DNA of 63,228 nt, the filler included, from Dugesia japonica (taxonomy: Eukaryota): NCBI GenBank assembly GCA_001938525.1. It is 6 parts of 6 records of this genome, joined end to end, with 100 filler letters (N's around TTAATTAATTAA, not from the genome) between each part and the next. Parts side by side here need not be neighbours in the genome. Positions count along the whole stretch, not along the records: positions 11,233 to 19,856 come from MQRL01476269.1; 5 more parts are not named here. One strand, given 5' to 3'. Shown here piece after piece: positions 1 through 63,228 of this stretch; within the stretch, counting starts at the first letter, position 1; each line of letters opens with the position of its first letter. The notes beneath the pieces are model-generated. The model had not been told where the DNA came from, did no database searches, and saw nothing but the letters and a program-made list of their open reading frames with translations. The position numbers were made by a program, and so were the translations under genes.

Positions 1-57
<57 letters not shown>
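1..57. repeat. (TAA)n microsatellite
   Basis: Perfect TAA trinucleotide run at the window start. Confidence 0.98.
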
Positions 58-59
<2 letters not shown>

Positions 60-1136
60 TTGGGTGAAACACCTGAAAATAGAAAATAAAAGCGATAGGT
101 AATCCCGAAATTCGGAAGAACGTCACAAGAAAAGAAAAACGAAGAATCCAGACAAGAGAAGGACACAATTCAGTGAAAGAAAGAAAAAATGGAAGAGAAA
201 ACCGGAGTAGGGAGCTAAAACTTGTTAAATAACCGACAAAATCTAGAATTACAGAAGGAAACAACTCAACAATAAGAAAGTCAACGAAGAAAAGAAGTAC
301 TAAAACCTATTAGTAGAACAAAGAAAATAATAATAACAATGAAGCAATTAGTTGATTATACAAAAATAAAAAAATCATATTGAATTAATAATCGAAGAAA
401 GAGAAAATAAATTATATGAATTAATTAGTGGAAGAAAACGATGAAATTAAATTAATTCTAAATTAGAAAAGAAAAATGAACATTTAATTCATAATTAAGA
501 AGAAAATAAAATAAATGATTTATTTATTTAAATAAAATAAATCAGACAAAAAATAAAATGATTAATTTTAAAAAAGAAAATTAAATTTATTTGAAAATAT
601 AGGAAAATGAAGACTTTCCATTGAGATAAAATTAGTAATTAAGAAAATTATGATCAAGAAAAAAACGGAAATTTCAAAAATCTAAGCTAAAAACTCATAG
701 CAGAACTAAGAAAGAAGATATAAGGGACCGAAGATTGACCAATAAAACTCCAGTAATTTTGGAATTCCAAGTTTTCAGCCAATAAGAAAAGCCAGGTGAC
801 TAAATTAGAATAAGTTAACCAAAGAAAATGCGAAAAATGAAATTCAACCAATTAAATTAACGAGGGTATATCAGGATACCAGTATAAATACTGATGAAAT
901 GTTTCAGCAAAATGCCAATAAAAAATACTGAAACTCTGAATAGAAAATCTCGGATTACTAAACGGTAATTATTTCAATATTTTGGTTTTATGCAACGGTT
1001 TCCGACTGGAATAAAATATGGTAAATTATGGAGAACTTCTGGAATCATTAATCACTACTGAGGAGATGTCTATCCAAGTGTTGTGTTTGCTCCGGATTTG
1101 GATATAGACCATGTTAGTTGTATTGCTTATTGCATT
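58..1136 (+). mobile_element. Putative long solo-LTR-like repeat (TGTTGG-type)
   Basis: Begins TGTTGGGTGAAACACC directly after the microsatellite. A-rich body with several CCAAT motifs and a TATAAA near 883. A near-identical start, TGTTGGGGTGAAACACC, occurs at 41410. Right boundary uncertain. Confidence 0.4.
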
Positions 1137-1348
1137 TGTTAGATTAATGTATAACAAGTGAAAGTTAACATTTATAATATATTTTTCACTTGATAAATTC
1201 TTTTGTTTTTTTGACAATTAATTTAATCATAAACTCTCATAATGTATTAGTTAGATTTTATAATTCATAAGTATACATTTTCAAAATTTATTAAAATTAA
1301 ATAAATCAATAATATTTAAACAAAAATGTTTAAATATTATATCTAACA
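1137..1348 (-). repeat. 3' LTR of the first Gypsy element
   Basis: 212 bp bounded by inverted termini TGTTAGAT (1137-1144) and ATCTAACA (1341-1348). Preceded on the minus strand by the polypurine tract AAGAAGAAGGGA. Confidence 0.75.
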
Positions 1349-3290
1349 TCCCTTCTTCTTAACTCTTTTGAACATCTGTTTTTTTAGCCACTCAATCCTT
1401 CGTTGTTTAAGGATTTCAGAATAATTTAAAAGCACCTGGTTTAGGCTTAAAAATTTTAATATTTCAAAAGGACCTTCATATTTGTATCCATTTTTCTTTA
1501 AATTGTGAGGTTCTATCTTTCCTAGAACTTCTTCCCCTCCAACAAAATTCCGATGTACTCTTTTATCGAATTCATATTCACTTAATTTCAGTGCCGCATT
1601 TTTTAAATTTTTATCAAATAATTCTCTTACTTCTCCACTACTTGTATTGTTATTTAGTAATGGTCCATGAATCATAATTTTTCTTCCATAAATTATTTCA
1701 AACGGTGATACCCCAGTTGTCTTTTGTTGGGTTGCATTAATTGAGAATTGAATTCGAGGTAATAGCCTTTACGAACTAACTTCTTCATATCCACTTTTTA
1801 TTGTAGTGACAATCATATCACGTAGAGTCCTGATCGTTCTTTTTGACAATGCGTTTGATTGGTATATAGACGAAAATTCTTGGTTAATTCCAAATTGTTG
1901 AGTCATTCCTTTCATTAATTTTACTTCAAATATCTTGCCTTTATCTGTCAGTATGGATTTGTGCTTGCTGAATCTATATATCCAATTCTTTTTTATTGAT
2001 TCAACTATAGGTTTTGTCTCTTGTTTTACCATGGCTGGCAGGCTAATATTTTTGCTGTATCGATCTATAATGACTAAAACATACTTCTTCTTTAACTTTG
2101 ATTCATTAAAATAAGCTATATCAATGACAATCTGTTCTAATGCTACAAATTCGGTTCGAGTTAATAAAAATTCTTTTGTTTTGCCTGTATATGTTTTCCT
2201 TTGATTGCAAATTAAGTATTTTTTTACCTTATGTTCAATTTTTCTGAACATATCAGGCCAAAAATAAGTTGTTTGAATATATTCAGTTAATTTTCTCGTT
2301 CTCAAGTGGCATAATTCTTCATGAATTTAATTTATTAAATCAACCACTTATTTACCTGCTAAAACAATCCTCTTCGAATTTTTATCAAGAAACAGCAATA
2401 TNNNNNNNNNNNNNNNNNNNNNNNNNNNNNNNNNNNNNNNNNNNNNNNNNNNNNNNNNNNNNNNNNNNNNNNNNNNNNNNNNNNNNNNNNNNNNNNNNNN
2501 NNNNNNNNNNNNNNNNNNNNNNNNNNNNNNNNNNNNNNNNNNNNNTGAATTTTTATGATACTTTCTTTATCATAATTTGAGGTTTCTAAAATATTCATTC
2601 TTCTAACTCTAGATTTTTCACCTTTTGCATCGTGATGAGTCATCAAACATTGACCACACAAACCTTTTCTTATTCTTCATAATCCATCAGCATTTTCCTG
2701 ATCAATGTCTTTACGAAATTGAAGATTAAAATCAAATTCTGCTAAGTTTGTAATCCACGTCTGGAACTGTGAACTAATTGGTTTACTTGTTTTCTTCATA
2801 AACATTAATGCTTTATGGTCATTTCTAGCTATGAACTTTTTCCGAAAAGGTAATGCTTGAAATGAATCATAAATTTATGTAACGCCAATAGTTCTTTTCT
2901 GGTTACACAATAACCCTTTTCATGATCATTCAAAATACGAGATGCATAAGCAATAACAGTTTCCACAGGATCTCTCGACAATTAACTCAAAACAGCACCA
3001 ATCGCATTGAAACTAGCATCTGAATTTAATATCATTTTGCTTTCAGGATTTGNNNNNNNNNNNNNNNNNNNNNNNNNNNNNNNNNNNNNNNNNNNNNNNN
3101 NNNNNNNNNNNNNNNNNNNNNNNNNNNNNNNNNNNNNNNNNNNNNNNNNNNATTGCTGCATATAATGGACTGGCAATTGTTGCGTAATCTTTAATAAATC
3201 TACGATAATAATTTGCAATTCCAAGAAAGTTCGAATTTTGGTTGCACATTTTGAAATAACAGCCTCTTTTACTTTATTAATAATCTCATT
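1137..3290 (-). mobile_element. Decayed, 5'-truncated Ty3/Gypsy LTR retrotransposon (end of RT, RNase H, integrase, 3' LTR)
   Basis: Minus-strand fragments FLGIANYYRRFIKDYA (RT thumb), ILNSDASFNAIGAVL (RNase H) and DIAYF...LTDKG (integrase, 1769-2305). The order RT-RH-INT is Gypsy-type. Many stops, frameshifts and N gaps. Confidence 0.92.
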
Positions 3291-3599
3291 GGGAAGTTTT
3301 AAAATTGACATCATGTTAGGTAATAATTCGAAATGGGATTAAGTGGCCCTAAACTTTCCTGTGTATTTAGTAGGAAAAGTTTTTTGCTCACAAATTATGT
3401 CATTAAATTAATTTCATCGGTGAAATATTACGTAATAGGACTAAGTGGTTATGTATTTTTCTGTGGTTTTGGTTGGGAAAATGTTTAAGCTTATTAGGCG
3501 GCAAAGTGGCTCGGTATTTTCCTGTGTATTTAGTTGGGAAATTCTTTAGGCTTTTAAAGTAGTGGAATTTTTTTCAGGCTTTTTAGTTGGAATTTATTC

Positions 3600-4340
3600 G
3601 ATGAGGTTGAATTAGGTCAATTTTCGATTGGTTTTAGATAGGTTTTGGTCGATAATTTTCTCGGTGAGTTTGCATCTTGGCAAACTGGTCGGTTTGGGTT
3701 TATTTGGTCAAATATTTTCTCTGGAATGGTTAATTTAGGTAATTCTTTGGCGATTCGGTCAAATATTTCCGCCAAATTGGTTATTGTGATCAATTTTTCG
3801 ATTAATTGGCCGAAATTTTACTCGGGATAGGTAAATTTTGGATGACTTGGTTCAATATTTCCTCGGGTTTATGCAATTTGGATCAGTTTTGGACAATTTA
3901 GTCAATTATTTACTCAGTTTAGGTAATATTGGTCAATTATTTACTCGGTATGGACAAACTTGATTAATTATTGGCTCACAAAGATAATGTTTAGGTGATT
4001 TTGGTCAATTATTTCCTTAGTAATGGTCTGTTTGGATAGTTTTTGGACAATTTGGTAAGTTATTTACTCAGTAAGGACAAATTTGGTTAATTATTTGCTC
4101 ACAAGGGTGATGTTTAAGTGAATTTGGTCAATTATTTCCTCAAAAATGGTTAATTTGGGTCAGTTTTGGAAACTTTGGTCAATTATTTACCCGGTTTACG
4201 TCATATTTATCGATGTTTTCTAACATAAGTCCGTTTTCGGTCAGTTTTGGATGATTAAGTTAATTAATTCCTCACAATAATAAGTCTTAGGAGAATTTGA
4301 ATGATAATTTTCTCAGGCTGGACAGTTTTGGTTGAAATTT
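3600..4340. repeat. Degenerate minisatellite, ~20/40-bp period (core TTTGGTCAATTATTTACTC)
   Basis: GGTCAATTATTT-like units recur roughly every 20-40 bp, with strong G/T strand skew. Confidence 0.8.
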
Positions 4341-4559
4341 TAGGAAATTTATGTGAAAAGTTGAATTTGTTTAAATTTTTAAGTTTTAAAAACTTTTTTT
4401 ATGAGAGGTTTTTATAGGAATCCTAACAAACTGTTCATGCTGTTCAAATAATATAAAATTTTTATGGAAATCTGGGTGAACAGTCTAAATTTTTGAAAAA
4501 ATATGTTCTATATCTCAGATTTTAAAGATTTTTATAACAAACTGCTCAGACTTTTACGG

Positions 4560-4905
4560 CGATAATTTTTCACAAAAACTTTTAGAAAAATATTTCCTTC
4601 TCAAATAGGTTAAGAAAGTGTCTATTCAATAGAGAATGTTTCGCTGATTCCAAATATAGTAATCTAAAATCGCCAAAGTTAATACTTGATAAAAGAAATG
4701 GGGTTTTGTGGGGGTTTTTGAATTTTTGTACTCAATTTTCTCTGCGTACATAGCTCGCATGGTTTCAAATGTGGTATTATTTTATTCAGGAGGAAAACAT
4801 GACTGTGCAAAGTTAAAATATTGTCTCGGGTAAAATGCTTCCTAACGAATATTTACAGCAGTCTACCGGATTTTAGTAACACTTTTCAAAAATATCAAAA
4901 GTATC
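4560..4905 (+). repeat. Dispersed repeat, copy 1 (paralogue at ~7310-7650)
   Basis: Shared blocks AAATCGCCAAA, GACTGTG(C/T)AAAGTTAAAATA(T/C)GTCTCGGG and CCGGATTTT(A/G)GTAAC in the same order in both copies. Confidence 0.8.
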
Positions 4906-7309
4906 TCAAAATTTATCGCAATTGATACTATTCGATTGGAAATTTTACTGTAAGTACAAATAACACAGTTAATAATTATCAAATCTTTTAGATAAAATGT
5001 TATATTGAAAAAAACAAGTTCTTAATTTGGGAGTCTCCGAGGAACATAAAAATATAATAATTTATTCAGTAAGGTCAATTTTGGATAGTTTTTTAGATAA
5101 ATTTGAATGAAATGCCACTTTTCATTTGTAATCAGTCATCAATACTCTACAATCTGTACACTGGTCCACAGACATCAAATCTCTGTTAGCAGTGCACTGA
5201 TCATTAATTATTTATGGTTTTCTCACTATTTGCAAGTCTTTTCTATCATTTACTAGTTTTCTTTTGCTATTTGATAGTATTAACTAGTGATAAATGTACT
5301 GTTTAATCAATATTTAATTATTTACCCTGTTTTATATTTTTTTGTAATTTTGAAAATTAAATTAGATAATGTGTATTTTAATTGGTGTTCTATTTTTATC
5401 ATGAAAATTTAATTAAAATTTAATTTACAATAGGAATTTTTTATTAAGTATTAGTAATTTTGACATCAAATTTGTAATTATTTATTGAAAATATCCCCTA
5501 TAATTGATTGAATAAATTAAGTATGATGAATTGATTAATTTTCAATGTGTAATTTGATTAAAACTTTACTTTTGTAAGTAAATGTTTAATCGTGTTTTGA
5601 AAATAAATTAAATTTCAATTATATATTTTTATAATCAAATTTAAACTTTTTTACGGTTAAATTAAAATTATAAAAGAAAATGTTTATTAATTATTGATGA
5701 AACATTGAAATATGTTTAAATCAAATTAGATTTTGCATGTAGTTTTAATTAATGTTTAATTTATAATAGAAAAGTTTTATTAAGCATTGATTTATTAAAA
5801 TAATTTCTAAACAATTATTGGAAATAACTTATAATTGATTGAATAGATTAAGTCTGATGGATTTAATAGTTTTCAAATAATTATCAGTAAATGTACATAC
5901 AACTTGAATTTATGTAAAAACACATTAATTTTAGAAAAATCTTTCAAATAAATAGTTAAAATTATGCTTCTTAAATTAGAGTCGAGTATTAATGAAAATA
6001 AAAACTTAACTCAAATTTAAGCATCAAAGTAACTAATAGATTGAGAATTTTATGATAAGTAAGAATAACATGGTTAAAAATTGTCAGTCTTTAACCTTCA
6101 TGAAAATAGTTAATGTCAAACTTTAAATTATATTAATTGTAATTTCTATTAAACATTGGATAATTTGTAATAACTTTTAAATATTTATTGAAAAATAACT
6201 AAAACAATTGATTGAATAAAAGATTTTCAAATAAATACAAGGAGAGCATCTAAAACCTTAATTTTAATTACTATTTTCAATGGGTTTTATTGAATATTTT
6301 TACTTCATATTTCCATAAATCTCACTTCAATAATCTTAAAAGTCTCTCATATAGTGAGAAAAGAAGACATGTAGACGGGGTGTTAGTGAATAAGAGTTTA
6401 TATGACATGCTTTTTATTTAAAATAATAACTATTTCAGTATATTTTAATCATATAATTATCCTTCTGCTTTTTTGGTTGCACCTTGGCAACCCTGTTTGG
6501 TCTTTGATTTTATGGGATTCTTTTTTTTGATAGCCAATATTCAGATATATTGTTAGAAAATAAGAGTTTAACATAGAAAATACGTATCTTATCATTAGAA
6601 ATGTTGTTCTCAACATTGAAAAAATTAATTCCAATAGATAAAGTTATGGTTTCATCATTGAAATTATAGGTATTATCATGAAAATATGGGATTTATAATG
6701 AAAAACTGGTTTCAATCTGAAAAATATAGGTTTTTATAATTAAATATAAGACCATTAAACCAGATACATTCAATAACCAATTATTGTAAATAGTCTCAAT
6801 ACATTATCATTTATTATTATAGTAGATAGATGTGTACGCACGGGCTACCTATGTGCGTACCCCCTTCCCTGTGTGTAAAATAATTTGATAACTTTTCAAA
6901 TGTAAATACCCAAAGACAGACATTGATGTGTATTACATAATGTATAGGATTTAGTCGATAAATAAATAACGTAACTTTTGCTCGTATTTTGAAAAGCTTA
7001 CCGAATTATCAGGTTTTTTATGCAAAGAGTAAATTTATGTGTATTCCATAACCTTTTCTCGTATTTTTTGAATAGCTTACCAAATTATTTTCAAATTTTA
7101 ATTAATTTAAGTTATATAGTAAATTTTTACGGATTTTTATGGTAAATTAATCGGAAATTAGTATTTCTGTTGAAATTATCAAATTTTTAATTTTTTCAAT
7201 GAGATTTTTATGGGAAACTGGGAGAAAATTCGAAAGTTTTTAAAAACTTTTTGTCGAGAATTTTACATCAATTGGTGGAGAATTTGGATGGATATTTATT
7301 TTCACAAAT

Positions 7310-7650
7310 AAAAATTTTTGAAAAAACTTTTTCTTCTCGAAATTTGAAATCACTATATTTATTAGATAGAGACTTTTTGCTGATCATGATGGTTACAGTT
7401 TTAAATCGCCAAAATTTATGCGGGATGAAATAAATGAGGTTTTGTGGTGAAAATACTCAAATTTTGTATTTTTGGAGCTCATTTACCTCGATGAAAATAA
7501 CTCGTATGTACTCAAATTGAATACCATTTAACTTAAGAAAAAAAATTGACTGTGTAAAGTTAAAATATCGTCTCGGGAAAAATACTTGTTAACGAAGATA
7601 TACAGCTGTTCTCCCGGATTTGGTAACTTTTTCGAAAAACTACAAAAGTA
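7310..7650 (+). repeat. Dispersed repeat, copy 2 (paralogue at ~4560-4905)
   Basis: Collinear similarity to 4560-4905. Confidence 0.8.
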
Positions 7651-10600
7651 AATAAATTATTAATTAAAATAAATTTTTTGCTCTAGAAATACTTATGATA
7701 AGCAAACAAATTTGATATCGTTGAACTCAGAATAAAAAACTGAACATATTTCATATAGACTTTAGATTATAAAAATCCTTCGTTCAAGCAATAATATATA
7801 ATTAATTATAAATTATAATTATAGTCAAAATAATAATTCATTTAAAATAAAAGCTTCGATCAAAATGTTTTGTTTTTTTTATTGATATTTGATAAAAATT
7901 CAATGAAATAAGAGTTAAAAATTTTGAAACTATTTACACAGAAAAAACTAAAAATAGTAAAATTATATTGAAAACATGATAGTAACAATAACAAGCAAAA
8001 CTCAAAATTTTAAATTTTCAAATATTTTTTTAAAAATATTAATAATAAAAGTATAGTGAAATACAAAATAAAAATATTATTTAAATTATAAAATTTATGT
8101 CAAAATAAATTTTCTTTTTTAAGCATCTTTTGATTCATTATATTAACAATTATTTTAAATTAATGCTATTGGTGAATCTATTTTACTAATAAAATCAGAA
8201 TCATAAAATTTTGAAACATTAAAATAATTCAATTTATATTTAAATAATACTAAAAACCTACAAATAAGCTAATGATAAGATTTATTTCAAATCATATTGG
8301 TCTGGATTCTATTAGCAGTCTAAAAATAATACAATAATTTACTTTAATTGACTGATTCGATCACGTATTGTGATAAAATATTACATGTTACATAATGTGT
8401 GTTGTTCATTGGCTTTACTGTGTCTACTTATTTACTCTAACACATAAGGATTTAAATGAAACACATGGGATTACTGTGGTTTTCTATACATATTAGTTTG
8501 CTATATCCACCTATTTATTGTATATACTGGCTTTCTGTATCCATTAATATATTGTGTAAATACAATTGCTAAACTCTGAAATTTATAAAACTTAGAGAAA
8601 TTAAGAAAAATAATGGAAATTTATGAACAAATTTAACAAGTTTTAATAAAATTGGTATACATTAACTCATTGTTTTCCATTATTTTACTATAACCACTAG
8701 TCTACTGTCTAAATACAACCACTGAACACTATGAAACAAATCCAACAAAGTACACCTAATGAAAACTATAAATAAAAACCTATTATATTCGATAAATTTT
8801 TGTGAAATTAAAGCGATTTAGGGAAATTTTNGAAATTTAAATAACTTTTGTAAAATTAATTAATTTTCATTAGCTTAAGACACTTAAGGCAATTAATGGA
8901 AATTTAAAAAATCTTAATAAAATTAATTTATATTTCAATCACCGGTCTATACATTTTAATGAAATTGCTTTTTGACTTAGTATATATTTATTAATATTTT
9001 ATTAACATTTATAGAAATTTTTTAAAATCAAGTTATTCAAATATCATTTAGACTTGAAAAATTTCAAACTTATGTCTCAATTTACAATAGATAGTGACAA
9101 TTTGCACATATTTGGTTACAATTTGCTTATTTGTGACTAATATTTATTAATAGTAGTTATAATTTAGTTATAACTTGTAATAAGTGATGATAATTTGCTT
9201 AAAGATGACTATAATTTGTGCATAGTATCAGTAAATTACACATCAATAGTTGTATTTCGTACATAAGTGGTTACAATTTGTACATAAGTGGTAATAATTT
9301 CTTTTTAGGCGACTACAATATATTCATGGGTTAATGAAGTTAGTGTATAGATGATTGGATTTGATGTATGTTTACTTTATAAATTAGTAATAAGTCAAAT
9401 AATTTACTTAAATAACCTGATTTGATCGGGTACTATATGGGGTATTCATTGACTTTACTATATTACACTGGTTTTATTCAATCCTATTGGCTTTATCGTG
9501 TTCTACTCTATCACATTGGGTTTTTGTACTAATCTGCTAACTTTATCCATTACGTTGATTGTATCTCATTGGCTTCATTCTAACACATTGGTTTATTATA
9601 CTATTTTATTAACTGTATCCATTACCTTTTTTGTGTTGATTGATTAATAGATAAAGCGGCTGTATTTATATGACTGAATAACTATATAAATTGATTAACG
9701 GTGTCATTAGTTTTAAGATGAAATGGATTGTCAAGATAGACTATAAAATTCTGTTAACCCTTAGTTAACATTAGAATCAGTTTAGTGTTTATTTTAATGA
9801 AAATTGTAACTATTGCTTATAGATTTCTGTCTAATGGAACAAATTAGTCATATTCAATGGATTAAGGGACTGTATTAATTAACTTGATTGATTAGATTAA
9901 GATAAATGTAAAATAATATGTAAGTCAAATACATAAATGAATTAAATGTATAGATTTAATAAATGTATCGGATACATTAAATGTAGTANGTTTATTGACT
10001 GTGTTGGGTTAATAATTTGTATTGATCCAGAATGTATACAAGTGCTGTCACATTTTCCTTTGTAAAAATTGAAGAATTATTGAAGAAGATTTGACTTGTA
10101 AATATGAATAACAAATTTTGGAAATTTGAAAAGGTCACATTCATTGCAAACAATGAATTTAAATAAGACATATTTAAGATTTTAACACAATTAATTAATA
10201 ACTTAAATTAAAATTAATTAAATACGTGTATCTATAGTAGGCTTATTTCTGAAATATGACTAAATAACATTCAAGTTTTAAGTACTTTATTTTCAAGAAT
10301 GGATGACTTGTATCCATCAAACCAATATGTGTAGAAACTTTTATTAATCCAAAGGAAGACAAATGCATGATCACAAAGAAAATAAATAGAATATAAAATA
10401 TTTTATCAACGTATAACAATTCAGGACTTCTGTGAAATTTTGAATAATTTTCACATACTTCTTGGTAATTTTGGATGGATTTCTATGACTTCTGTGAATT
10501 TTTAATATACTTCCATAACTACTCTGAAATTTGGTATCAATTTCGAACATTTCTCAGAAATATTTTAATTATTTTCCTAATGTTTTACATAGTTTTTGAG

Positions 10601-11176
10601 AATTTTTCAATGCACCTCTGAAATTCTGTATAATATTCAAACACTTCCTGGAAACTGTGTATCATTTTCCAAAACTTTTAAATAATATAATTATTTATCT
10701 TACACTATTACCACCTGCCTGTATTTCTGCATGCATCTTTGCCTACAACTCGTCTGCCCCTGTGCTTGCACTTCTGTTCTATATTCATTTCTTCTTTCCT
10801 CTAAAAATTATAAACAAACACATTTATTAATTTTTAGAAAATTTTCCTTCATTTCCATGCTTTTATGACTAATATGAATAAACTCCTAATGCCGGGGCAT
10901 ACTTTACTTATAATTTTCAACAATTGTTTTATTGATTGTATTTAGCTTTATAGGGTATATTGGATTTGGATAGTAAAATTATTAAATAAATTAAATGTTT
11001 AATGATTAATTGATTATATGTGTACGAAACTATCGTATACTTATGATTTTTGTACATGGATATTGTGAGGTAAATTAAATAGACAAATTGTTTCGGGGAA
11101 TTTTTTTGTGGCAAATCAATAAAAAAGTAATANNNNNNNNNNNNNNNNNNNNNNNNNNNNNNNNNNNNNNNNNNNN

Positions 11177-11188
11177 TTAATTAATTAA
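11177..11188. other. Artificial six-frame-stop linker TTAATTAATTAA between N runs (also at ~19901, 28319, 40383, 49234)
   Basis: The same 12-mer is embedded symmetrically in ~43-nt N runs five times. Confidence 0.95.
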
Positions 11189-11410
11189 NNNNNNNNNNNN
11201 NNNNNNNNNNNNNNNNNNNNNNNNNNNNNNNNTAACATTCAGAAACGATAAACTGAATTGGATCATTTCGCAACGTGCTCATATTGTGCCTTAGGAACTT
11301 ATTGTTACATTGATTCATTTATATTATCACACACACACACAATATCCTATTGCCTAGCAACCGCTAAGACAACAACATGCAAATCAATAATAAATACCAA
11401 TATTATTTAT

Positions 11411-12533
11411 TCATATATAAACGACATCATCTGGCCGATTGTGACAGTATTGAATGCGTCTATTAGCGTACTGAACATTCAATCTGTCCCCACTGATTGG
11501 CAAGAAAGGCACCTCACCCGTGTTGAGGAAGCGTTCCGAACCCAGGCTATTCAAATGAGGTATTTGTTTCCAAATGTATTCAATCATCTTTTCGAGACGC
11601 TCCAGATCGTTGTCGGTCGGCGGGTAGAACTGCTGCATCACGTTGCACCACAGAGTGTCGGCCAACAGATAATCGGATTGCCGCAAAAGCGCTTCGTCGA
11701 AACTTGCCATTAAATAGATCATTTCTCCATAGAAATATTGTAACATTTTCTTAGATATTCGACCACTCAACTTTTTCGCCCGTTTCTCGATGTCTTTGTA
11801 TGCAATCTGAAATAATCAAACAGAAATCCGTTTAAAGAAAGACTTGAAAAAATATTTATTCATTAAAATGCATCCAAAAAATTTTCTAAAAATTCCAAGA
11901 GTGGAAAAATTTTTGATAAATCTAAGAAACTCACAAAATTCATTCAATTTGAAACTTTTTTTATAAGAAAAAAATTTTAATAAAACGAAAATTCTAGATA
12001 AACTTCCTATTGTAATTCTAAGATTTCAATAATTTCTAGATTTCTATTATTTCAATTGATTTAAATTTATCAATAGATTTAATTATTTATCAATTCCTTA
12101 ATTATTTTACATTTAGCATTAAAAAACTGGTTCATTACATTCATCATCTTGAATTTTCCTATTTTTCCCTCTACTCCTTCATGCTCAAGTCTCAATGCTA
12201 GTAGCCAAAAATGAATACACATCATATTAAACCACGTTTGAAATGTATCTGGTAGATTAAAATTATGTATAAATGAATTGATATCCGGATACTCTAAATA
12301 TGAATAAAATTAATAATTCGCAAAAATATAATACCGGCAGCAACTGCATATAACTTACAACCAGTAATTTCAATGTCGCGTTCTGAATATCTTAGTTTTA
12401 TAGATCCTGAAATGAGTTGCAAACGTTCCGAATAAGACAATGGTCCTTTATGTAACTGGAAATGAATGTTTTTAACAGAACTGATAAAAACTCGTTCATA
12501 TTTACAAATTTTTAAAAACGCATTTCTGAGCAT
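11411..12533 (-). CDS. UQCC1: Ubiquinol-cytochrome c reductase complex assembly factor 1 (CBP3 homologue); exons 12533-12335, 12293-12139, 11806-11411; ~249 aa
   Basis: Spliced frame is continuous with GT-AG introns of 41 and 332 nt. Contains LPDTFQTWFNMMCIHFWLLALRL and ASFDEALL...LADTLW, matching remembered CBP3/UQCC1 motifs. Basic N-terminus resembles a mitochondrial transit peptide. Confidence 0.9.
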
Positions 12534-13074
12534 TTTAAAAATAAGAATTTACAAATAAATAAGATTTGATGGATTTAAAGGCAGCTTAAATTTAATTATT
12601 CAAAAAATGAAACTCTAATTTAAATTAAGCAAAATATTGTTGATGTGAAAAGTATTAAACTTCACATAATTTTTATCTTTCTAAATTTCTAATTTACTTT
12701 TTAACCATATTTCATTTAGTTTCTTTTTTAATTCAGCATTTTAACTTTCAAAAATTTCATAAAAAATATAAAAATAATTACTTTAAATTTATTTTAATTC
12801 TTTGATTTTTTTACCCATTAATTTTGAAATTATTTTTTTGATTCATAAAATTCACGACTTTAAAAAATCAATTCAATATTTTCAATGATTTTCGACGTAC
12901 AATAAGTGAATTTGACTAAACACCACTTTTTAGTAACCTCACAAATAGGTTCAATGATTCATCAAATATTTTAAGTATTGGCAATTAATTTTTTTATCGA
13001 AAGCTCACTATATCAAGTAAATATCATTTCGGGATTTTATGAAAGATAAATATTGACATATTATCAAAATATTT

Positions 13075-13315
13075 TTACAATTGCAATTATTGCGAGAATA
13101 ATTGTTGGACATAATCATTGATCGTTTTTCAGAATTCATTTAAAGTAAAAGCTTCGATCAAAAAAATTTTTTTATAGTTTTTTTGAAATTAGTTCGATAT
13201 TTCGACTTTGTCTTCGTCAAGAATTGAACAAAAAGTCAATTCCTGACGAAGACAAAGTCGAAAAATCGAATCAATATCAAAAAAAATTTTTTGATCCAAG
13301 CTTTTATTTTAAATA
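13075..13315. mobile_element. Palindromic dispersed repeat with a minimal hammerhead ribozyme core on each strand (Penelope pLTR-derived, non-autonomous)
   Basis: Inverted arms TTCGACTTTGTCTTCGTCAAGAATTGA / TCAATTCCTGACGAAGACAAAGTCGAA. Related copies at ~39130-39385, 42880-42975 and 61360-61450; core-less copies at 51536-51665 and 62446-62535. Confidence 0.8.
13238..13271 (+). ncRNA. Minimal type I hammerhead ribozyme motif
   Basis: AUUC-CUGACGA(13243-13249)-A-GAC AAA GUC-GAAA-AA-UC-GAAU: conserved core, 3-bp stem II, stem I AUUC/GAAU, predicted cleavage after C13267. Confidence 0.7.
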
Positions 13316-14725
13316 TATCAAAATTCAAATGTTTAAACCACTTAAAATATAACCATTTATTTAGGAATATTGTTATTGGAATTCTTATTATATCTTCTTT
13401 TCATTTATGGGCTTACTTATCAATTTTCTCTTAACTGTATGTTTTCGGGTGTTCTACCCTAACAGAAATATTTTAGAAAATTACTACTGTAGTGGAATAG
13501 TCAAAATAAAACTTTAAATGGAATAAAATTGATGATAAGGTGGGAATCCAGAATAAAATACGAAAAAATAATTAAGAATCATATGAAAAATAATAGCAGA
13601 ATTTGTAAATGAATTTTGAAATGAAAAAATAATAAAATTATTAAAGTTATGTTTAGAAAGAATGCTGCAATTATCTAATTAATAGTTAAGTAGTTTGAAA
13701 AATGAGAAATAATACAGATATGAATGTACAAACTGTTGGGATGCTTTGGGGATTGTTGCCAAAGCAAATAACCAATTGCAGGAGTTTAATAGTCTCTTTT
13801 AATATGTCCTTAAACAATCCGAATCAGATATATTATACTTGTATGTTTTCCTTATTCCACCTTAAGATCGTTAATATATATGAAAAATATGAATATAAAT
13901 ACACTATATAGTCAACTATTTAAATAATGACAAATTTACTTTTAAAAATTTTATTAACTCAAAGTTATACACTTAAGATTAAAAATATACGTTTGTATTT
14001 TGATCTCGGAAGTGTTGATTCGGTAAACCTTAACTTCACTTGAGATATAAAATTTTTAGGGTTATTAGCCACTGAAAACTAAAACTATGTATACAAAATT
14101 TTAGCTGCCACCCACGATAACAAAACACTGAATAATGTTAATTACAAATAAAATTTAATAGAAAAGATTTTTATAATTACTAAAATTAATAAAATTTTCT
14201 AGAAAAATTTCTTTTTTTTAGTAAATCTGTATGCAAGTTAAATAAAATCCGCACAATATGGATTGATAGAAAATGAAATTATATTAAATAAAATCATCAC
14301 AGTGTTATTAAAATGAAATGAAATATTGATTACTGAACTAAATTAACAATATACAGATAAAATCAAGAATTAGTCAATTGACAATATACATAAAAAACTA
14401 AAAATGGGATTACTAAAAATAAAAACGAAAATATTTTGCACATGATAAATAATAGAATAATGTTTTATAAATAAATTTCACATATAATAATGTTAAGCGA
14501 TAAAATGTCTATTTTATAGTGGAATATTTGATTCTTCATTGGGAGTTTCTGATTTTGGGTTGGATTGATTGGAAGTTTCTGGTTATGTATATAAATTTGT
14601 AGTTGCTGTTTGTTTGTGTATGCATATTTTGGATGTTTAGCTTTACTTGCAGGTGATGTGATGCTTTGCATATGATGGTTTTTATGCGATGTTTCTCAAC
14701 AAAACAGTAAAATTTTAAAGATGTA

Positions 14726-14938
14726 TGTAAGAATTAAAAACTGAAATTGCAATTTAAAGTTTGAAGAAGAAAATGCTCAAAAAATATTTCAAGAATTCTT
14801 TAAAAATATTGAAACAACTTTGTTTAAATATTCAGCCTTTAAAAATATAGTTTTTTAAGATTTGAAGATTTGAAAATTTCATAAATAAAATTTTATTGAA
14901 TTTAATGGACTTTTTCGGAAGTTTGTCTGTAACTAACA
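14726..14938 (+). repeat. 5' LTR
   Basis: TGTAAGAATT...TAACTAACA; direct repeat of 19226-19434. Confidence 0.95.
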
Positions 14939-17900
14939 TGGTGACTAACGCTTCAAAGGACCTCATTCGAGAAGCACTACACACTATAATTTACCGGCAT
15001 GGTGACTACATTGAACAGTTCATTAATGGTTGCACCAAATACTTTGAATGTATTGGTGTAAAGAAAAATTATAAAAACCTCTTGGTGGTTGGCATAATTG
15101 ATCGATAATTAAGAGAAGCATATGAATGCCAAGATGAATTATTAGATTTTGAGGACCGACTGGAGAAAGCGTTCGACAAAAAGAATATTATCATACAAGA
15201 CTTGGAGGAAGCTTTAAAATACAAGAGAACGGTGAACAAGTTTATGTGTACAAGAAAAAGATTTTAACACTGATCGGTAAAATCTTTGCACACAAACTAG
15301 ACAAAGAAGAGATGACTAGAGAATTCATATTCAATAGTTGACGCGATAAAAGGATACAAATAAAGATTAAATGAGGCAAATTAGCCAACTCGGAAGAAAA
15401 ATTTGAAACAATAAAAACAAATGATGAACTAAAAAAGGACCTGAAAGAAACACACAATTTAAATACGGTGAAGAGTTACAGCAATGCAGTAAAAGAAGCA
15501 TAATAAAAGAACGTTTCTCAGGAGTTAATTGAACTCAAAGTGAAGCTAAAAAGAAATTAAATTTTGGTCATGTCAGAAGATAGGTCATATCAGTAGAAAT
15601 TGTCCGGAAAAGAAAAGAATGTGTTACGCATGCGGATCAGAGAATCATATAAGAATAAAGATGTGGCAAAAATGGACATCATACAGAACAATGTTATACT
15701 AATTTGGAGAAAAAAGGTGTGTTGACTAATGATAGAAGACAGCAGAATAACGAACAAAGAAACGAAGCAGCACTATACAGCCGAAGAGAAGAAACAAACA
15801 GAAGATATGTCGATAATTACAGATTCACAAAACAAAGTGGGAGTACATCAGCCAATAATGGATTCAGGAAAAGAGATGGCAATATATATGAAAACGCAAT
15901 GGTAGAGTAAGATGAGTACATAAAGAGAGGAGATAATATTTGCTATTACGGCAAGGAGACAAAAAGTTATAGAGAAGATACCCCAAACAGACATGTTCCA
16001 TCCAAAGTCGAGATAATTGGAGCAATGAACTGAAAAACAATCTAGATTGCGATATATATGTATAGTAAAAGTAGTTTAATTAATAGTATAAAAGATGAAA
16101 CTAAAGAGGAAAGAGTAGACAGAAAAGTTTATGCGTTTTTAAAGAAAGATTACAGAGATATGTATAATACAGATATCAAGATAATGAAAGAAACGAGAAA
16201 TGATGATAACAGAATAATGGTATTAGAAGAGAATGAACAAGAACAAATAAATTATGACAGAATGCAAGGTAGACCCAGTGAAGAAGTTAGAATTGAAGGA
16301 AGATATATACACTGCCTTTTGGACACAGGTGCAAAGATAAGCGAGATGAGCCTAAATATATTTAGAAGCCTGACAGATGTGGAGCTTATAAGAACTGATG
16401 ACGTGTTAAAATGTGCAAATAATAGCAGAATGAACATTTCGGGCAAGCTATATGTAGAAGTGGATATCGAAAACAGTAAGAAAACTGTGCAATTCATTGT
16501 AGTAAAAGAAATGAGTCCGAATCTTGTTGGAGAAATAGAGATGCAACGCCAGTTTAGATACCGTTTAAAGAACGAAACAAATGATTATGAGGATGAATAG
16601 TGGATCTGTAACATAGACGCAAAATTTGGTCGGATAATTGAGGATGTTTAAAGAGAACAGAGAGCTTCAAGAATTTTGATGACAAAACAAGACGATAAAC
16701 TGGAAAAGGTAATAGAACAACATCGAGAAGTATTCATGGCAGATAACTGGAATGTCGAATGTACAATGGTGTCAGAACACAAGGCAGTGTCAAAGGGTTA
16801 TCCAATAAATACGAAGATTTGGAGACAATCCATAAATCCAGAAGAAAAACTAGATACGCCCATAAAAATTTAGCAGACGCTTATATTATAAGAAAATGTA
16901 ATTCGTAATGGAATACATCACTGATATGCGTCTGGAAGAAAGAAAGAAAGGATGTGAGAATTTGCTTGGACTTGAGGAAACTGAACGCAGTTAAGGAACG
17001 ACAGGTTTTCCCAATAACAAACGTGGCAGAAATGTAATATAATTTGTATGGGGTTAAATATTTCAGTACGATAGACTTAGGAAACGCTTATTACCAGGTA
17101 CCGTTAGACAAAGATTCACAAGAAAAAACAGTTTTTTCGACAAAAAATGGTCAACATTGCTTCACAAGAATGCCATTCGGTATAACAGCAACCCCATGAA
17201 CATTTTAAGAACTAATGACAAAAGTATTGGACGGTCTAGATGGAGCAATCGTGTATATGGATATCACAATGGCATTCTCAGAAAGACTAAAATAGCATTA
17301 TATAACTCTAAGTCAGGTATTAGAGCAGATCTAAAAGGCAGGGCTTTGAGTAAATCCAGAAAATGTCACCTATTACGCAAAGAAGTAAANTTTCTTGTCC
17401 ACATAATAGATAAAGAAGGAATTCGAACAGATCCAATAAAAATTGAAGCAATCAAGAATTTTGAGAAACCCATATGTGCAAAGAGCCTGAGAAGCTTCCT
17501 CGGAATATGCAATTATTACAAGAGATTCATCAAGAATTATTTAAAGAAACCAACTGCCCTAGAAGAATTATAAGGAAGCAACAGCATGAAGCTAATATGG
17601 TCAGATGGATGTGAGAAAGCTTTCACAGAAATGAAACAAGCACTGATAGAAGCACCTCTTCTAGGATTCCCGGATATAAATAAAACATTTATTTTAGATA
17701 CTGACGCCAGCTTCGGCGCAATAGGTGCGGTCCTAACACAAAATGATGAAGATGGAAGAGTAAGAGTTATTGCTTACGGCTCACATGTAATGACATCGCA
17801 TAAGAAGGGCTACTGTATCATACGGAAGAAATTACTAGCAATCTACTACTTCTGCAACCACTTTAAGCATTATTTATATGAAAAAGAATTCATCACCAGA

Positions 17901-19225
17901 ACAGATCACAAAGCCATCGTATTCATGAAAAAAACGAGCTAACCGATAACACCTAAGTTCCAGACATGGATGTATTACATTAGCATCTTAGACATGGAAC
18001 TAATATATTGATAAGGTGAGAAACACACAAACGAAGATATGCTCTCAAGAATGAAATGTGGAAGATGCACTCAATGTCAAATGCAAGATGAAGAGCCAAA
18101 GATTGGGAAGATGAAAACAAGACAGATAAATCAGATGGTAAAGATAGAGAGATGTAAATGGCAGGAGGGAATAAAGGAAATCAATCTAATCAAACGAGAT
18201 ATTCAAGAAGGAAAGAATTCAAAGTATAGAGTCGAAANTAATATAGTGAAAACAAGTGATGGGAAAATTTGGATTCCAAAAGAGAAAAGAATACCAATAA
18301 TCAAATAGATACATGCATTGTTAATACATGCAGGGACATAGAAAATGATCAGCCATATAATCAGCAACTACGACACGGAAGAACTGGAGAAGACAATCAC
18401 AGAAGTGATAAGACAGTGTGAAGCGTGCCAAAAGAAGAAAGTTAATACGGTGGCAACAAAAAGAGACGACAGTAAAATTAAGCGCAAATTGTCCATTTGA
18501 AAAGATATATTTTTATGGTCATTTGTAGGCCCTTTCTAGATACTGTGAACAGACGAAGATATATATGTGGAATAATAGACCAATACAGTCGATATGTAAG
18601 CCTAACGGCAATCAGCGTGCAAGATGATTAGACAATTAAAAAAGTGATAATGGAAAAATGGATCCTGAGATTTTGAGCACCAAGAGAAGTTCACGTGGAC
18701 AGTGGTAAAGCATTTAAATCGAAAAATCCAAGAATCTGATGGAATCGATGAATATAAAAGTACATTTTTCAAGTCCGTACCATTACAATACAAACGAAAT
18801 TATAAAGAGGCAGTTCTGCACAATTAGAGACTGTATTAACGCAGCCGCAGAGGAAGATGGAAGAAAGGATTGGAGTAACAGGATACCGGAGATAAAGTAT
18901 ATGATGAATGGAACAAGGCAAAAGACATTGGGGATATCACCAGCAGAATTAATATTTGATAGGAAAATTCATGGAGAACAATGATTCGACAGCCAAAGAG
19001 ATGACAAAGAGTAGATGGGTGAAACACCTACAAAAAGACAATTCTAAGTAGGAGACGAAGTATTGATAAAACTAGAAACTAGGACAAAAGACAATGAAAG
19101 ATATGCTGGCTCATATAAGATCACGGAGAAAGTCCATGAGAGAAGATATCGTATATGAAATGCAAATGAAAAAGTGCTACAAAAGAGCTTAGAAAAGCTT
19201 AAAAGATTATTTTAATCGAGGGGGA

Positions 19226-19434
19226 TGTAAGGATTAAAAATTGAAATTTTAATTTAAACTTCGAAGCAGAAAATGCTGTAAAAGATTTCAAGAATTTTTT
19301 AAAAATATTTAAACCACTTTTTTTAAATATTCAGCCTTTCAAAAATAGTTTTTTAAGATGTGAAGACTTGAAATTTCATAAATAAATTTTGTTGACTTTA
19401 ATAGACTTTTCAGAAAGTTTATCAGTAACTAACA
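19226..19434 (+). repeat. 3' LTR
   Basis: TGTAAGGATT...TAACTAACA, after the PPT and followed by TSD ATGTA. Confidence 0.95.
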
Positions 19435-21849
19435 ATGTATATAATTAATATTAAATGAAATATAATTGAAAACGTCGAAGCAGTATTCAAAGAAATTTAT
19501 AATATTAATTAAATTAGATCAATAATTAAAAGATATTAAAAAAATAATATTAAATAAAAATAAAATAAAAGTTATCTCAAGGAACTACAAGCGTGGGGCA
19601 ACCAAAATGAATAATCAAAATGAATAGCTGTTTATACTCTTTGAAAATCAACTGATCCTTAATCAGGTTATTCACATTGTCTCTTCATTATTAACTTTCA
19701 AAAATGAACATGATGAAAAATGGGAACAATCAATTAGTTTAATTAGGAAAAATCCTTTTTAGTTTAAAAATAAGGAACAATCAATAATATTCAACTGACA
19801 AATGTAATTAGGAAAACCCTTTGTAGTTTACATGGTCAATCGTGCTAGTAATTGAANNNNNNNNNNNNNNNNNNNNNNNNNNNNNNNNNNNNNNNNNNNN
19901 TTAATTAATTAANNNNNNNNNNNNNNNNNNNNNNNNNNNNNNNNNNNNNNNNNNNNTGAGGGATTTTCACAGATGTCTGATTAGATAGCGAATAGTCAAG
20001 CAGTTGACAGTTTTAAATAGAACGTGCGTAGATTAAATATTGATTATGTTAAATAGATATACCACATTTAAAATTAACGTATTATATAGATTAGTAAATA
20101 TGAAAATGTACATATAATGTTAAAAGTTTTGAGATTAACATCATAAATAAAACCAAATACTTAATTTATTCAACTGATATTTTAACTTGAAACTCTGATC
20201 TTAATTATAATTCGATTGGTACTTAATAAATAATTCCTAGGTACTTTATTGCATATGAATTATTTTGTATGCTTGTAAAAGAAAATGTCCAAGAAAGACA
20301 CGCCGCCAAATTCTTTATATGAAAAATAATTTTCAAATTTTAATAGATGTTTAAGAAGTAATTAATGAAATCTTAACATGAGAAAAATTTAATCGAAAAA
20401 TATGCAGAATTCAGAAAAAGGTTTTCTTTAAATGAAAGATGGGACTGTAACAAAAGAAAACAAGAAATAAATTTTAATCGAGTAAAATTTTTTAAATAAA
20501 TGGTTAAAAGCACTAGGAAATAGTAGAAAACAGATTTATAAATAATATTCTTAGCTTGATAAATTTTGAACTGAACAGCCTGAAAATGTTTTGACCGTTA
20601 AAATTGGTTCTTTAAAAAGATATTTTAATTAATTTAAAAATTTATCCTTGTTAAAAATATTTACCCCTTTAAATAGAATATAACCTTTACTAATCCTTTT
20701 CACTATAAAAAAACAATTAAATTCGATAAATTTAAAATGATATGTTGCTTAAGTTGTAGTTTTCATTTTCAGCTATAATAATGACAAAAGAAGCGTGCCA
20801 TTACTTGGACCGTCAATAAAGAGGATTTTTCACGGATAGGCGAAAAGTTCATTTGTTGCTTGACATGTAATAAAAAATCTTTAATTCAATTTTCAGTAAA
20901 TTAAAAATTTAATTCTATTTTTCCGATATATAATAAAAAAGTCTTATTATAAGTTTATATTTCATGTAATTGTTTTATAATTAAAATTGATGAATAATAT
21001 TGATACTTTTATAATTTAATAAATTATTTTATAGATAAATTCATCTTAAATATATTGTCATTTTAGCAAGAACATAGTTCTGATGGTAACGAGCAGTTTA
21101 TAATAACTGGATAATAAAATTAATTTTAAATAATTTAATGAATACGGCGGACTGGTTTTTTCATGGATTAAATTCATAAATCCAACCACATAATTTTAAA
21201 ATTCAGTTTTTAAATAAAAAAAAGCATCTGATGTTAATGCAATCATGAATTCATAGATCTGAATAAGTGATTTTAAACAATACTGACTCTTAGTAAAATC
21301 GTAGATTACAATCAAATTGCGTAACAGCTGTTGGATACATTTGCTATTTTAAAAATAAAATTTAAAAAGTTTTAACTAAATGGAAAACATGATTATTGAT
21401 GAGCATCCAAAATTGCTTAAAATCGTAATTTCACTCAATTGATAACATAAGTATCTCTGGATTTTGGAATAGAACTTTAATTTTTGCTATAGCCTGTGCT
21501 CGTGTTTTAATTGACCATTTATTTATTTAGATGAAAAATTCAAATCTTCATCAGGATGATCCACGCAGTTGAATTTTGAGCCAATATCAATCACAAATCA
21601 AAGGATTATAAAAAAAAATTATTAAAATGGGACACCATTTTTTATTGCAATTCATATTGTTACACCTTATTGAAATACTTAAATTGAAAAAACAGGAATT
21701 CTATTTTAAATTTTATATTAGCTAAAAGTAAATAACATTTTGTAAATGAAAAAGCAAGAAAAATGAAATCATAGAAAGGAGAGAAATAATTGTTTAGACT
21801 TTAATTGTTAAAAAGTGATTGTTAACATAGAAATTTTTTTTTGATTGGA

Positions 21850-22325
21850 TAGTAGCGCATTGGAACAACCCGCACAAAGTGTTTTGAAAATTTGAGCATT
21901 TTGATTGGTCGTTATGATTGCGTAATCAAATCGAAATTAAGGAATAAACTTACTGATTTAGATTTTACTTCCAATAATAATTCCAAATTTCAAATAATCA
22001 AATACGCTATTGGAGAAATAATGGCTTCTGAAAAAAAAGTTAATTTAAGCTATTATTATTACCATGTAAAAACCTTTTATCCGAGTTGTTTGATGTTGGA
22101 AAATACATATTAGTATTAGATTTTCNTTTTTATTCAAATTTTTTCTTCAAATTAATTAAAATATCTACAAAAAATAATAAATATACAGAAAAATATTAAC
22201 CAGGGTCTTACTAAATTGCTTTGTTACTTTATTTAAATGTTTTAACCGTAGTAGCGCATTGGAACAACCCCCAGGAAATGTTTTGAAAATTTGAGCATTT
22301 TAATTGGTCGTTACGATTGCGTAAA
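21850..22325 (+). repeat. Two direct copies (~21850-21925 and ~22249-22325) of a ~75-bp repeat beginning TAGTAGCGCATTGGAACAACCC
   Basis: Near-identical blocks ...GTTTTGAAAATTTGAGCATTTT(G/A)ATTGGTCGTTA(T/C)GATTGCGTAA. Confidence 0.85.
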
Positions 22326-22719
22326 CAATTTTTCTAATTTAATTTGTCGAATTTTAGCTCGGAAAGGTCGAAATTTCGAATTTTTGTTTTGAATTGTTTC
22401 GGTCAAATTTTATGGTATTATTTCAAATTTGTTGTCGTTGAACTCCGAATTAAAAACTGTAAAGGAATATAATATCACTTTTCGAAAAATTGTTCGTTCT
22501 CGCTGGAAAGGACTTGAGAGCATTAGANNNNNNNNNNNNNNNNNNNNNNNNNNNNNNNNNNNNNNNNNNNNNNNNNNNNNNNNNNNNNACGATTTGCTCC
22601 TTATAAAATCAAACTGTCTTTACTAATTGCATATGATACAATTTCCTTGGTTCTTACTGGAACAACTACATTCTGCTTATCAAGTCCTATTTGATGTCCT
22701 GTTGGTACCAATTATTCAA

Positions 22720-22880
22720 CTCAAACACGTCTATCAATTTTGCATCTAGTAATCTATATTTAGGTTCACCATTTTCAGATTCCAAAAATATTTTTGGGTT
22801 TGCTTTTTTCAATCGAATGTGTGCATTGACAACAGGAATAAGTTNCTTTGTTTTAATAATGAAATCCAGCTGCAACTATC
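22720..22880 (-). pseudogene. Possible fragment of a Polinton/Maverick major capsid (PY, F54H12.2-like) gene
   Basis: LQLDFIIKTK-LIPVVNAHIRLKKANPKIFLESENGEPKYRLLDAKL fits the remembered pattern LxxDxxxxxKxLxxxVxxxIxLxxxxxxFxLxSxxxxxxxxILDAxL. Short, and recognised from memory only. Confidence 0.35.
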
Positions 22881-24189
22881 AACAGAAAGATAATGCATTT
22901 GATGATTTAATAAACAATTTTATATTTTCTTTTTTTCTTTTTTCCCAACAAATCTATAAAATCTTTGAATTCATTCATTACATTGTTTTGAAGGATGGTA
23001 AATTTTTCTTAATTATTTTTTACGTCCAGTGCTATTTTCATTACAATTGCTCGAATACGTCTAAGAATACATACCTCTAATATATACTGAATATTTTTGT
23101 AATGGAACTACTAAATTGATCCCAATTCGATACGAAATATTTGTTTTGAAAGATTTTGAATTTATTAGTTTCTATTGAAAAAACTTATTTAATTTTCATA
23201 ATATCGATCAAATCATCGTTTTTAAAGTCTTGATATTAACTAATGGAATATGTATCTATTTTATGCTTCAAAATATTAAATCAAAATCTTTTGGTATCTT
23301 TTAAATTTTCAAATATTATAAAATAATCATGATGTTTTAAAGTGATTAACAAGCTCTTATATCAATTAATTCAAAATCAACATCATGAACCATCAATATT
23401 TTATTCTTCATTATTGATAATAATTTTTACATTCATTTTATATTCTTCACCGGGGATACTTATGCAAGAACTATCATTACTATAGAAATTAACTATTAGT
23501 CTAGGTCCCAGTTATATTTACCAAGGAGTGTGCTTATAATTATTGGGAGTACGGTAACTACAAGACGCAGCGCGGTCGACGAATTATCATAAGCCATACA
23601 TATAATCAAAGTGGGTATAATAAATGAAAGAACTAGAACGAAAGAAATGGATGTATATATACGTTAAAAGAGGCAAGTTATTGACTGAATTCTGTTTTCA
23701 GGTAGAAGTGAGGGGAGCGGTAAGAATAACATTAATAGCGCAAATAATGACAACTACGAGAAATAATAATAATAACAAAGGAATAGTTAAAGTTGAGGAT
23801 TAACAATAATAAGCTTACACAATACGTGGTAGTGATAATAATTAATAGCGATATATAACTAAAGTGAACAGAGTTATTAATGACGTTGATAATAAGGGTA
23901 ACGTATGAGTATGACTTAATGCCAACACTGATCCATGATTATAAAAATGAAAATCATCATTGTGATGNAGTATGAACCAAAGGCTTGATTTTTACCCGAC
24001 TCACAAAATTATAACTATGGACGATGAGGTAAGGTTGCTAGTATTATTAGCCAGAAATAGTTGTACGATTAAAATTTCAAAAACGCTGTCACCATTGTCA
24101 ATGAATAATAAAGCAATAAGGGTTAAGTGTGCTTCATAAATTAAAACGAGTATTATTGAATTGAAAACCAGAACCAAAGTAATATGAGC

Positions 24190-24355
24190 ATACACTCGAA
24201 CTACAGGTTACAAATCACCGGCTCCAATCGGAAAATCTAAAAATGGAACACTAGATTCTTCGCGGAGTTTATATAAGCTATGTCACCCTAGATATAAATT
24301 AAAATTGAGCTACCTCGATGGAATCCCAACAAATACAAAAAATGGATTGGGACAC
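24190..24355 (-). repeat. Dispersed repeat/LTR-like end (paralogue at ~38670-38825)
   Basis: Collinear blocks AACTAC(A/G)GGTT, CACTAGATT, AAAATTGAGCT(A/G)CCT and GGAA(T/C)CCCAACAAAT shared with 38670-38825. Reads TGTTGGG on the minus strand. Confidence 0.65.
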
Positions 24356-25310
24356 CACATCTAGTTGTTCGCACGCTAGACACTATAGTAAAATGATTAA
24401 GCTTGGATTGACCCGAGTAATTTATTTTCTTTTTCTAAATTTGTACTTTTATTTATTTCTGGTTTACATCTTTTTTGTGGATTAGTTATGATTTCAGCTA
24501 TTATCTTTTCAGCTACCTTTTTGCGTAATTTTTTATGGCTTGCGTTTTTCCAGTTTCTGATTTCTTCATTGCAGTTTGGTCGTTTTAATTTACCTTTTTT
24601 CTTCGAATTTATTAAGTATTTTTGATAATTTATTCTTGACTTTCTTAAATTCATTCAATTATTCACTTCATTAATTTCTTCGATTTTAAGTTTTAAACTT
24701 GTTGAACCAAGTTTAAGATTTACACAATAAGCTAATATTTAGTTTAAACTAACTGTTATCTGTCATGCGTCACTGACTAAAAATTCTTTGAGCAAAATTC
24801 AAAGAAATTAACCATCATCATCTAAAAACAGGTTGTGCGATTGATTATGATGTATCCTGTTACCACATGGTAACTTTTCTCTTTACGAAAGTAATTTGTT
24901 TAAATGGTTTTTGCTGAGCCATTTAAAATCAATTGACTTTTCTGACTGTTAATATAGGTAGAATAATTTAAAAGATTTATAATTATACGAATTGCAGACA
25001 ATACTTAAATAACATCAACACTAAATCATAATTAACTTAAAACACAAATAGTTCGTAAGCATATTATATATTAAAAGTTTTATACAATTGATTAACTCAT
25101 TATGTCATAACAGTGAATTACATCATTTAAATTAATAAAGTAATAACATTTTTGTTAAAAAATCAAATTTAGTATGAAAGTAAATTTTAGTTTATATATT
25201 CTTTTAATTATAAACCTTTGTTTTAAAGTATAAAATAATAATCTCTGTAAAAGTCGATATTTCTATTTAATTTATTTTTCTTAATAATTATTGAAAGTTT
25301 CTTGTAATCT

Positions 25311-26255
25311 ATGGTGTGTTCTACTGAAGTTTACCAATGGTTTAAAGAATTGTCTCCTTTTAATCGAATTGATTTTTTATGTAGTATTATGCAACTTTGT
25401 TTACCTAACGAATTGCGATTTATTGGAACACTTTTGGATGATATGAATAATAAGGATTATGCGAATCTACGTGAAGCAGAAGATCGATCAAATAGTCCTA
25501 ACGAATTTAGACAATATCCTACAATGCCTCTCAATGAAGAAGGTGTTCGTAGATTATGCCTTAGTCTTTCATTATTAAAATCAACTAATCAAAAAGTTGG
25601 ACAAATTATTTATGAGATTTTAAAAATCCATTTTACTTATGCAAATGAATGTGTAAAATTGAAAGACAAATTTAGTAATGAGGTATTATTACTTTATGCT
25701 TTAGCAAGCTATCATCCGGCATTTACGTTTGAAAATCGATTTAAAATTGGTGAACAATTTAAAATTTTGCAATCAATTTACGAAGATTCTACTGAAGAAT
25801 TTTCTAACAATAATAATTCGTGTTGTTATAAAGATATCAACAAAAATAGTTTTTTAAATATTAACATAAAAAGTGTTATACTTGAACATCTTGATGCTAA
25901 TATAATATTAGAAATATCATCTGATAACCCCCAGAATTCTAATATAGAAAAAGTGACGACATTTTCTAAAATAATCGAATTATTTAAAGAAATTAAATAT
26001 TTTCATTCTGATTTATTTTCTACTTTGCACTTGGAAATTAGTGATATAACTAAAAATGGAAATTTTAACACTAATAACATTCGATGTATTTGTCAAAAAA
26101 TCATTAAGTTTTTAAACTCAAATAGTGATGAGGATAATCAATTTATCAAAAAATTTTTCCTGCAGTTGCCAGTTTATCATAAAAAAACCAATTCTAATAG
26201 TTCGCAAGTTGAAAGTATGTTATTTAATCGAATTAATATGTTGCACTATTTTTGA
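25311..26255 (+). CDS. ZCCHC14: ZCCHC14/ZCCHC2-like (GLS-1 family) protein, N-terminal exon; probable donor at 26215
   Basis: EVYQWFKELSPFNRIDFLCSIMQLCLPNELRFIGTLLDD...KDYANLREAE and LASYHPAFTFE match the conserved N-terminal region of ZCCHC14/ZCCHC2. AA|GTATGT donor just before the stop. Downstream exons not identified. Confidence 0.8.
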   Translation: MVCSTEVYQWFKELSPFNRIDFLCSIMQLCLPNELRFIGTLLDDMNNKDYANLREAEDRSNSPNEFRQYPTMPLNEEGVRRLCLSLSLLKSTNQKVGQIIYEILKIHFTYANECVKLKDKFSNEVLLLYALASYHPAFTFENRFKIGEQFKILQSIYEDSTEEFSNNNNSCCYKDINKNSFLNINIKSVILEHLDANIILEISSDNPQNSNIEKVTTFSKIIELFKEIKYFHSDLFSTLHLEISDITKNGNFNTNNIRCICQKIIKFLNSNSDEDNQFIKKFFLQLPVYHKKTNSNSSQVESMLFNRINMLHYF

Positions 26256-26652
26256 AAAACTTATATAATAAATTTAACTTATATGTATCAAATACTAAAA
26301 TTAAGTTATAGGCATTGCAAAAATTACAGCACGAAAATAATTAAAATGAGATAACTTTAAGTTTATAAATTAATAAAAACTCGGGACATTTGTTGACATT
26401 CGTATCGCAGAAACCTTTAAAGTACTGTTTAATAGCATGGTTATGTAAAATCTTTCATAAACAATAATAACAATTGATGAAAGTAAACGACAAAACAAGC
26501 CTGGCTGACACTAAAGAGAAATTTTCATTATCAAATTAAAATTTTGTCTTGATACTTTTATTTTAACTCAGTAAAGCTGTTAGAAAAACTTGATTGTGTG
26601 GAAATTCTATGTAAATGTATTAGTTCACAACACAATGCATATTTTTATAGGT

Positions 26653-26896
26653 TAGAGTTGCACAACCTTTTTAGGCCAAGGGCCAAATTGAGCATTAGTA
26701 GTTTCTTGTCACCCATCTCTGTATTATTTATAGGTATTTGCTTATTTGGAATTAGCCATATGGATGAGTATCTAAAGCAGTAATACATGATTTCTATATC
26801 GAACAGTTTTTTGAGGTGTTACAATTTTCCCGAGGGCTGGTAAAAACACTTTGGCATGCCAAATCCGGCTTGCAGGCCGCGGGTTGTGCACCCCTG
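26653..26896. mobile_element. hAT (Buster/Charlie-type) MITE
   Basis: Imperfect TIRs TAGAGTTGCACAACC / GGTTGTGCACCCCTG. Flanked by 8-bp TA-centred near-duplications TTATAGGT / ATATAGGC. Confidence 0.75.
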
Positions 26897-27758
26897 ATAT
26901 AGGCTATACCGGAAATTATATTATTTCATGTGTGATGACGAGGGTTATCTTGTATCTCGTACAATATTGGTCCCGCTAAGTTTTGAAAATATGATTACAT
27001 GTTGAGAAATCGAGAAATGTTACGGAATCCACACATTCATTGGGCTCAAATAGTTCATAGTAATTGTGACAACAGTAATAATATCAGAAATTTAAAAAAT
27101 AACGTGTTTTTTTTTGGGGTATAGCCTATACATTCAAATTCTATTTATCTAATTAGATAGAATACTATATCTGTTGGCATATGATTTATTTTGATATATT
27201 ATAGTTATCATTCTAATTTTTATTTAGTTGAATTATAAATGGTTGAATAAAACTTTGAAAAATAACAATATTAGTAAAGTGTAATCANNNNNNNNNNNNN
27301 NNNNNNNNNNNNNNNNNNNNNNNNNNNNNNNNNNNNNATCCGGCTTGCAGGCCGCGGGTTGTGCACCCCTGATATAGGCTATACCGGAAATTATATTATT
27401 TCATGTGTGATTACGAGGGTTATCTTGTATCTCGTACAATATTGGTTCCGCTAAGTTTTGAAAATATGATTACACGTTGAGAAATCGAGAAATGTTACGG
27501 AATCCACACATTCATTGCGCTCAAATAGTTCATAGTAATTGTGAGAACAGTAATAATATCAGAAATTTAAAAAATAACGTGTTTTTTGGGTATAGCCTAT
27601 ACATTCAAATTCTATTTATCTAATTAGATAGAATACTATATCTGTTGGCATATGCTTTATTTTGATATATTATAGTTATCATTTTAATTTTTATTTAGTT
27701 GAATTATAAATGGTTGAATAAAACTTTGAAAAATAACAATATTAGTAAAGTGTAATCA
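26863..27758 (+). repeat. Near-identical ~420-bp duplication on either side of an N gap (26863-27287 vs 27338-27758)
   Basis: Only a few substitutions or indels, and the copies abut the gap. Probably unmerged haplotype or contig overlap. Confidence 0.85.
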
Positions 27759-29532
27759 ATTAGTATTTTGATTTATAAAACAAATTTATTCTTGGAAAAG
27801 TAAAATCTATTAATATATTTTATTTCACCAATCAAAATGAAGTCCATTTAAAATTTTTATTTGCATCACTTCGGTATTTTACTTTTGATAATTTTTATGT
27901 TTTCCTAATTTTTTTTACTAATATTTAATATTATTTTTATTTATTATGTAACAATGGCTGTCAGCCAACTTTTACAAATTATTTATTTCATTCTTATTTT
28001 ATTTGGAATTGGCAGTTTTTTCATGAAGCTAAACAAAATTTGTAAGACTTTATCGTGTATTAAAAATAGGTCGCAGAAAAAGTATTACGTGTACAAATAT
28101 GACTCCGGCTTTTCTCAGTAAAAAACACGTTTTTTTAAAGGTTTTATTTTAAATAGGTTGCATTTGAAGCTACAAGCTTTGTCCAACGAATAAATTCTGC
28201 GAAAAAAGAATTCAGAATATTTTGAAGCAGTTCAGCTATCTGCAAAATTTCGAAGTTCTTCACCGGAACTGAAANNNNNNNNNNNNNNNNNNNNNNNNNN
28301 NNNNNNNNNNNNNNNNNNTTAATTAATTAANNNNNNNNNNNNNNNNNNNNNNNNNNNNNNNNNNNNNNNNNNNNATTTTACAAGGACGAAGAATTATATT
28401 ACCAAAAGTAAATTTTGCATTTTATTAATCTTTAATCTTCATTAATTATTCTTCATTACTGAAAAACAAATTTTTTATGATCCGAGTACGCCAGAAAACA
28501 AATGATCGAGTTCCCGATTAAATAATCTGAATTACGAAATCGCTTTGGTAAAATNNNNNNNNNNNNNNNNNNNNNNNNNNNNNNNNNNNNNNNNNNNNNN
28601 NNNNNNNNNNNNNNNNNNNNNNNNNNNNNNNNNNNNNNNNNNNNNNNNNNNNNNNNNNNNNNNNNNNNNNNNNNNNNNNNNNNNNNNNNNNNNNNNNNNN
28701 NNNNNNNNNNNNNNNNNNNNNNNNNNNNNNNNNNNNNNNNNNNNNNNNNNNNNNNNNNNNNNNNNNNNNNNNNNNNNNNNNNNNNNNNNNNNNNNNNNNN
28801 NNNNNNNNNNNNNNNNNNNAAAATGATCATACCAGCTGTTGCATAAAAAGAAAAATTAAAGAAAATCAATGTCATAGAAACTTAATGCAATTTGTAAAAA
28901 GATCACAACAGAGGGTGAAAGTGAAAGAGTTAGAGAAATGAATGTTTGAAGTGGAAAATTGCTAGTGAATATCGTTCCGAGAAAGCTGTTGTAAACTGAG
29001 AATTAGTGTGAAAATTTATTCAAAAATTAAATACCTGGGAGCTCGATTATGGCACCAAATTATCACTTAATGAGCCCTTCTTTATGATGCCGTATATGAT
29101 TTTTTATAATTTCATTAAAATATTACATTTTTATATTTATACTGGTTATTCATTTTATTAAATCTATATCTTTTCTATTAGTCGTACAGTTTAATAGAAT
29201 AAGATGAGCTAATTACTACTTTTTGAAGTAATCAAATAATGGATGACCTATCACCAATAAACTTCACTTACGATAGAGTGAATATAGNNNNNTTTTTATG
29301 TATATTTACATTCTAAATTCAACCATTAGTTAGGGAAGTCTTGAGAGGGCTTCCGAGTAGCAAAGACCAGAGAAGCTGGCTGCATTAGTGGACATCCTCT
29401 CTGATCTGTGTTTTAGAAGCGGGGAATCAGAACAGATAGGCTGCATGCCAAAGAGACGGATAATTTATCATTATGCTGTTTTGTTAATTTATCAAATAAG
29501 GATTTATTATTTTAGCTTTTATTTGTTCACAG

Positions 29533-29955
29533 ATGCATAATTTTAAGCCATATGAAAGCAACGAAAGACAGAAAGAGGGCAATAGCGTCTACATAGATGA
29601 GGATGGACTATTCTATGTGAAGTGGTCGGAAGTGCAATCAATGCTGAGACGAGAAATAGAAAATTTTGGAATGGATGTCATGAATGTGCGGGCAAATTGA
29701 TAAACATTCCAGCTTCAAATGACGATCAAGGACACCAACTATCTGCTGTCCGACTATCAAAGGAAATGCGATCAGAGGATTGCTGGGGAAGAGTCCTCGG
29801 TGTTGCCGGATTCTAAAATTAGCTCTACACTGAAAATCACCAACGTACGAACAGTAGTGGAATCAGTGGACGACGAGATAGAAGCCGAGGAGTTTCGGAT
29901 AATTAAACAATTGATGGAACTGCGAGAAATCACCTCTGTGGATTTTTCCGAATAA
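29533..29955 (+). pseudogene. Orphan reading frame of 141 codons with two adjacent in-frame stops
   Basis: MHNFKPYESNERQKEGNSVYIDEDGLFYVKWSEVQSMLRREIENFG...RAN** continues in frame into ORF 29719-29955. Higher GC than the flanks. AATAAA overlaps the stop. Confidence 0.5.
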
Positions 29956-30254
29956 AATAAATGTTTATAGTGTTGAGATGTGGTCACTTCCTTTTGTTTG
30001 GCGATAGTAATGTGATATATATGTCACATTGCCGAATTATTTTGATTTTTTTAATGATTATGAGCTGCAGAGGCGACGAGGGATTTAGTGACAATTTTAA
30101 ATTAATTTAAGTAAATAAGAATTTTGCTTTTATTCCTAGAAGTGTTGGAGAGTATAATCCATGTGTCTAAAATTAATTGGTAATAACTTGGATGATAATT
30201 ATCTTAATAAATTTTTTTTATTATTATGCGTTTATCATTGTAAGATTATTTTAG

Positions 30255-30578
30255 TGAATAAATCGAATGTGACCACGGAAACCAAAAAGGAACTATTGAC
30301 CGCGCAGAGGCGATGTAAGAAGGAACGAAAAGAGTTAAAAAAATGAAATTCTGAGCCTGAAGGGACAGGTGATGAAGTCCGCAGCGAAATACAACCAGAT
30401 TAAAGAAAAAGAGCTGTCCCTTCAGCACGCGAATAGGTTCATGGCGGACGTCATCAAGACATACACCGACAGAGAAAGTTCCATATTTGTCTCTTTATGG
30501 ACGCTATTGTTGAATTATCGCACGACAGCAGATGAAACGGTTGGAGAAACTACTACCGTGAATTAAGATGCAGATTAG
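30255..30578 (+). pseudogene. Orphan coiled-coil gene family A, copy 1 (terminal exon, frameshifted)
   Basis: Acceptor TTTTAG|TG at 30255, then NKSNVTTETKKELLTAQRRCKKERKELK/NEILSLKGQVMKSAAKYNQIKEKELSLQHANRFM. Frameshift in the A-run near 30340. Collinear with 32681-32952. Confidence 0.7.
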
Positions 30579-30652
30579 ATGAATCTACGAGACCTGTCAA
30601 TAGGAAAATAAATGTTAATAATAATTTTTTTTTAAATTATGGTGTAAAATTT

Positions 30653-30812
30653 TTACTGAGCATAATAAGAGTTATTGCTGTCAGGGTTCAGAAAATCTAG
30701 TGAGTAAGACGCGATACCACAAAGTCGCACTGAACCCGTGGAAAAGAGGGCTATGTCACAGAGGTGAGACAAAGGCTTATGGTTTTTAGGTATGCCCCTA
30801 GATTGGTCGATG
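30653..30812 (+). other. Conserved structured non-coding module, copy 1
   Basis: Inverted paralogue of 32388-32547. Contains GGGTTCAG/CTGAACCC, GCGA/TCGC and TCAC-AGAG-GTGA stems. Confidence 0.75.
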
Positions 30813-30905
30813 AAATTTTAAATAGGCAAATGAAACTGGAAAGAGAAGAGAATAANNNNNNNNNNNNNNNNNNNNNNNNNNNNNNNNNNNNNNNNNNNNN
30901 NNNNN

Positions 30906-30938
<33 letters not shown>

Positions 30939-30975
30939 GTTATTATTATTATTATTGTTATTATTATTATTATTT
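30906..30975. repeat. (ATT)n microsatellite
   Basis: Near-perfect ATT run next to an N gap. Confidence 0.97.
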
Positions 30976-32387
30976 TATTTATATATGTTTTACAATTTAA
31001 TTAAATTTTTTATTCAATTAAATTTTGTGGAGCTTGATTATTTAACTTGGATAAATTTTTGAAAAATGGCAAAATAAGTATTGAGTTTATTATCAAATAT
31101 TTTAATCATATCAATCATATTAATTAATTACTATTACTAAAAAAATTTTACCAATTAATTTGAAATATTAAATGTATACTTTCAATTAAATCAGCAAAAT
31201 TACTAAAATTATCATTTTTATTCGAATATTAAATTTTTGTTTAAATTAACGTCAATGTCTTTGTAACATTTATTATGTAAACATTTCAATCTAATCATTA
31301 AGATGGATATATTCCTTATATATTTTTTAATACTTTATCATATAAACAAAATTAATCCCTAACCCATAAAACTATAATAAATTTAAATAATGAAAGCATA
31401 ATTTCTTAATGAAACTATTCATTAAATTGTAAATTAAATATATTGTTTGATTTTTTTCAAATAAATGTATTTAATAGTCTGTTTCAATTTAAATAAAATT
31501 TTATAATTAAAGATGAGAATATTATTTTTTTCCTATTAATTATCAGCATTTCCCCTGATTTTGATATTTAATAAATTTTAGTGTGAACGGCTCAAGTTGA
31601 CCGTGAGCAATTCTATCTGGTTTACATTGTAAAATGAAAGGAAATCTTCGTTAATGTATTACAATATTTTTTGTTTCAAACAAAAATTCAACTGTTAACT
31701 TGATCACGTTAAATTTTTTCCTTTCAACACAATGTTGGGTTTCATATTTCTACAACATGCTACGGGAAACGGTCAATGTGTTTGCTAAATTTTGCCATTT
31801 CAATTGATGCTCAATTGAAATTATTACCGGAAACACTGCTGGTCAAATTGGGTGTTTTTTTTTCTCGTTTAAATAAAGGTTACTTTAGAGATAGAAAATT
31901 CCCGTGAACTTTAACATGTACAATTTTTTTTAAATATTTCATGTTTAATTTTGATTCATTAATAATTACATAAATGGAATACTTTTCTTTTTTTTATTAT
32001 GTACAATATAAAATAAAGAAAGAAATGATTTTTTGAAATAATATTGAAATATATTGGTTTGTTAAAATTTTTTTTTATCTATTTGAAATTTTAATTACTT
32101 AAATTTTGCTATTATTCAAAATGTTTAAATTGGATTATTTCGAATTAAAATGATTTTAAAAGAAGTGAAATAATAATTATAAAAAACTCGAAATTGACAG
32201 TGTGATTATTAAATTACCTGAATAATAGCTATATAAACTAGAAGTGTTATAAAAAGAAATTTATAAAAAATAACATTTATTTAAAATAACATAAATTATA
32301 TATATGTTGGGTTTTTAGGATTTGATGTTTTAAATTTTATCTACAAATTTTCTGATAACACTTTTAATAATTAATAATTAATAAATC

Positions 32388-32547
32388 CATCGATGTATCT
32401 AGGGGCATACCTAAAAACCACAAGTATTTATGTCACCTCTGTGACATGCCCCTCTCTTACCACGGGTTCAGCGCGACTTTGCGGTATCGCGTCTTACTCA
32501 TTGGAATTCTGAACTCAGACAGCAATAACTCTCACATGCTCAGTAAT
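32388..32547 (-). other. Conserved structured non-coding module, copy 2
   Basis: The minus strand has GAGTTCAG...CTGAACCC, CGCGA...TCGCG, and AGGGGCAT...ATGCCCCT enclosing a TGTCAC-AGAG-GTGACA hairpin. Confidence 0.75.
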
Positions 32548-32680
32548 TCATGGTACTATTGGCTTTAGTTACAATTATGTTGACATTAAGCATTAATTCA
32601 CAAAATGCTAAGCAAATTACGACCAGAAAAATATCAAAATAATTCAACTAATGGTAGCTAACATTTATTTATGCAATATA

Positions 32681-32952
32681 CTAAGAGTCCAAATCCACAG
32701 GTACGCCATTCTCCTCAACCTCCGCCGGCGTGGATCGGTAGTTCAACGTAGCATACGTTTTTACCATGAGTCTATTAGCGAGTTGCAGTGACAGTTCCTT
32801 CTCTTTGAGTTGATCATATTTAGCAGTCGGTTTCACCATCTGCTCCTTCAATCTTAATACTTCGTTTCGGAGTTCCCTACGATTCTCCTTCCATCGACTC
32901 TGCATTGTGAGCACCTTCTTTCATGGTATAGTTTCTTCATTAATTTTATTCA
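32681..32952 (-). pseudogene. Orphan coiled-coil gene family A, copy 2
   Basis: Acceptor TTTCAG|TG at 32952, then NKINEETIP*KKVLTMQSRWKENRRELRNEVLRLKEQMVKPTAKYDQLKEKELSLQLANRLM. Homologous to 30255-30578. Confidence 0.7.
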
Positions 32953-33229
32953 CTGAAATATTAAAGTCAATTATAATTATCACAACAAAATTCAAGGTTA
33001 TATACATAAATTTGATTTAAAATCATTCTAAATATGGTATCTTAATATTGTATTTAAATATTGTATTTAAATAAAAATCAACTGAATTACGATATTGCTT
33101 CTGCAATCCCCCAAGACAAATAGTTCAAAATTGTGACATACATATCACTTCACGCCTCAACCCAACGAACTAAAATTTAATTATTATAAATTACATTGAT
33201 ATAATGTTTATCTTTTTTTAATTAATAAT

Positions 33230-34620
33230 TGTTCATGTTTCTTCCAGTGAGGTGTGGAAATGTACCCTGTTGCTAGTGTTTTCATGTTATATGATGTTGC
33301 TCTGATGAAATTTTATGTTTGTATGTTGAAAATGTTTTAACACTGAACTTTCTTTTTTCTTGAGATTTCCTTAATTCTAGTTTGAATGGTTCTGCATGTT
33401 TCTTTACAAATGGTTCATGTTATTTTATAAGTGATATTTTGCTTATGGCATATATTTCTATGATAATAAATACATTTGGGACTACAAAAGCCTTGTTGTG
33501 GTTTCTGCAATTAGATGACCAACAGTTTTTGTTTTGAATATTATCATTGGATCGTGCTTGAGTTTAGAATTTTTTTTATTTTGCATAGTTTGGCTACATT
33601 TCTCATTGATAAAAGATAATTTAATTACTTTGTTTGTTTTAAGTTTGATTTTATTAAATTTTCTATTGGAAGATAAATATTTTGATATAATTTTATTTGG
33701 AAATTTGTTATTTAAGAATTGATTTTTATTAACTTCAGAAAAATCAATTTCATTTCTTCATTTGAAGATAATTTCTCAGCTCTTATTCTTTTACCAATTT
33801 TTTGCGGGAAGATAGTATTATTACTCCAAGGTAATACATGTCCACTGTGAAATCGTTTCATATATAATTGAAATATTTTGGATTTAAGTATCAAGAAAAT
33901 GAATCTAAAAGTCATTTGACTCCTCTAAAGTTAATTGCATATTATTGGCTAATTCAAAAATGTTCTCTAAAGGCGAATTAATAACAAAGAAAATATCGTC
34001 TATGTATCTAAATTTTCTTGTTTGCTTTAAGAATCATTGAATTTTCAATAAAATTCATGAAAATTATCATTAGAATTGGAAATAAATTGTTACCCATTGC
34101 AAGACCACCTTTTTGTTCAAAAGTTTGTTAATCGATAAAAGTGCTATCAGAGAAGAGACACAAATTAATAAGACATTTGAAATCATTTTTAATGATCTCC
34201 TGAATATCTGTATGTTCTTTATATCTTTCATTTTCAGGTACTTAAATGGGAATTGATCCATATCGATTTGTTACATCTACTAATTCATCATCACTCTTCC
34301 AGTTATAATTTTTGATTCGTTTGATAAATTCGTAGCTATTCTTTCAATGTGCCGGAAAGAAACTTAATAGTGATTTTAATATATCTATCATGAGTTGAAA
34401 TAATACAGTTGAAAGAGTTTCGGAAGTATTGACAATAGATTTTCCTTTGAATGGTTTAGGAAAATAGTACATTTTACTGTTAAAAGTAAAGATTTTATTG
34501 GGTCTTCATATTTTTCCTCTATTTGAATTAATAGTTTATTAAATTTAATTTCATCTATAGTTGGTAGTCGTTTGTGTGCTGTTGTTTCATAATTGAAAAG
34601 CATATATAGAAAAGCATTAG
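33230..34620 (-). mobile_element. Decayed Penelope-like retroelement (RT and possible C-terminal nuclease region)
   Basis: Minus-strand GLAMG (~34095), RYIDDI (~34000) and a PLE-like thumb segment FL(D)LKSKIFQLYMKRFHSGHVLPWS. Heavily disrupted; boundaries approximate. Confidence 0.7.
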
Positions 34621-34789
34621 GAATTCAATTGAGCTTAAAGTCAAATTAAAATAAAAATAATTTTTCCATAGAAAAAGAGAACTATTAAATTAAAATAAGT
34701 TTATGACAATAATTTCTGAATTCAAAAGTTACATGTGTGCTTAAAGGAAATGAACCAACTGATACTGAATACAAGACTCACAGTTTAGT

Positions 34790-37700
34790 CTACTTAACAT
34801 ATCAGAATTACTATGAAGAACACCTTTCTGATATTCTAAAATTATGTCTAAACTACTTAAAAAGTTTATCCACGTCTGAAACTATGCAGTGATTGCCTCT
34901 TTTTATTCAACATAAATGTAATAGCTTTAAAATCTGGCCTTAAAACAAATCTTCTACCATACAAATAATGATTAAAATGAATGCAAAAATAACAGCACTA
35001 CCAGCAGTAGTGCAATAACCCCTCTCGTATTCGAAATCGAATGCGAACCGTAGGCAATCACCATTTCCTTTCCATCCTTACCTAGCTGTGCTCCACTGCT
35101 CCAATTGGGTCGAAACTTGAGTCCGTTCATGATAAATTCTTTCTCCAAATCTGGGAAACCTAAAATTGGCGTAGATGTTAAAGCCATCTTGAGTCCTTCA
35201 AAGATTTCTGTCAATTCTTCTGACAATATTAATTTTGTGTTTCCTGATCAACTGCAAAACTGCTCCAATTTTCTAGCCTTCTCCATATATTCTTTGATAA
35301 ACTTCCTGTAGTAGTTGCAAATGCCTAAAAAAACTACGGAGTCTCTTAACACACTAAGGTTTTTCAAACGACTTAATCACTTCTATCTTAGCTGGATCCG
35401 TCTTAATAATATGTCCTCTGATAATATGTTCTAAATGTTTTATCTCTTTTTGTAAGAAAAACATTTTTCTGAAATTATTCACAAACCCGTTTAAAAAATC
35501 TTTGTCAATATCTTTTTAATCATTTGATAATGTACCTTCTTATTCTTTGAAAATATCAATATATCGTCAATACTCCTTCTAGTCCTCCAATTACTTTCAC
35601 CATCATTTCTTGAATCGTCCCTAGAGCTGCCGCTATGCCAAAAGGCACCCTATTAAAGCAATATTGACTTTACTTTTTGAAAAAGCTGTGTTTTTACAAT
35701 GTGACTCTGTCTCTAATTCTACTTAGTAATACCCAAGTCAATTGAACTAAAATAAGCTCCTCAATCCAGAGTATCTAACATTTCTTCAATATTTGGCATA
35801 TGAAATGCTTGCCGTTATATTATCGCATTCAACCTCCTGAAGTCTAAACACAATCTTATATTCTTTATATTCTTCTTCCAAATACAAACTAATGAAGTGT
35901 TCCATGGCAAATTGCATTTTCTAATGATAACGTTCTCAAACAAATTTCTGATGGCCTCATCAACTTTTCCTTCCATATTCATAGGCTGTCTATATGGTTT
36001 CATATTAATTGGACCACCTTTCATCACGATTCTATGCTTAACCACATACATTTTCCCTACATCCCACTAATTCGGCATAAATACAGTCACTTTGTTCCTG
36101 TATATCTCTTCCAACCACATATTCCCACTCCAATTTATACTGTTATATACTTTTTCAGACATTTGCTTTCACTAACCTGCCTGCCAAAATTTGCCTCTAA
36201 ATTACGAATATAGTTTATTCCTTCACTTCCTATTTGGATATGTTCTTTTTAAATCAAATAAAACCCAAAAGTATCTAAAAATTCCATTCCTCCTATCGTA
36301 CTTGGAGAAACTCGACTCACCACTACAAAAGTTACCCACTTGGTCTTATCACCTAACTCAACTTCTAACTTTGCCCTCAGCTGTTTCCAACTCACTGTCA
36401 TTCACGCAATGCAATTTTACCACACACTCCTCTAACTGCTTAATTCCTAATTTTTTTCAACAGTCTAAATTTACATTTATTCTTGCACCAGTATCAAGAA
36501 GACACTTCTTCCTCTTTCCATTTATTTGTACACTCAATGGTTGCTCATTTTCTTCCAAAGCATTTATTGAATCCGAAATCACTTACTTCTTGAACGACTT
36601 TCCTCTCATAAATCTAAAAGCTTTCTCACCTATCATTTACACATCTTCCAAACTTTCCACCTCCTGAAGATATTATGTAGAACTGTCCTTTAATATATGG
36701 CTCCAACTAGCTCCTCTACTGTGGAAGCCCTCTCTTTTGGGTAAAATTTCTTTTTTCCAAACTTTTTAAGTCCTCCTCTTCATTCTGACTTATTTCTTCC
36801 TCCAGTGCATTCAATAGTCTATATCTATTATCTCGAGTCCTCCATCTAAAAATGTCTCTCATCTGATCTTCGATTAACATGATGAGTTCTATCGAGTGCT
36901 ATATCATAATTTCCTTTATTTTCGTATCTGCTCATACATTTCTTTCACTCCCGACTAATATGACCCCTTCGCCTTCACCGAAAATATTGTACCTGCTGTC
37001 TCACTGGACAGTTTCTACTGACATGTCCTTCTAATATAGATGTCAAATATTTTATTGCCCGTCTTTAAGGACAATCCCACTTTATATGACCTACTCTATT
37101 GCATTCCCAACCCACCCCAACAGACCACATTAGCGAAATTTTGCACCACATTAACTGAACCCTCCCTGTTCTCTACTTTATCTAATAATCTCATGGTTTC
37201 CTTAATATCTTCCACGTTTTCCACTTTGCGTAATAGAATTTTTTCTCTTTTAATCCCTGAACTTTGCTGGAAATTTTTATCGCGAAAATTCTTTTTTGAA
37301 AACAAATTGCTTGCTACTTCCTCTACCTTATTCATATAAATTTCAATATCTTCATTATCACATCTATATTCTAAAGCATTTTGGATATCTTTTAAAACAC
37401 TCCGCTTCTTATCAAATTCTAATCTTAGGCGATCCTGAAAACCATATACTTTTTTAAAAGTTTTAATATATTTTCCAATAATAACTTCATCAATCAAACA
37501 AATAACTAACCTTCCTGGCTCCTTCTTATTTAAGATACCCTTTACTTCAAAGTATATCTCACATTTTTTAATAAACTTTTCGAAGTCATCATTTCACCGA
37601 AAAATGTCTGGTAGCATCCTATTTGTAAGAGCATCGGTGTTAATCCCTACCACCATGTTAGGAGTAATATCAACAACAGCATTATTATTCGTTTCTAAAA

Positions 37701-37870
37701 GTTTATTCATGATAAATACAATAGATCTTCTCTTCTTAAAAAATTTCTTGATTCTGAATACTAAAATCCTGAAAAAATTCTAAATTACAAAATTATAAAA
37801 ATAAAAGATGGCTAAACGATGATTGCAATATGTTAAAAGAGACTAAAATGAAATAAAAGATGGCTAAAAT
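34790..37870 (-). mobile_element. Decayed Ty3/Gypsy element (5' LTR, gag, protease, RT, RNase H; integrase and 3' LTR missing)
   Basis: LTR end ...TAACA followed by PBS-like TGGTGGTAGGG at 37655. Gag knuckle remnant GHVSRNCP (~37020), protease LLDTGA (~36495), RT RLCLDFRRLN (~35840), RNase H IAYGSH (~35050). Outer LTR boundary not determined. Confidence 0.9.
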
Positions 37871-39129
37871 TAACTAAATGATTACTAAAAATGGACAAAA
37901 TGTAATTTTAATTTAATTTTAAGTAAATTTTTAATTGAAATATAAGAACATTACTATATAAATGAATTAAAAGATGTCTAAAGGTTCTATTTTTAATTGT
38001 CAGAATATGGTTAAGGTTCCATTAAATTTGACAAAAAAATCTGATAAATGATGACTAAAATGTGTTATATGTCTGATGAAAGATGAAAAGACTTGTCTTA
38101 TATATTCTAATTAATTAATTAAATCAAAATAAAGGCGCAATCATCGATAATTATTTCTATTAATGTGCGATTTACAGTTGTACTAAGAATACCGTATTAT
38201 CAACTAACGCGCGCAATAATCGTGTGAATGCAATCAGTAATCGCCCACCAATGGCTGCCCAAGATCTGATTATGCTAGCATACAGGATTAATTCTTTATT
38301 GCGGGCATAAGACTCGATCATTCGCCGTGTATATCAGTTATTCATCGCATATGCACATATAGACATAATTAATTCAATGAAGGTAAACTATATGCTTGAT
38401 TGATTGAACGAGAACCCATATGACAGAATGTTTGTAATATGCACAATCGCTGCAGCGAAAATGTGGAAGGTTCACTTTTATTAAGTAAATTAATTATTTC
38501 AAAAAATTCTATTAATTAATTATAAAAAAAATTAATAAGTAATTAAATAAAAATTAAGTCAAAATTCAAATTTAAAAATTGTGCCAAATTCAAAACAAAC
38601 AATTTAATTAATTTTTTTTCTTATACAGGTAATATGAAAGATGAAAACCCGAACTAAAGGAATACGATCATGTACACAAACTACGGGTTGCGAGTCACTG
38701 GCTCTATTCCAAAGATCTAGCTCAAGGACACTAGATTTAATTCTTTTTAGGATTTTACTAAGTCATCTTACCCTATGAAATCCAATAAAATTGAGCTGCC
38801 TAAAAGGAACCCCAACAAATTTAAAATTTTTTCCACTGGTAATTTGTACTACATAAGGATAAACTAAAAATGACTAATTTATTTTTCAGGTTGTTTGTGT
38901 CAGTAGTTATATGTTTGTTCTATTTGTTTATTATTTTTAATTCTGTCCTCAAAAGAATAAATTTGTCAAAAATAAAAACATTTCGCAAATTTATATTTTG
39001 ATTCATATCTGTAACAAATTTACAGAAATGAAGAAGCAACAAAAATTATCTTTATTATTAAATTCAAAAATATTTTTTATTTAGAAATAAAATTAAAGTG
39101 CACTATTAAAGACTATAAAAATTTTTTAC

Positions 39130-39385
39130 AATTAGAATTATTGTGAGAATAATTGTTGGACTTAACAATTGATCGTATTTGAGATTTCATTAAATTAAAA
39201 GCTTCGATCAAAATATTGATTTTCTTTTATTATATTTCGAATTTTCGACTTCGCATTCGTCAGAAATTTACTTTTTTAAAAGTCAATTCCTGACGAGGAC
39301 AAAGTCAAAAATTCGAAATATTATTATGAACTATAAAACAATATAGAAAAAAGAAAATGATGAAAGCTTTTAATTTAATGAAATT
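39130..39385. mobile_element. Second full copy of the palindromic hammerhead repeat
   Basis: Same left segment (ACAATT...GAGAATAATTGTTGGAC...AAGCTTCGATCAAAA) and inverted arms. CTGACGA at 39290-39296 (+) and at ~39257-39263 (-). Confidence 0.8.
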
Positions 39386-41717
39386 TTTAAGATTAACATA
39401 AAAACCTTTTGCATGATTGTTTCCTTTAGAGTCATGCAATAAATTAGATGGAAAACACTATCAATTTATAACACTAAATATCTTTTAAATATGTTTTCTT
39501 TTTTTTTATGTCATTACCACCATTCATTTCTATAACAACACTGGAACCGAATGGTTTTTTTTCTTATTTTAAATATGATATTAAATCATACCAAATAAAA
39601 GACTCATGAAAAAAGTAATAAATTGTCTATTTTTTTTATCAACAAAAATGGTTTTTCTTACAGTATTAAATAATTTTTTAAATGAAAAAAAATAAATTTA
39701 AAAATACTAATTTGTTTTTTTCAAAGTAAAAACCGAAGCCTCATTTGTTAGTAGTTGATCAGCAAATTAAATGTGAAATAAAACCTCTAAGAAAGATTCA
39801 CGCTAAGATATTGAATATACTAATTATAATTTCTCTAATAACACATCCTCAATGAAATCTGACCCCCCATCTACGCTTAGAAAACTGAATCAATTCATTG
39901 AAAATCTTTGTCGATTATAAGATATTAAAAAAGATAACTGCTATTACAATGAACTGGCTCAACATGATTTTACCTGTTATCATTTGTTCGGCTACAACAA
40001 GCTCAATTGAAAATCACAGTAACTTGAAGCAATCAATTTACTAGCGTTTTTTTCTACTCTGTGTATACATACATCAGCTCTCCAAACCACCATATACATT
40101 TAATTAGTTCTGATGTACAGATTGATAATATTTTTCTGAACTTTACATGGCATTGAAACCATAAGAGCCACTAATAATATATTGCTATTTGATACTACTA
40201 TTGCGGAGAAATAGCTAATTAGATCTTTACAATCTCCCTTGAGTCTGTAGATTTGAATGAATTGAATCGACACTCTTATATAACTCCCAACTGTGAAACA
40301 AATACTCGCTTACAAAAACAATCTACGGTTCGAGTCAANNNNNNNNNNNNNNNNNNNNNNNNNNNNNNNNNNNNNNNNNNNNTTAATTAATTAANNNNNN
40401 NNNNNNNNNNNNNNNNNNNNNNNNNNNNNNNNNNNNNNCTGACTCATAATCTATTATTTTATTATTTATAATAATCATGATGATTTATTCTAATTTTCCT
40501 CCTATAATTTCTCTTTAAAATATCAAAATATTTTAATTTAATTATTTGTTTTAATATTTCTTTGTCTCTCATCAATATAATTTTATTTTTAACACATGGA
40601 TACATTCAACACATTTATCCAAATTATAAATAATAATAGATATTCCTTGTTCTATTGACATTCTTCTTTTCGATCACTTTGACTTATTTTCTGNNNNNNN
40701 NNNNNNNNNNNNNNNNNNNNNNNNNNNNNNNNNNNNNNNNNNNNNNNNNNNNNNNNNNNNNNNNNNNNNNNNNNNNNNNNNNNNNNNNNNNNNTTTTTAT
40801 TGTGTTACCCTAGATTTTGTTTGATATTTCTTACACTTTTTAACTTCAGTTATTATTATTCAATAATCGTTTCCTAATTATTTCATAGATCAATATTTCT
40901 TTTATTTCTCATTATTTATTTATTATTTTTATTCATTTTCTTATTACTCTTTAGTTTATTTCCTTCTATAATTTTCATATTTTACGAAAGGCATTTTCAG
41001 CCCAACAAAATGATAAAAAATATATATTAACATAATTTTTATAAGTTTAAGATAATAAAGTTTAATTATTCAAAAAATTTATATGCTGTTGTTTAAAGAA
41101 TAAATTTTCAACGTTAAGCTATGCCTTCTTCATGGTAAGCTTAATTTATCTNTATTGGTAATTTCAATGTAAACGAATATAGAAATTCTCAAACTGCAAG
41201 GACATCGGAAAAACGTGATCAAGCGAATTGAAAGAATTTGGGGAAAAGTTGAGCTCTCAGAAGAAAAAAAGTAAACAAATCAAACTTTGGATATTTTCCG
41301 AATCTCAAAATGAGAGAAATAAATGTTGTGAAGTTGAAAATATTGAAAATATTTTATTTAAAGAATTTTCTCTGATAAGAGCTTTCAGAGTTTTGGACAT
41401 CTTTGTTAGTGTTGGGGTGAAACACCCACGTTGAGAAGAAAAAACAAAGCCAGGGGCCCAAATCGTGAAGAAGGAGATTATAAAAAGAGATTACACTTAT
41501 ACGAAAACGGGTGAAAAGATAAATATAGAAAGAAAGCATCAAGTGGGTAAAATAGTGACTAAAATCAAGTTATTAATTAGGAGAATTATAATTATTAAAA
41601 AATAATAAGAAAATGGTTCAGAAAATAATAATTTGATTTTGATTTTTAATATCTGAATTATTTTAGTGTCTCGAATCCAATTACCCCATAGTTTAAGAGG
41701 AAGTCATCGTATAATTC

Positions 41718-41995
41718 AGAATTTGCTGCTCGAGAGGCACATTAAATGACAAACCGAGCGTGCACTGCTTCGTCACTTAACACAACGGAATAAGTTCATA
41801 AAGAAATTGTATTTAATCGTGAAAAAAATGACTTAGCCGAACAGACAAAGCAGCTCCTGCAACACAAGGTCGAATTTTTGAAGCGTTATATAGCCGACCT
41901 GTCTAGGCAGCTGGGGGACGAGGCGGGGATTCGTTGGAATGACAACGATGACGAAGCCACCTTTAATTTTTTGGATGATGACCCGGCCCTAACAT
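41718..41995 (+). pseudogene. Orphan coiled-coil gene family B, copy 1
   Basis: LLLERHIK*QTERALLRHLTQRNKFIKKLYLIVKK/DLAEQTKQLLQHKVEFLKRYIADLSRQ...WNDNDDEATFNFLDDDP. Collinear with 47490-47770 (-). Confidence 0.7.
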
Positions 41996-42879
41996 CAGCG
42001 CATTGTGATTCAACGAGTGCCTTAATATTTTGCAAGTGTCATCCGTGAATTTTTACATTAAAGAAATAATGATTTAGGGCTCCAATTCTCATTACGATGT
42101 CCGCTCTCTTGTTACAAACGTTAAGACTAATTCGTAAAGAAAGACACAGAGCCCGTAATAAGCAGTTATTGGCTCACATTTTATCCGGTGGTAAGATCTA
42201 ACATCCCGATGAAACCGACCTCCAATGTTTTGTCGACATGTTCCCCTTGAATATTTCCTTGGACATGGATGCCGAAAACTAATTATAACCATTCTCCAGT
42301 GTGTCGTTTTATGTTAAATAAATTATAATCCCGTAAAATGTTGTTAAAATTTTTGTTAGGTGTATTCTATATTTCTGCCACATTATAATTTTAATTTGAG
42401 TATGATAAATATATTTTTTAGTGGAATACAATTGGAAAGTCGTATTAGATCAGAGAACTGGGCACACCGTTTTTAAACGTTATCGTAACCTTCATAGCAG
42501 AGATGCCGGGGTACTTATCGATAGGTCAAACTTGAACGGGTCTCCTTAAACACCAAAATTTACTCAATTAAGCAGATAAGCAATTGTTTTGATTTGAGCC
42601 CAGTAAATATAGCATACACATACATCATGAGCAACAGAATCCAGTAAATATAACAAGCATGCACCACAAANNNNNNNNNNNNNNNNNNNNNNNNNNNNNN
42701 NNNNNNNNNNNNNNNNNNNNNNNNNNNNNNNNNNNNNNNNNNNNNNNNNNNNNNNNNNNNNNNNNNNNNNNNNNNNNNATTAGTCGACAGTGATTTTATC
42801 GATTATTTAAAGTATTATAAACATTATTCTATCAACTGTATAAATAAACATTATTATTATTCATTTAAAATAAAAATTT

Positions 42880-42975
42880 GGAAATTCAATATTTCGACTT
42901 TGTCTTGGTCAGGAATTAACTTTTTTAAAAAAACTCAAAAAAAAAATTTTCTGATCGAAGCTGTTATTATAAATG
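42880..42975 (-). repeat. Partial copy of the hammerhead repeat
   Basis: Minus strand AAUUC-CUGACCA-AGACAAAGUC-GAAAUAUU-GAAUU (core G8 changed to C). Confidence 0.7.
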
Positions 42976-43122
42976 AATCAAATTTATTATTGAAATAAAT
43001 TAAATTTATGAGTTTGCCTGCAAATTTTGCATTAAAAAAAAAGAAAAAAAATCAATATTTTAAAAAAATTAATGAAAAAAAAACGAAATAAATTCTACAT
43101 TTATATTTTCAAAAATATCATT

Positions 43123-45944
43123 CTAAACATATAAACAATCTTGATCTAATTTTTCTAAAACTTCTTCGTCTTTTATATACGGAGTAAACATTACTGTGGA
43201 TTTCAATTCCGACTGTTCATCGGTGTCTTGTTTCGTTTGAGAGGGAAAACCAAAATTCAAAATATTTTTACGAGGTCTTCCTCGTTTTTTCTGTTCCTCA
43301 TTAATCTGGTTTTCATTTATCACTACGTAAACAATAAGTAAATCAATCACCGAAAACAAAAAAANTTTTTAAAAAAGAAGAAAAAAAATCGTTTAGTCCT
43401 TACAAAATGCTTCTGCAAAATTCTGATAATCTAACTGAGTGCCATCGATTTCTTCATTAGAATACGACCTATCAACTATCGGAACACTATTAACTAATGG
43501 AGTCACGTCAATTTCATCTTTCAGTGAAATCGTTTTTCGAGGTCTTCCACGAGGTTTCTTAACGAACTCATGCGAGTAAATCGGTTCATGTTTTACTGCT
43601 AATTTAAACAAAAAAGAGATTATTATTTACAATTATCAATTTCCATAACACTCAACTCTTACTAGACTCTATTTTCTGATTAGAAGTTTCCCTAAACGAA
43701 TCAAGTATTTCCGAATCGTCGATAATTTTTCGTTTTCGACCGCGTTTTTTCGGTGAAACTTTCACCAAATCGAGTTTTCCGGTTTCATGACGATTAATGT
43801 GACTTCTGATGAGAAGTTCTGTGTTTGCTGTGAAATTACAGTTTTCGTAAGGACAGGAAAACCTCCCGATATTTCCATGAGATTTCCGTGAATTAATCTC
43901 ATCGGCATGATACTCTTGGATGTGCTCATTCAATGTGGAATTTTCATTGAAAATCAATTCACAATATCTACAAACGCTTTTCCTGGCGACTTTAATATCG
44001 TGACATCGGGTAATGTGATGGTTTAATTGATTGTAATGCTCAAATCCCCCGGCATTACAAACCGGACAAGAGATAGACATGTTTTCTTTGTGATCTTTAA
44101 TATGTTTTTTCAATTCGTCAAAATCTTCCAGTAACACATCACACGAGACACACTGGAACATTTTATTCAGTCTCTGATTGCAAACTCTAATATGATTTCT
44201 AATATCGAACAACTTTGTGAATCTCTCATTACAACCTAAACAAACCACTTTCACCTGTAAAATTCAACGAGTAACATGCAATATTAGTAATAATTATTAT
44301 CTACCACAGAGCCGAGCTTTTCAGTAACATGTTCACGTAATTCATGTTCCCTCGTACGCAAGTGGGCCAAATAGATATCGTGAGTCTTAAAACTTTTCTT
44401 ACAAATCTCACAAGAAAACAACTTTTCCGACACATGTCGACTGCGATGGGTTTTCATATTAGCGTTTTGAGTGAATCGTTTATGACAAATGTCACATTCG
44501 AAGGGTTTATCGCCGGTGTGTGCTCGGATATGATGGGCAAAAGTACCACCGTTATTCGTCATGTAATTACAATCCGGTGAGAAATTACAATGAAATTTAT
44601 ATTTATTAGGATCTTTCGGTGGTTTTTTCGGATCGACATGGTCCCGACGTGCGTGTAAAAACAAGTCAGATAATTGTTGGAACATTCCTGGACACTGGCG
44701 ACAAACGAAAACCTTAACATTATGAACGTCTTTGAAATGCTTAGTCAAAGAATTTGCATGGTTAAACTGTTTTAAACAATCGCTTTCAGGACAAACATAA
44801 CGAATTTTTACCTGAAAAATAAAAACAATTTATGAATATATCTTCGTCAATTTGAAAAAAAAATATAGGAATGCCAAAGAAATATTTAATTCTAAATTTT
44901 AATACAAACACTTAACAACAGTGCGTAAATCAAACCGTACTATCCAAAACAAGAACAAATTTTATCAAAATACATTTTTTAAAACTATAATCAGAATTAA
45001 TTTAAAGTATAAATTAATATACAAGATATTAATAAAATAATAACTTAATTATAAGTTTAAATCTAAATTCAAAATGAATTATTTAATGGAAAAAATGTTN
45101 ATAATAAGAATATGAAAATTTAATTAATGATTGTTTTAATAATATATTACCAATAATTCAAATATCAAATCAAATTACTTAATAATTAGTGATAAAAATT
45201 AGTCGTAATAATTTAACAATGAAAAAAACGAAAATATTTTCGTAACATTACTTTAAAATGTATTTCTTTACATACATAGATGCAAAGCGACAAATATTAT
45301 ATTAAAACACTTAATTAATTCATCTAATTCAATTTACTTCCAAATTCATTTATAATTTATTATAATTATTTAAATTAAATGTAAAATTAGTAAATGATTT
45401 TAAAAAAAATTAGTAAATATAGCTGTATTGAAAATCGTCCAAAAATGAAATACAATTGTTTGCAAAACAATAAGTGTTTTATTTACTATTAAGTATCAAT
45501 TTAATATTGTTATTTAAAATCAAATTTAAAAATGATTAATTTATTATAAAATGTTTAGTAATATGAAATACTTACTTCTTCCAAAAAATAATCATTATTA
45601 TGATCAATTGAAACTTTATAATATTTTCCATCTTTCTAATTAGCGATTATATAAATATGATAGTGAGACTCATTAATATACTTCAACGACTTGATTTGCG
45701 TATTTCTCTGGATCTATAGATTCATCAGCATTATACTAATTTAATAAGTAAAGCATTATCTAATTCATAAACTATAACTAACGTCATCGGTTTCTAAATA
45801 ATCTGTTTCAAAATTTTGATCCTAAAAATACACAATAATTAATAAATAATTTATTTCCGAATGAAAACAATTATAAAATATTGAAATATTTTTAATAAAT
45901 TTACATGCCTCGATAAGACTATCTTCTTCAGGATTTTGATACAT
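43123..45944 (-). CDS. Multi-C2H2 zinc-finger protein with C-terminal AT-hook-like motifs; exons 45944-45909, 45821-45783, 45735-45682, 45635-45576, 44811-44305, 44254-43663, 43598-43404, 43322-43123; ~560 aa
   Basis: About ten C2H2 fingers, including an HTGDKPFEC linker. KKRGRKRK, KPRGRPRK and KKRGRPRK motifs. The spliced model is in frame end to end (1683 nt) if the first intron uses a GC donor. The four small 5' exons are less certain. Confidence 0.88.
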
Positions 45945-47489
45945 ATCGCGTGTTTTAAATTAAAATTACTACTAAAAGATTTAAACAAAGTTTTCACAAA
46001 ATTTGAAAATTAAAATAATTATAATATATAAATTTACAAAAAACATTTAAAATTTATAGTTAGTAATTTTAGTTTATTAATAAATAATCCAATAAATATG
46101 AAAAAGCAAATAATTTGATTATTTATGTTATTTTATCTAAAGTAGTAATTAATTTCAAAGTTGATTTTAATTAAATTTATTTACTCCTTGTATTTTGTAA
46201 TATTATTTAAAGAAACACACGAATTTTAAAGATGCCCATTAAAAATGAAAATAATTACATTTCGCAAAATTCTTATTATTAAAAACAAAAGTTAAATAAA
46301 TGTTGATTTTTAAACTTATTTTTTAAATTTAAGTATATTAAAAAATTGCTAAATCTATTGCACGTAATTATTAATGTTTCTATTAAATTAAAATTAACTC
46401 TTCTTATTTGAAAATTTTTATAAATAATTTATGAATATTCATTTGTAACAATGTTTTCCTAATAATAAAACCACGTTATAAAATGTCTGTTCAGGGCAAT
46501 ATAGATATTGAATTTAAAATTAATCATCTATTTTTATCATAATGTATCATTATGTTTAATATTTACGTAGTAGGGTTATACATGTAACTTATACAACTGT
46601 ATGTTAATATAATTTAATATATTTTGAAACGGTTCGGTAATTAATACACACATTTCATCCATTCAGACGAAAATTTATATACTATTTCTTTTTAAATAAT
46701 CAAAGATTTAAAATTTTAATTACTCGTTCTGAGGACTTATACATAGAACTCAAAAATATTATTTCATTTTAATATTAACAGAATACAAAATGCAAAAGTC
46801 AATAGAATGGATTAACATATTAATAAATAAATAAACAAATTAATAAATAACATGATAATTTTGTTCCATAAAAAATGAAGATTTATTAGGAAAATAAGTA
46901 TGTATGTACTCAAAAAGAAAGTAATACTCATTCAATTGAAACTCAAAAGTAAACAGTAAAACCTTTACGAAATATTTTATAACGGAAAACAATAAATATT
47001 AAGAACGAGTATAAGTTTAAAAATAAAAGTCTATCAAAAATCCATCAACTATTATATCTTAAACAAATATCTTAATGTTAAATTTCAATTCTAGAAGCGA
47101 TGATTTGAATTCTCATAATTCTTCGAATAATGATTTACAAAATTTTAATCTAATCGATTCGGAAATTGACAATGAGAGTTGTTGGCTCTGATGTTTTTTG
47201 ATTTTCTTAGATCTTTTCTAGTGTGCACTGTCCCTTTGTTCTTTTTGTACTTTCTTGGTATTAATTTCATCTTAATAGCTTATAGAGGTAGATGCCCCCA
47301 AGACGGCAAAAATTTAGCAACACTCCGTGTGTTAGATCACCTACATCGAGTCCATGCGGGACTATATGGTATCCCGTTTCAATTTTTTCTTTGGCTGCAG
47401 TGTTTTTCGAAAATTTATGCTGGTCCACTTTAACTTAAAATTACTGAAAACATAAAGTGAAACAGCTATGAATTTCCGTATTTTAACAT

Positions 47490-47770
47490 CATGGATCATC
47501 CAAATCGTCTGAAAAATCGAACGCGACCTCATGATCTTAGTTGTCCCAAGGTTCTAGTGCTTCTACACTGTTTCGAGCGGTTAGATCCGCTATATATTGT
47601 ATCACGAAATTGACCTTATTGAACAGTTGGTTTGCAGTTCGGTTCGCGATTTCTAGCTGTTTCTTAGAAACAAGATTTAGTTTTTTAATTAGACGATTCT
47701 TCTGCAAGATATGACGCAACAAAGTATGTTCTCATTTTTTGGCGTAGTACCGTTCTAAGAGAAATCTTTG
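47490..47770 (-). pseudogene. Orphan coiled-coil gene family B, copy 2
   Basis: FLLERYYAKK*EHTLLRHILQKNRLIKKLNLVSKKQLEIANRTANQLFNKVNFVIQYIADLTAR...WDN*DHEVAFDFSDDLDDP. Homologous to 41718-41995. Confidence 0.7.
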
Positions 47771-50700
47771 CAAAAGCTTATGGCAGCAGCGAAGACTTCT
47801 AATAATTGGATTCAAGGCATTACAATTGAAGATAAATAATAAATCGGAATGGTTAATTCATAAAATGAGTTAACAATTATTGTGATTAAAACTATATGGT
47901 ATTAATGATGTTAACAAAATGATTAGTTCATATAATGGGTTGACAAGCAATTAAGGCCTTAACAAAATTGTAACATTAAGATTGTATTTCAAATAATGAA
48001 ATAAGTTATATATGATTGCCATTAATTCTGGATTGTTTAAGTAGATTTGTCAAGGGCACCCGTTTTCATAACGTCAATAGATCTTGCAGGAGTTTATTTT
48101 CACGGTCATGTAGAGAACAAATGATCTCAGCAAACGATTCAAGCTGGATTTGAAAAACAAAGAGAATCATAGAAAATTTAGAAATCATAGGCCAAGCACC
48201 AAATAATAGTCTAAAAACCGAAATTAAAAAAGGCACCAATCTAGAGAAAGTTGTGGTGCAAGGCGAAATGGTATATAAGCCTCCATATTTTAGACGAAAA
48301 ACATCTTCTCTCTAAAAATTTAATTGTAAGTTGATCATAACAACTCTGCTACTAAATTGAACTAAGAAATCTGTGGCAAAAAGAAAAATTATTGAAAATC
48401 ATACAATCAAAAGCGACTTACTCGGACTAACATTGTACCCGTTGCAGATATCACAATCAAATAAAGTAATGTTTAGTTTCTATGTAAAAATCATCACTTT
48501 ATCTTGTTTAATAAAATTATTATTTATATTTATTTTCTTTATTCAATAGAATTAAATCAAACAATATTGTATTTGATATCCGGTTGCCTTTCTTTTCCGA
48601 AAAAACACTGAATTCACCGCGAGAAATACCTGACTGACTTCTCTAATTTTTTGTCGCAGATGAGCTTTGATTAATTAGCATTATCCAGTAAGTTAGATAA
48701 AAATTCTAATTAACAAATGATTTTTAAAAAAATGTATGGTTTCCTGCACGGTTTGCTTATCAGCCGCATTTTCTACTCATACCTGGTAATTCCAGAGTAT
48801 AATCCTGCTTTATTTTTGTATAGAACTTTAGTCGACTGTGATCGATTCTCCAAATCCACACATGAATATAACAAAGAATTTTGCCTTGTTATTATTATTA
48901 TTATTAATTTTGTTGGGGTTCCACCTGAGTTGGAAAACAAGTGACTGGGGAAAAAACAGTCCTCAGGAGAACCCTTTCAAGAATTTAAACCCTACCGTCC
49001 CTATGGTAGGTTTTCAGTTTATTGCGGTTGACCTTACCCTTGATGGAAGGTGCGCACCAATAAACCTTTCGTTCAGTTTCTATATTTTTCCCTGGTATTA
49101 TTTAGTTGATTTACCCCATTTCTATGAATTAAAGAAAAATTTATTAGTACTAAGAGAGTTAAACCATGTCTATTAATCAAACATTTATTNNNNNNNNNNN
49201 NNNNNNNNNNNNNNNNNNNNNNNNNNNNNNNNNTTAATTAATTAANNNNNNNNNNNNNNNNNNNNNNNNNNNNNNNNNNNNNNNNNNNNCATTTTTATTT
49301 TCCGTACCCGGTGTTTCACGCCAACAATTTCACTTAATTTAAGCAAAAAACAAATGATCTTTGCCTTAAAACTTTATGATGACCCCATGAAAACACATCG
49401 ATGATTTACCAAAAATCGAGCCCAGTTGGCCTTGAACTTAAAATTTCAACCAATCAAAAACCCTAGAAACGTGTTTTAAAACTTTCTCCCGGAGGGGGGA
49501 AACCCTGTGTCCTACTATCCATCTACTAAAGACTAGTTTCTAGAACAAATCTTTTTAATAAAAAGGAATGCAAGAAGGAACTTTACTGACGCTACCAATC
49601 TGGACAAGAAATAATAACAAGAAATAACAAGACAAAATATTTCCTAGTAATTTCAAATTAATAATTATTTTTTCTAATGGTTGTGGTAAAATCGTATTAT
49701 TAATGAATATATATGTCATTTATTTTACTGTAAATCATATCGAATTATAATTAATTTCTGCAGGATTTAAATTGACAACTCAACATTTAATTTAATTTTT
49801 TTAAAAACAAAAATATTCTTTCAGATTATATTACAACTCCTTTGCTTCGAATTTTTTGTTTTTCAGATGTATTCTATTCTAGATATAGTCTATTATAAAT
49901 TCCTTAAATATCTGAGAAATATTACTAAATTTTTGATGAAGAGTAAGTTTATTTTGTCTGGAAAATGTGAAGTAAATTTTTACATCATTTTAGTGTAGAT
50001 CAAGTAGAGTGTTGAATTTATTTCTAACTTTATAAATTTTGATATCAGTAGGCAATTGGGTGTATATTGTTTTATCAACAATACTAAAAGTAAACTAACA
50101 GTTTTTTGAAGAATTAGCAGATTTATAATCATGCAAAGAACTGGATACAAATTTGGCTTGAATTTTTGATTTCATTAGAAGAAAATTAATTAATTCATTA
50201 ATTAAGTAATTCATAAAGAATAGGTATGGTATCAATCAGCTAAGATCTATGGTGTACTTGATTACAGAAAAAGATAATCCATCTTAATTCGTTTAGTGTA
50301 AATGTATAGATAAAAAAATATTTCCAAATGAACTGTTTGAATGAAATATTTTATTTTATTAATTTTTAGCTGTTCTTTACCAAATTAGTAGAGAAATCTA
50401 TTCTAAGAACCGGATGTTTTAAGGACTTTATAATATCGTACAAGTATCTTATCACATGTGGTTTTTAATATTTTATGAGAAATTTTAATTCATCTAATTT
50501 CGAGTTATTTTGGAAGTATCAACTACCTTGATTTTGATCGGTGTTTTTATTTGCAATTAAAAATACCCATGAATGGACCTTATTAATATTAAAATNTCTA
50601 AGTATTTTTCAAATGGAAATTTTAATNAAGTAACTANGAACTGATAGCTCGAAGTCAATTCGATTAGTTTGCTTTTAATATTCAATAGTGCAGTTTTGGA

Positions 50701-52011
50701 AAGTGAATTTTTGATTAATTTCTAGATTTAAAAAAGTTGTCATTTTCTAGTCAATATTCGTCTTTTTAATATTAATTTTTTCAAAAGAATCATGAATCAT
50801 TGATTTCTTGAAACGGGATGGTTCTATTTGTTTCAATTCCCATAATTTTAAAAGTACTATAATGTTAATAGAACCCAATTCTTACTGTTGACATATATAC
50901 ATGTGAAGTTTTTGATAATTTTTCCTTAGTTAAAGTTATTCCATATTTTTCTGATTGATGGTCTTCCTTTGCTAATGTAAATACATATCTTAGAATTACC
51001 ACGATTATTTTGTTATATCATATTGTGCTCAATAAGACGCTTAATTTGGATATCACTTAACTAAAAGGTTGCATTGTAAAGAGTCGCTTTCAAAGTCAAT
51101 TTTCAGATTGATTGTGTGGCTCTGTCATCTATTTACAGCTTTTTCAAGTTTTTGAACTTTAAGATTTTCATCTTTTTCAGCTTCCTATGTATTTTCGACT
51201 AAACTAATGTTGAGAACGGTTTAAAGATTTGGTTTTATCGTCTTAGGTTAAGATTCATTGAAATTTTGTGATTGTTGTTCTTTTTCAATTAAAGAAAGAC
51301 AATTTATTTCGAAAATACTTACAGTTCTTAAGGAATTTACATCTAGGAAATACAAAATGAAAACAAAAGAAATGGAAATATTTAGTTATAAATTAAAGTC
51401 CAAATCCTCAGGAACCAAACAAATGAATTTAATTTCTGTTCAAATATAATCACTTATGAGTCTTTTTGATGGTTTTTGAAATGTTGATTATAATAACCTG
51501 TGTGTATTATGGTCATACAGTGAAATTTTTAAGCTTTACAATTACAATTATTGCGAGAATGATTGTTGGAGTTAACCATTGTTCGCATTTGAGATTTCAT
51601 TGAAATAATTGCTTTGATCAAATTGTTGATAACAGCAATTTGATCGAAGTTATTATTTCAATGAAAAGTTTCCAGTTTATAATTTATTTTACGTTTATAA
51701 TTTCGCATTTATGCTTTCTACTTNNNNNNNNNNNNNNNNNNNNNNNNNNNNNNNNNNNNNNNNNNNNNNNNNNNNNNNNNNNNNNNNNNNNNNNNNNNNN
51801 NNNNNNNNNNNNNNNNNNNNNNNNNNNNNNNNNNNNNNNNNNNNNNNNNNNNNNTTTTTAAGAAAACGCAAAATCTTAACATTTTCATTTATTTTAAATC
51901 TAAAACGACAAATTTCTACATAAAATTTAATTATATTAATAGTTAAACGTACTTCTTTTAATATATCAATTTAATTTTCTAAATAGCTTGTATGAATTTA
52001 TTAAATTTGAT

Positions 52012-52368
52012 ATGAGTGATAAAATTGAAGTACCAGAAGGGTTAACTGAGTTACTACAAAATTTTGCAATTTCGGTTTTAAGAAACAAACCTCACAATCT
52101 TGTACAATATGCTTTTGATTATTTTAGAGATTTATCTAGTTAGTCCCTGTTATTTTTTTGAATTATATTATTTCAATCTTTAAAAAATAGGATTATATAA
52201 ATATTTATAAAATTTTTATAAAACTGATTAAGAATGCATGTTTTATGTTCTATTTCGTAGCATGTTAAAGTTTTAATATTCAATTTTACTCTTCAGATAA
52301 GCACGAAGAACTGAATAATTCTGGAAATCATGGTCTTTCAGAAGACTCTGATAATGATGATAATATAC
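52012..52368 (+). CDS. PRKAR2: cAMP-dependent protein kinase type II regulatory subunit, first two exons (52012-52138, 52297-52368)
   Basis: MSDKIEVPEGLTELLQNFAISVLRNKPHNLVQYAFDYFRDLS is an RIIa dimerisation/docking domain. A phase-1 GT-AG intron joins it to an acidic linker NKHEELNNSGNHGLSEDSDNDDNI ending at a GTGAGA donor. cNMP-binding exons not found, so another RIIa-domain protein is not excluded. Confidence 0.75.
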
Positions 52369-53775
52369 GTGAGATATTTGATGTTTTATTGTGTTTAATT
52401 CTATCAAAATAACATTTAAATCTAAATCGTTAATTTTTTTTGTTATGGGTTTTTGAATTTGAATTTCTATTTACTCATTTAATTGATTAGATTTGAACTA
52501 AGCGAAACGTGCATTTAAACATTTAAGCATAAACAATATATTTATATGTAAAACTGATATCTTTTTATAATGATATGAATATTATTGAGATTTTAAATTA
52601 ATTATTTATGTTAAAACATTTTAAGAAATTAAATTCTAACATTAATAAACAAATTAAGAAAATCATATGGCTATCTTTAAGAAAGAATCATTAAGCTTTT
52701 ATCAATTACTTAGCTTTTTGATTTTGTGATGTATTTTAACATTTAATTTCAATTTAATCTATTAATCAGCTGTATCAATCCGTATTGAGAATTTATATTA
52801 AATAATGTCAGTGAATTATTGATTAGGCAAACATGTGTTATATGAAATTTTAGAACATTGTTAAAACTTTATGAAACAATCTAATGTTATTTAATGGGTA
52901 CTTTTCATATTGCTAATGAAAGCGAATAATTTTGTTTTAAAGAGATAAATTTTAGATAAATTATTAATATTTTATTAAGAAAAAGAATAACTTATTAAAT
53001 AAAATGTGAAATTAAATGGAATCTGTTAACATTGAAATTCGTGAAGTTGTTTTTTTTAATAAGAATCTTCAACAACATTTTAACACCTTTTTTCCTATAG
53101 TAATTAAACTTCTATAATTTAAATGAATTTCGGATTTAAGAATTAATTTATATTTTAAACATAAATTAAACATAATTATACATAAATAAAAATTTTTAAA
53201 AAATCAGATTAAACAGTCATTCATCTATACACTTTGTCACAGTTAGTTACTTTTATTGAAAATTATTGTAATTTAATTTACATAATCAATTATTGGTCTT
53301 GTTACTACTTGTTACAAGTCATTATTTTCATTTTAACTTCTTTTAACCATATTGCAATTTAGTAATTTCAATTATTCAAATTAAATTTAATCAGTGTTAA
53401 TTAATTTTATCAAAATATTAGCTTTTTCAAAAATTCAGCCTATAAAAGAGAATTAAATAAATTTATTTGAATCATTAACATTTACAATTCTCATTTCTTA
53501 GTCACAGTGCTGGAATTGTGTCAAGAGTAATTGTTTTTCACATACATACATTATTAATCCGAAATTTAAATGTAATCATAATTTTCTCCGTATCATTCGT
53601 AACGAAAATGATAATGCATCGAAGATCCACAATAAATTTAAAAATAATAAATATTTGAAAGAATGTTTTAAAACTTCTCGGTTTTATTTAAGAAGCAAAT
53701 TGTTCTCATTTTATAATTTCATGATTAAATATGAACATTATAGAAGGCAAAAACCTTTATTTCAATTTCCTAAGT

Positions 53776-54083
53776 CAAGGGTCGGCAATCTTTTTAGCCA
53801 AAGAGCCAAATCTGAGTAAAAAATCAATTGGCTCATTTTCAAGAGCCTCAGCCTTACTGTTACGAGTAATTAAATACGAGTAATTTAAATAAAATTATTT
53901 CCAGTATCAAATAGATTGAAGTTTTTAAAGAGTTTCTAAATAAAACTGTTTTGTATAATATATAAGTATATATTCATGTGGAAAGTAATATTAAAATATT
54001 ATATTAATGTAATATAATATTATTTTACTGGAGTTAAATAGCCGCATGCAGGGGTCGATAGAGCTGCAGGTTGCCGACCCCTG
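53776..54083. mobile_element. hAT (Buster/Charlie-type) MITE
   Basis: TIRs CAAGGGTCGGCAA / TTGCCGACCCCTG. Flanking 8-mers TCCTAAGT / ACCTATGC are TA-centred. Confidence 0.8.
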
Positions 54084-55149
54084 ACCTATGCCAAGATAGT
54101 ATATAAAACGATAAAAATCGCTGTAGTAAAATAAAGAAACATATCTTGCCTATGTCTAAAAATAAACAATTTTTTTATAAAATAAGTGAATTCAGAAATT
54201 ACGAACAATTTAAAACAGTTAAAAGTAAATTTATTTTAGAAATTTTTTTAGTTATTTAATAAAAAGATCGGTCACTTTTAGAAAAAATGTCAAAAAATAC
54301 TGACTGATTTAAAACTTTAGACAAATATTTTAAAATTCGAATAATTTAGTTATTTGGAATACGTATGAAAGTCTTAAATTGTTATAATGTTACAAATGTA
54401 ATTTTTTAATTCTAGTTTATCTTCTGTTACTAAATAAAATAGTCAAGTTTTTAAAATTTATAGTTGTCCTAATTGTCTAGTTTTAGTATTTGAAGTATAA
54501 CAGATTATTTTATGTTTTCACAAATTTTTAAAATGGTTTTTTTTNNNNNNNNNNNAAATAGTATTTGTAATCTATTTATTTCACCTCGTTAAAATAAATT
54601 TCAATATTTTCACACATGAAGATGCATACAGACGACTGTCGTATAAAAATTTAGAAAAAAAATCAAATGTGCATACATTATTGAATTTTCATGTTTCTGT
54701 GTAAATTTGTAGCATAGATGAAAGACAATGCAGCTCAGCCTGCTAATAATTATTGAGTCGATATTTTTTGTGCGCTTATCGGTTTGTCATTAAAAAACGC
54801 TGGTAATTTACATATTTTTACTGATCTGGATTACACTGAGATCATAACACTTGTAAATTTTAAATAATTTACTTTCTAATATAAAAATGATGTGCTTAAA
54901 TTTAATTATTCGAATTTTGATATCAAATTAAGCAGTGCTTTTCTTGAATTTTTATTTTCTTTTTATTAAATTATGGGGAGTTATTCTAGTCATATTTGGG
55001 TTTCATATTTGAAAACTATCGAAATTTATGTTAGCTAGTATTTAACTTCATATATGCTCTGTTAATTAAAATTGTAAGTTAAGCTGGTTTAGCCAACAAA
55101 TTATCTAGATTATTTGATTTGAAAAATAATTTAAATTAAGATGAATTTA

Positions 55150-57260
55150 ACTTATTTATTAATATGAATAAAATAATTATGAATCTTAAGAAATCAAATT
55201 ATCAAAATTATTCTGTGACTTTGGATAAATTGTAAAAAGTTTATAAAAACTTGTAAATATTTGTAAATTTGACAAAGATAATGGCTTAGTGGTTTTAAAT
55301 GATTTTGATTATTTGACCAAGATGGATGCAGTTTTTAAGATTGACAAAATGTGGGNNNNNNNNNNNNNNNNNNNNNNNNNNNNNNNNNNNNNNNNNNAAT
55401 AAATAAATTAATAATCTCATAAAAATGGAAATATTTCAAACGAACTTGATAAATATTTCCATTCTACAGAATCCATCCAAACTATATGGTTTACCTGAAG
55501 TCCTTAAAAATGTAGTTCCTATGCGACCGGTTTTATTAATGGCTTGATGACGAAATATATGGATTCTAAATTGATATCATTAATGAATTCAATTTACTTA
55601 ATGTAAGGATAGTTTGGAGTTTGTTAACTTTATCTCAAATTCTATTAAGAGTTTATAATGAGACTCTATGGTGAGTTTATGGTGTCCTTTGCTGATTCCA
55701 GCTTATTCACCAATGCTCCTTTGCTAGAAACTATAAATCTTAATTGTACTTTATAGGAAAGTAATGAATGATGGATATAACTGTCATTCATGAATTCTTG
55801 ACTTTTACAACGGATAATGTTTCAGTTTTGTTTAATAATGAATAGTTTAAAGAGATAGGTGAAGTAGCTATGAATTCTTCATTAGCTCCTACATTTGAAT
55901 AAACTTGAAGAATGAACTTATTTTCTTTAAATAAGGCTCTTGTTTATAGGAGATATGTAGATGATTTCGTTATTTTTGGTAATTGTGAACATGTTTTGCC
56001 TTTTCAAAGTTTTTCGAATTCGTTACATTCTAATATTAGGTTTATTGTAGAGAGGAGAGACATAGTATTTTGTCTTTTTTGGATATTTTAATTGAAAAAA
56101 AAGCATACCATCGTGAGACTGAAATCTTCAGAAAGAAAAGTGATACTGGCTTATATGTTACCCCAAATAACTTTTGTGATCCTGCTTATAAAAGGAACAT
56201 AATACAAGGTTTAATGTTTTGTTCTTGGTCATTGCCATCGACTTATGTAAAATCCTTCAAAAGCATAGAACATTTATTAAAGTTATTGCAAACAAACGGA
56301 TATAATAAACAATTTTTAAATTCATTGATTTCGCAGACAATTGATAAAATTTTCGTTGGTAATAATCTTGATTTCTATAAAGAGGTTGAAACTGTGTTGA
56401 TTAATTCTGAATCTAATAATCTGAAGGTTTCAAAAAGTTTAAGTATTCGATTCTGAAAGCAGATAAGGATCTTCCTTTATTGAAAATCGTTTATACATCT
56501 CATAAAGTTATTAATAGCTTTGTTAATAAATCTCATATACCAATTAGTTTGTGTTCTAACCTTGTTTATCAATTTAAATCTAATGGATGTGATGGCACAT
56601 ACATTGGAGAGACTGTCNGTCATCTCTGTACAAGGGTTTAAGAGCATAATCGTTTTGGTGGTGGTAGTAATATTGCTGAGCATAAAAATAAAATTAAATG
56701 TAATGCGAATTGTGACATTTCAAATTTTAAAATTTTGTCTAAACAATTTAAAAATTATTGGAAGAAAGTGTTGTATGAGGCGTTGGTGATTAGATTTCAT
56801 AATCCAAGCATTAATGTACAGAAAGCTCTTTCGATAAAATTAATAAAAAAAATTTTAGATTAAAAATTTTTACTTTTTCAAAAGTTTTTATAGGTTTTCT
56901 TTATTTTATAGGTTTATAATTTTTAAATAAAATTTCAAAAAATTTGACAATTTTGATGTTTTATTAAAGGTTTTAAAATTTCAATACATTTTATATTTAT
57001 TAAATTTGAAAAGAATATTTGTAAAAAGGAAAATATTTTGATTTTAATAGGTTTAAAAATTTTATCAGTCTTGAATTTTATAAAAAATTTTTAGCAGAAA
57101 ATTTTAAAAATTATAATTTTTATTATAGCCATCTAATATTAAGTATAATTGCTTAAATCTTTTTTTAAATAATACAGACTGAATAATCTCATATTTTTCA
57201 TTACGTCTGATGATGACGGTTGTTCCGTCGAAATATATCGCAATAAAGCTTTATTGCAAA
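55150..57260 (+). mobile_element. Decayed Penelope-like retroelement (RT + GIY-YIG endonuclease + hammerhead-bearing tail)
   Basis: KLYGLP...VPMRPV (~55480-55530), SLFTN, RRYVDD (~55950), SFLDILI...FRKKSDTGLY (56070+), IYQLVC...C..TYIGET (~56535-56615), and a hammerhead at 57201-57245. Confidence 0.9.
57201..57245 (+). ncRNA. Minimal hammerhead ribozyme in the Penelope pLTR
   Basis: CUGAUGA(57207-57213)-U-GACGG UUGUU CCGUC-GAAA-UAUA-UC: intact core, 5-bp stem II, palindromic stem III AUAUAU. Stem I is weak in this copy. Confidence 0.8.
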
Positions 57261-60200
57261 TAGCGTTATTTATTTTTTATCAAGCATTTGCCATCAATTT
57301 TTGCATATTATACTTTATTGTCAAATAATTTCTTGAATTCATTCATAAAGATTAGGATGCTTATAAAATGAAGTACAATTAAAGTTTTCTGAGAGACTTG
57401 GTCTATTTGAGACATGCCAGTATTTTTACTATTGATATTGTTTTCCATTTAAACTAACACTGATGTACTATTATCAAGAATTTTTTTCATTTGATAATTA
57501 AATATTCGTAATTTAAAATTTTATGTTTCAAAGAATTCAAATTCTTGAATCTAGATGAATACAATCTTGTTAAATTATCGAATAATTCGACGCATTAATG
57601 AAATTAGGTATCTTTTTCTTTTAAAAATGTTTTCTTTCTAACAAATACGGAAAATTTTAAAATGAGAAATGGTCATTGAAAATTTAGTGTTAATTCGTGT
57701 TAATTTAGTCTTAATTCGAATATACTATCGAATTCATTACCATCTCGTAAAATCTTTTACGAAATCTTTAAAATCTTTTGTCTTCCAGTTAACAAAAAGG
57801 ACTGCAAAAAAAATTACAAAAAGAAACCACGATCTATATAACATATCAGAATCAGTTTAAAACATTTCTATCTCATGATATTTTTTTCTTATTATTAATT
57901 ATTCAGACCTCTGATATATTTGCTTTAATGTTTTCATTTTCCTTGTTTCGCTATATCTGCTTTTTATATTTCTAGTATGTGCATTTCTCATTTGTTATCG
58001 GCTTTTTGTTAGATAGGTTAATGCATGCATTTTGTTTGAAATTTAAAAATATAAATTAAACTAGTTAAAAATTGTGTCATAGACAATAATTAATTATTTG
58101 TTGCAAGTAAAATAAAGGAAAAATATCATTTGTATAAATTAATGTTAATTTAGTACATAATTCACAGTTCATTAAATTTTAACTAATTTGCTGTTATTTT
58201 CAGTGTTAACAGACATAGGTCAATATCTTCATTGGCCTGTGTAGCATGTGTAACTAATGTAAACACAATTATGTTAAAATAAAAATTGTTACTTAATTTG
58301 AATTTTAAATATTGTAAAGTTTTAAATGAACATTTTAAATTAGATTTTTCATATATTGGCTATTTTTATTTGCAGTTTCCCAACGTTTGACCAAACTTTT
58401 GATACATGGCACTAAGCTTTATATTTGAAAAACCGAGTTAGGGCAGATTCGATATTTTTATTTTTTTAATTTTTGTCATGTTTTATTAAACTTTTGATTT
58501 CTTATTTATATTTATGGATTACGTTATTTTTTTGGTGTTATTATTGCCTAAATTGATCCAAAGACGAATTTAAAATGTTTTACATAATTGTATTTTCTTA
58601 TTGACCTTCAAAATTAATTGTAAAATAATTATATAAAGATATAGTAATTTATATATTAATTTGAATAATTTACCTTATCGATAAATATAACTGAGAATAA
58701 TATATTCTTGTAAAGTTATAATTGTTCTGTCAACTTTTTATTATTCCTTCAAAGTTGCATATTTATTATATAATACCATCAAGTTATTTGGCTTCGTATT
58801 ATATAATACTATTGCTTCACTTTAATTCTACTTAGCGATATTTTTAATATACTTTCTTTAATTCCATAAGTTGACTAAACGTTGTTAAATTATACAAATT
58901 CGTGACTTTGTGTGCATCACGAACTATCTGTTTATTATCATTTCGTAAATTTATTATTTAAATTGAATGAATCAGACAATGTATTTCTAATGAATATTTA
59001 ATTCTAAATTTTAGTAGAAATAATATTTTAAACGTGTTTGAATAAAGATTGTTTTTATTTTTCGAATAATTATTAATTATTATTTTTCAAAAAATATTTT
59101 TAAATAAATTAATAAGTGCACATTAAGTTAGTTTGTAAAATTTTTAAGTTATAAAATGATTTTAGAAATTTGTAAACACTTTCAAAAACATAAATAATTC
59201 TTCACTTCATCTTTTTCATTATTGTCAAAAATTGGATAAGGTAAATTAAGTAAATCTTTGTGGAATTGTGTTAAATTTGGACGATTATTATGAATATTTG
59301 TGATGCCAACTTTAAAAAAAATGGATTTTTTAATGTAAGTATTAAATTATTTTAAAGTTGCTATAGTTATCATTGCTTATATGATTACTTTTTTCACTAA
59401 TATTCTTCTAAAAATTTTTTAACGAAATTTCAGAGTTATGAACTGTGAGAATGTACGAATTATATTCTATAAGAAAAAATTAAACTCTATATTATATTAG
59501 TACTTTTTTAATAATGTTCACTAAAATATTTATTGAGATTCATATAAAGTATTTCTTTAAATATTTTACTAACTAGTTCTTAAAATTTTATGCATTTCAT
59601 TAAATCTTTAATATAGTTATTCGTTAAATGCTTTTATTTGTGAATTATTGGTCCTTTCTACAATATAACGTTCCATGATATTGTTCCTGGTGAAAACTGA
59701 CTCTTTCGAAGATTTAAACCATAAAAAAACTAGATAACAAATTTTTTATTTTCGCATTTCGAAAATTATATTTGATTTTTTTGTTAGTTCTATTTAAGAA
59801 TGTGTCTATTAATAAGCTCATTAATGAATATTGTTAATTCTTGTTCATTCCTACTTATTAATATATGTACAAAAAATTATTTAGAAACGCATTTACATAT
59901 TTTATTTATTAATTAATTATAACGTATTAATATTAATAATCCTATCCATAATTCTAATAATTTAATTCTATTGACCATGTAACTATGAAATTAGACTTTT
60001 AATAAACAAATTTTCTTATTGAATTCGTTTTTGTACATAAAATTTATGTATTTTAATTTCTCTGAATATAAATATTATTTTTTATAAATTATGTCATCAA
60101 TCATTTAATAACTTAAAATTAAATAAAAATTAAATTTAATAACAGGAAATCCTTTCTGTTTTAAAAATAGTTAATAAAGTTTGCTGGTTTTTATTTTATT

Positions 60201-61359
60201 TAATTATTGTTATTCTAAAATAAAATTTTTAATTTGCTATCGAAAACAGTAATAATTCACCAAAAGTTGCATATTTCATTAATCTCTATAATAATTTATC
60301 TTCAAAATTGAAATATCGATCATTTTTATTCACTTATAACAATTTAACTCAATACTACTTCGAAATACTGCACAAATTTAATGTAAATTAAAATATTTAG
60401 CAATGTGGCTATTCAATGTATTATTATATAATATTTTTAAAGTTATTTAATATATTTCATTTAAAAAAATAATTTTAAAAATTTATTTGTAATTATAGAT
60501 TATTAAAATCTAATTAAATTATAAAAANTTTTAGAAACTTTACTTATAATACATTTTGTTCTTTGGTACTAATTTTACGGATTTCATTTTAGCATTGCAT
60601 TGGTTTTTGATGGATTAGGAGAGTATTCATCATATCTTTTGGTTATTCGTAGTAGGTGATTCTATGGTTGCTGTTGGTAGGTTGATTTTTTCGTCCTCCA
60701 AGTAAAATTTAATTTTTTTTCTTTATTTGTTTTCAGACTTGAGGGATGTGTAGTCATTTTTTTACTCTAATACTAGTTTATGACCCAAATTCTTAATAAA
60801 TTTTCGCTGACAATATGAGCTAGTTTATCCTTTTCTTTTCTCTCCTATTTGGTTGTCTTATTATAAAATCTTATGCATCTTAACCAAAATAAAAACCTTC
60901 AACGTGGCATTGTCAATGAAAATTTTTGCGGAGCATCTTTGCTCCAAAGATCAAGAAAGTGTAGATGTGAGACTTTGTCTCAGAGAGGTACAAAATGCCT
61001 ATGAGCGTAAGTATTTCTTGAGAGTAGATTAGTGCTGTGTATTCAAGGGGGTTCAGAGATTTGTGGAAGATTGTGACAAAGGGGTGGGGAGTAGAATTTC
61101 TTCTTGTGAATTCTTTCTCGAGAAATTTGTCAATTTAAAAATTTTCATTTCTCGCGAAATTCGAGGAAGTCAGAAAAAAAAAATTCTTGAAATATTTCAT
61201 CATGACAATATTTTAAAGAATGCTTAAAGTTATGGGAACATTTTTTTCATTATGCAATTTAAGCAGCCAAAAGCCTATATTTAGCCTATACAAAGGGGAT
61301 TATATTTCTTAATTTTTTGAAATTTGGTTGGTTTAATTTTTAGCTAAATTGATTTTAAA

Positions 61360-61450
61360 AAGTCAATTCCTGACAAAGACAAAGTCGAATTATAAAATTA
61401 ATCGCCAAAAACAAAAAAACAAAAATTTTGATAGAAGCTTTTATTTTAAA
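61360..61450 (+). repeat. Partial copy of the hammerhead repeat
   Basis: AGTCAATTCCTGACAAAGACAAAGTCGAA...TTTTGATAGAAGCTTTTATTTTAAA; core degenerate. Confidence 0.7.
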
Positions 61451-63228
61451 AGAAATCGATTGAAATATAGATTTTTAAAAATTTTCTGGATTTTCATCAT
61501 CTCAAAAATTAAAAAATTTTCGTAATAATTATTGAATTTGAAAACCAAATCGTTATTTTTACTATTATAGTTTTAACAATTATTTCCACAATTTCCCAAT
61601 CTTTTCAAAATTTGCCAAATTTGAAATATTTTCAATGAAATTTCTATTATTATTATTGAAATAATTTTTATTTTTAATATTCAAATTTTTATAATTATTT
61701 ATATTAACCTTTATAACTAGAGCGTTACATACAAATTCACATACATACAGATGTAGTAATAAGAAAAATGAAACGTTAAATAAAATCGGAAATTTAAAGC
61801 AAATAAATTGTAAATATGTAAAAAATTATATTTCAGCCTGCAGATTTTATTTTGAAAAAACACGGAAATAATCATTTTATTGATGCTTCAATGAAATAAA
61901 AAAACTGTCTAAGTCGTAGTTCTATTGAATGAAATTTTATGCATTCATTGAAATCTTATCAATTATTCTCAAGAATATCATTAGTTAAATTATAACAAAA
62001 ATTATAAATTTTGTTTCATTTTTAATTTTCTTTCAAAGCAATTTCAATAAAATATTTTACAAAAAATGAATTGATAGATCTTGTAATTATTTCTCGATTA
62101 GAATTTATTGATTTTTATTATTTTTGTGTTTTTACAGATTAAAATCGTTGAGTAAAAATTTCACGTATACTATAATTATTTAATTATGTATGTAAAATAC
62201 ATCAATACGCTGTTAGTTATTTATACTATTATGTAATAAACTTCCAAGTAGATGTTTTTAAACGAATTTATTAGCTTTAATTTATATAAAATGAAATCTA
62301 TTCAATTGAGGTTACATTATTCAATAATGTTCTGTTTCTTCTGTTATACTGGCATTAGTAATGGATGATCCGAAATGCTCTTATGAGTTTAAAAGTTTTC
62401 ATCAAATTAATGTAATCAAAAATATAATTTTAATTATTTTGTATTACAATTGCAATTATTGCGTAAATAATTGTTGGACGTAACTATTGATCGTTTTTCA
62501 AAATTCATTTAAATAAAAACTTCGATCAAAATTTTGTAATTAAAATTTAGTAAAATAGCGAAAAAAAATTATAATTTTTAAAGCAGTAATTAAAAAAATG
62601 AAAATTAGTTAGCAAAGATAAAAACTAGAAACCATAATTTTTGTTGATAAACAATATAAGAATAAATTTGTTTTCAAATTTCACTTTGTTCATTTTATGA
62701 AATAATTTATCTATCCTCTTTGTTTAACAATTTTAGCATCATTATTCTTGCATATGACATAGATTGCTAATTTGAAAAGACTTTTTTGTGATCCACGTTA
62801 ATAACATTTCCTTGTTTTAAGTCATTATGTTTCAATTTCGTCTAATGGTATATATTTATCTAAGTTTAATGAGGTCGATAAGAAACTTGCTTGGAATTGT
62901 ATATATAAGGAGTTGTAGTTTTATATTATTCTATCATTTAAAAGTAATATTTAATTTCTAAAAAATATTTTTGGCTAAATTGAAATTTTTTTTTATAAAC
63001 AAAGTGGATTAAATAAATTTAAAAATTAAAATATTAACATTTTATCTTGTATATATTTGAAAAATAAAAATTTTCTTGGTTTTTTAATTTTTCTAAAAAT
63101 CCTCTTTTTATGGGATGGAGTAAAGTAATTATTTAAGGATAAAATTTATATGAAATAGTAATATTTATAATGTTTATAAGAAAATATTTTAAAAAAAGAC
63201 GTTTATTTTTAAAAATTTTTAATTTTTT

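Follow-up and report, generated by a model that had tools for sequence, protein, structure and literature searches.

Penelope-like elements (PLEs) that carry an endonuclease (EN+) are the closest described counterparts of the repeat reported here. In the available text of PMC8557442, PLE insertions consist of an inverted, 5'-truncated copy and a one-sided tail of 30-40 bp. The accessible part of PMC3846280, on Pen2a of Adineta vaga, describes a pseudo-LTR (pLTR) plus tail that encodes the first 22 amino acids, as well as 8-10-bp duplications, solo pLTRs, and mobilisation in trans; the commonest inverted form is head-to-head and is ascribed to self-priming. Minimal hammerhead ribozymes have been described in PLE pseudo-LTRs, and the portion of PMC4209133 available to us gives them an extra base before stem II, a G10.1-C11.1 pair, a short stem I, and a palindromic stem III. 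They are mostly single and dispersed, with some pairs on opposite strands 100-700 bp apart, and are inactive as monomers with low activity as dimers; the supplement includes motifs from a rotifer and from a Schmidtea PLE. Dimer cleavage of small hammerhead variants is credited to Lunse et al. 2016 in the accessible text of the review PMC6765202. In the Anolis Poseidon element PAc (PMC11167929), both strands are cut and extended, and reverse transcription starts from two internal sites that delimit the tail and lie in an AC-rich stem-loop. The PAc RNA must extend past these start sites, and its ribozyme is protein-assisted and dispensable for insertion. Retrozymes, as presented in the available parts of PMC7229834 and bioRxiv 10.64898/2026.07.22.740005, are tandem repeats of 150-400 bp with mostly canonical ribozymes and circular RNAs.

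The window, i.e., the whole 63,228-nt stretch of Dugesia japonica DNA analysed, is AT-rich (~26% G+C) and made up of six pieces with an N-flanked linker between pieces. A sequence-only reading had described a ~240-bp element with an inverted repeat at its centre and named seven loci. The inverted repeat was confirmed at 13073-13315, and BLASTN and nhmmer searches over the window recovered all seven loci, which comprise 11 arm segments and occupy 981 of the 61,707 non-N bases. With a profile built from eight arms, these 11 segments scored between 16 and 134 bits, followed by two at 7 bits; the best score in 10 shuffled windows was 9.8 bits, and no further arm copy in the window rose above that background. 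The copies, described earlier as lying on different contigs, are spread over five of the six pieces, but three of them (51536, 61360, and 62446) share one piece. At the first locus, the parts of the element are:

13135-13227, minus strand: left (inverted) arm, nearly full length at this locus
13230-13315, plus strand: right arm with fixed 5' end at 13230, hammerhead, and A-rich spacer; stops at the ATG position and is tail-less
13074-13139, minus strand: tail, made of an ATG and an open frame of 22 codons; at 13073-13074 it reaches the fixed outer end that tailed arms share
13083-13105: 9-bp stem-loop in the tail, AC-rich on the sense (minus) strand, ~10 nt before the outer end

The remaining copies are:

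39124-39389: second copy with two arms, each of full length, and a left-hand tail; neither hammerhead intact
42860-42978: two-armed copy, core-bearing arm on the minus strand with an internal deletion, partner on the plus strand 5'-truncated
51535-51666: two-armed copy, both arms 5'-truncated and without a core, left tail
61357-61457, plus strand: single full-length arm, tail-less, with a damaged core and no palindrome
62444-62537, minus strand: single arm with tail, 5'-truncated
7835-7876, minus strand: single arm without tail, 5'-truncated

Of the seven window copies, two are two-armed and full, two are two-armed and truncated, and three are solo arms. At least four copies (13075, 39130, 42880, and 61360) had been called core-bearing, and the motif is present in each, but a core on both strands occurs only at 13075 and 39130: the 42880 copy has one core arm and a truncated partner, and 61360 is a single arm.

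The repeating unit is a one-way unit of ~160 nt and not the 240-bp palindrome. From the centre outward, it begins with an A-run; the hammerhead follows 13 nt on, and then come an A-rich spacer, a 30-nt conserved block, the ATG, and, in some arms, ~60 nt more. The palindrome is two such units placed head to head, with the tail on one only; at the 13075 locus, ~60 nt (13074-13134) have no mirror partner. Tail-less arms terminate within a few bases of the ATG. An open frame of 22 codons runs from the ATG in all four window tails. The leader of a coding PLE would be expected to end in this way, and the earlier description of the family as protein-free and non-autonomous is one of two possible readings. 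By itself the open frame weighs little, since 13-18% of shuffled tails are also open and the 17 variable columns split 4/6/7 over the codon positions, with no excess at third positions. Among the window tails and stem III, two or more sequence variants were present. The predicted fold of the stem-loop at 13083-13105 and its analogy to the one in PMC11167929 make it a candidate reverse-transcription start signal.

Contig records from two DNA runs (X1 and X4) were placed on 12900-13500 at 80% likeness. In total, 31,833 of 8.8 million records (X1) and 32,551 of 10.2 million records (X4) were placed, and these ~32,000 records per run support the high abundance proposed earlier. Summed depth was ~11 in the unique flank and 1.3-3.8 million over the core and tail, which is not a copy number. 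To the right of the element, a second, low-copy repeat (13383-13487) reached a summed depth of up to ~700, compared to 11 in unique DNA. Among the best 24 of 930 entries, loose ends of contigs were found at 13073 (615 and 645 records in the two runs) and at 13230 (362 and 375 records). The flanks beyond these loose ends disagreed with one another (agreement of 0.44-0.47, and 0.44-0.45 at 13230). Of the best-supported 15 of 196 joints, 13 linked 10 points of the left arm (13093-13173) to 13230-13232, and the other two were strand switches. The 5' end of one arm is therefore fixed, and the inverted arm is shortened at many points. Later deletion, or a library artefact in the hairpin, may account for some joints. 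The palindrome had been taken as the unit that spreads, and this was not supported, as the inner junction differs between insertions.

Direct repeats in the flanks were found in two of the four two-armed copies. At the 13075 copy, these are:

13062-13070, plus strand: candidate 9-bp target-site duplication, left copy
13316-13324, plus strand: candidate target-site duplication, right copy

Nine or more matches arise in 0.3% of random 20-nt flank pairs. The 42880 copy has a candidate 8-bp duplication of low complexity (1.2% of random pairs), and the other two copies have none above chance.

The layout matches one already known in PLEs of other animals, namely an inverted pLTR followed by a pLTR and a tail. 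As far as the accessible texts of PMC3846280 and PMC8557442 go, the EN+ PLE insertion unit shares with the repeat the head-to-head inverted copy, the variable 5' truncation, and the one-sided tail; PMC3846280 adds a pLTR of ~200 bp that, with the tail, holds the first 22 codons, and an 8-10-bp duplication comparable to the candidate ones at two copies here. Unlike the insertion units in those texts, the repeat has no ORF body between its repeats, its tail is ~60 nt rather than 30-40, its tail-less end coincides with the ATG instead of falling 12 codons further in, and its copy number is far higher. The comparison with PAc (PMC11167929) is similarly mixed. Two fixed 3' ends bound the tail in both, with an AC-rich stem-loop at the end; targets are AT-rich, and RNA reads do not stop at the ribozyme site. 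However, the PAc ORF starts inside the ribozyme and its start sites are at +111 to +118, whereas the repeat has its ATG ~70 nt after the ribozyme and ends near +5 and +66.

A strict minimal-hammerhead descriptor had one match in the window (13243, plus strand), and any match was found in only one of 20 shuffled windows. The earlier proposal of a minimal hammerhead is thus supported: the match contains the CUGANGA and GAAA boxes, the extra base, G10.1-C11.1, a UH cut site, and a short stem I. In the two arms of this locus, the motifs are:

13238-13272, plus strand: minimal type I hammerhead with intact core, an extra A before a 3-bp stem II, and a predicted cut after C13267
13193-13225, minus strand: left-arm minimal hammerhead with C3U and a palindromic stem III, AUAU

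A hammerhead on both strands held up as a sequence motif in each arm, but only one of the six core-bearing arms (13243, plus strand) retains both core boxes and stem II. Damage in the other core arms comprised C3U (13220, minus strand), G12A (39290, plus strand), a broken stem II (39263, minus strand), G8C (42912, minus strand), and G8A with a damaged second box (61370, plus strand). Two intact cores do not occur together at any window locus. In these six arms, 87.5% of stem cells were paired, compared to at most 42% when slid, and no compensatory pair change was seen in the stems. An Rfam scan of the window gave no hammerhead model at E 5. Two miRNA-hairpin models matched weakly in Rfam, far below the gathering score, and were read as hairpin shape only.

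Judged from sequence, variation across the family at the ribozyme fits hammerhead rules. The C3U of the left arm at 13075 is private, and 79% of family depth has the intact base. Within 13243-13263, the only change among the 40 listed of 106 variants was G13260A (6%, X1). Either C or A (the latter in 31%) occupies the cut position, and C>T at 13272, found in 60% of family depth, extends stem I to five pairs. At the stem III positions 13264 and 13265, T made up 88% and 13% of the depth, respectively (X1). From these frequencies and four window arms we infer that the two positions are linked, such that stem III in the family reads AUAU or AAUU, both palindromic. The letters AUAU occur in the left arms of 13075 and 42880 and AAUU in both 39130 arms, as would allow a dimer; the intact right arm at 13075 has AAAU, which is non-palindromic. 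The boxes, the extra base, G10.1-C11.1, a stem I of 4-6 bp, and the palindromic stem III are all shared with the minimal PLE hammerheads in the available text of PMC4209133. The rotifer motif of its supplement has the same four stem I pairs as the repeat, and the Schmidtea PLE motif listed there differs in sequence. Stem II is 3 bp with a 3-nt loop here, in contrast to the 7-8 bp reported for schistosome motifs.

Each strand of the palindrome has one sense hammerhead with its own antisense copy upstream. Because the arms diverge, a read-through RNA of either strand reaches the antisense arm before the sense one. For the complete element, a single hairpin of −88 kcal/mol was predicted, compared to −48 with the ribozyme stems forced. 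Forcing the ribozyme fold would therefore cost about 40 kcal/mol in the palindrome and ~2 in the arm alone. At such a cost, cleavage of the palindrome on either strand is predicted not to occur, and the hairpin is predicted to block rather than double self-cutting. The sequence-only reading had inferred that the element could cleave itself from transcripts of either strand; the fold cost and the lack of a locus with two intact cores speak against this, and the ribozyme on both strands is predicted to be a by-product that is inactive in palindrome form.

Two RNA runs gave reads on the family, from both strands: 82 in X21, of which ~6% was read, and 2,455 in X22, of which ~25% was read. Of these reads, 93-94% continued into unlike flanks, and the flanks of the 13075 locus had no depth. 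The family RNA reads are read-through of embedded copies. No piled-up RNA ends were seen on the family in the two libraries, which are fragmented and would not reveal a cut.

A PLE origin of the repeat, as proposed earlier, is very probable, and is supported by the unit layout, the fixed ends, the variable inner junction, and the minimal hammerhead. We favour the reading, as the probable one, that the ~160-nt unit is the leader (pseudo-LTR plus tail) of an endonuclease-bearing PLE, with the palindrome rebuilt at each insertion and the copies being dead-end stubs. In such a process, the Penelope protein would nick both strands of AT-rich DNA ~9 bp apart, and each nick would prime reverse transcription inside the RNA, one at ~+66 and the other at ~+4 to +7 from the ATG. 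Two such priming sites would leave a tail on one side only. Each copy would then extend toward the 5' end of the linear RNA at 13230, 13 nt before the ribozyme core, and halt there or earlier, after which the two cDNAs would join head to head. Most products would be dead-end stubs that later decay. The ribozyme, if active at all, may act as a dimer or with protein assistance in the parent RNA and not in the palindromes. RNA of a single unit would give the leader only, so that no separate parasite would be needed to account for many copies that lack an ORF.

This reading of the copies as leader stubs draws on the two fixed outer ends, the fixed inner 5' end at 13230, the variable joints, and the presence of solo, truncated, and two-armed forms side by side. 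It is further supported by the candidate 9- and 8-bp duplications, by the AAUU variant shared by both 39130 arms, and by the agreement of family variation at the ribozyme with hammerhead rules. Against it, the ~60-nt tail is longer than the 30-40 bp in print, and two of the four two-armed copies are without a clear duplication. A protein search with the tail peptide and 21 flank codons, for a parent ORF continuing from the tail, was a weak one with one candidate and none that scored; the loose ends beyond either boundary had no dominant continuation among the best 24 of 930 entries. Consequently, coding copies would at best be a small minority.

A less likely account, though one we consider possible, is that the ~160-nt unit propagates itself as a non-autonomous mini-Penelope, a SINE-like passenger whose solo copies are transcribed and re-copied in trans by Penelope protein, the palindrome still being formed at insertion. 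In its favour are the fixed ends of the unit, its very high abundance, the lack of a dominant continuation up- or downstream among the best 24 of 930 entries, and the sequence variants among tails and stem III, as is the mobilisation of pLTRs in trans, possible according to the accessible part of PMC3846280. However, the RNA for insertion needs ~55-60 nt past the start sites, which would be absent from such stubs; this length comes from one PLE in vitro (PMC11167929), and its transfer to the repeat is by inference. The RNA reads are likewise read-through without piled ends, and the ATG and open frame are retained in all four tails. A bolder form of the account is improbable: an ORF-less mini-Penelope of ~160 nt in many thousands of copies would be the smallest ribozyme-headed retroposon, its 3-bp-stem-II hammerhead with AUAU/AAUU being kept because RNAs of separate copies dimerise and cleave in trans. 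In that case, twin internal priming by a Penelope enzyme would have left its footprint across the genome in the three fixed ends, two outer and one inner.

It is very unlikely that the repeat is a non-LTR retrozyme, in which tandem arrays give rise to ribozyme-cut circular RNA and then to dispersed copies. Like the metazoan non-LTR retrozymes of the available texts (PMC7229834; bioRxiv 10.64898/2026.07.22.740005), the repeat is short, apparently protein-free, likely PLE-dependent, and equipped with a type I hammerhead; the A-runs at both unit ends could be one run in a circle, and the latter source, as far as accessible, derives retrozymes from PLE pLTRs. Unlike them, the copies here are dispersed singles and head-to-head pairs. 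No head-to-tail pair was present among the 11 window segments, no tail-end-to-head joint among the best-supported 15 of 196, and the unit ends lie away from the predicted cut of a ribozyme that is minimal and not canonical. The tandem retrozyme was rejected on the absence of head-to-tail repeats in both sets.

Least probable of all is a fold-back DNA transposon (a MITE or Helentron-type element) that picked up a hammerhead-like sequence and is mobile as an unchanging palindrome: the long inverted repeat, terminal hairpin, AT-rich targets, and candidate 8-9-bp duplications would suit it, but the ends are asymmetric (60-nt overhang), solo arms have sharp ends, and a variable inner junction faces a fixed 5' end of the other arm. 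Duplications of 8-9 bp occur in some DNA transposons. A MITE was largely refuted, with no symmetric terminal inverted repeats and no fixed internal structure shared by the copies.

On present evidence, the repeat is a commonplace by-product of a retrotransposon class already known. It also offers a large natural data set, with thousands of short insertions that have fixed outer ends and variable inner joints. These could test the origin of the inverted Penelope repeat, i.e., priming from both cut strands (in vitro, one element) versus fold-back self-priming (rotifer genomes), and could also test selection on minimal hammerheads during amplification. The literature searched contained no description of the repeat family, which may nevertheless already be on record, for example in Repbase or in published figures. 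Exact-pattern scans for the core and for the tail gave zero matches in metagenome contigs and zero in viral contigs.

Other elements were seen in the window. The plus strand at 55400-57250 has what we take, by eye from known motifs, to be a decayed PLE-like element, with a reverse transcriptase (YVDD), a thumb, and a GIY-YIG-like end. Pfam gave it only a weak match to an Eco29kI GIY-YIG-type domain (E 0.012), and a protein search with a fragment of this relic (55.4-57.2 kb) gave no match. The relic carries a separate minimal hammerhead, with a 5-bp stem II and a decayed stem I, at 57207-57232; this lies ~400 bp beyond the nuclease part and is directly followed by a perfect 18-bp palindrome. 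The relic belongs to a different family from the repeat, having a different ribozyme, a different end, and no similarity to the unit. A second PLE-like reverse transcriptase/nuclease relic, more decayed, was noted by eye at 33150-34300 (minus strand); no hammerhead was found beside it, and it had no BLAST match to the relic at 55400-57250.

Inverted repeats of 82 bp (30742-30823 and 32377-32458), 82% complementary, 1.55 kb apart, and richer in G+C than the background, form a candidate DNA-transposon remnant. Broken pieces of LTR retrotransposons, with integrase, protease, and RT/RNase H-like frames, were found at 1343-2326, 16046-18308, and 34972-37600. Host exons were recognised for a ubiquinol-cytochrome c chaperone (11411-11815, minus strand), a Vts1/ZCCHC-like protein (25308-26255, plus strand), and C2H2 zinc fingers (43652-44829, minus strand); a protein search with a host gene fragment returned no match. 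Degenerate short tandem-like repeats occupy 3341-4300, including a 123-bp period at 3918-4163. Near-identical direct duplications flank N gaps at 26863-27758 (98%) and 21850-22328 (91%) and are probably assembly overlaps.

Follow-up and report, generated by a model that had tools for sequence, protein, structure and literature searches.

Organisation of the locus

The window (the whole 63,228-nt stretch of Dugesia japonica DNA that was analysed) contains two units of the same layout, here called A and B, which face each other on opposite strands. In each, a palindrome, an acceptor-like site, a coiled-coil exon, a poly(A) signal and a conserved module follow one another in the same order, as a sequence-only reading of this DNA had described. 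The palindrome GTGATATRTATGTCACA, located at 30012–30028 (+) in unit A and at 33132–33148 (−) in unit B, is found nowhere else in the window, where 0.01 matches would be expected by chance against the two observed. Its centre is TATA-like, and it is likely to represent a core promoter; outside the unit B palindrome the similarity between A and B fades after about 25 nt. The acceptor-like AG|TGAATAAA (30253–30262 in A, 32954–32945 in B) marks the head of the coiled-coil exon (30255–30578, +, and 32681–32952, −), which is alignable at the protein level, with the same residue in 36 of the 61 codons compared. The poly(A) signal AATAAATGTT starts at 30607 (30607–30616, +) and 32660 (32660–32669, −); it occurs 10 times in the window against about 2.5 expected, and three of these occurrences belong to the genes considered here. 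At the DNA level only the module (30653–30823, +, and 32377–32546, −) matches strongly from A to B (172 columns, 84% identity, E 8e-46); the sequence separating the shared parts does not align.

Disabling lesions are present in both coiled-coil genes: the reading frame of copy A is shifted near 30340 and interrupted by a premature stop at 30564–30566, and copy B has a stop at 32921–32923 and two in-frame deletions. The GC content above that of the surroundings, previously ascribed to the units as a whole, is a property of the exons and modules (0.42–0.44 versus 0.267 for the window), and the promoter and intron parts are at 0.22–0.25. The planarian genome is over 70% A/T, according to the part of PMC11410931 drawn on here. 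The opposed orientation of the units is real, but the supposed convergent pair looks like two separate insertions that form no functional unit.

Copy number and expression

Contigs or reads from four of 24 listed public runs were compared with positions 29293–30855, which cover unit A and its upstream flank. In run X1, a public run of this organism, 2,453 contigs matched, most of them 80–95% alike, and copies were counted at 80% likeness. The single-copy reference was an X1 piece identical to the window, with a depth of 10.2. Summed depth is not copy number, and the fold values given here are orders of magnitude. In the exon core (30406–30458) the summed depth was 13,346, about 1,300-fold single copy, and in the module (30671–30776) it was about 83,000–87,000, about 8,000-fold (bins about 8,200–8,500-fold, single places 1,600–22,800-fold). 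Beyond the core end described below it fell to 2,411 at 30804 (240-fold) and to 126 at 30825 (12-fold). These ratios exclude a two-copy locus. The units had been taken for an orphan pair, with the proviso that only these two copies might exist; by contig depth over unit A and its flank they are two of very many. Copy A differs by 10–16% from its siblings among the X1 pieces listed. Run X9 gave no independent support, having about 3% of the X1 depth, the same pattern and an exact-match piece.

The RNA runs yielded 260 reads (X14, from about a quarter of the run) and 12 reads (X13). None of the X14 reads matched at 99% likeness and 97% of them continue into unlike sequence; therefore, they come from other copies located inside other transcripts. 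The module is read on both strands in RNA, and the exon is covered at low depth by reads from other copies.

The coiled-coil gene

The comparison of substitutions between the copies, which had been proposed as a check, indicates purifying selection: in 61 codon pairs pS is 0.93 and pN is 0.23 (Fisher p 1e-14), and third codon positions carry 37 of the 68 differences between the A and B exons. The coiled-coil gene was therefore functional over a long period in each lineage. An intact relative, P0002 (112 aa), was the one match for the B exon among 1.84 billion representative proteins (66% identity over the matched stretch, E 3e-14). It is a singleton on a 554-nt ENA contig. In a tblastn comparison it matched copy A at 68% over 82 aa and 42% over 40 aa, and its identity to the copy B exon was 50% over 108 columns. 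Relative to copy A and P0002, 3 and 13 codons are missing from the copy B exon.

As had been stated before, no protein family was recognised, and the searches found no family, fold or Rfam match. A search of 5.8 billion proteins with the B exon gave no candidate, and host proteins are absent from the exact-match protein collection. A three-row profile of the exon returned P0002 alone among 188 candidates, Pfam and PHROGs gave sub-threshold matches only (best PHROGs E 0.006), and protein-pattern scans of viral and metagenome contigs found no match. The sole prokaryote match to the protein pattern, L001, was dismissed, since it spans 10 residues of an unrelated 234-aa protein of secreted type and was put down to chance. 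The ESM Atlas offered generic coiled coils. The predicted model of P0002 is one long helix (pLDDT 80). The coiled-coil protein is thus modelled as a single long helix, and it is probably a dimerising helper or regulator.

The gene is likely to contain an intron. In unit B the putative intron (32953–33090, −) has a canonical donor (33090–33089) and acceptor (32954–32953), 138 nt apart. In unit A (30080–30254, +; acceptor 30253–30254) the donor is degenerate, and at its position the bulk of the sibling contig depth departs from copy A; sibling pieces show 13–19 gaps across the unit A promoter and intron. Two observations count against splicing: an in-frame ATG lies 31 and 18 codons upstream of the exon in the two copies with no intervening stop, and the start of P0002 is five residues ahead of the shared VNK. 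Of the 11 joints listed, none came from RNA, at low read depth. The description of the genes as spliced is plausible.

The gene upstream of unit A

The repeated DNA does not begin at 30000, where unit A had been thought to start, but continues upstream to at least 29293. A second, decayed gene lies at 29293–29955 (+, GC 0.41), with probable exons at about 29361–29459 and 29534–29955. It ends in AATAAATGTT at 29956, the same signal as in both coiled-coil genes. Summed contig depth over this gene is 73–671 versus about 10 for single copy (7–66-fold), and depth exceeds single copy in all 30 bins of the region compared, so the gene belongs to the repeat. The sibling pieces in 29517–29813 are gap-free.

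Searches with Pfam and PHROGs found no protein family for the upstream gene. When it was read through its lesions with X, none of three protein candidates was upheld, and the best PDB match had an E of 0.5. Foldseek and VIA-align found nothing with its predicted model (best Z 2.9), but the model is poor (pLDDT 43) and this blank says nothing about the fold.

The terminal module and its ends

Many copies end at 30802, and the high-copy part of the module is a core of 98 nt (30705–30802 in A, 32398–32495 in B). Behind 30802, loose ends were seen in 40 X1 contigs and 55 X14 RNA reads, with mixed sequence beyond (18 of the 490 loose-end rows are listed, and agreement in the flank was 0.52 and 0.63). 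In one RNA run, X14, 47 and 18 of the reads listed have their match starting at 30705 and 30706, respectively, and carry mixed sequence ahead of it. Agreement on the inner side of 30705 was 0.46 and 0.54, close to that of unrelated AT-rich flanks. This suggests a free-standing form of about 98 nt, 30705–30802. At least five contigs end at 30824 instead of 30802, and A and B are identical at 14 of 22 nt beyond 30802; thus, the long forms may end anywhere in 30802–30824. The extra 52 nt of the module on the inner side of the core are identical between A and B at 43 places.

Seven of the 12 indels listed (of 31) fall in 30669–30770 and all are of 1 nt, whereas the sibling pieces over the coding parts are gap-free. 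This indicates that the module is non-coding. An antisense frame of 65 aa without stops runs across module B; it was rejected as coding, given no Pfam match, stops in A and 1-nt indels in siblings. Synonymous sites of the exon are saturated and the module is only 16% different, about as much as copy A is from its siblings, so the diverged lineages shared nearly the same terminus at insertion. Such a terminus would be a cis-acting end read by a shared enzyme, a transposase.

The module had been called structured, and this holds for copy B. As RNA, the B module folds better than shuffled sequences (z −2.67, 2 of 200 shuffles as good), and as DNA its last 98 nt reach z −3.6 and −3.8 (none of 200 shuffles as good). 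Copy A folds no better than its shuffles (z 0.02 and −0.34). At the stem places broken in A (30729, 30751, 30752 and 30768), most depth differs from A and matches B; two sequences alone are no real test of covariation. The copy B core contains an inverted pair (32401–32408 and 32446–32453) of 8 perfect nt, or 11 nt with two mismatches, located 3 nt from one core end and 42 nt from the other, and hairpins at 32430–32447 and 32471–32492. The half-site ATGTCAC is an arm of the palindrome and recurs in a module hairpin. It occurs 10 times in the window versus about 5 expected, and five of these occurrences are in units A and B. This count is no more than suggestive.

Rfam gave no module match at E ≤ 10, none at gathering level in the window and none near the modules in 29000–34200. 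No inverted mate of either module copy was found in the 63-kb window with nhmmer or a 19-nt fuzzy search, and the window has many gaps. No tail, and no poly(A) tail in particular, follows the module end in the two window copies; in both units the poly(A) signal is before the module and not after it. In other copies the majority letters behind 30802 are A-rich. The longest repeat common to the flanks of unit B has 6 AT-rich nt. The majority letters outside both core ends (30705 and 30802) are CATAAAAAA, which could be a target duplication, a tandem linker or an A-rich artefact. A segment of about 180 nt present in two copies with 70% identity (24162–24340 and 38642–38826) was examined as a module relative and found to be unrelated.

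Origin and mobilisation of the family

The great number of dispersed copies, the sharp end that they share, the lesions and the purifying selection acting on the exon agree with the earlier suggestion that the units are remnants of a mobile element. Very probably, A and B are decayed copies of the same end of a mobile-element family that is very abundant. The explanation that accounts best for the data, adopted tentatively and at slightly less than an even chance, is that the units represent the end of a non-TIR DNA transposon of the rolling-circle, Helitron-like kind, together with its accessory genes. A and B would be two independent decayed insertions of one element end, with the module of about 170 nt as the cis-acting terminus. 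The coiled-coil gene and the upstream gene would be the element's own accessory genes, each with a promoter, a probable intron and a poly(A) signal. A Rep/helicase encoded elsewhere would drive rolling-circle transposition, nicking the outer module end (A|TC on the minus strand of copy A, and the same in B) and peeling off one strand. A stop at the first hairpin would give the form of about 98 nt, and read-through would give long forms with genes.

The fold depth, the sharp end at 30802, the nearly identical end found in long-diverged lineages, the agreement of most depth with copy B at the stem places broken in A, the lack of a module mate in 63 kb, the position of the poly(A) signal before the module and the lack of a poly(A) tail after the end speak for rolling-circle transposition. 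A stem-loop near the 3′ end is present (hairpin 32471–32492 in B, at the same place in A). Against it, both window copies are long, though by depth the short core is the prevalent form; the gradient in depth may be due to conservation and not to truncation. Neither a RepHel nor any other transposase was found by protein searches in the units or next to them. In both copies the letter after CTAG (30798–30801 in A, and the corresponding position in B) is A instead of T, and family similarity runs at least to 30802, past CTAG. On the opposite strand both window copies have A|TC. The commonest letter outside 30802 among the listed loose ends would give G|TC, which is biased because reads matching copy A extend further. 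A T-run flanks one side of the core only, the other side being other than T in both copies. The family may work like a Helitron-like element, but it is not filed here as a member, because CTRR|T and T|T fail, the inverted pair is short and no RepHel is in view.

Among known systems, HLE2 elements (HINE, DINE-1), as described in the sections of PMC4067079 and PMC11417382 used here, resemble the units in several respects. There is no target duplication evident in the window copy tested, the ends have a short inverted pair (a few nt inside one of them and about 42 nt inside the other), a hairpin is near that end with a T-run outside it, copy number is very high and ends are common to diverged families. 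In mite HINEs the inverted pair is 2–4 and 38–60 nt from the ends (PMC4067079, same section), so the positions of the B pair at 3 and 42 nt come close to this geometry. The differences, within the same sections, are an inverted pair of 11–18 nt in HLE2 versus 8 perfect nt in the units, a hairpin 8–35 nt from the end versus 3–4 nt from the apparent end, and T|T at the insertion site versus a T-run on one side only. The long forms of the units carry selected accessory genes and no RepHel was seen, unlike HLE2.

Canonical Helitrons (HLE1), in the portions of PMC11417382 and PMC4778049 available, share with the units CTAG after hairpins (+) or A|TC (−), found in both copies, and length-variable derivatives with one common end. 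The units differ from them in that CTAG lacks the following T and RepHel is not seen; A|TC is known from the window copies only. Helraiser requires its TC end but can bypass the hairpin end (excerpt of PMC4778049). The modelled mechanism resembles it in starting at the TC end with variable stops.

An unlikely alternative is that the module is one TIR of a multi-gene cut-and-paste transposon or a Polinton-like element; the short copies would then be MITE arms that differ in their interiors. Accessory genes with introns and promoters of their own are in keeping with large DNA transposons. They fit Polintons in particular (PMC6431247, as excerpted), the mixed sequence inside 30705 could be MITE interiors, and the many gaps of the window could hide mate modules. 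Neither copy, however, has a mate module within the window, and the agreement inside 30705 is near that of unrelated flanks. The ends of A and B face each other and therefore cannot be two TIRs of one element.

Equally unlikely is an RNA-mediated origin, in which the module would form the structured 3′ end of a unit that is SINE-like or mobilised by Penelope, or else the end of a long LTR. Unit B starts within about 30 nt of the apparent end of an RT/GIY-YIG remnant on the same strand (by eye), which we take to be Penelope-like from its motifs. Depth rises toward the module end, and CATAAAAAA outside both core ends may represent a target duplication or a tail, and with it the core would have an LTR-like CA end. 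On the other hand, no hammerhead or other Rfam match was found near the modules at E ≤ 10, unit A has a different gene upstream, the poly(A) signal precedes the module, and a second Penelope-like remnant has no unit behind it. The remnant beside unit B has 26–28% GC and almost no CpG, versus 43% GC in the unit B exon, and is without Pfam or tblastx support. Penelope-like Terminons, in the available text of PMC6431247, are similar in their accessory coiled-coil ORFs and structured 3′ end, and unit B adjoins the Penelope-like remnant. The units differ from Terminons as described there, with no hammerhead, no telomeric repeat and no constant RT link.

It is rather improbable that the family represents a class outside the described Helitron groups. 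This would be non-TIR mobile DNA with a shared hairpin terminus, its own spliced orphan genes, a minimal element of about 98 nt in thousands of copies and the ATGTCAC half-site in both promoter and terminus. An element protein could then couple expression to transposition through ATGTCAC. If no known transposase goes with the family, it would point to an undescribed mobilising enzyme. If the family is Helitron-like, it is an abundant repeat with accessory genes kept under selection, unlike the usual cargo of captured host fragments, and two orphan proteins gain a testable role. The literature search, which covered papers and not Repbase or Dfam, found nothing describing the family, and the GGTATGCCCCTAG motif was in no paper. 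The family may already be catalogued in Repbase, Dfam or the repeat libraries of planarian genome papers. If it is in Repbase or Dfam, the gain is small and consists of the selection result and the anatomy of the ends.

The earlier suggestion of an endogenous DNA virus found no support, the two genes giving no Rep, helicase, polymerase or capsid match. That the units are relics of an integrated animal DNA virus or virus-like element of the PIVE or DENSOV_HM type, with the module as hairpin telomere or origin, is improbable. Compact genes, a common promoter and terminator form, GC above that of the host and the lack of a cellular homologue speak for it. Such integrated repeats exist in planarian and Hydra genomes and resemble the units as dispersed, decayed repeats in AT-rich invertebrate genomes (available part of PMC3198968). 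They are defined there, however, by NS1/Rep-like helicase ORFs and TIRs, neither of which was seen in the units. There was no PHROGs match (best E 0.006), the best BFVD match had an E of 0.36 with the pLDDT 43 model, viral contigs gave no match, and a family of thousands of copies with a free short core is easier to reconcile with a transposon. The DNA patterns of the units had no matches in viral, metagenome or prokaryote contigs, and blastn against phages gave none.

A lineage-specific host coiled-coil gene family, behind whose common ancestor an unrelated short repeat was inserted, would suit the purifying selection, the one intact relative P0002 and the low-depth RNA reads on the exon from other copies, but it is highly improbable given the depth of about 1,300-fold in the exon core, the lesions of both copies, the conservation of the extra 52 nt inside the core (43 identical) and a module 84% identical while synonymous sites are saturated, which a single ancient insertion cannot give.

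Other elements in the window

The decayed RT and GIY-YIG remnant that ends within about 30 nt of the unit B start lies at 33170–34960 (−), as recognised by eye. The second Penelope-like remnant, at 55400–56830 (+), has clearer RT and GIY-YIG motifs by eye and no module behind it. A short hAT-like element with imperfect inverted ends was noted by eye at 26645–27758. The segment 26863–27287 is repeated at 27338–27758 with 97% identity across a gap, possibly an assembly artefact. Decayed Gypsy-like elements, classed by eye, are located at 1343–3338, 14725–19434 and 34972–37783, and the LTRs of the second (14725–14938 and 19225–19434) are 86% identical. A MITE-like dispersed repeat with internal inverted segments has at least six partial copies (13062–13322, 39114–39382, 42883–43009, 51535–51630, 61347–61457 and 62443–62538).

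Five 100-base gaps with a central 12-nt AT palindrome (11133–11232, 19857–19956, 28275–28374, 40339–40438 and 49190–49289) are assembly linkers and not biology. The host genes of the window encode a ubiquinol-cytochrome c chaperone of UQCC1 type (11411–11815, E 2.9e-11), a Vts1-domain protein (25308–26255, E 1.5e-17) and a C2H2 zinc-finger protein (43652–44829).
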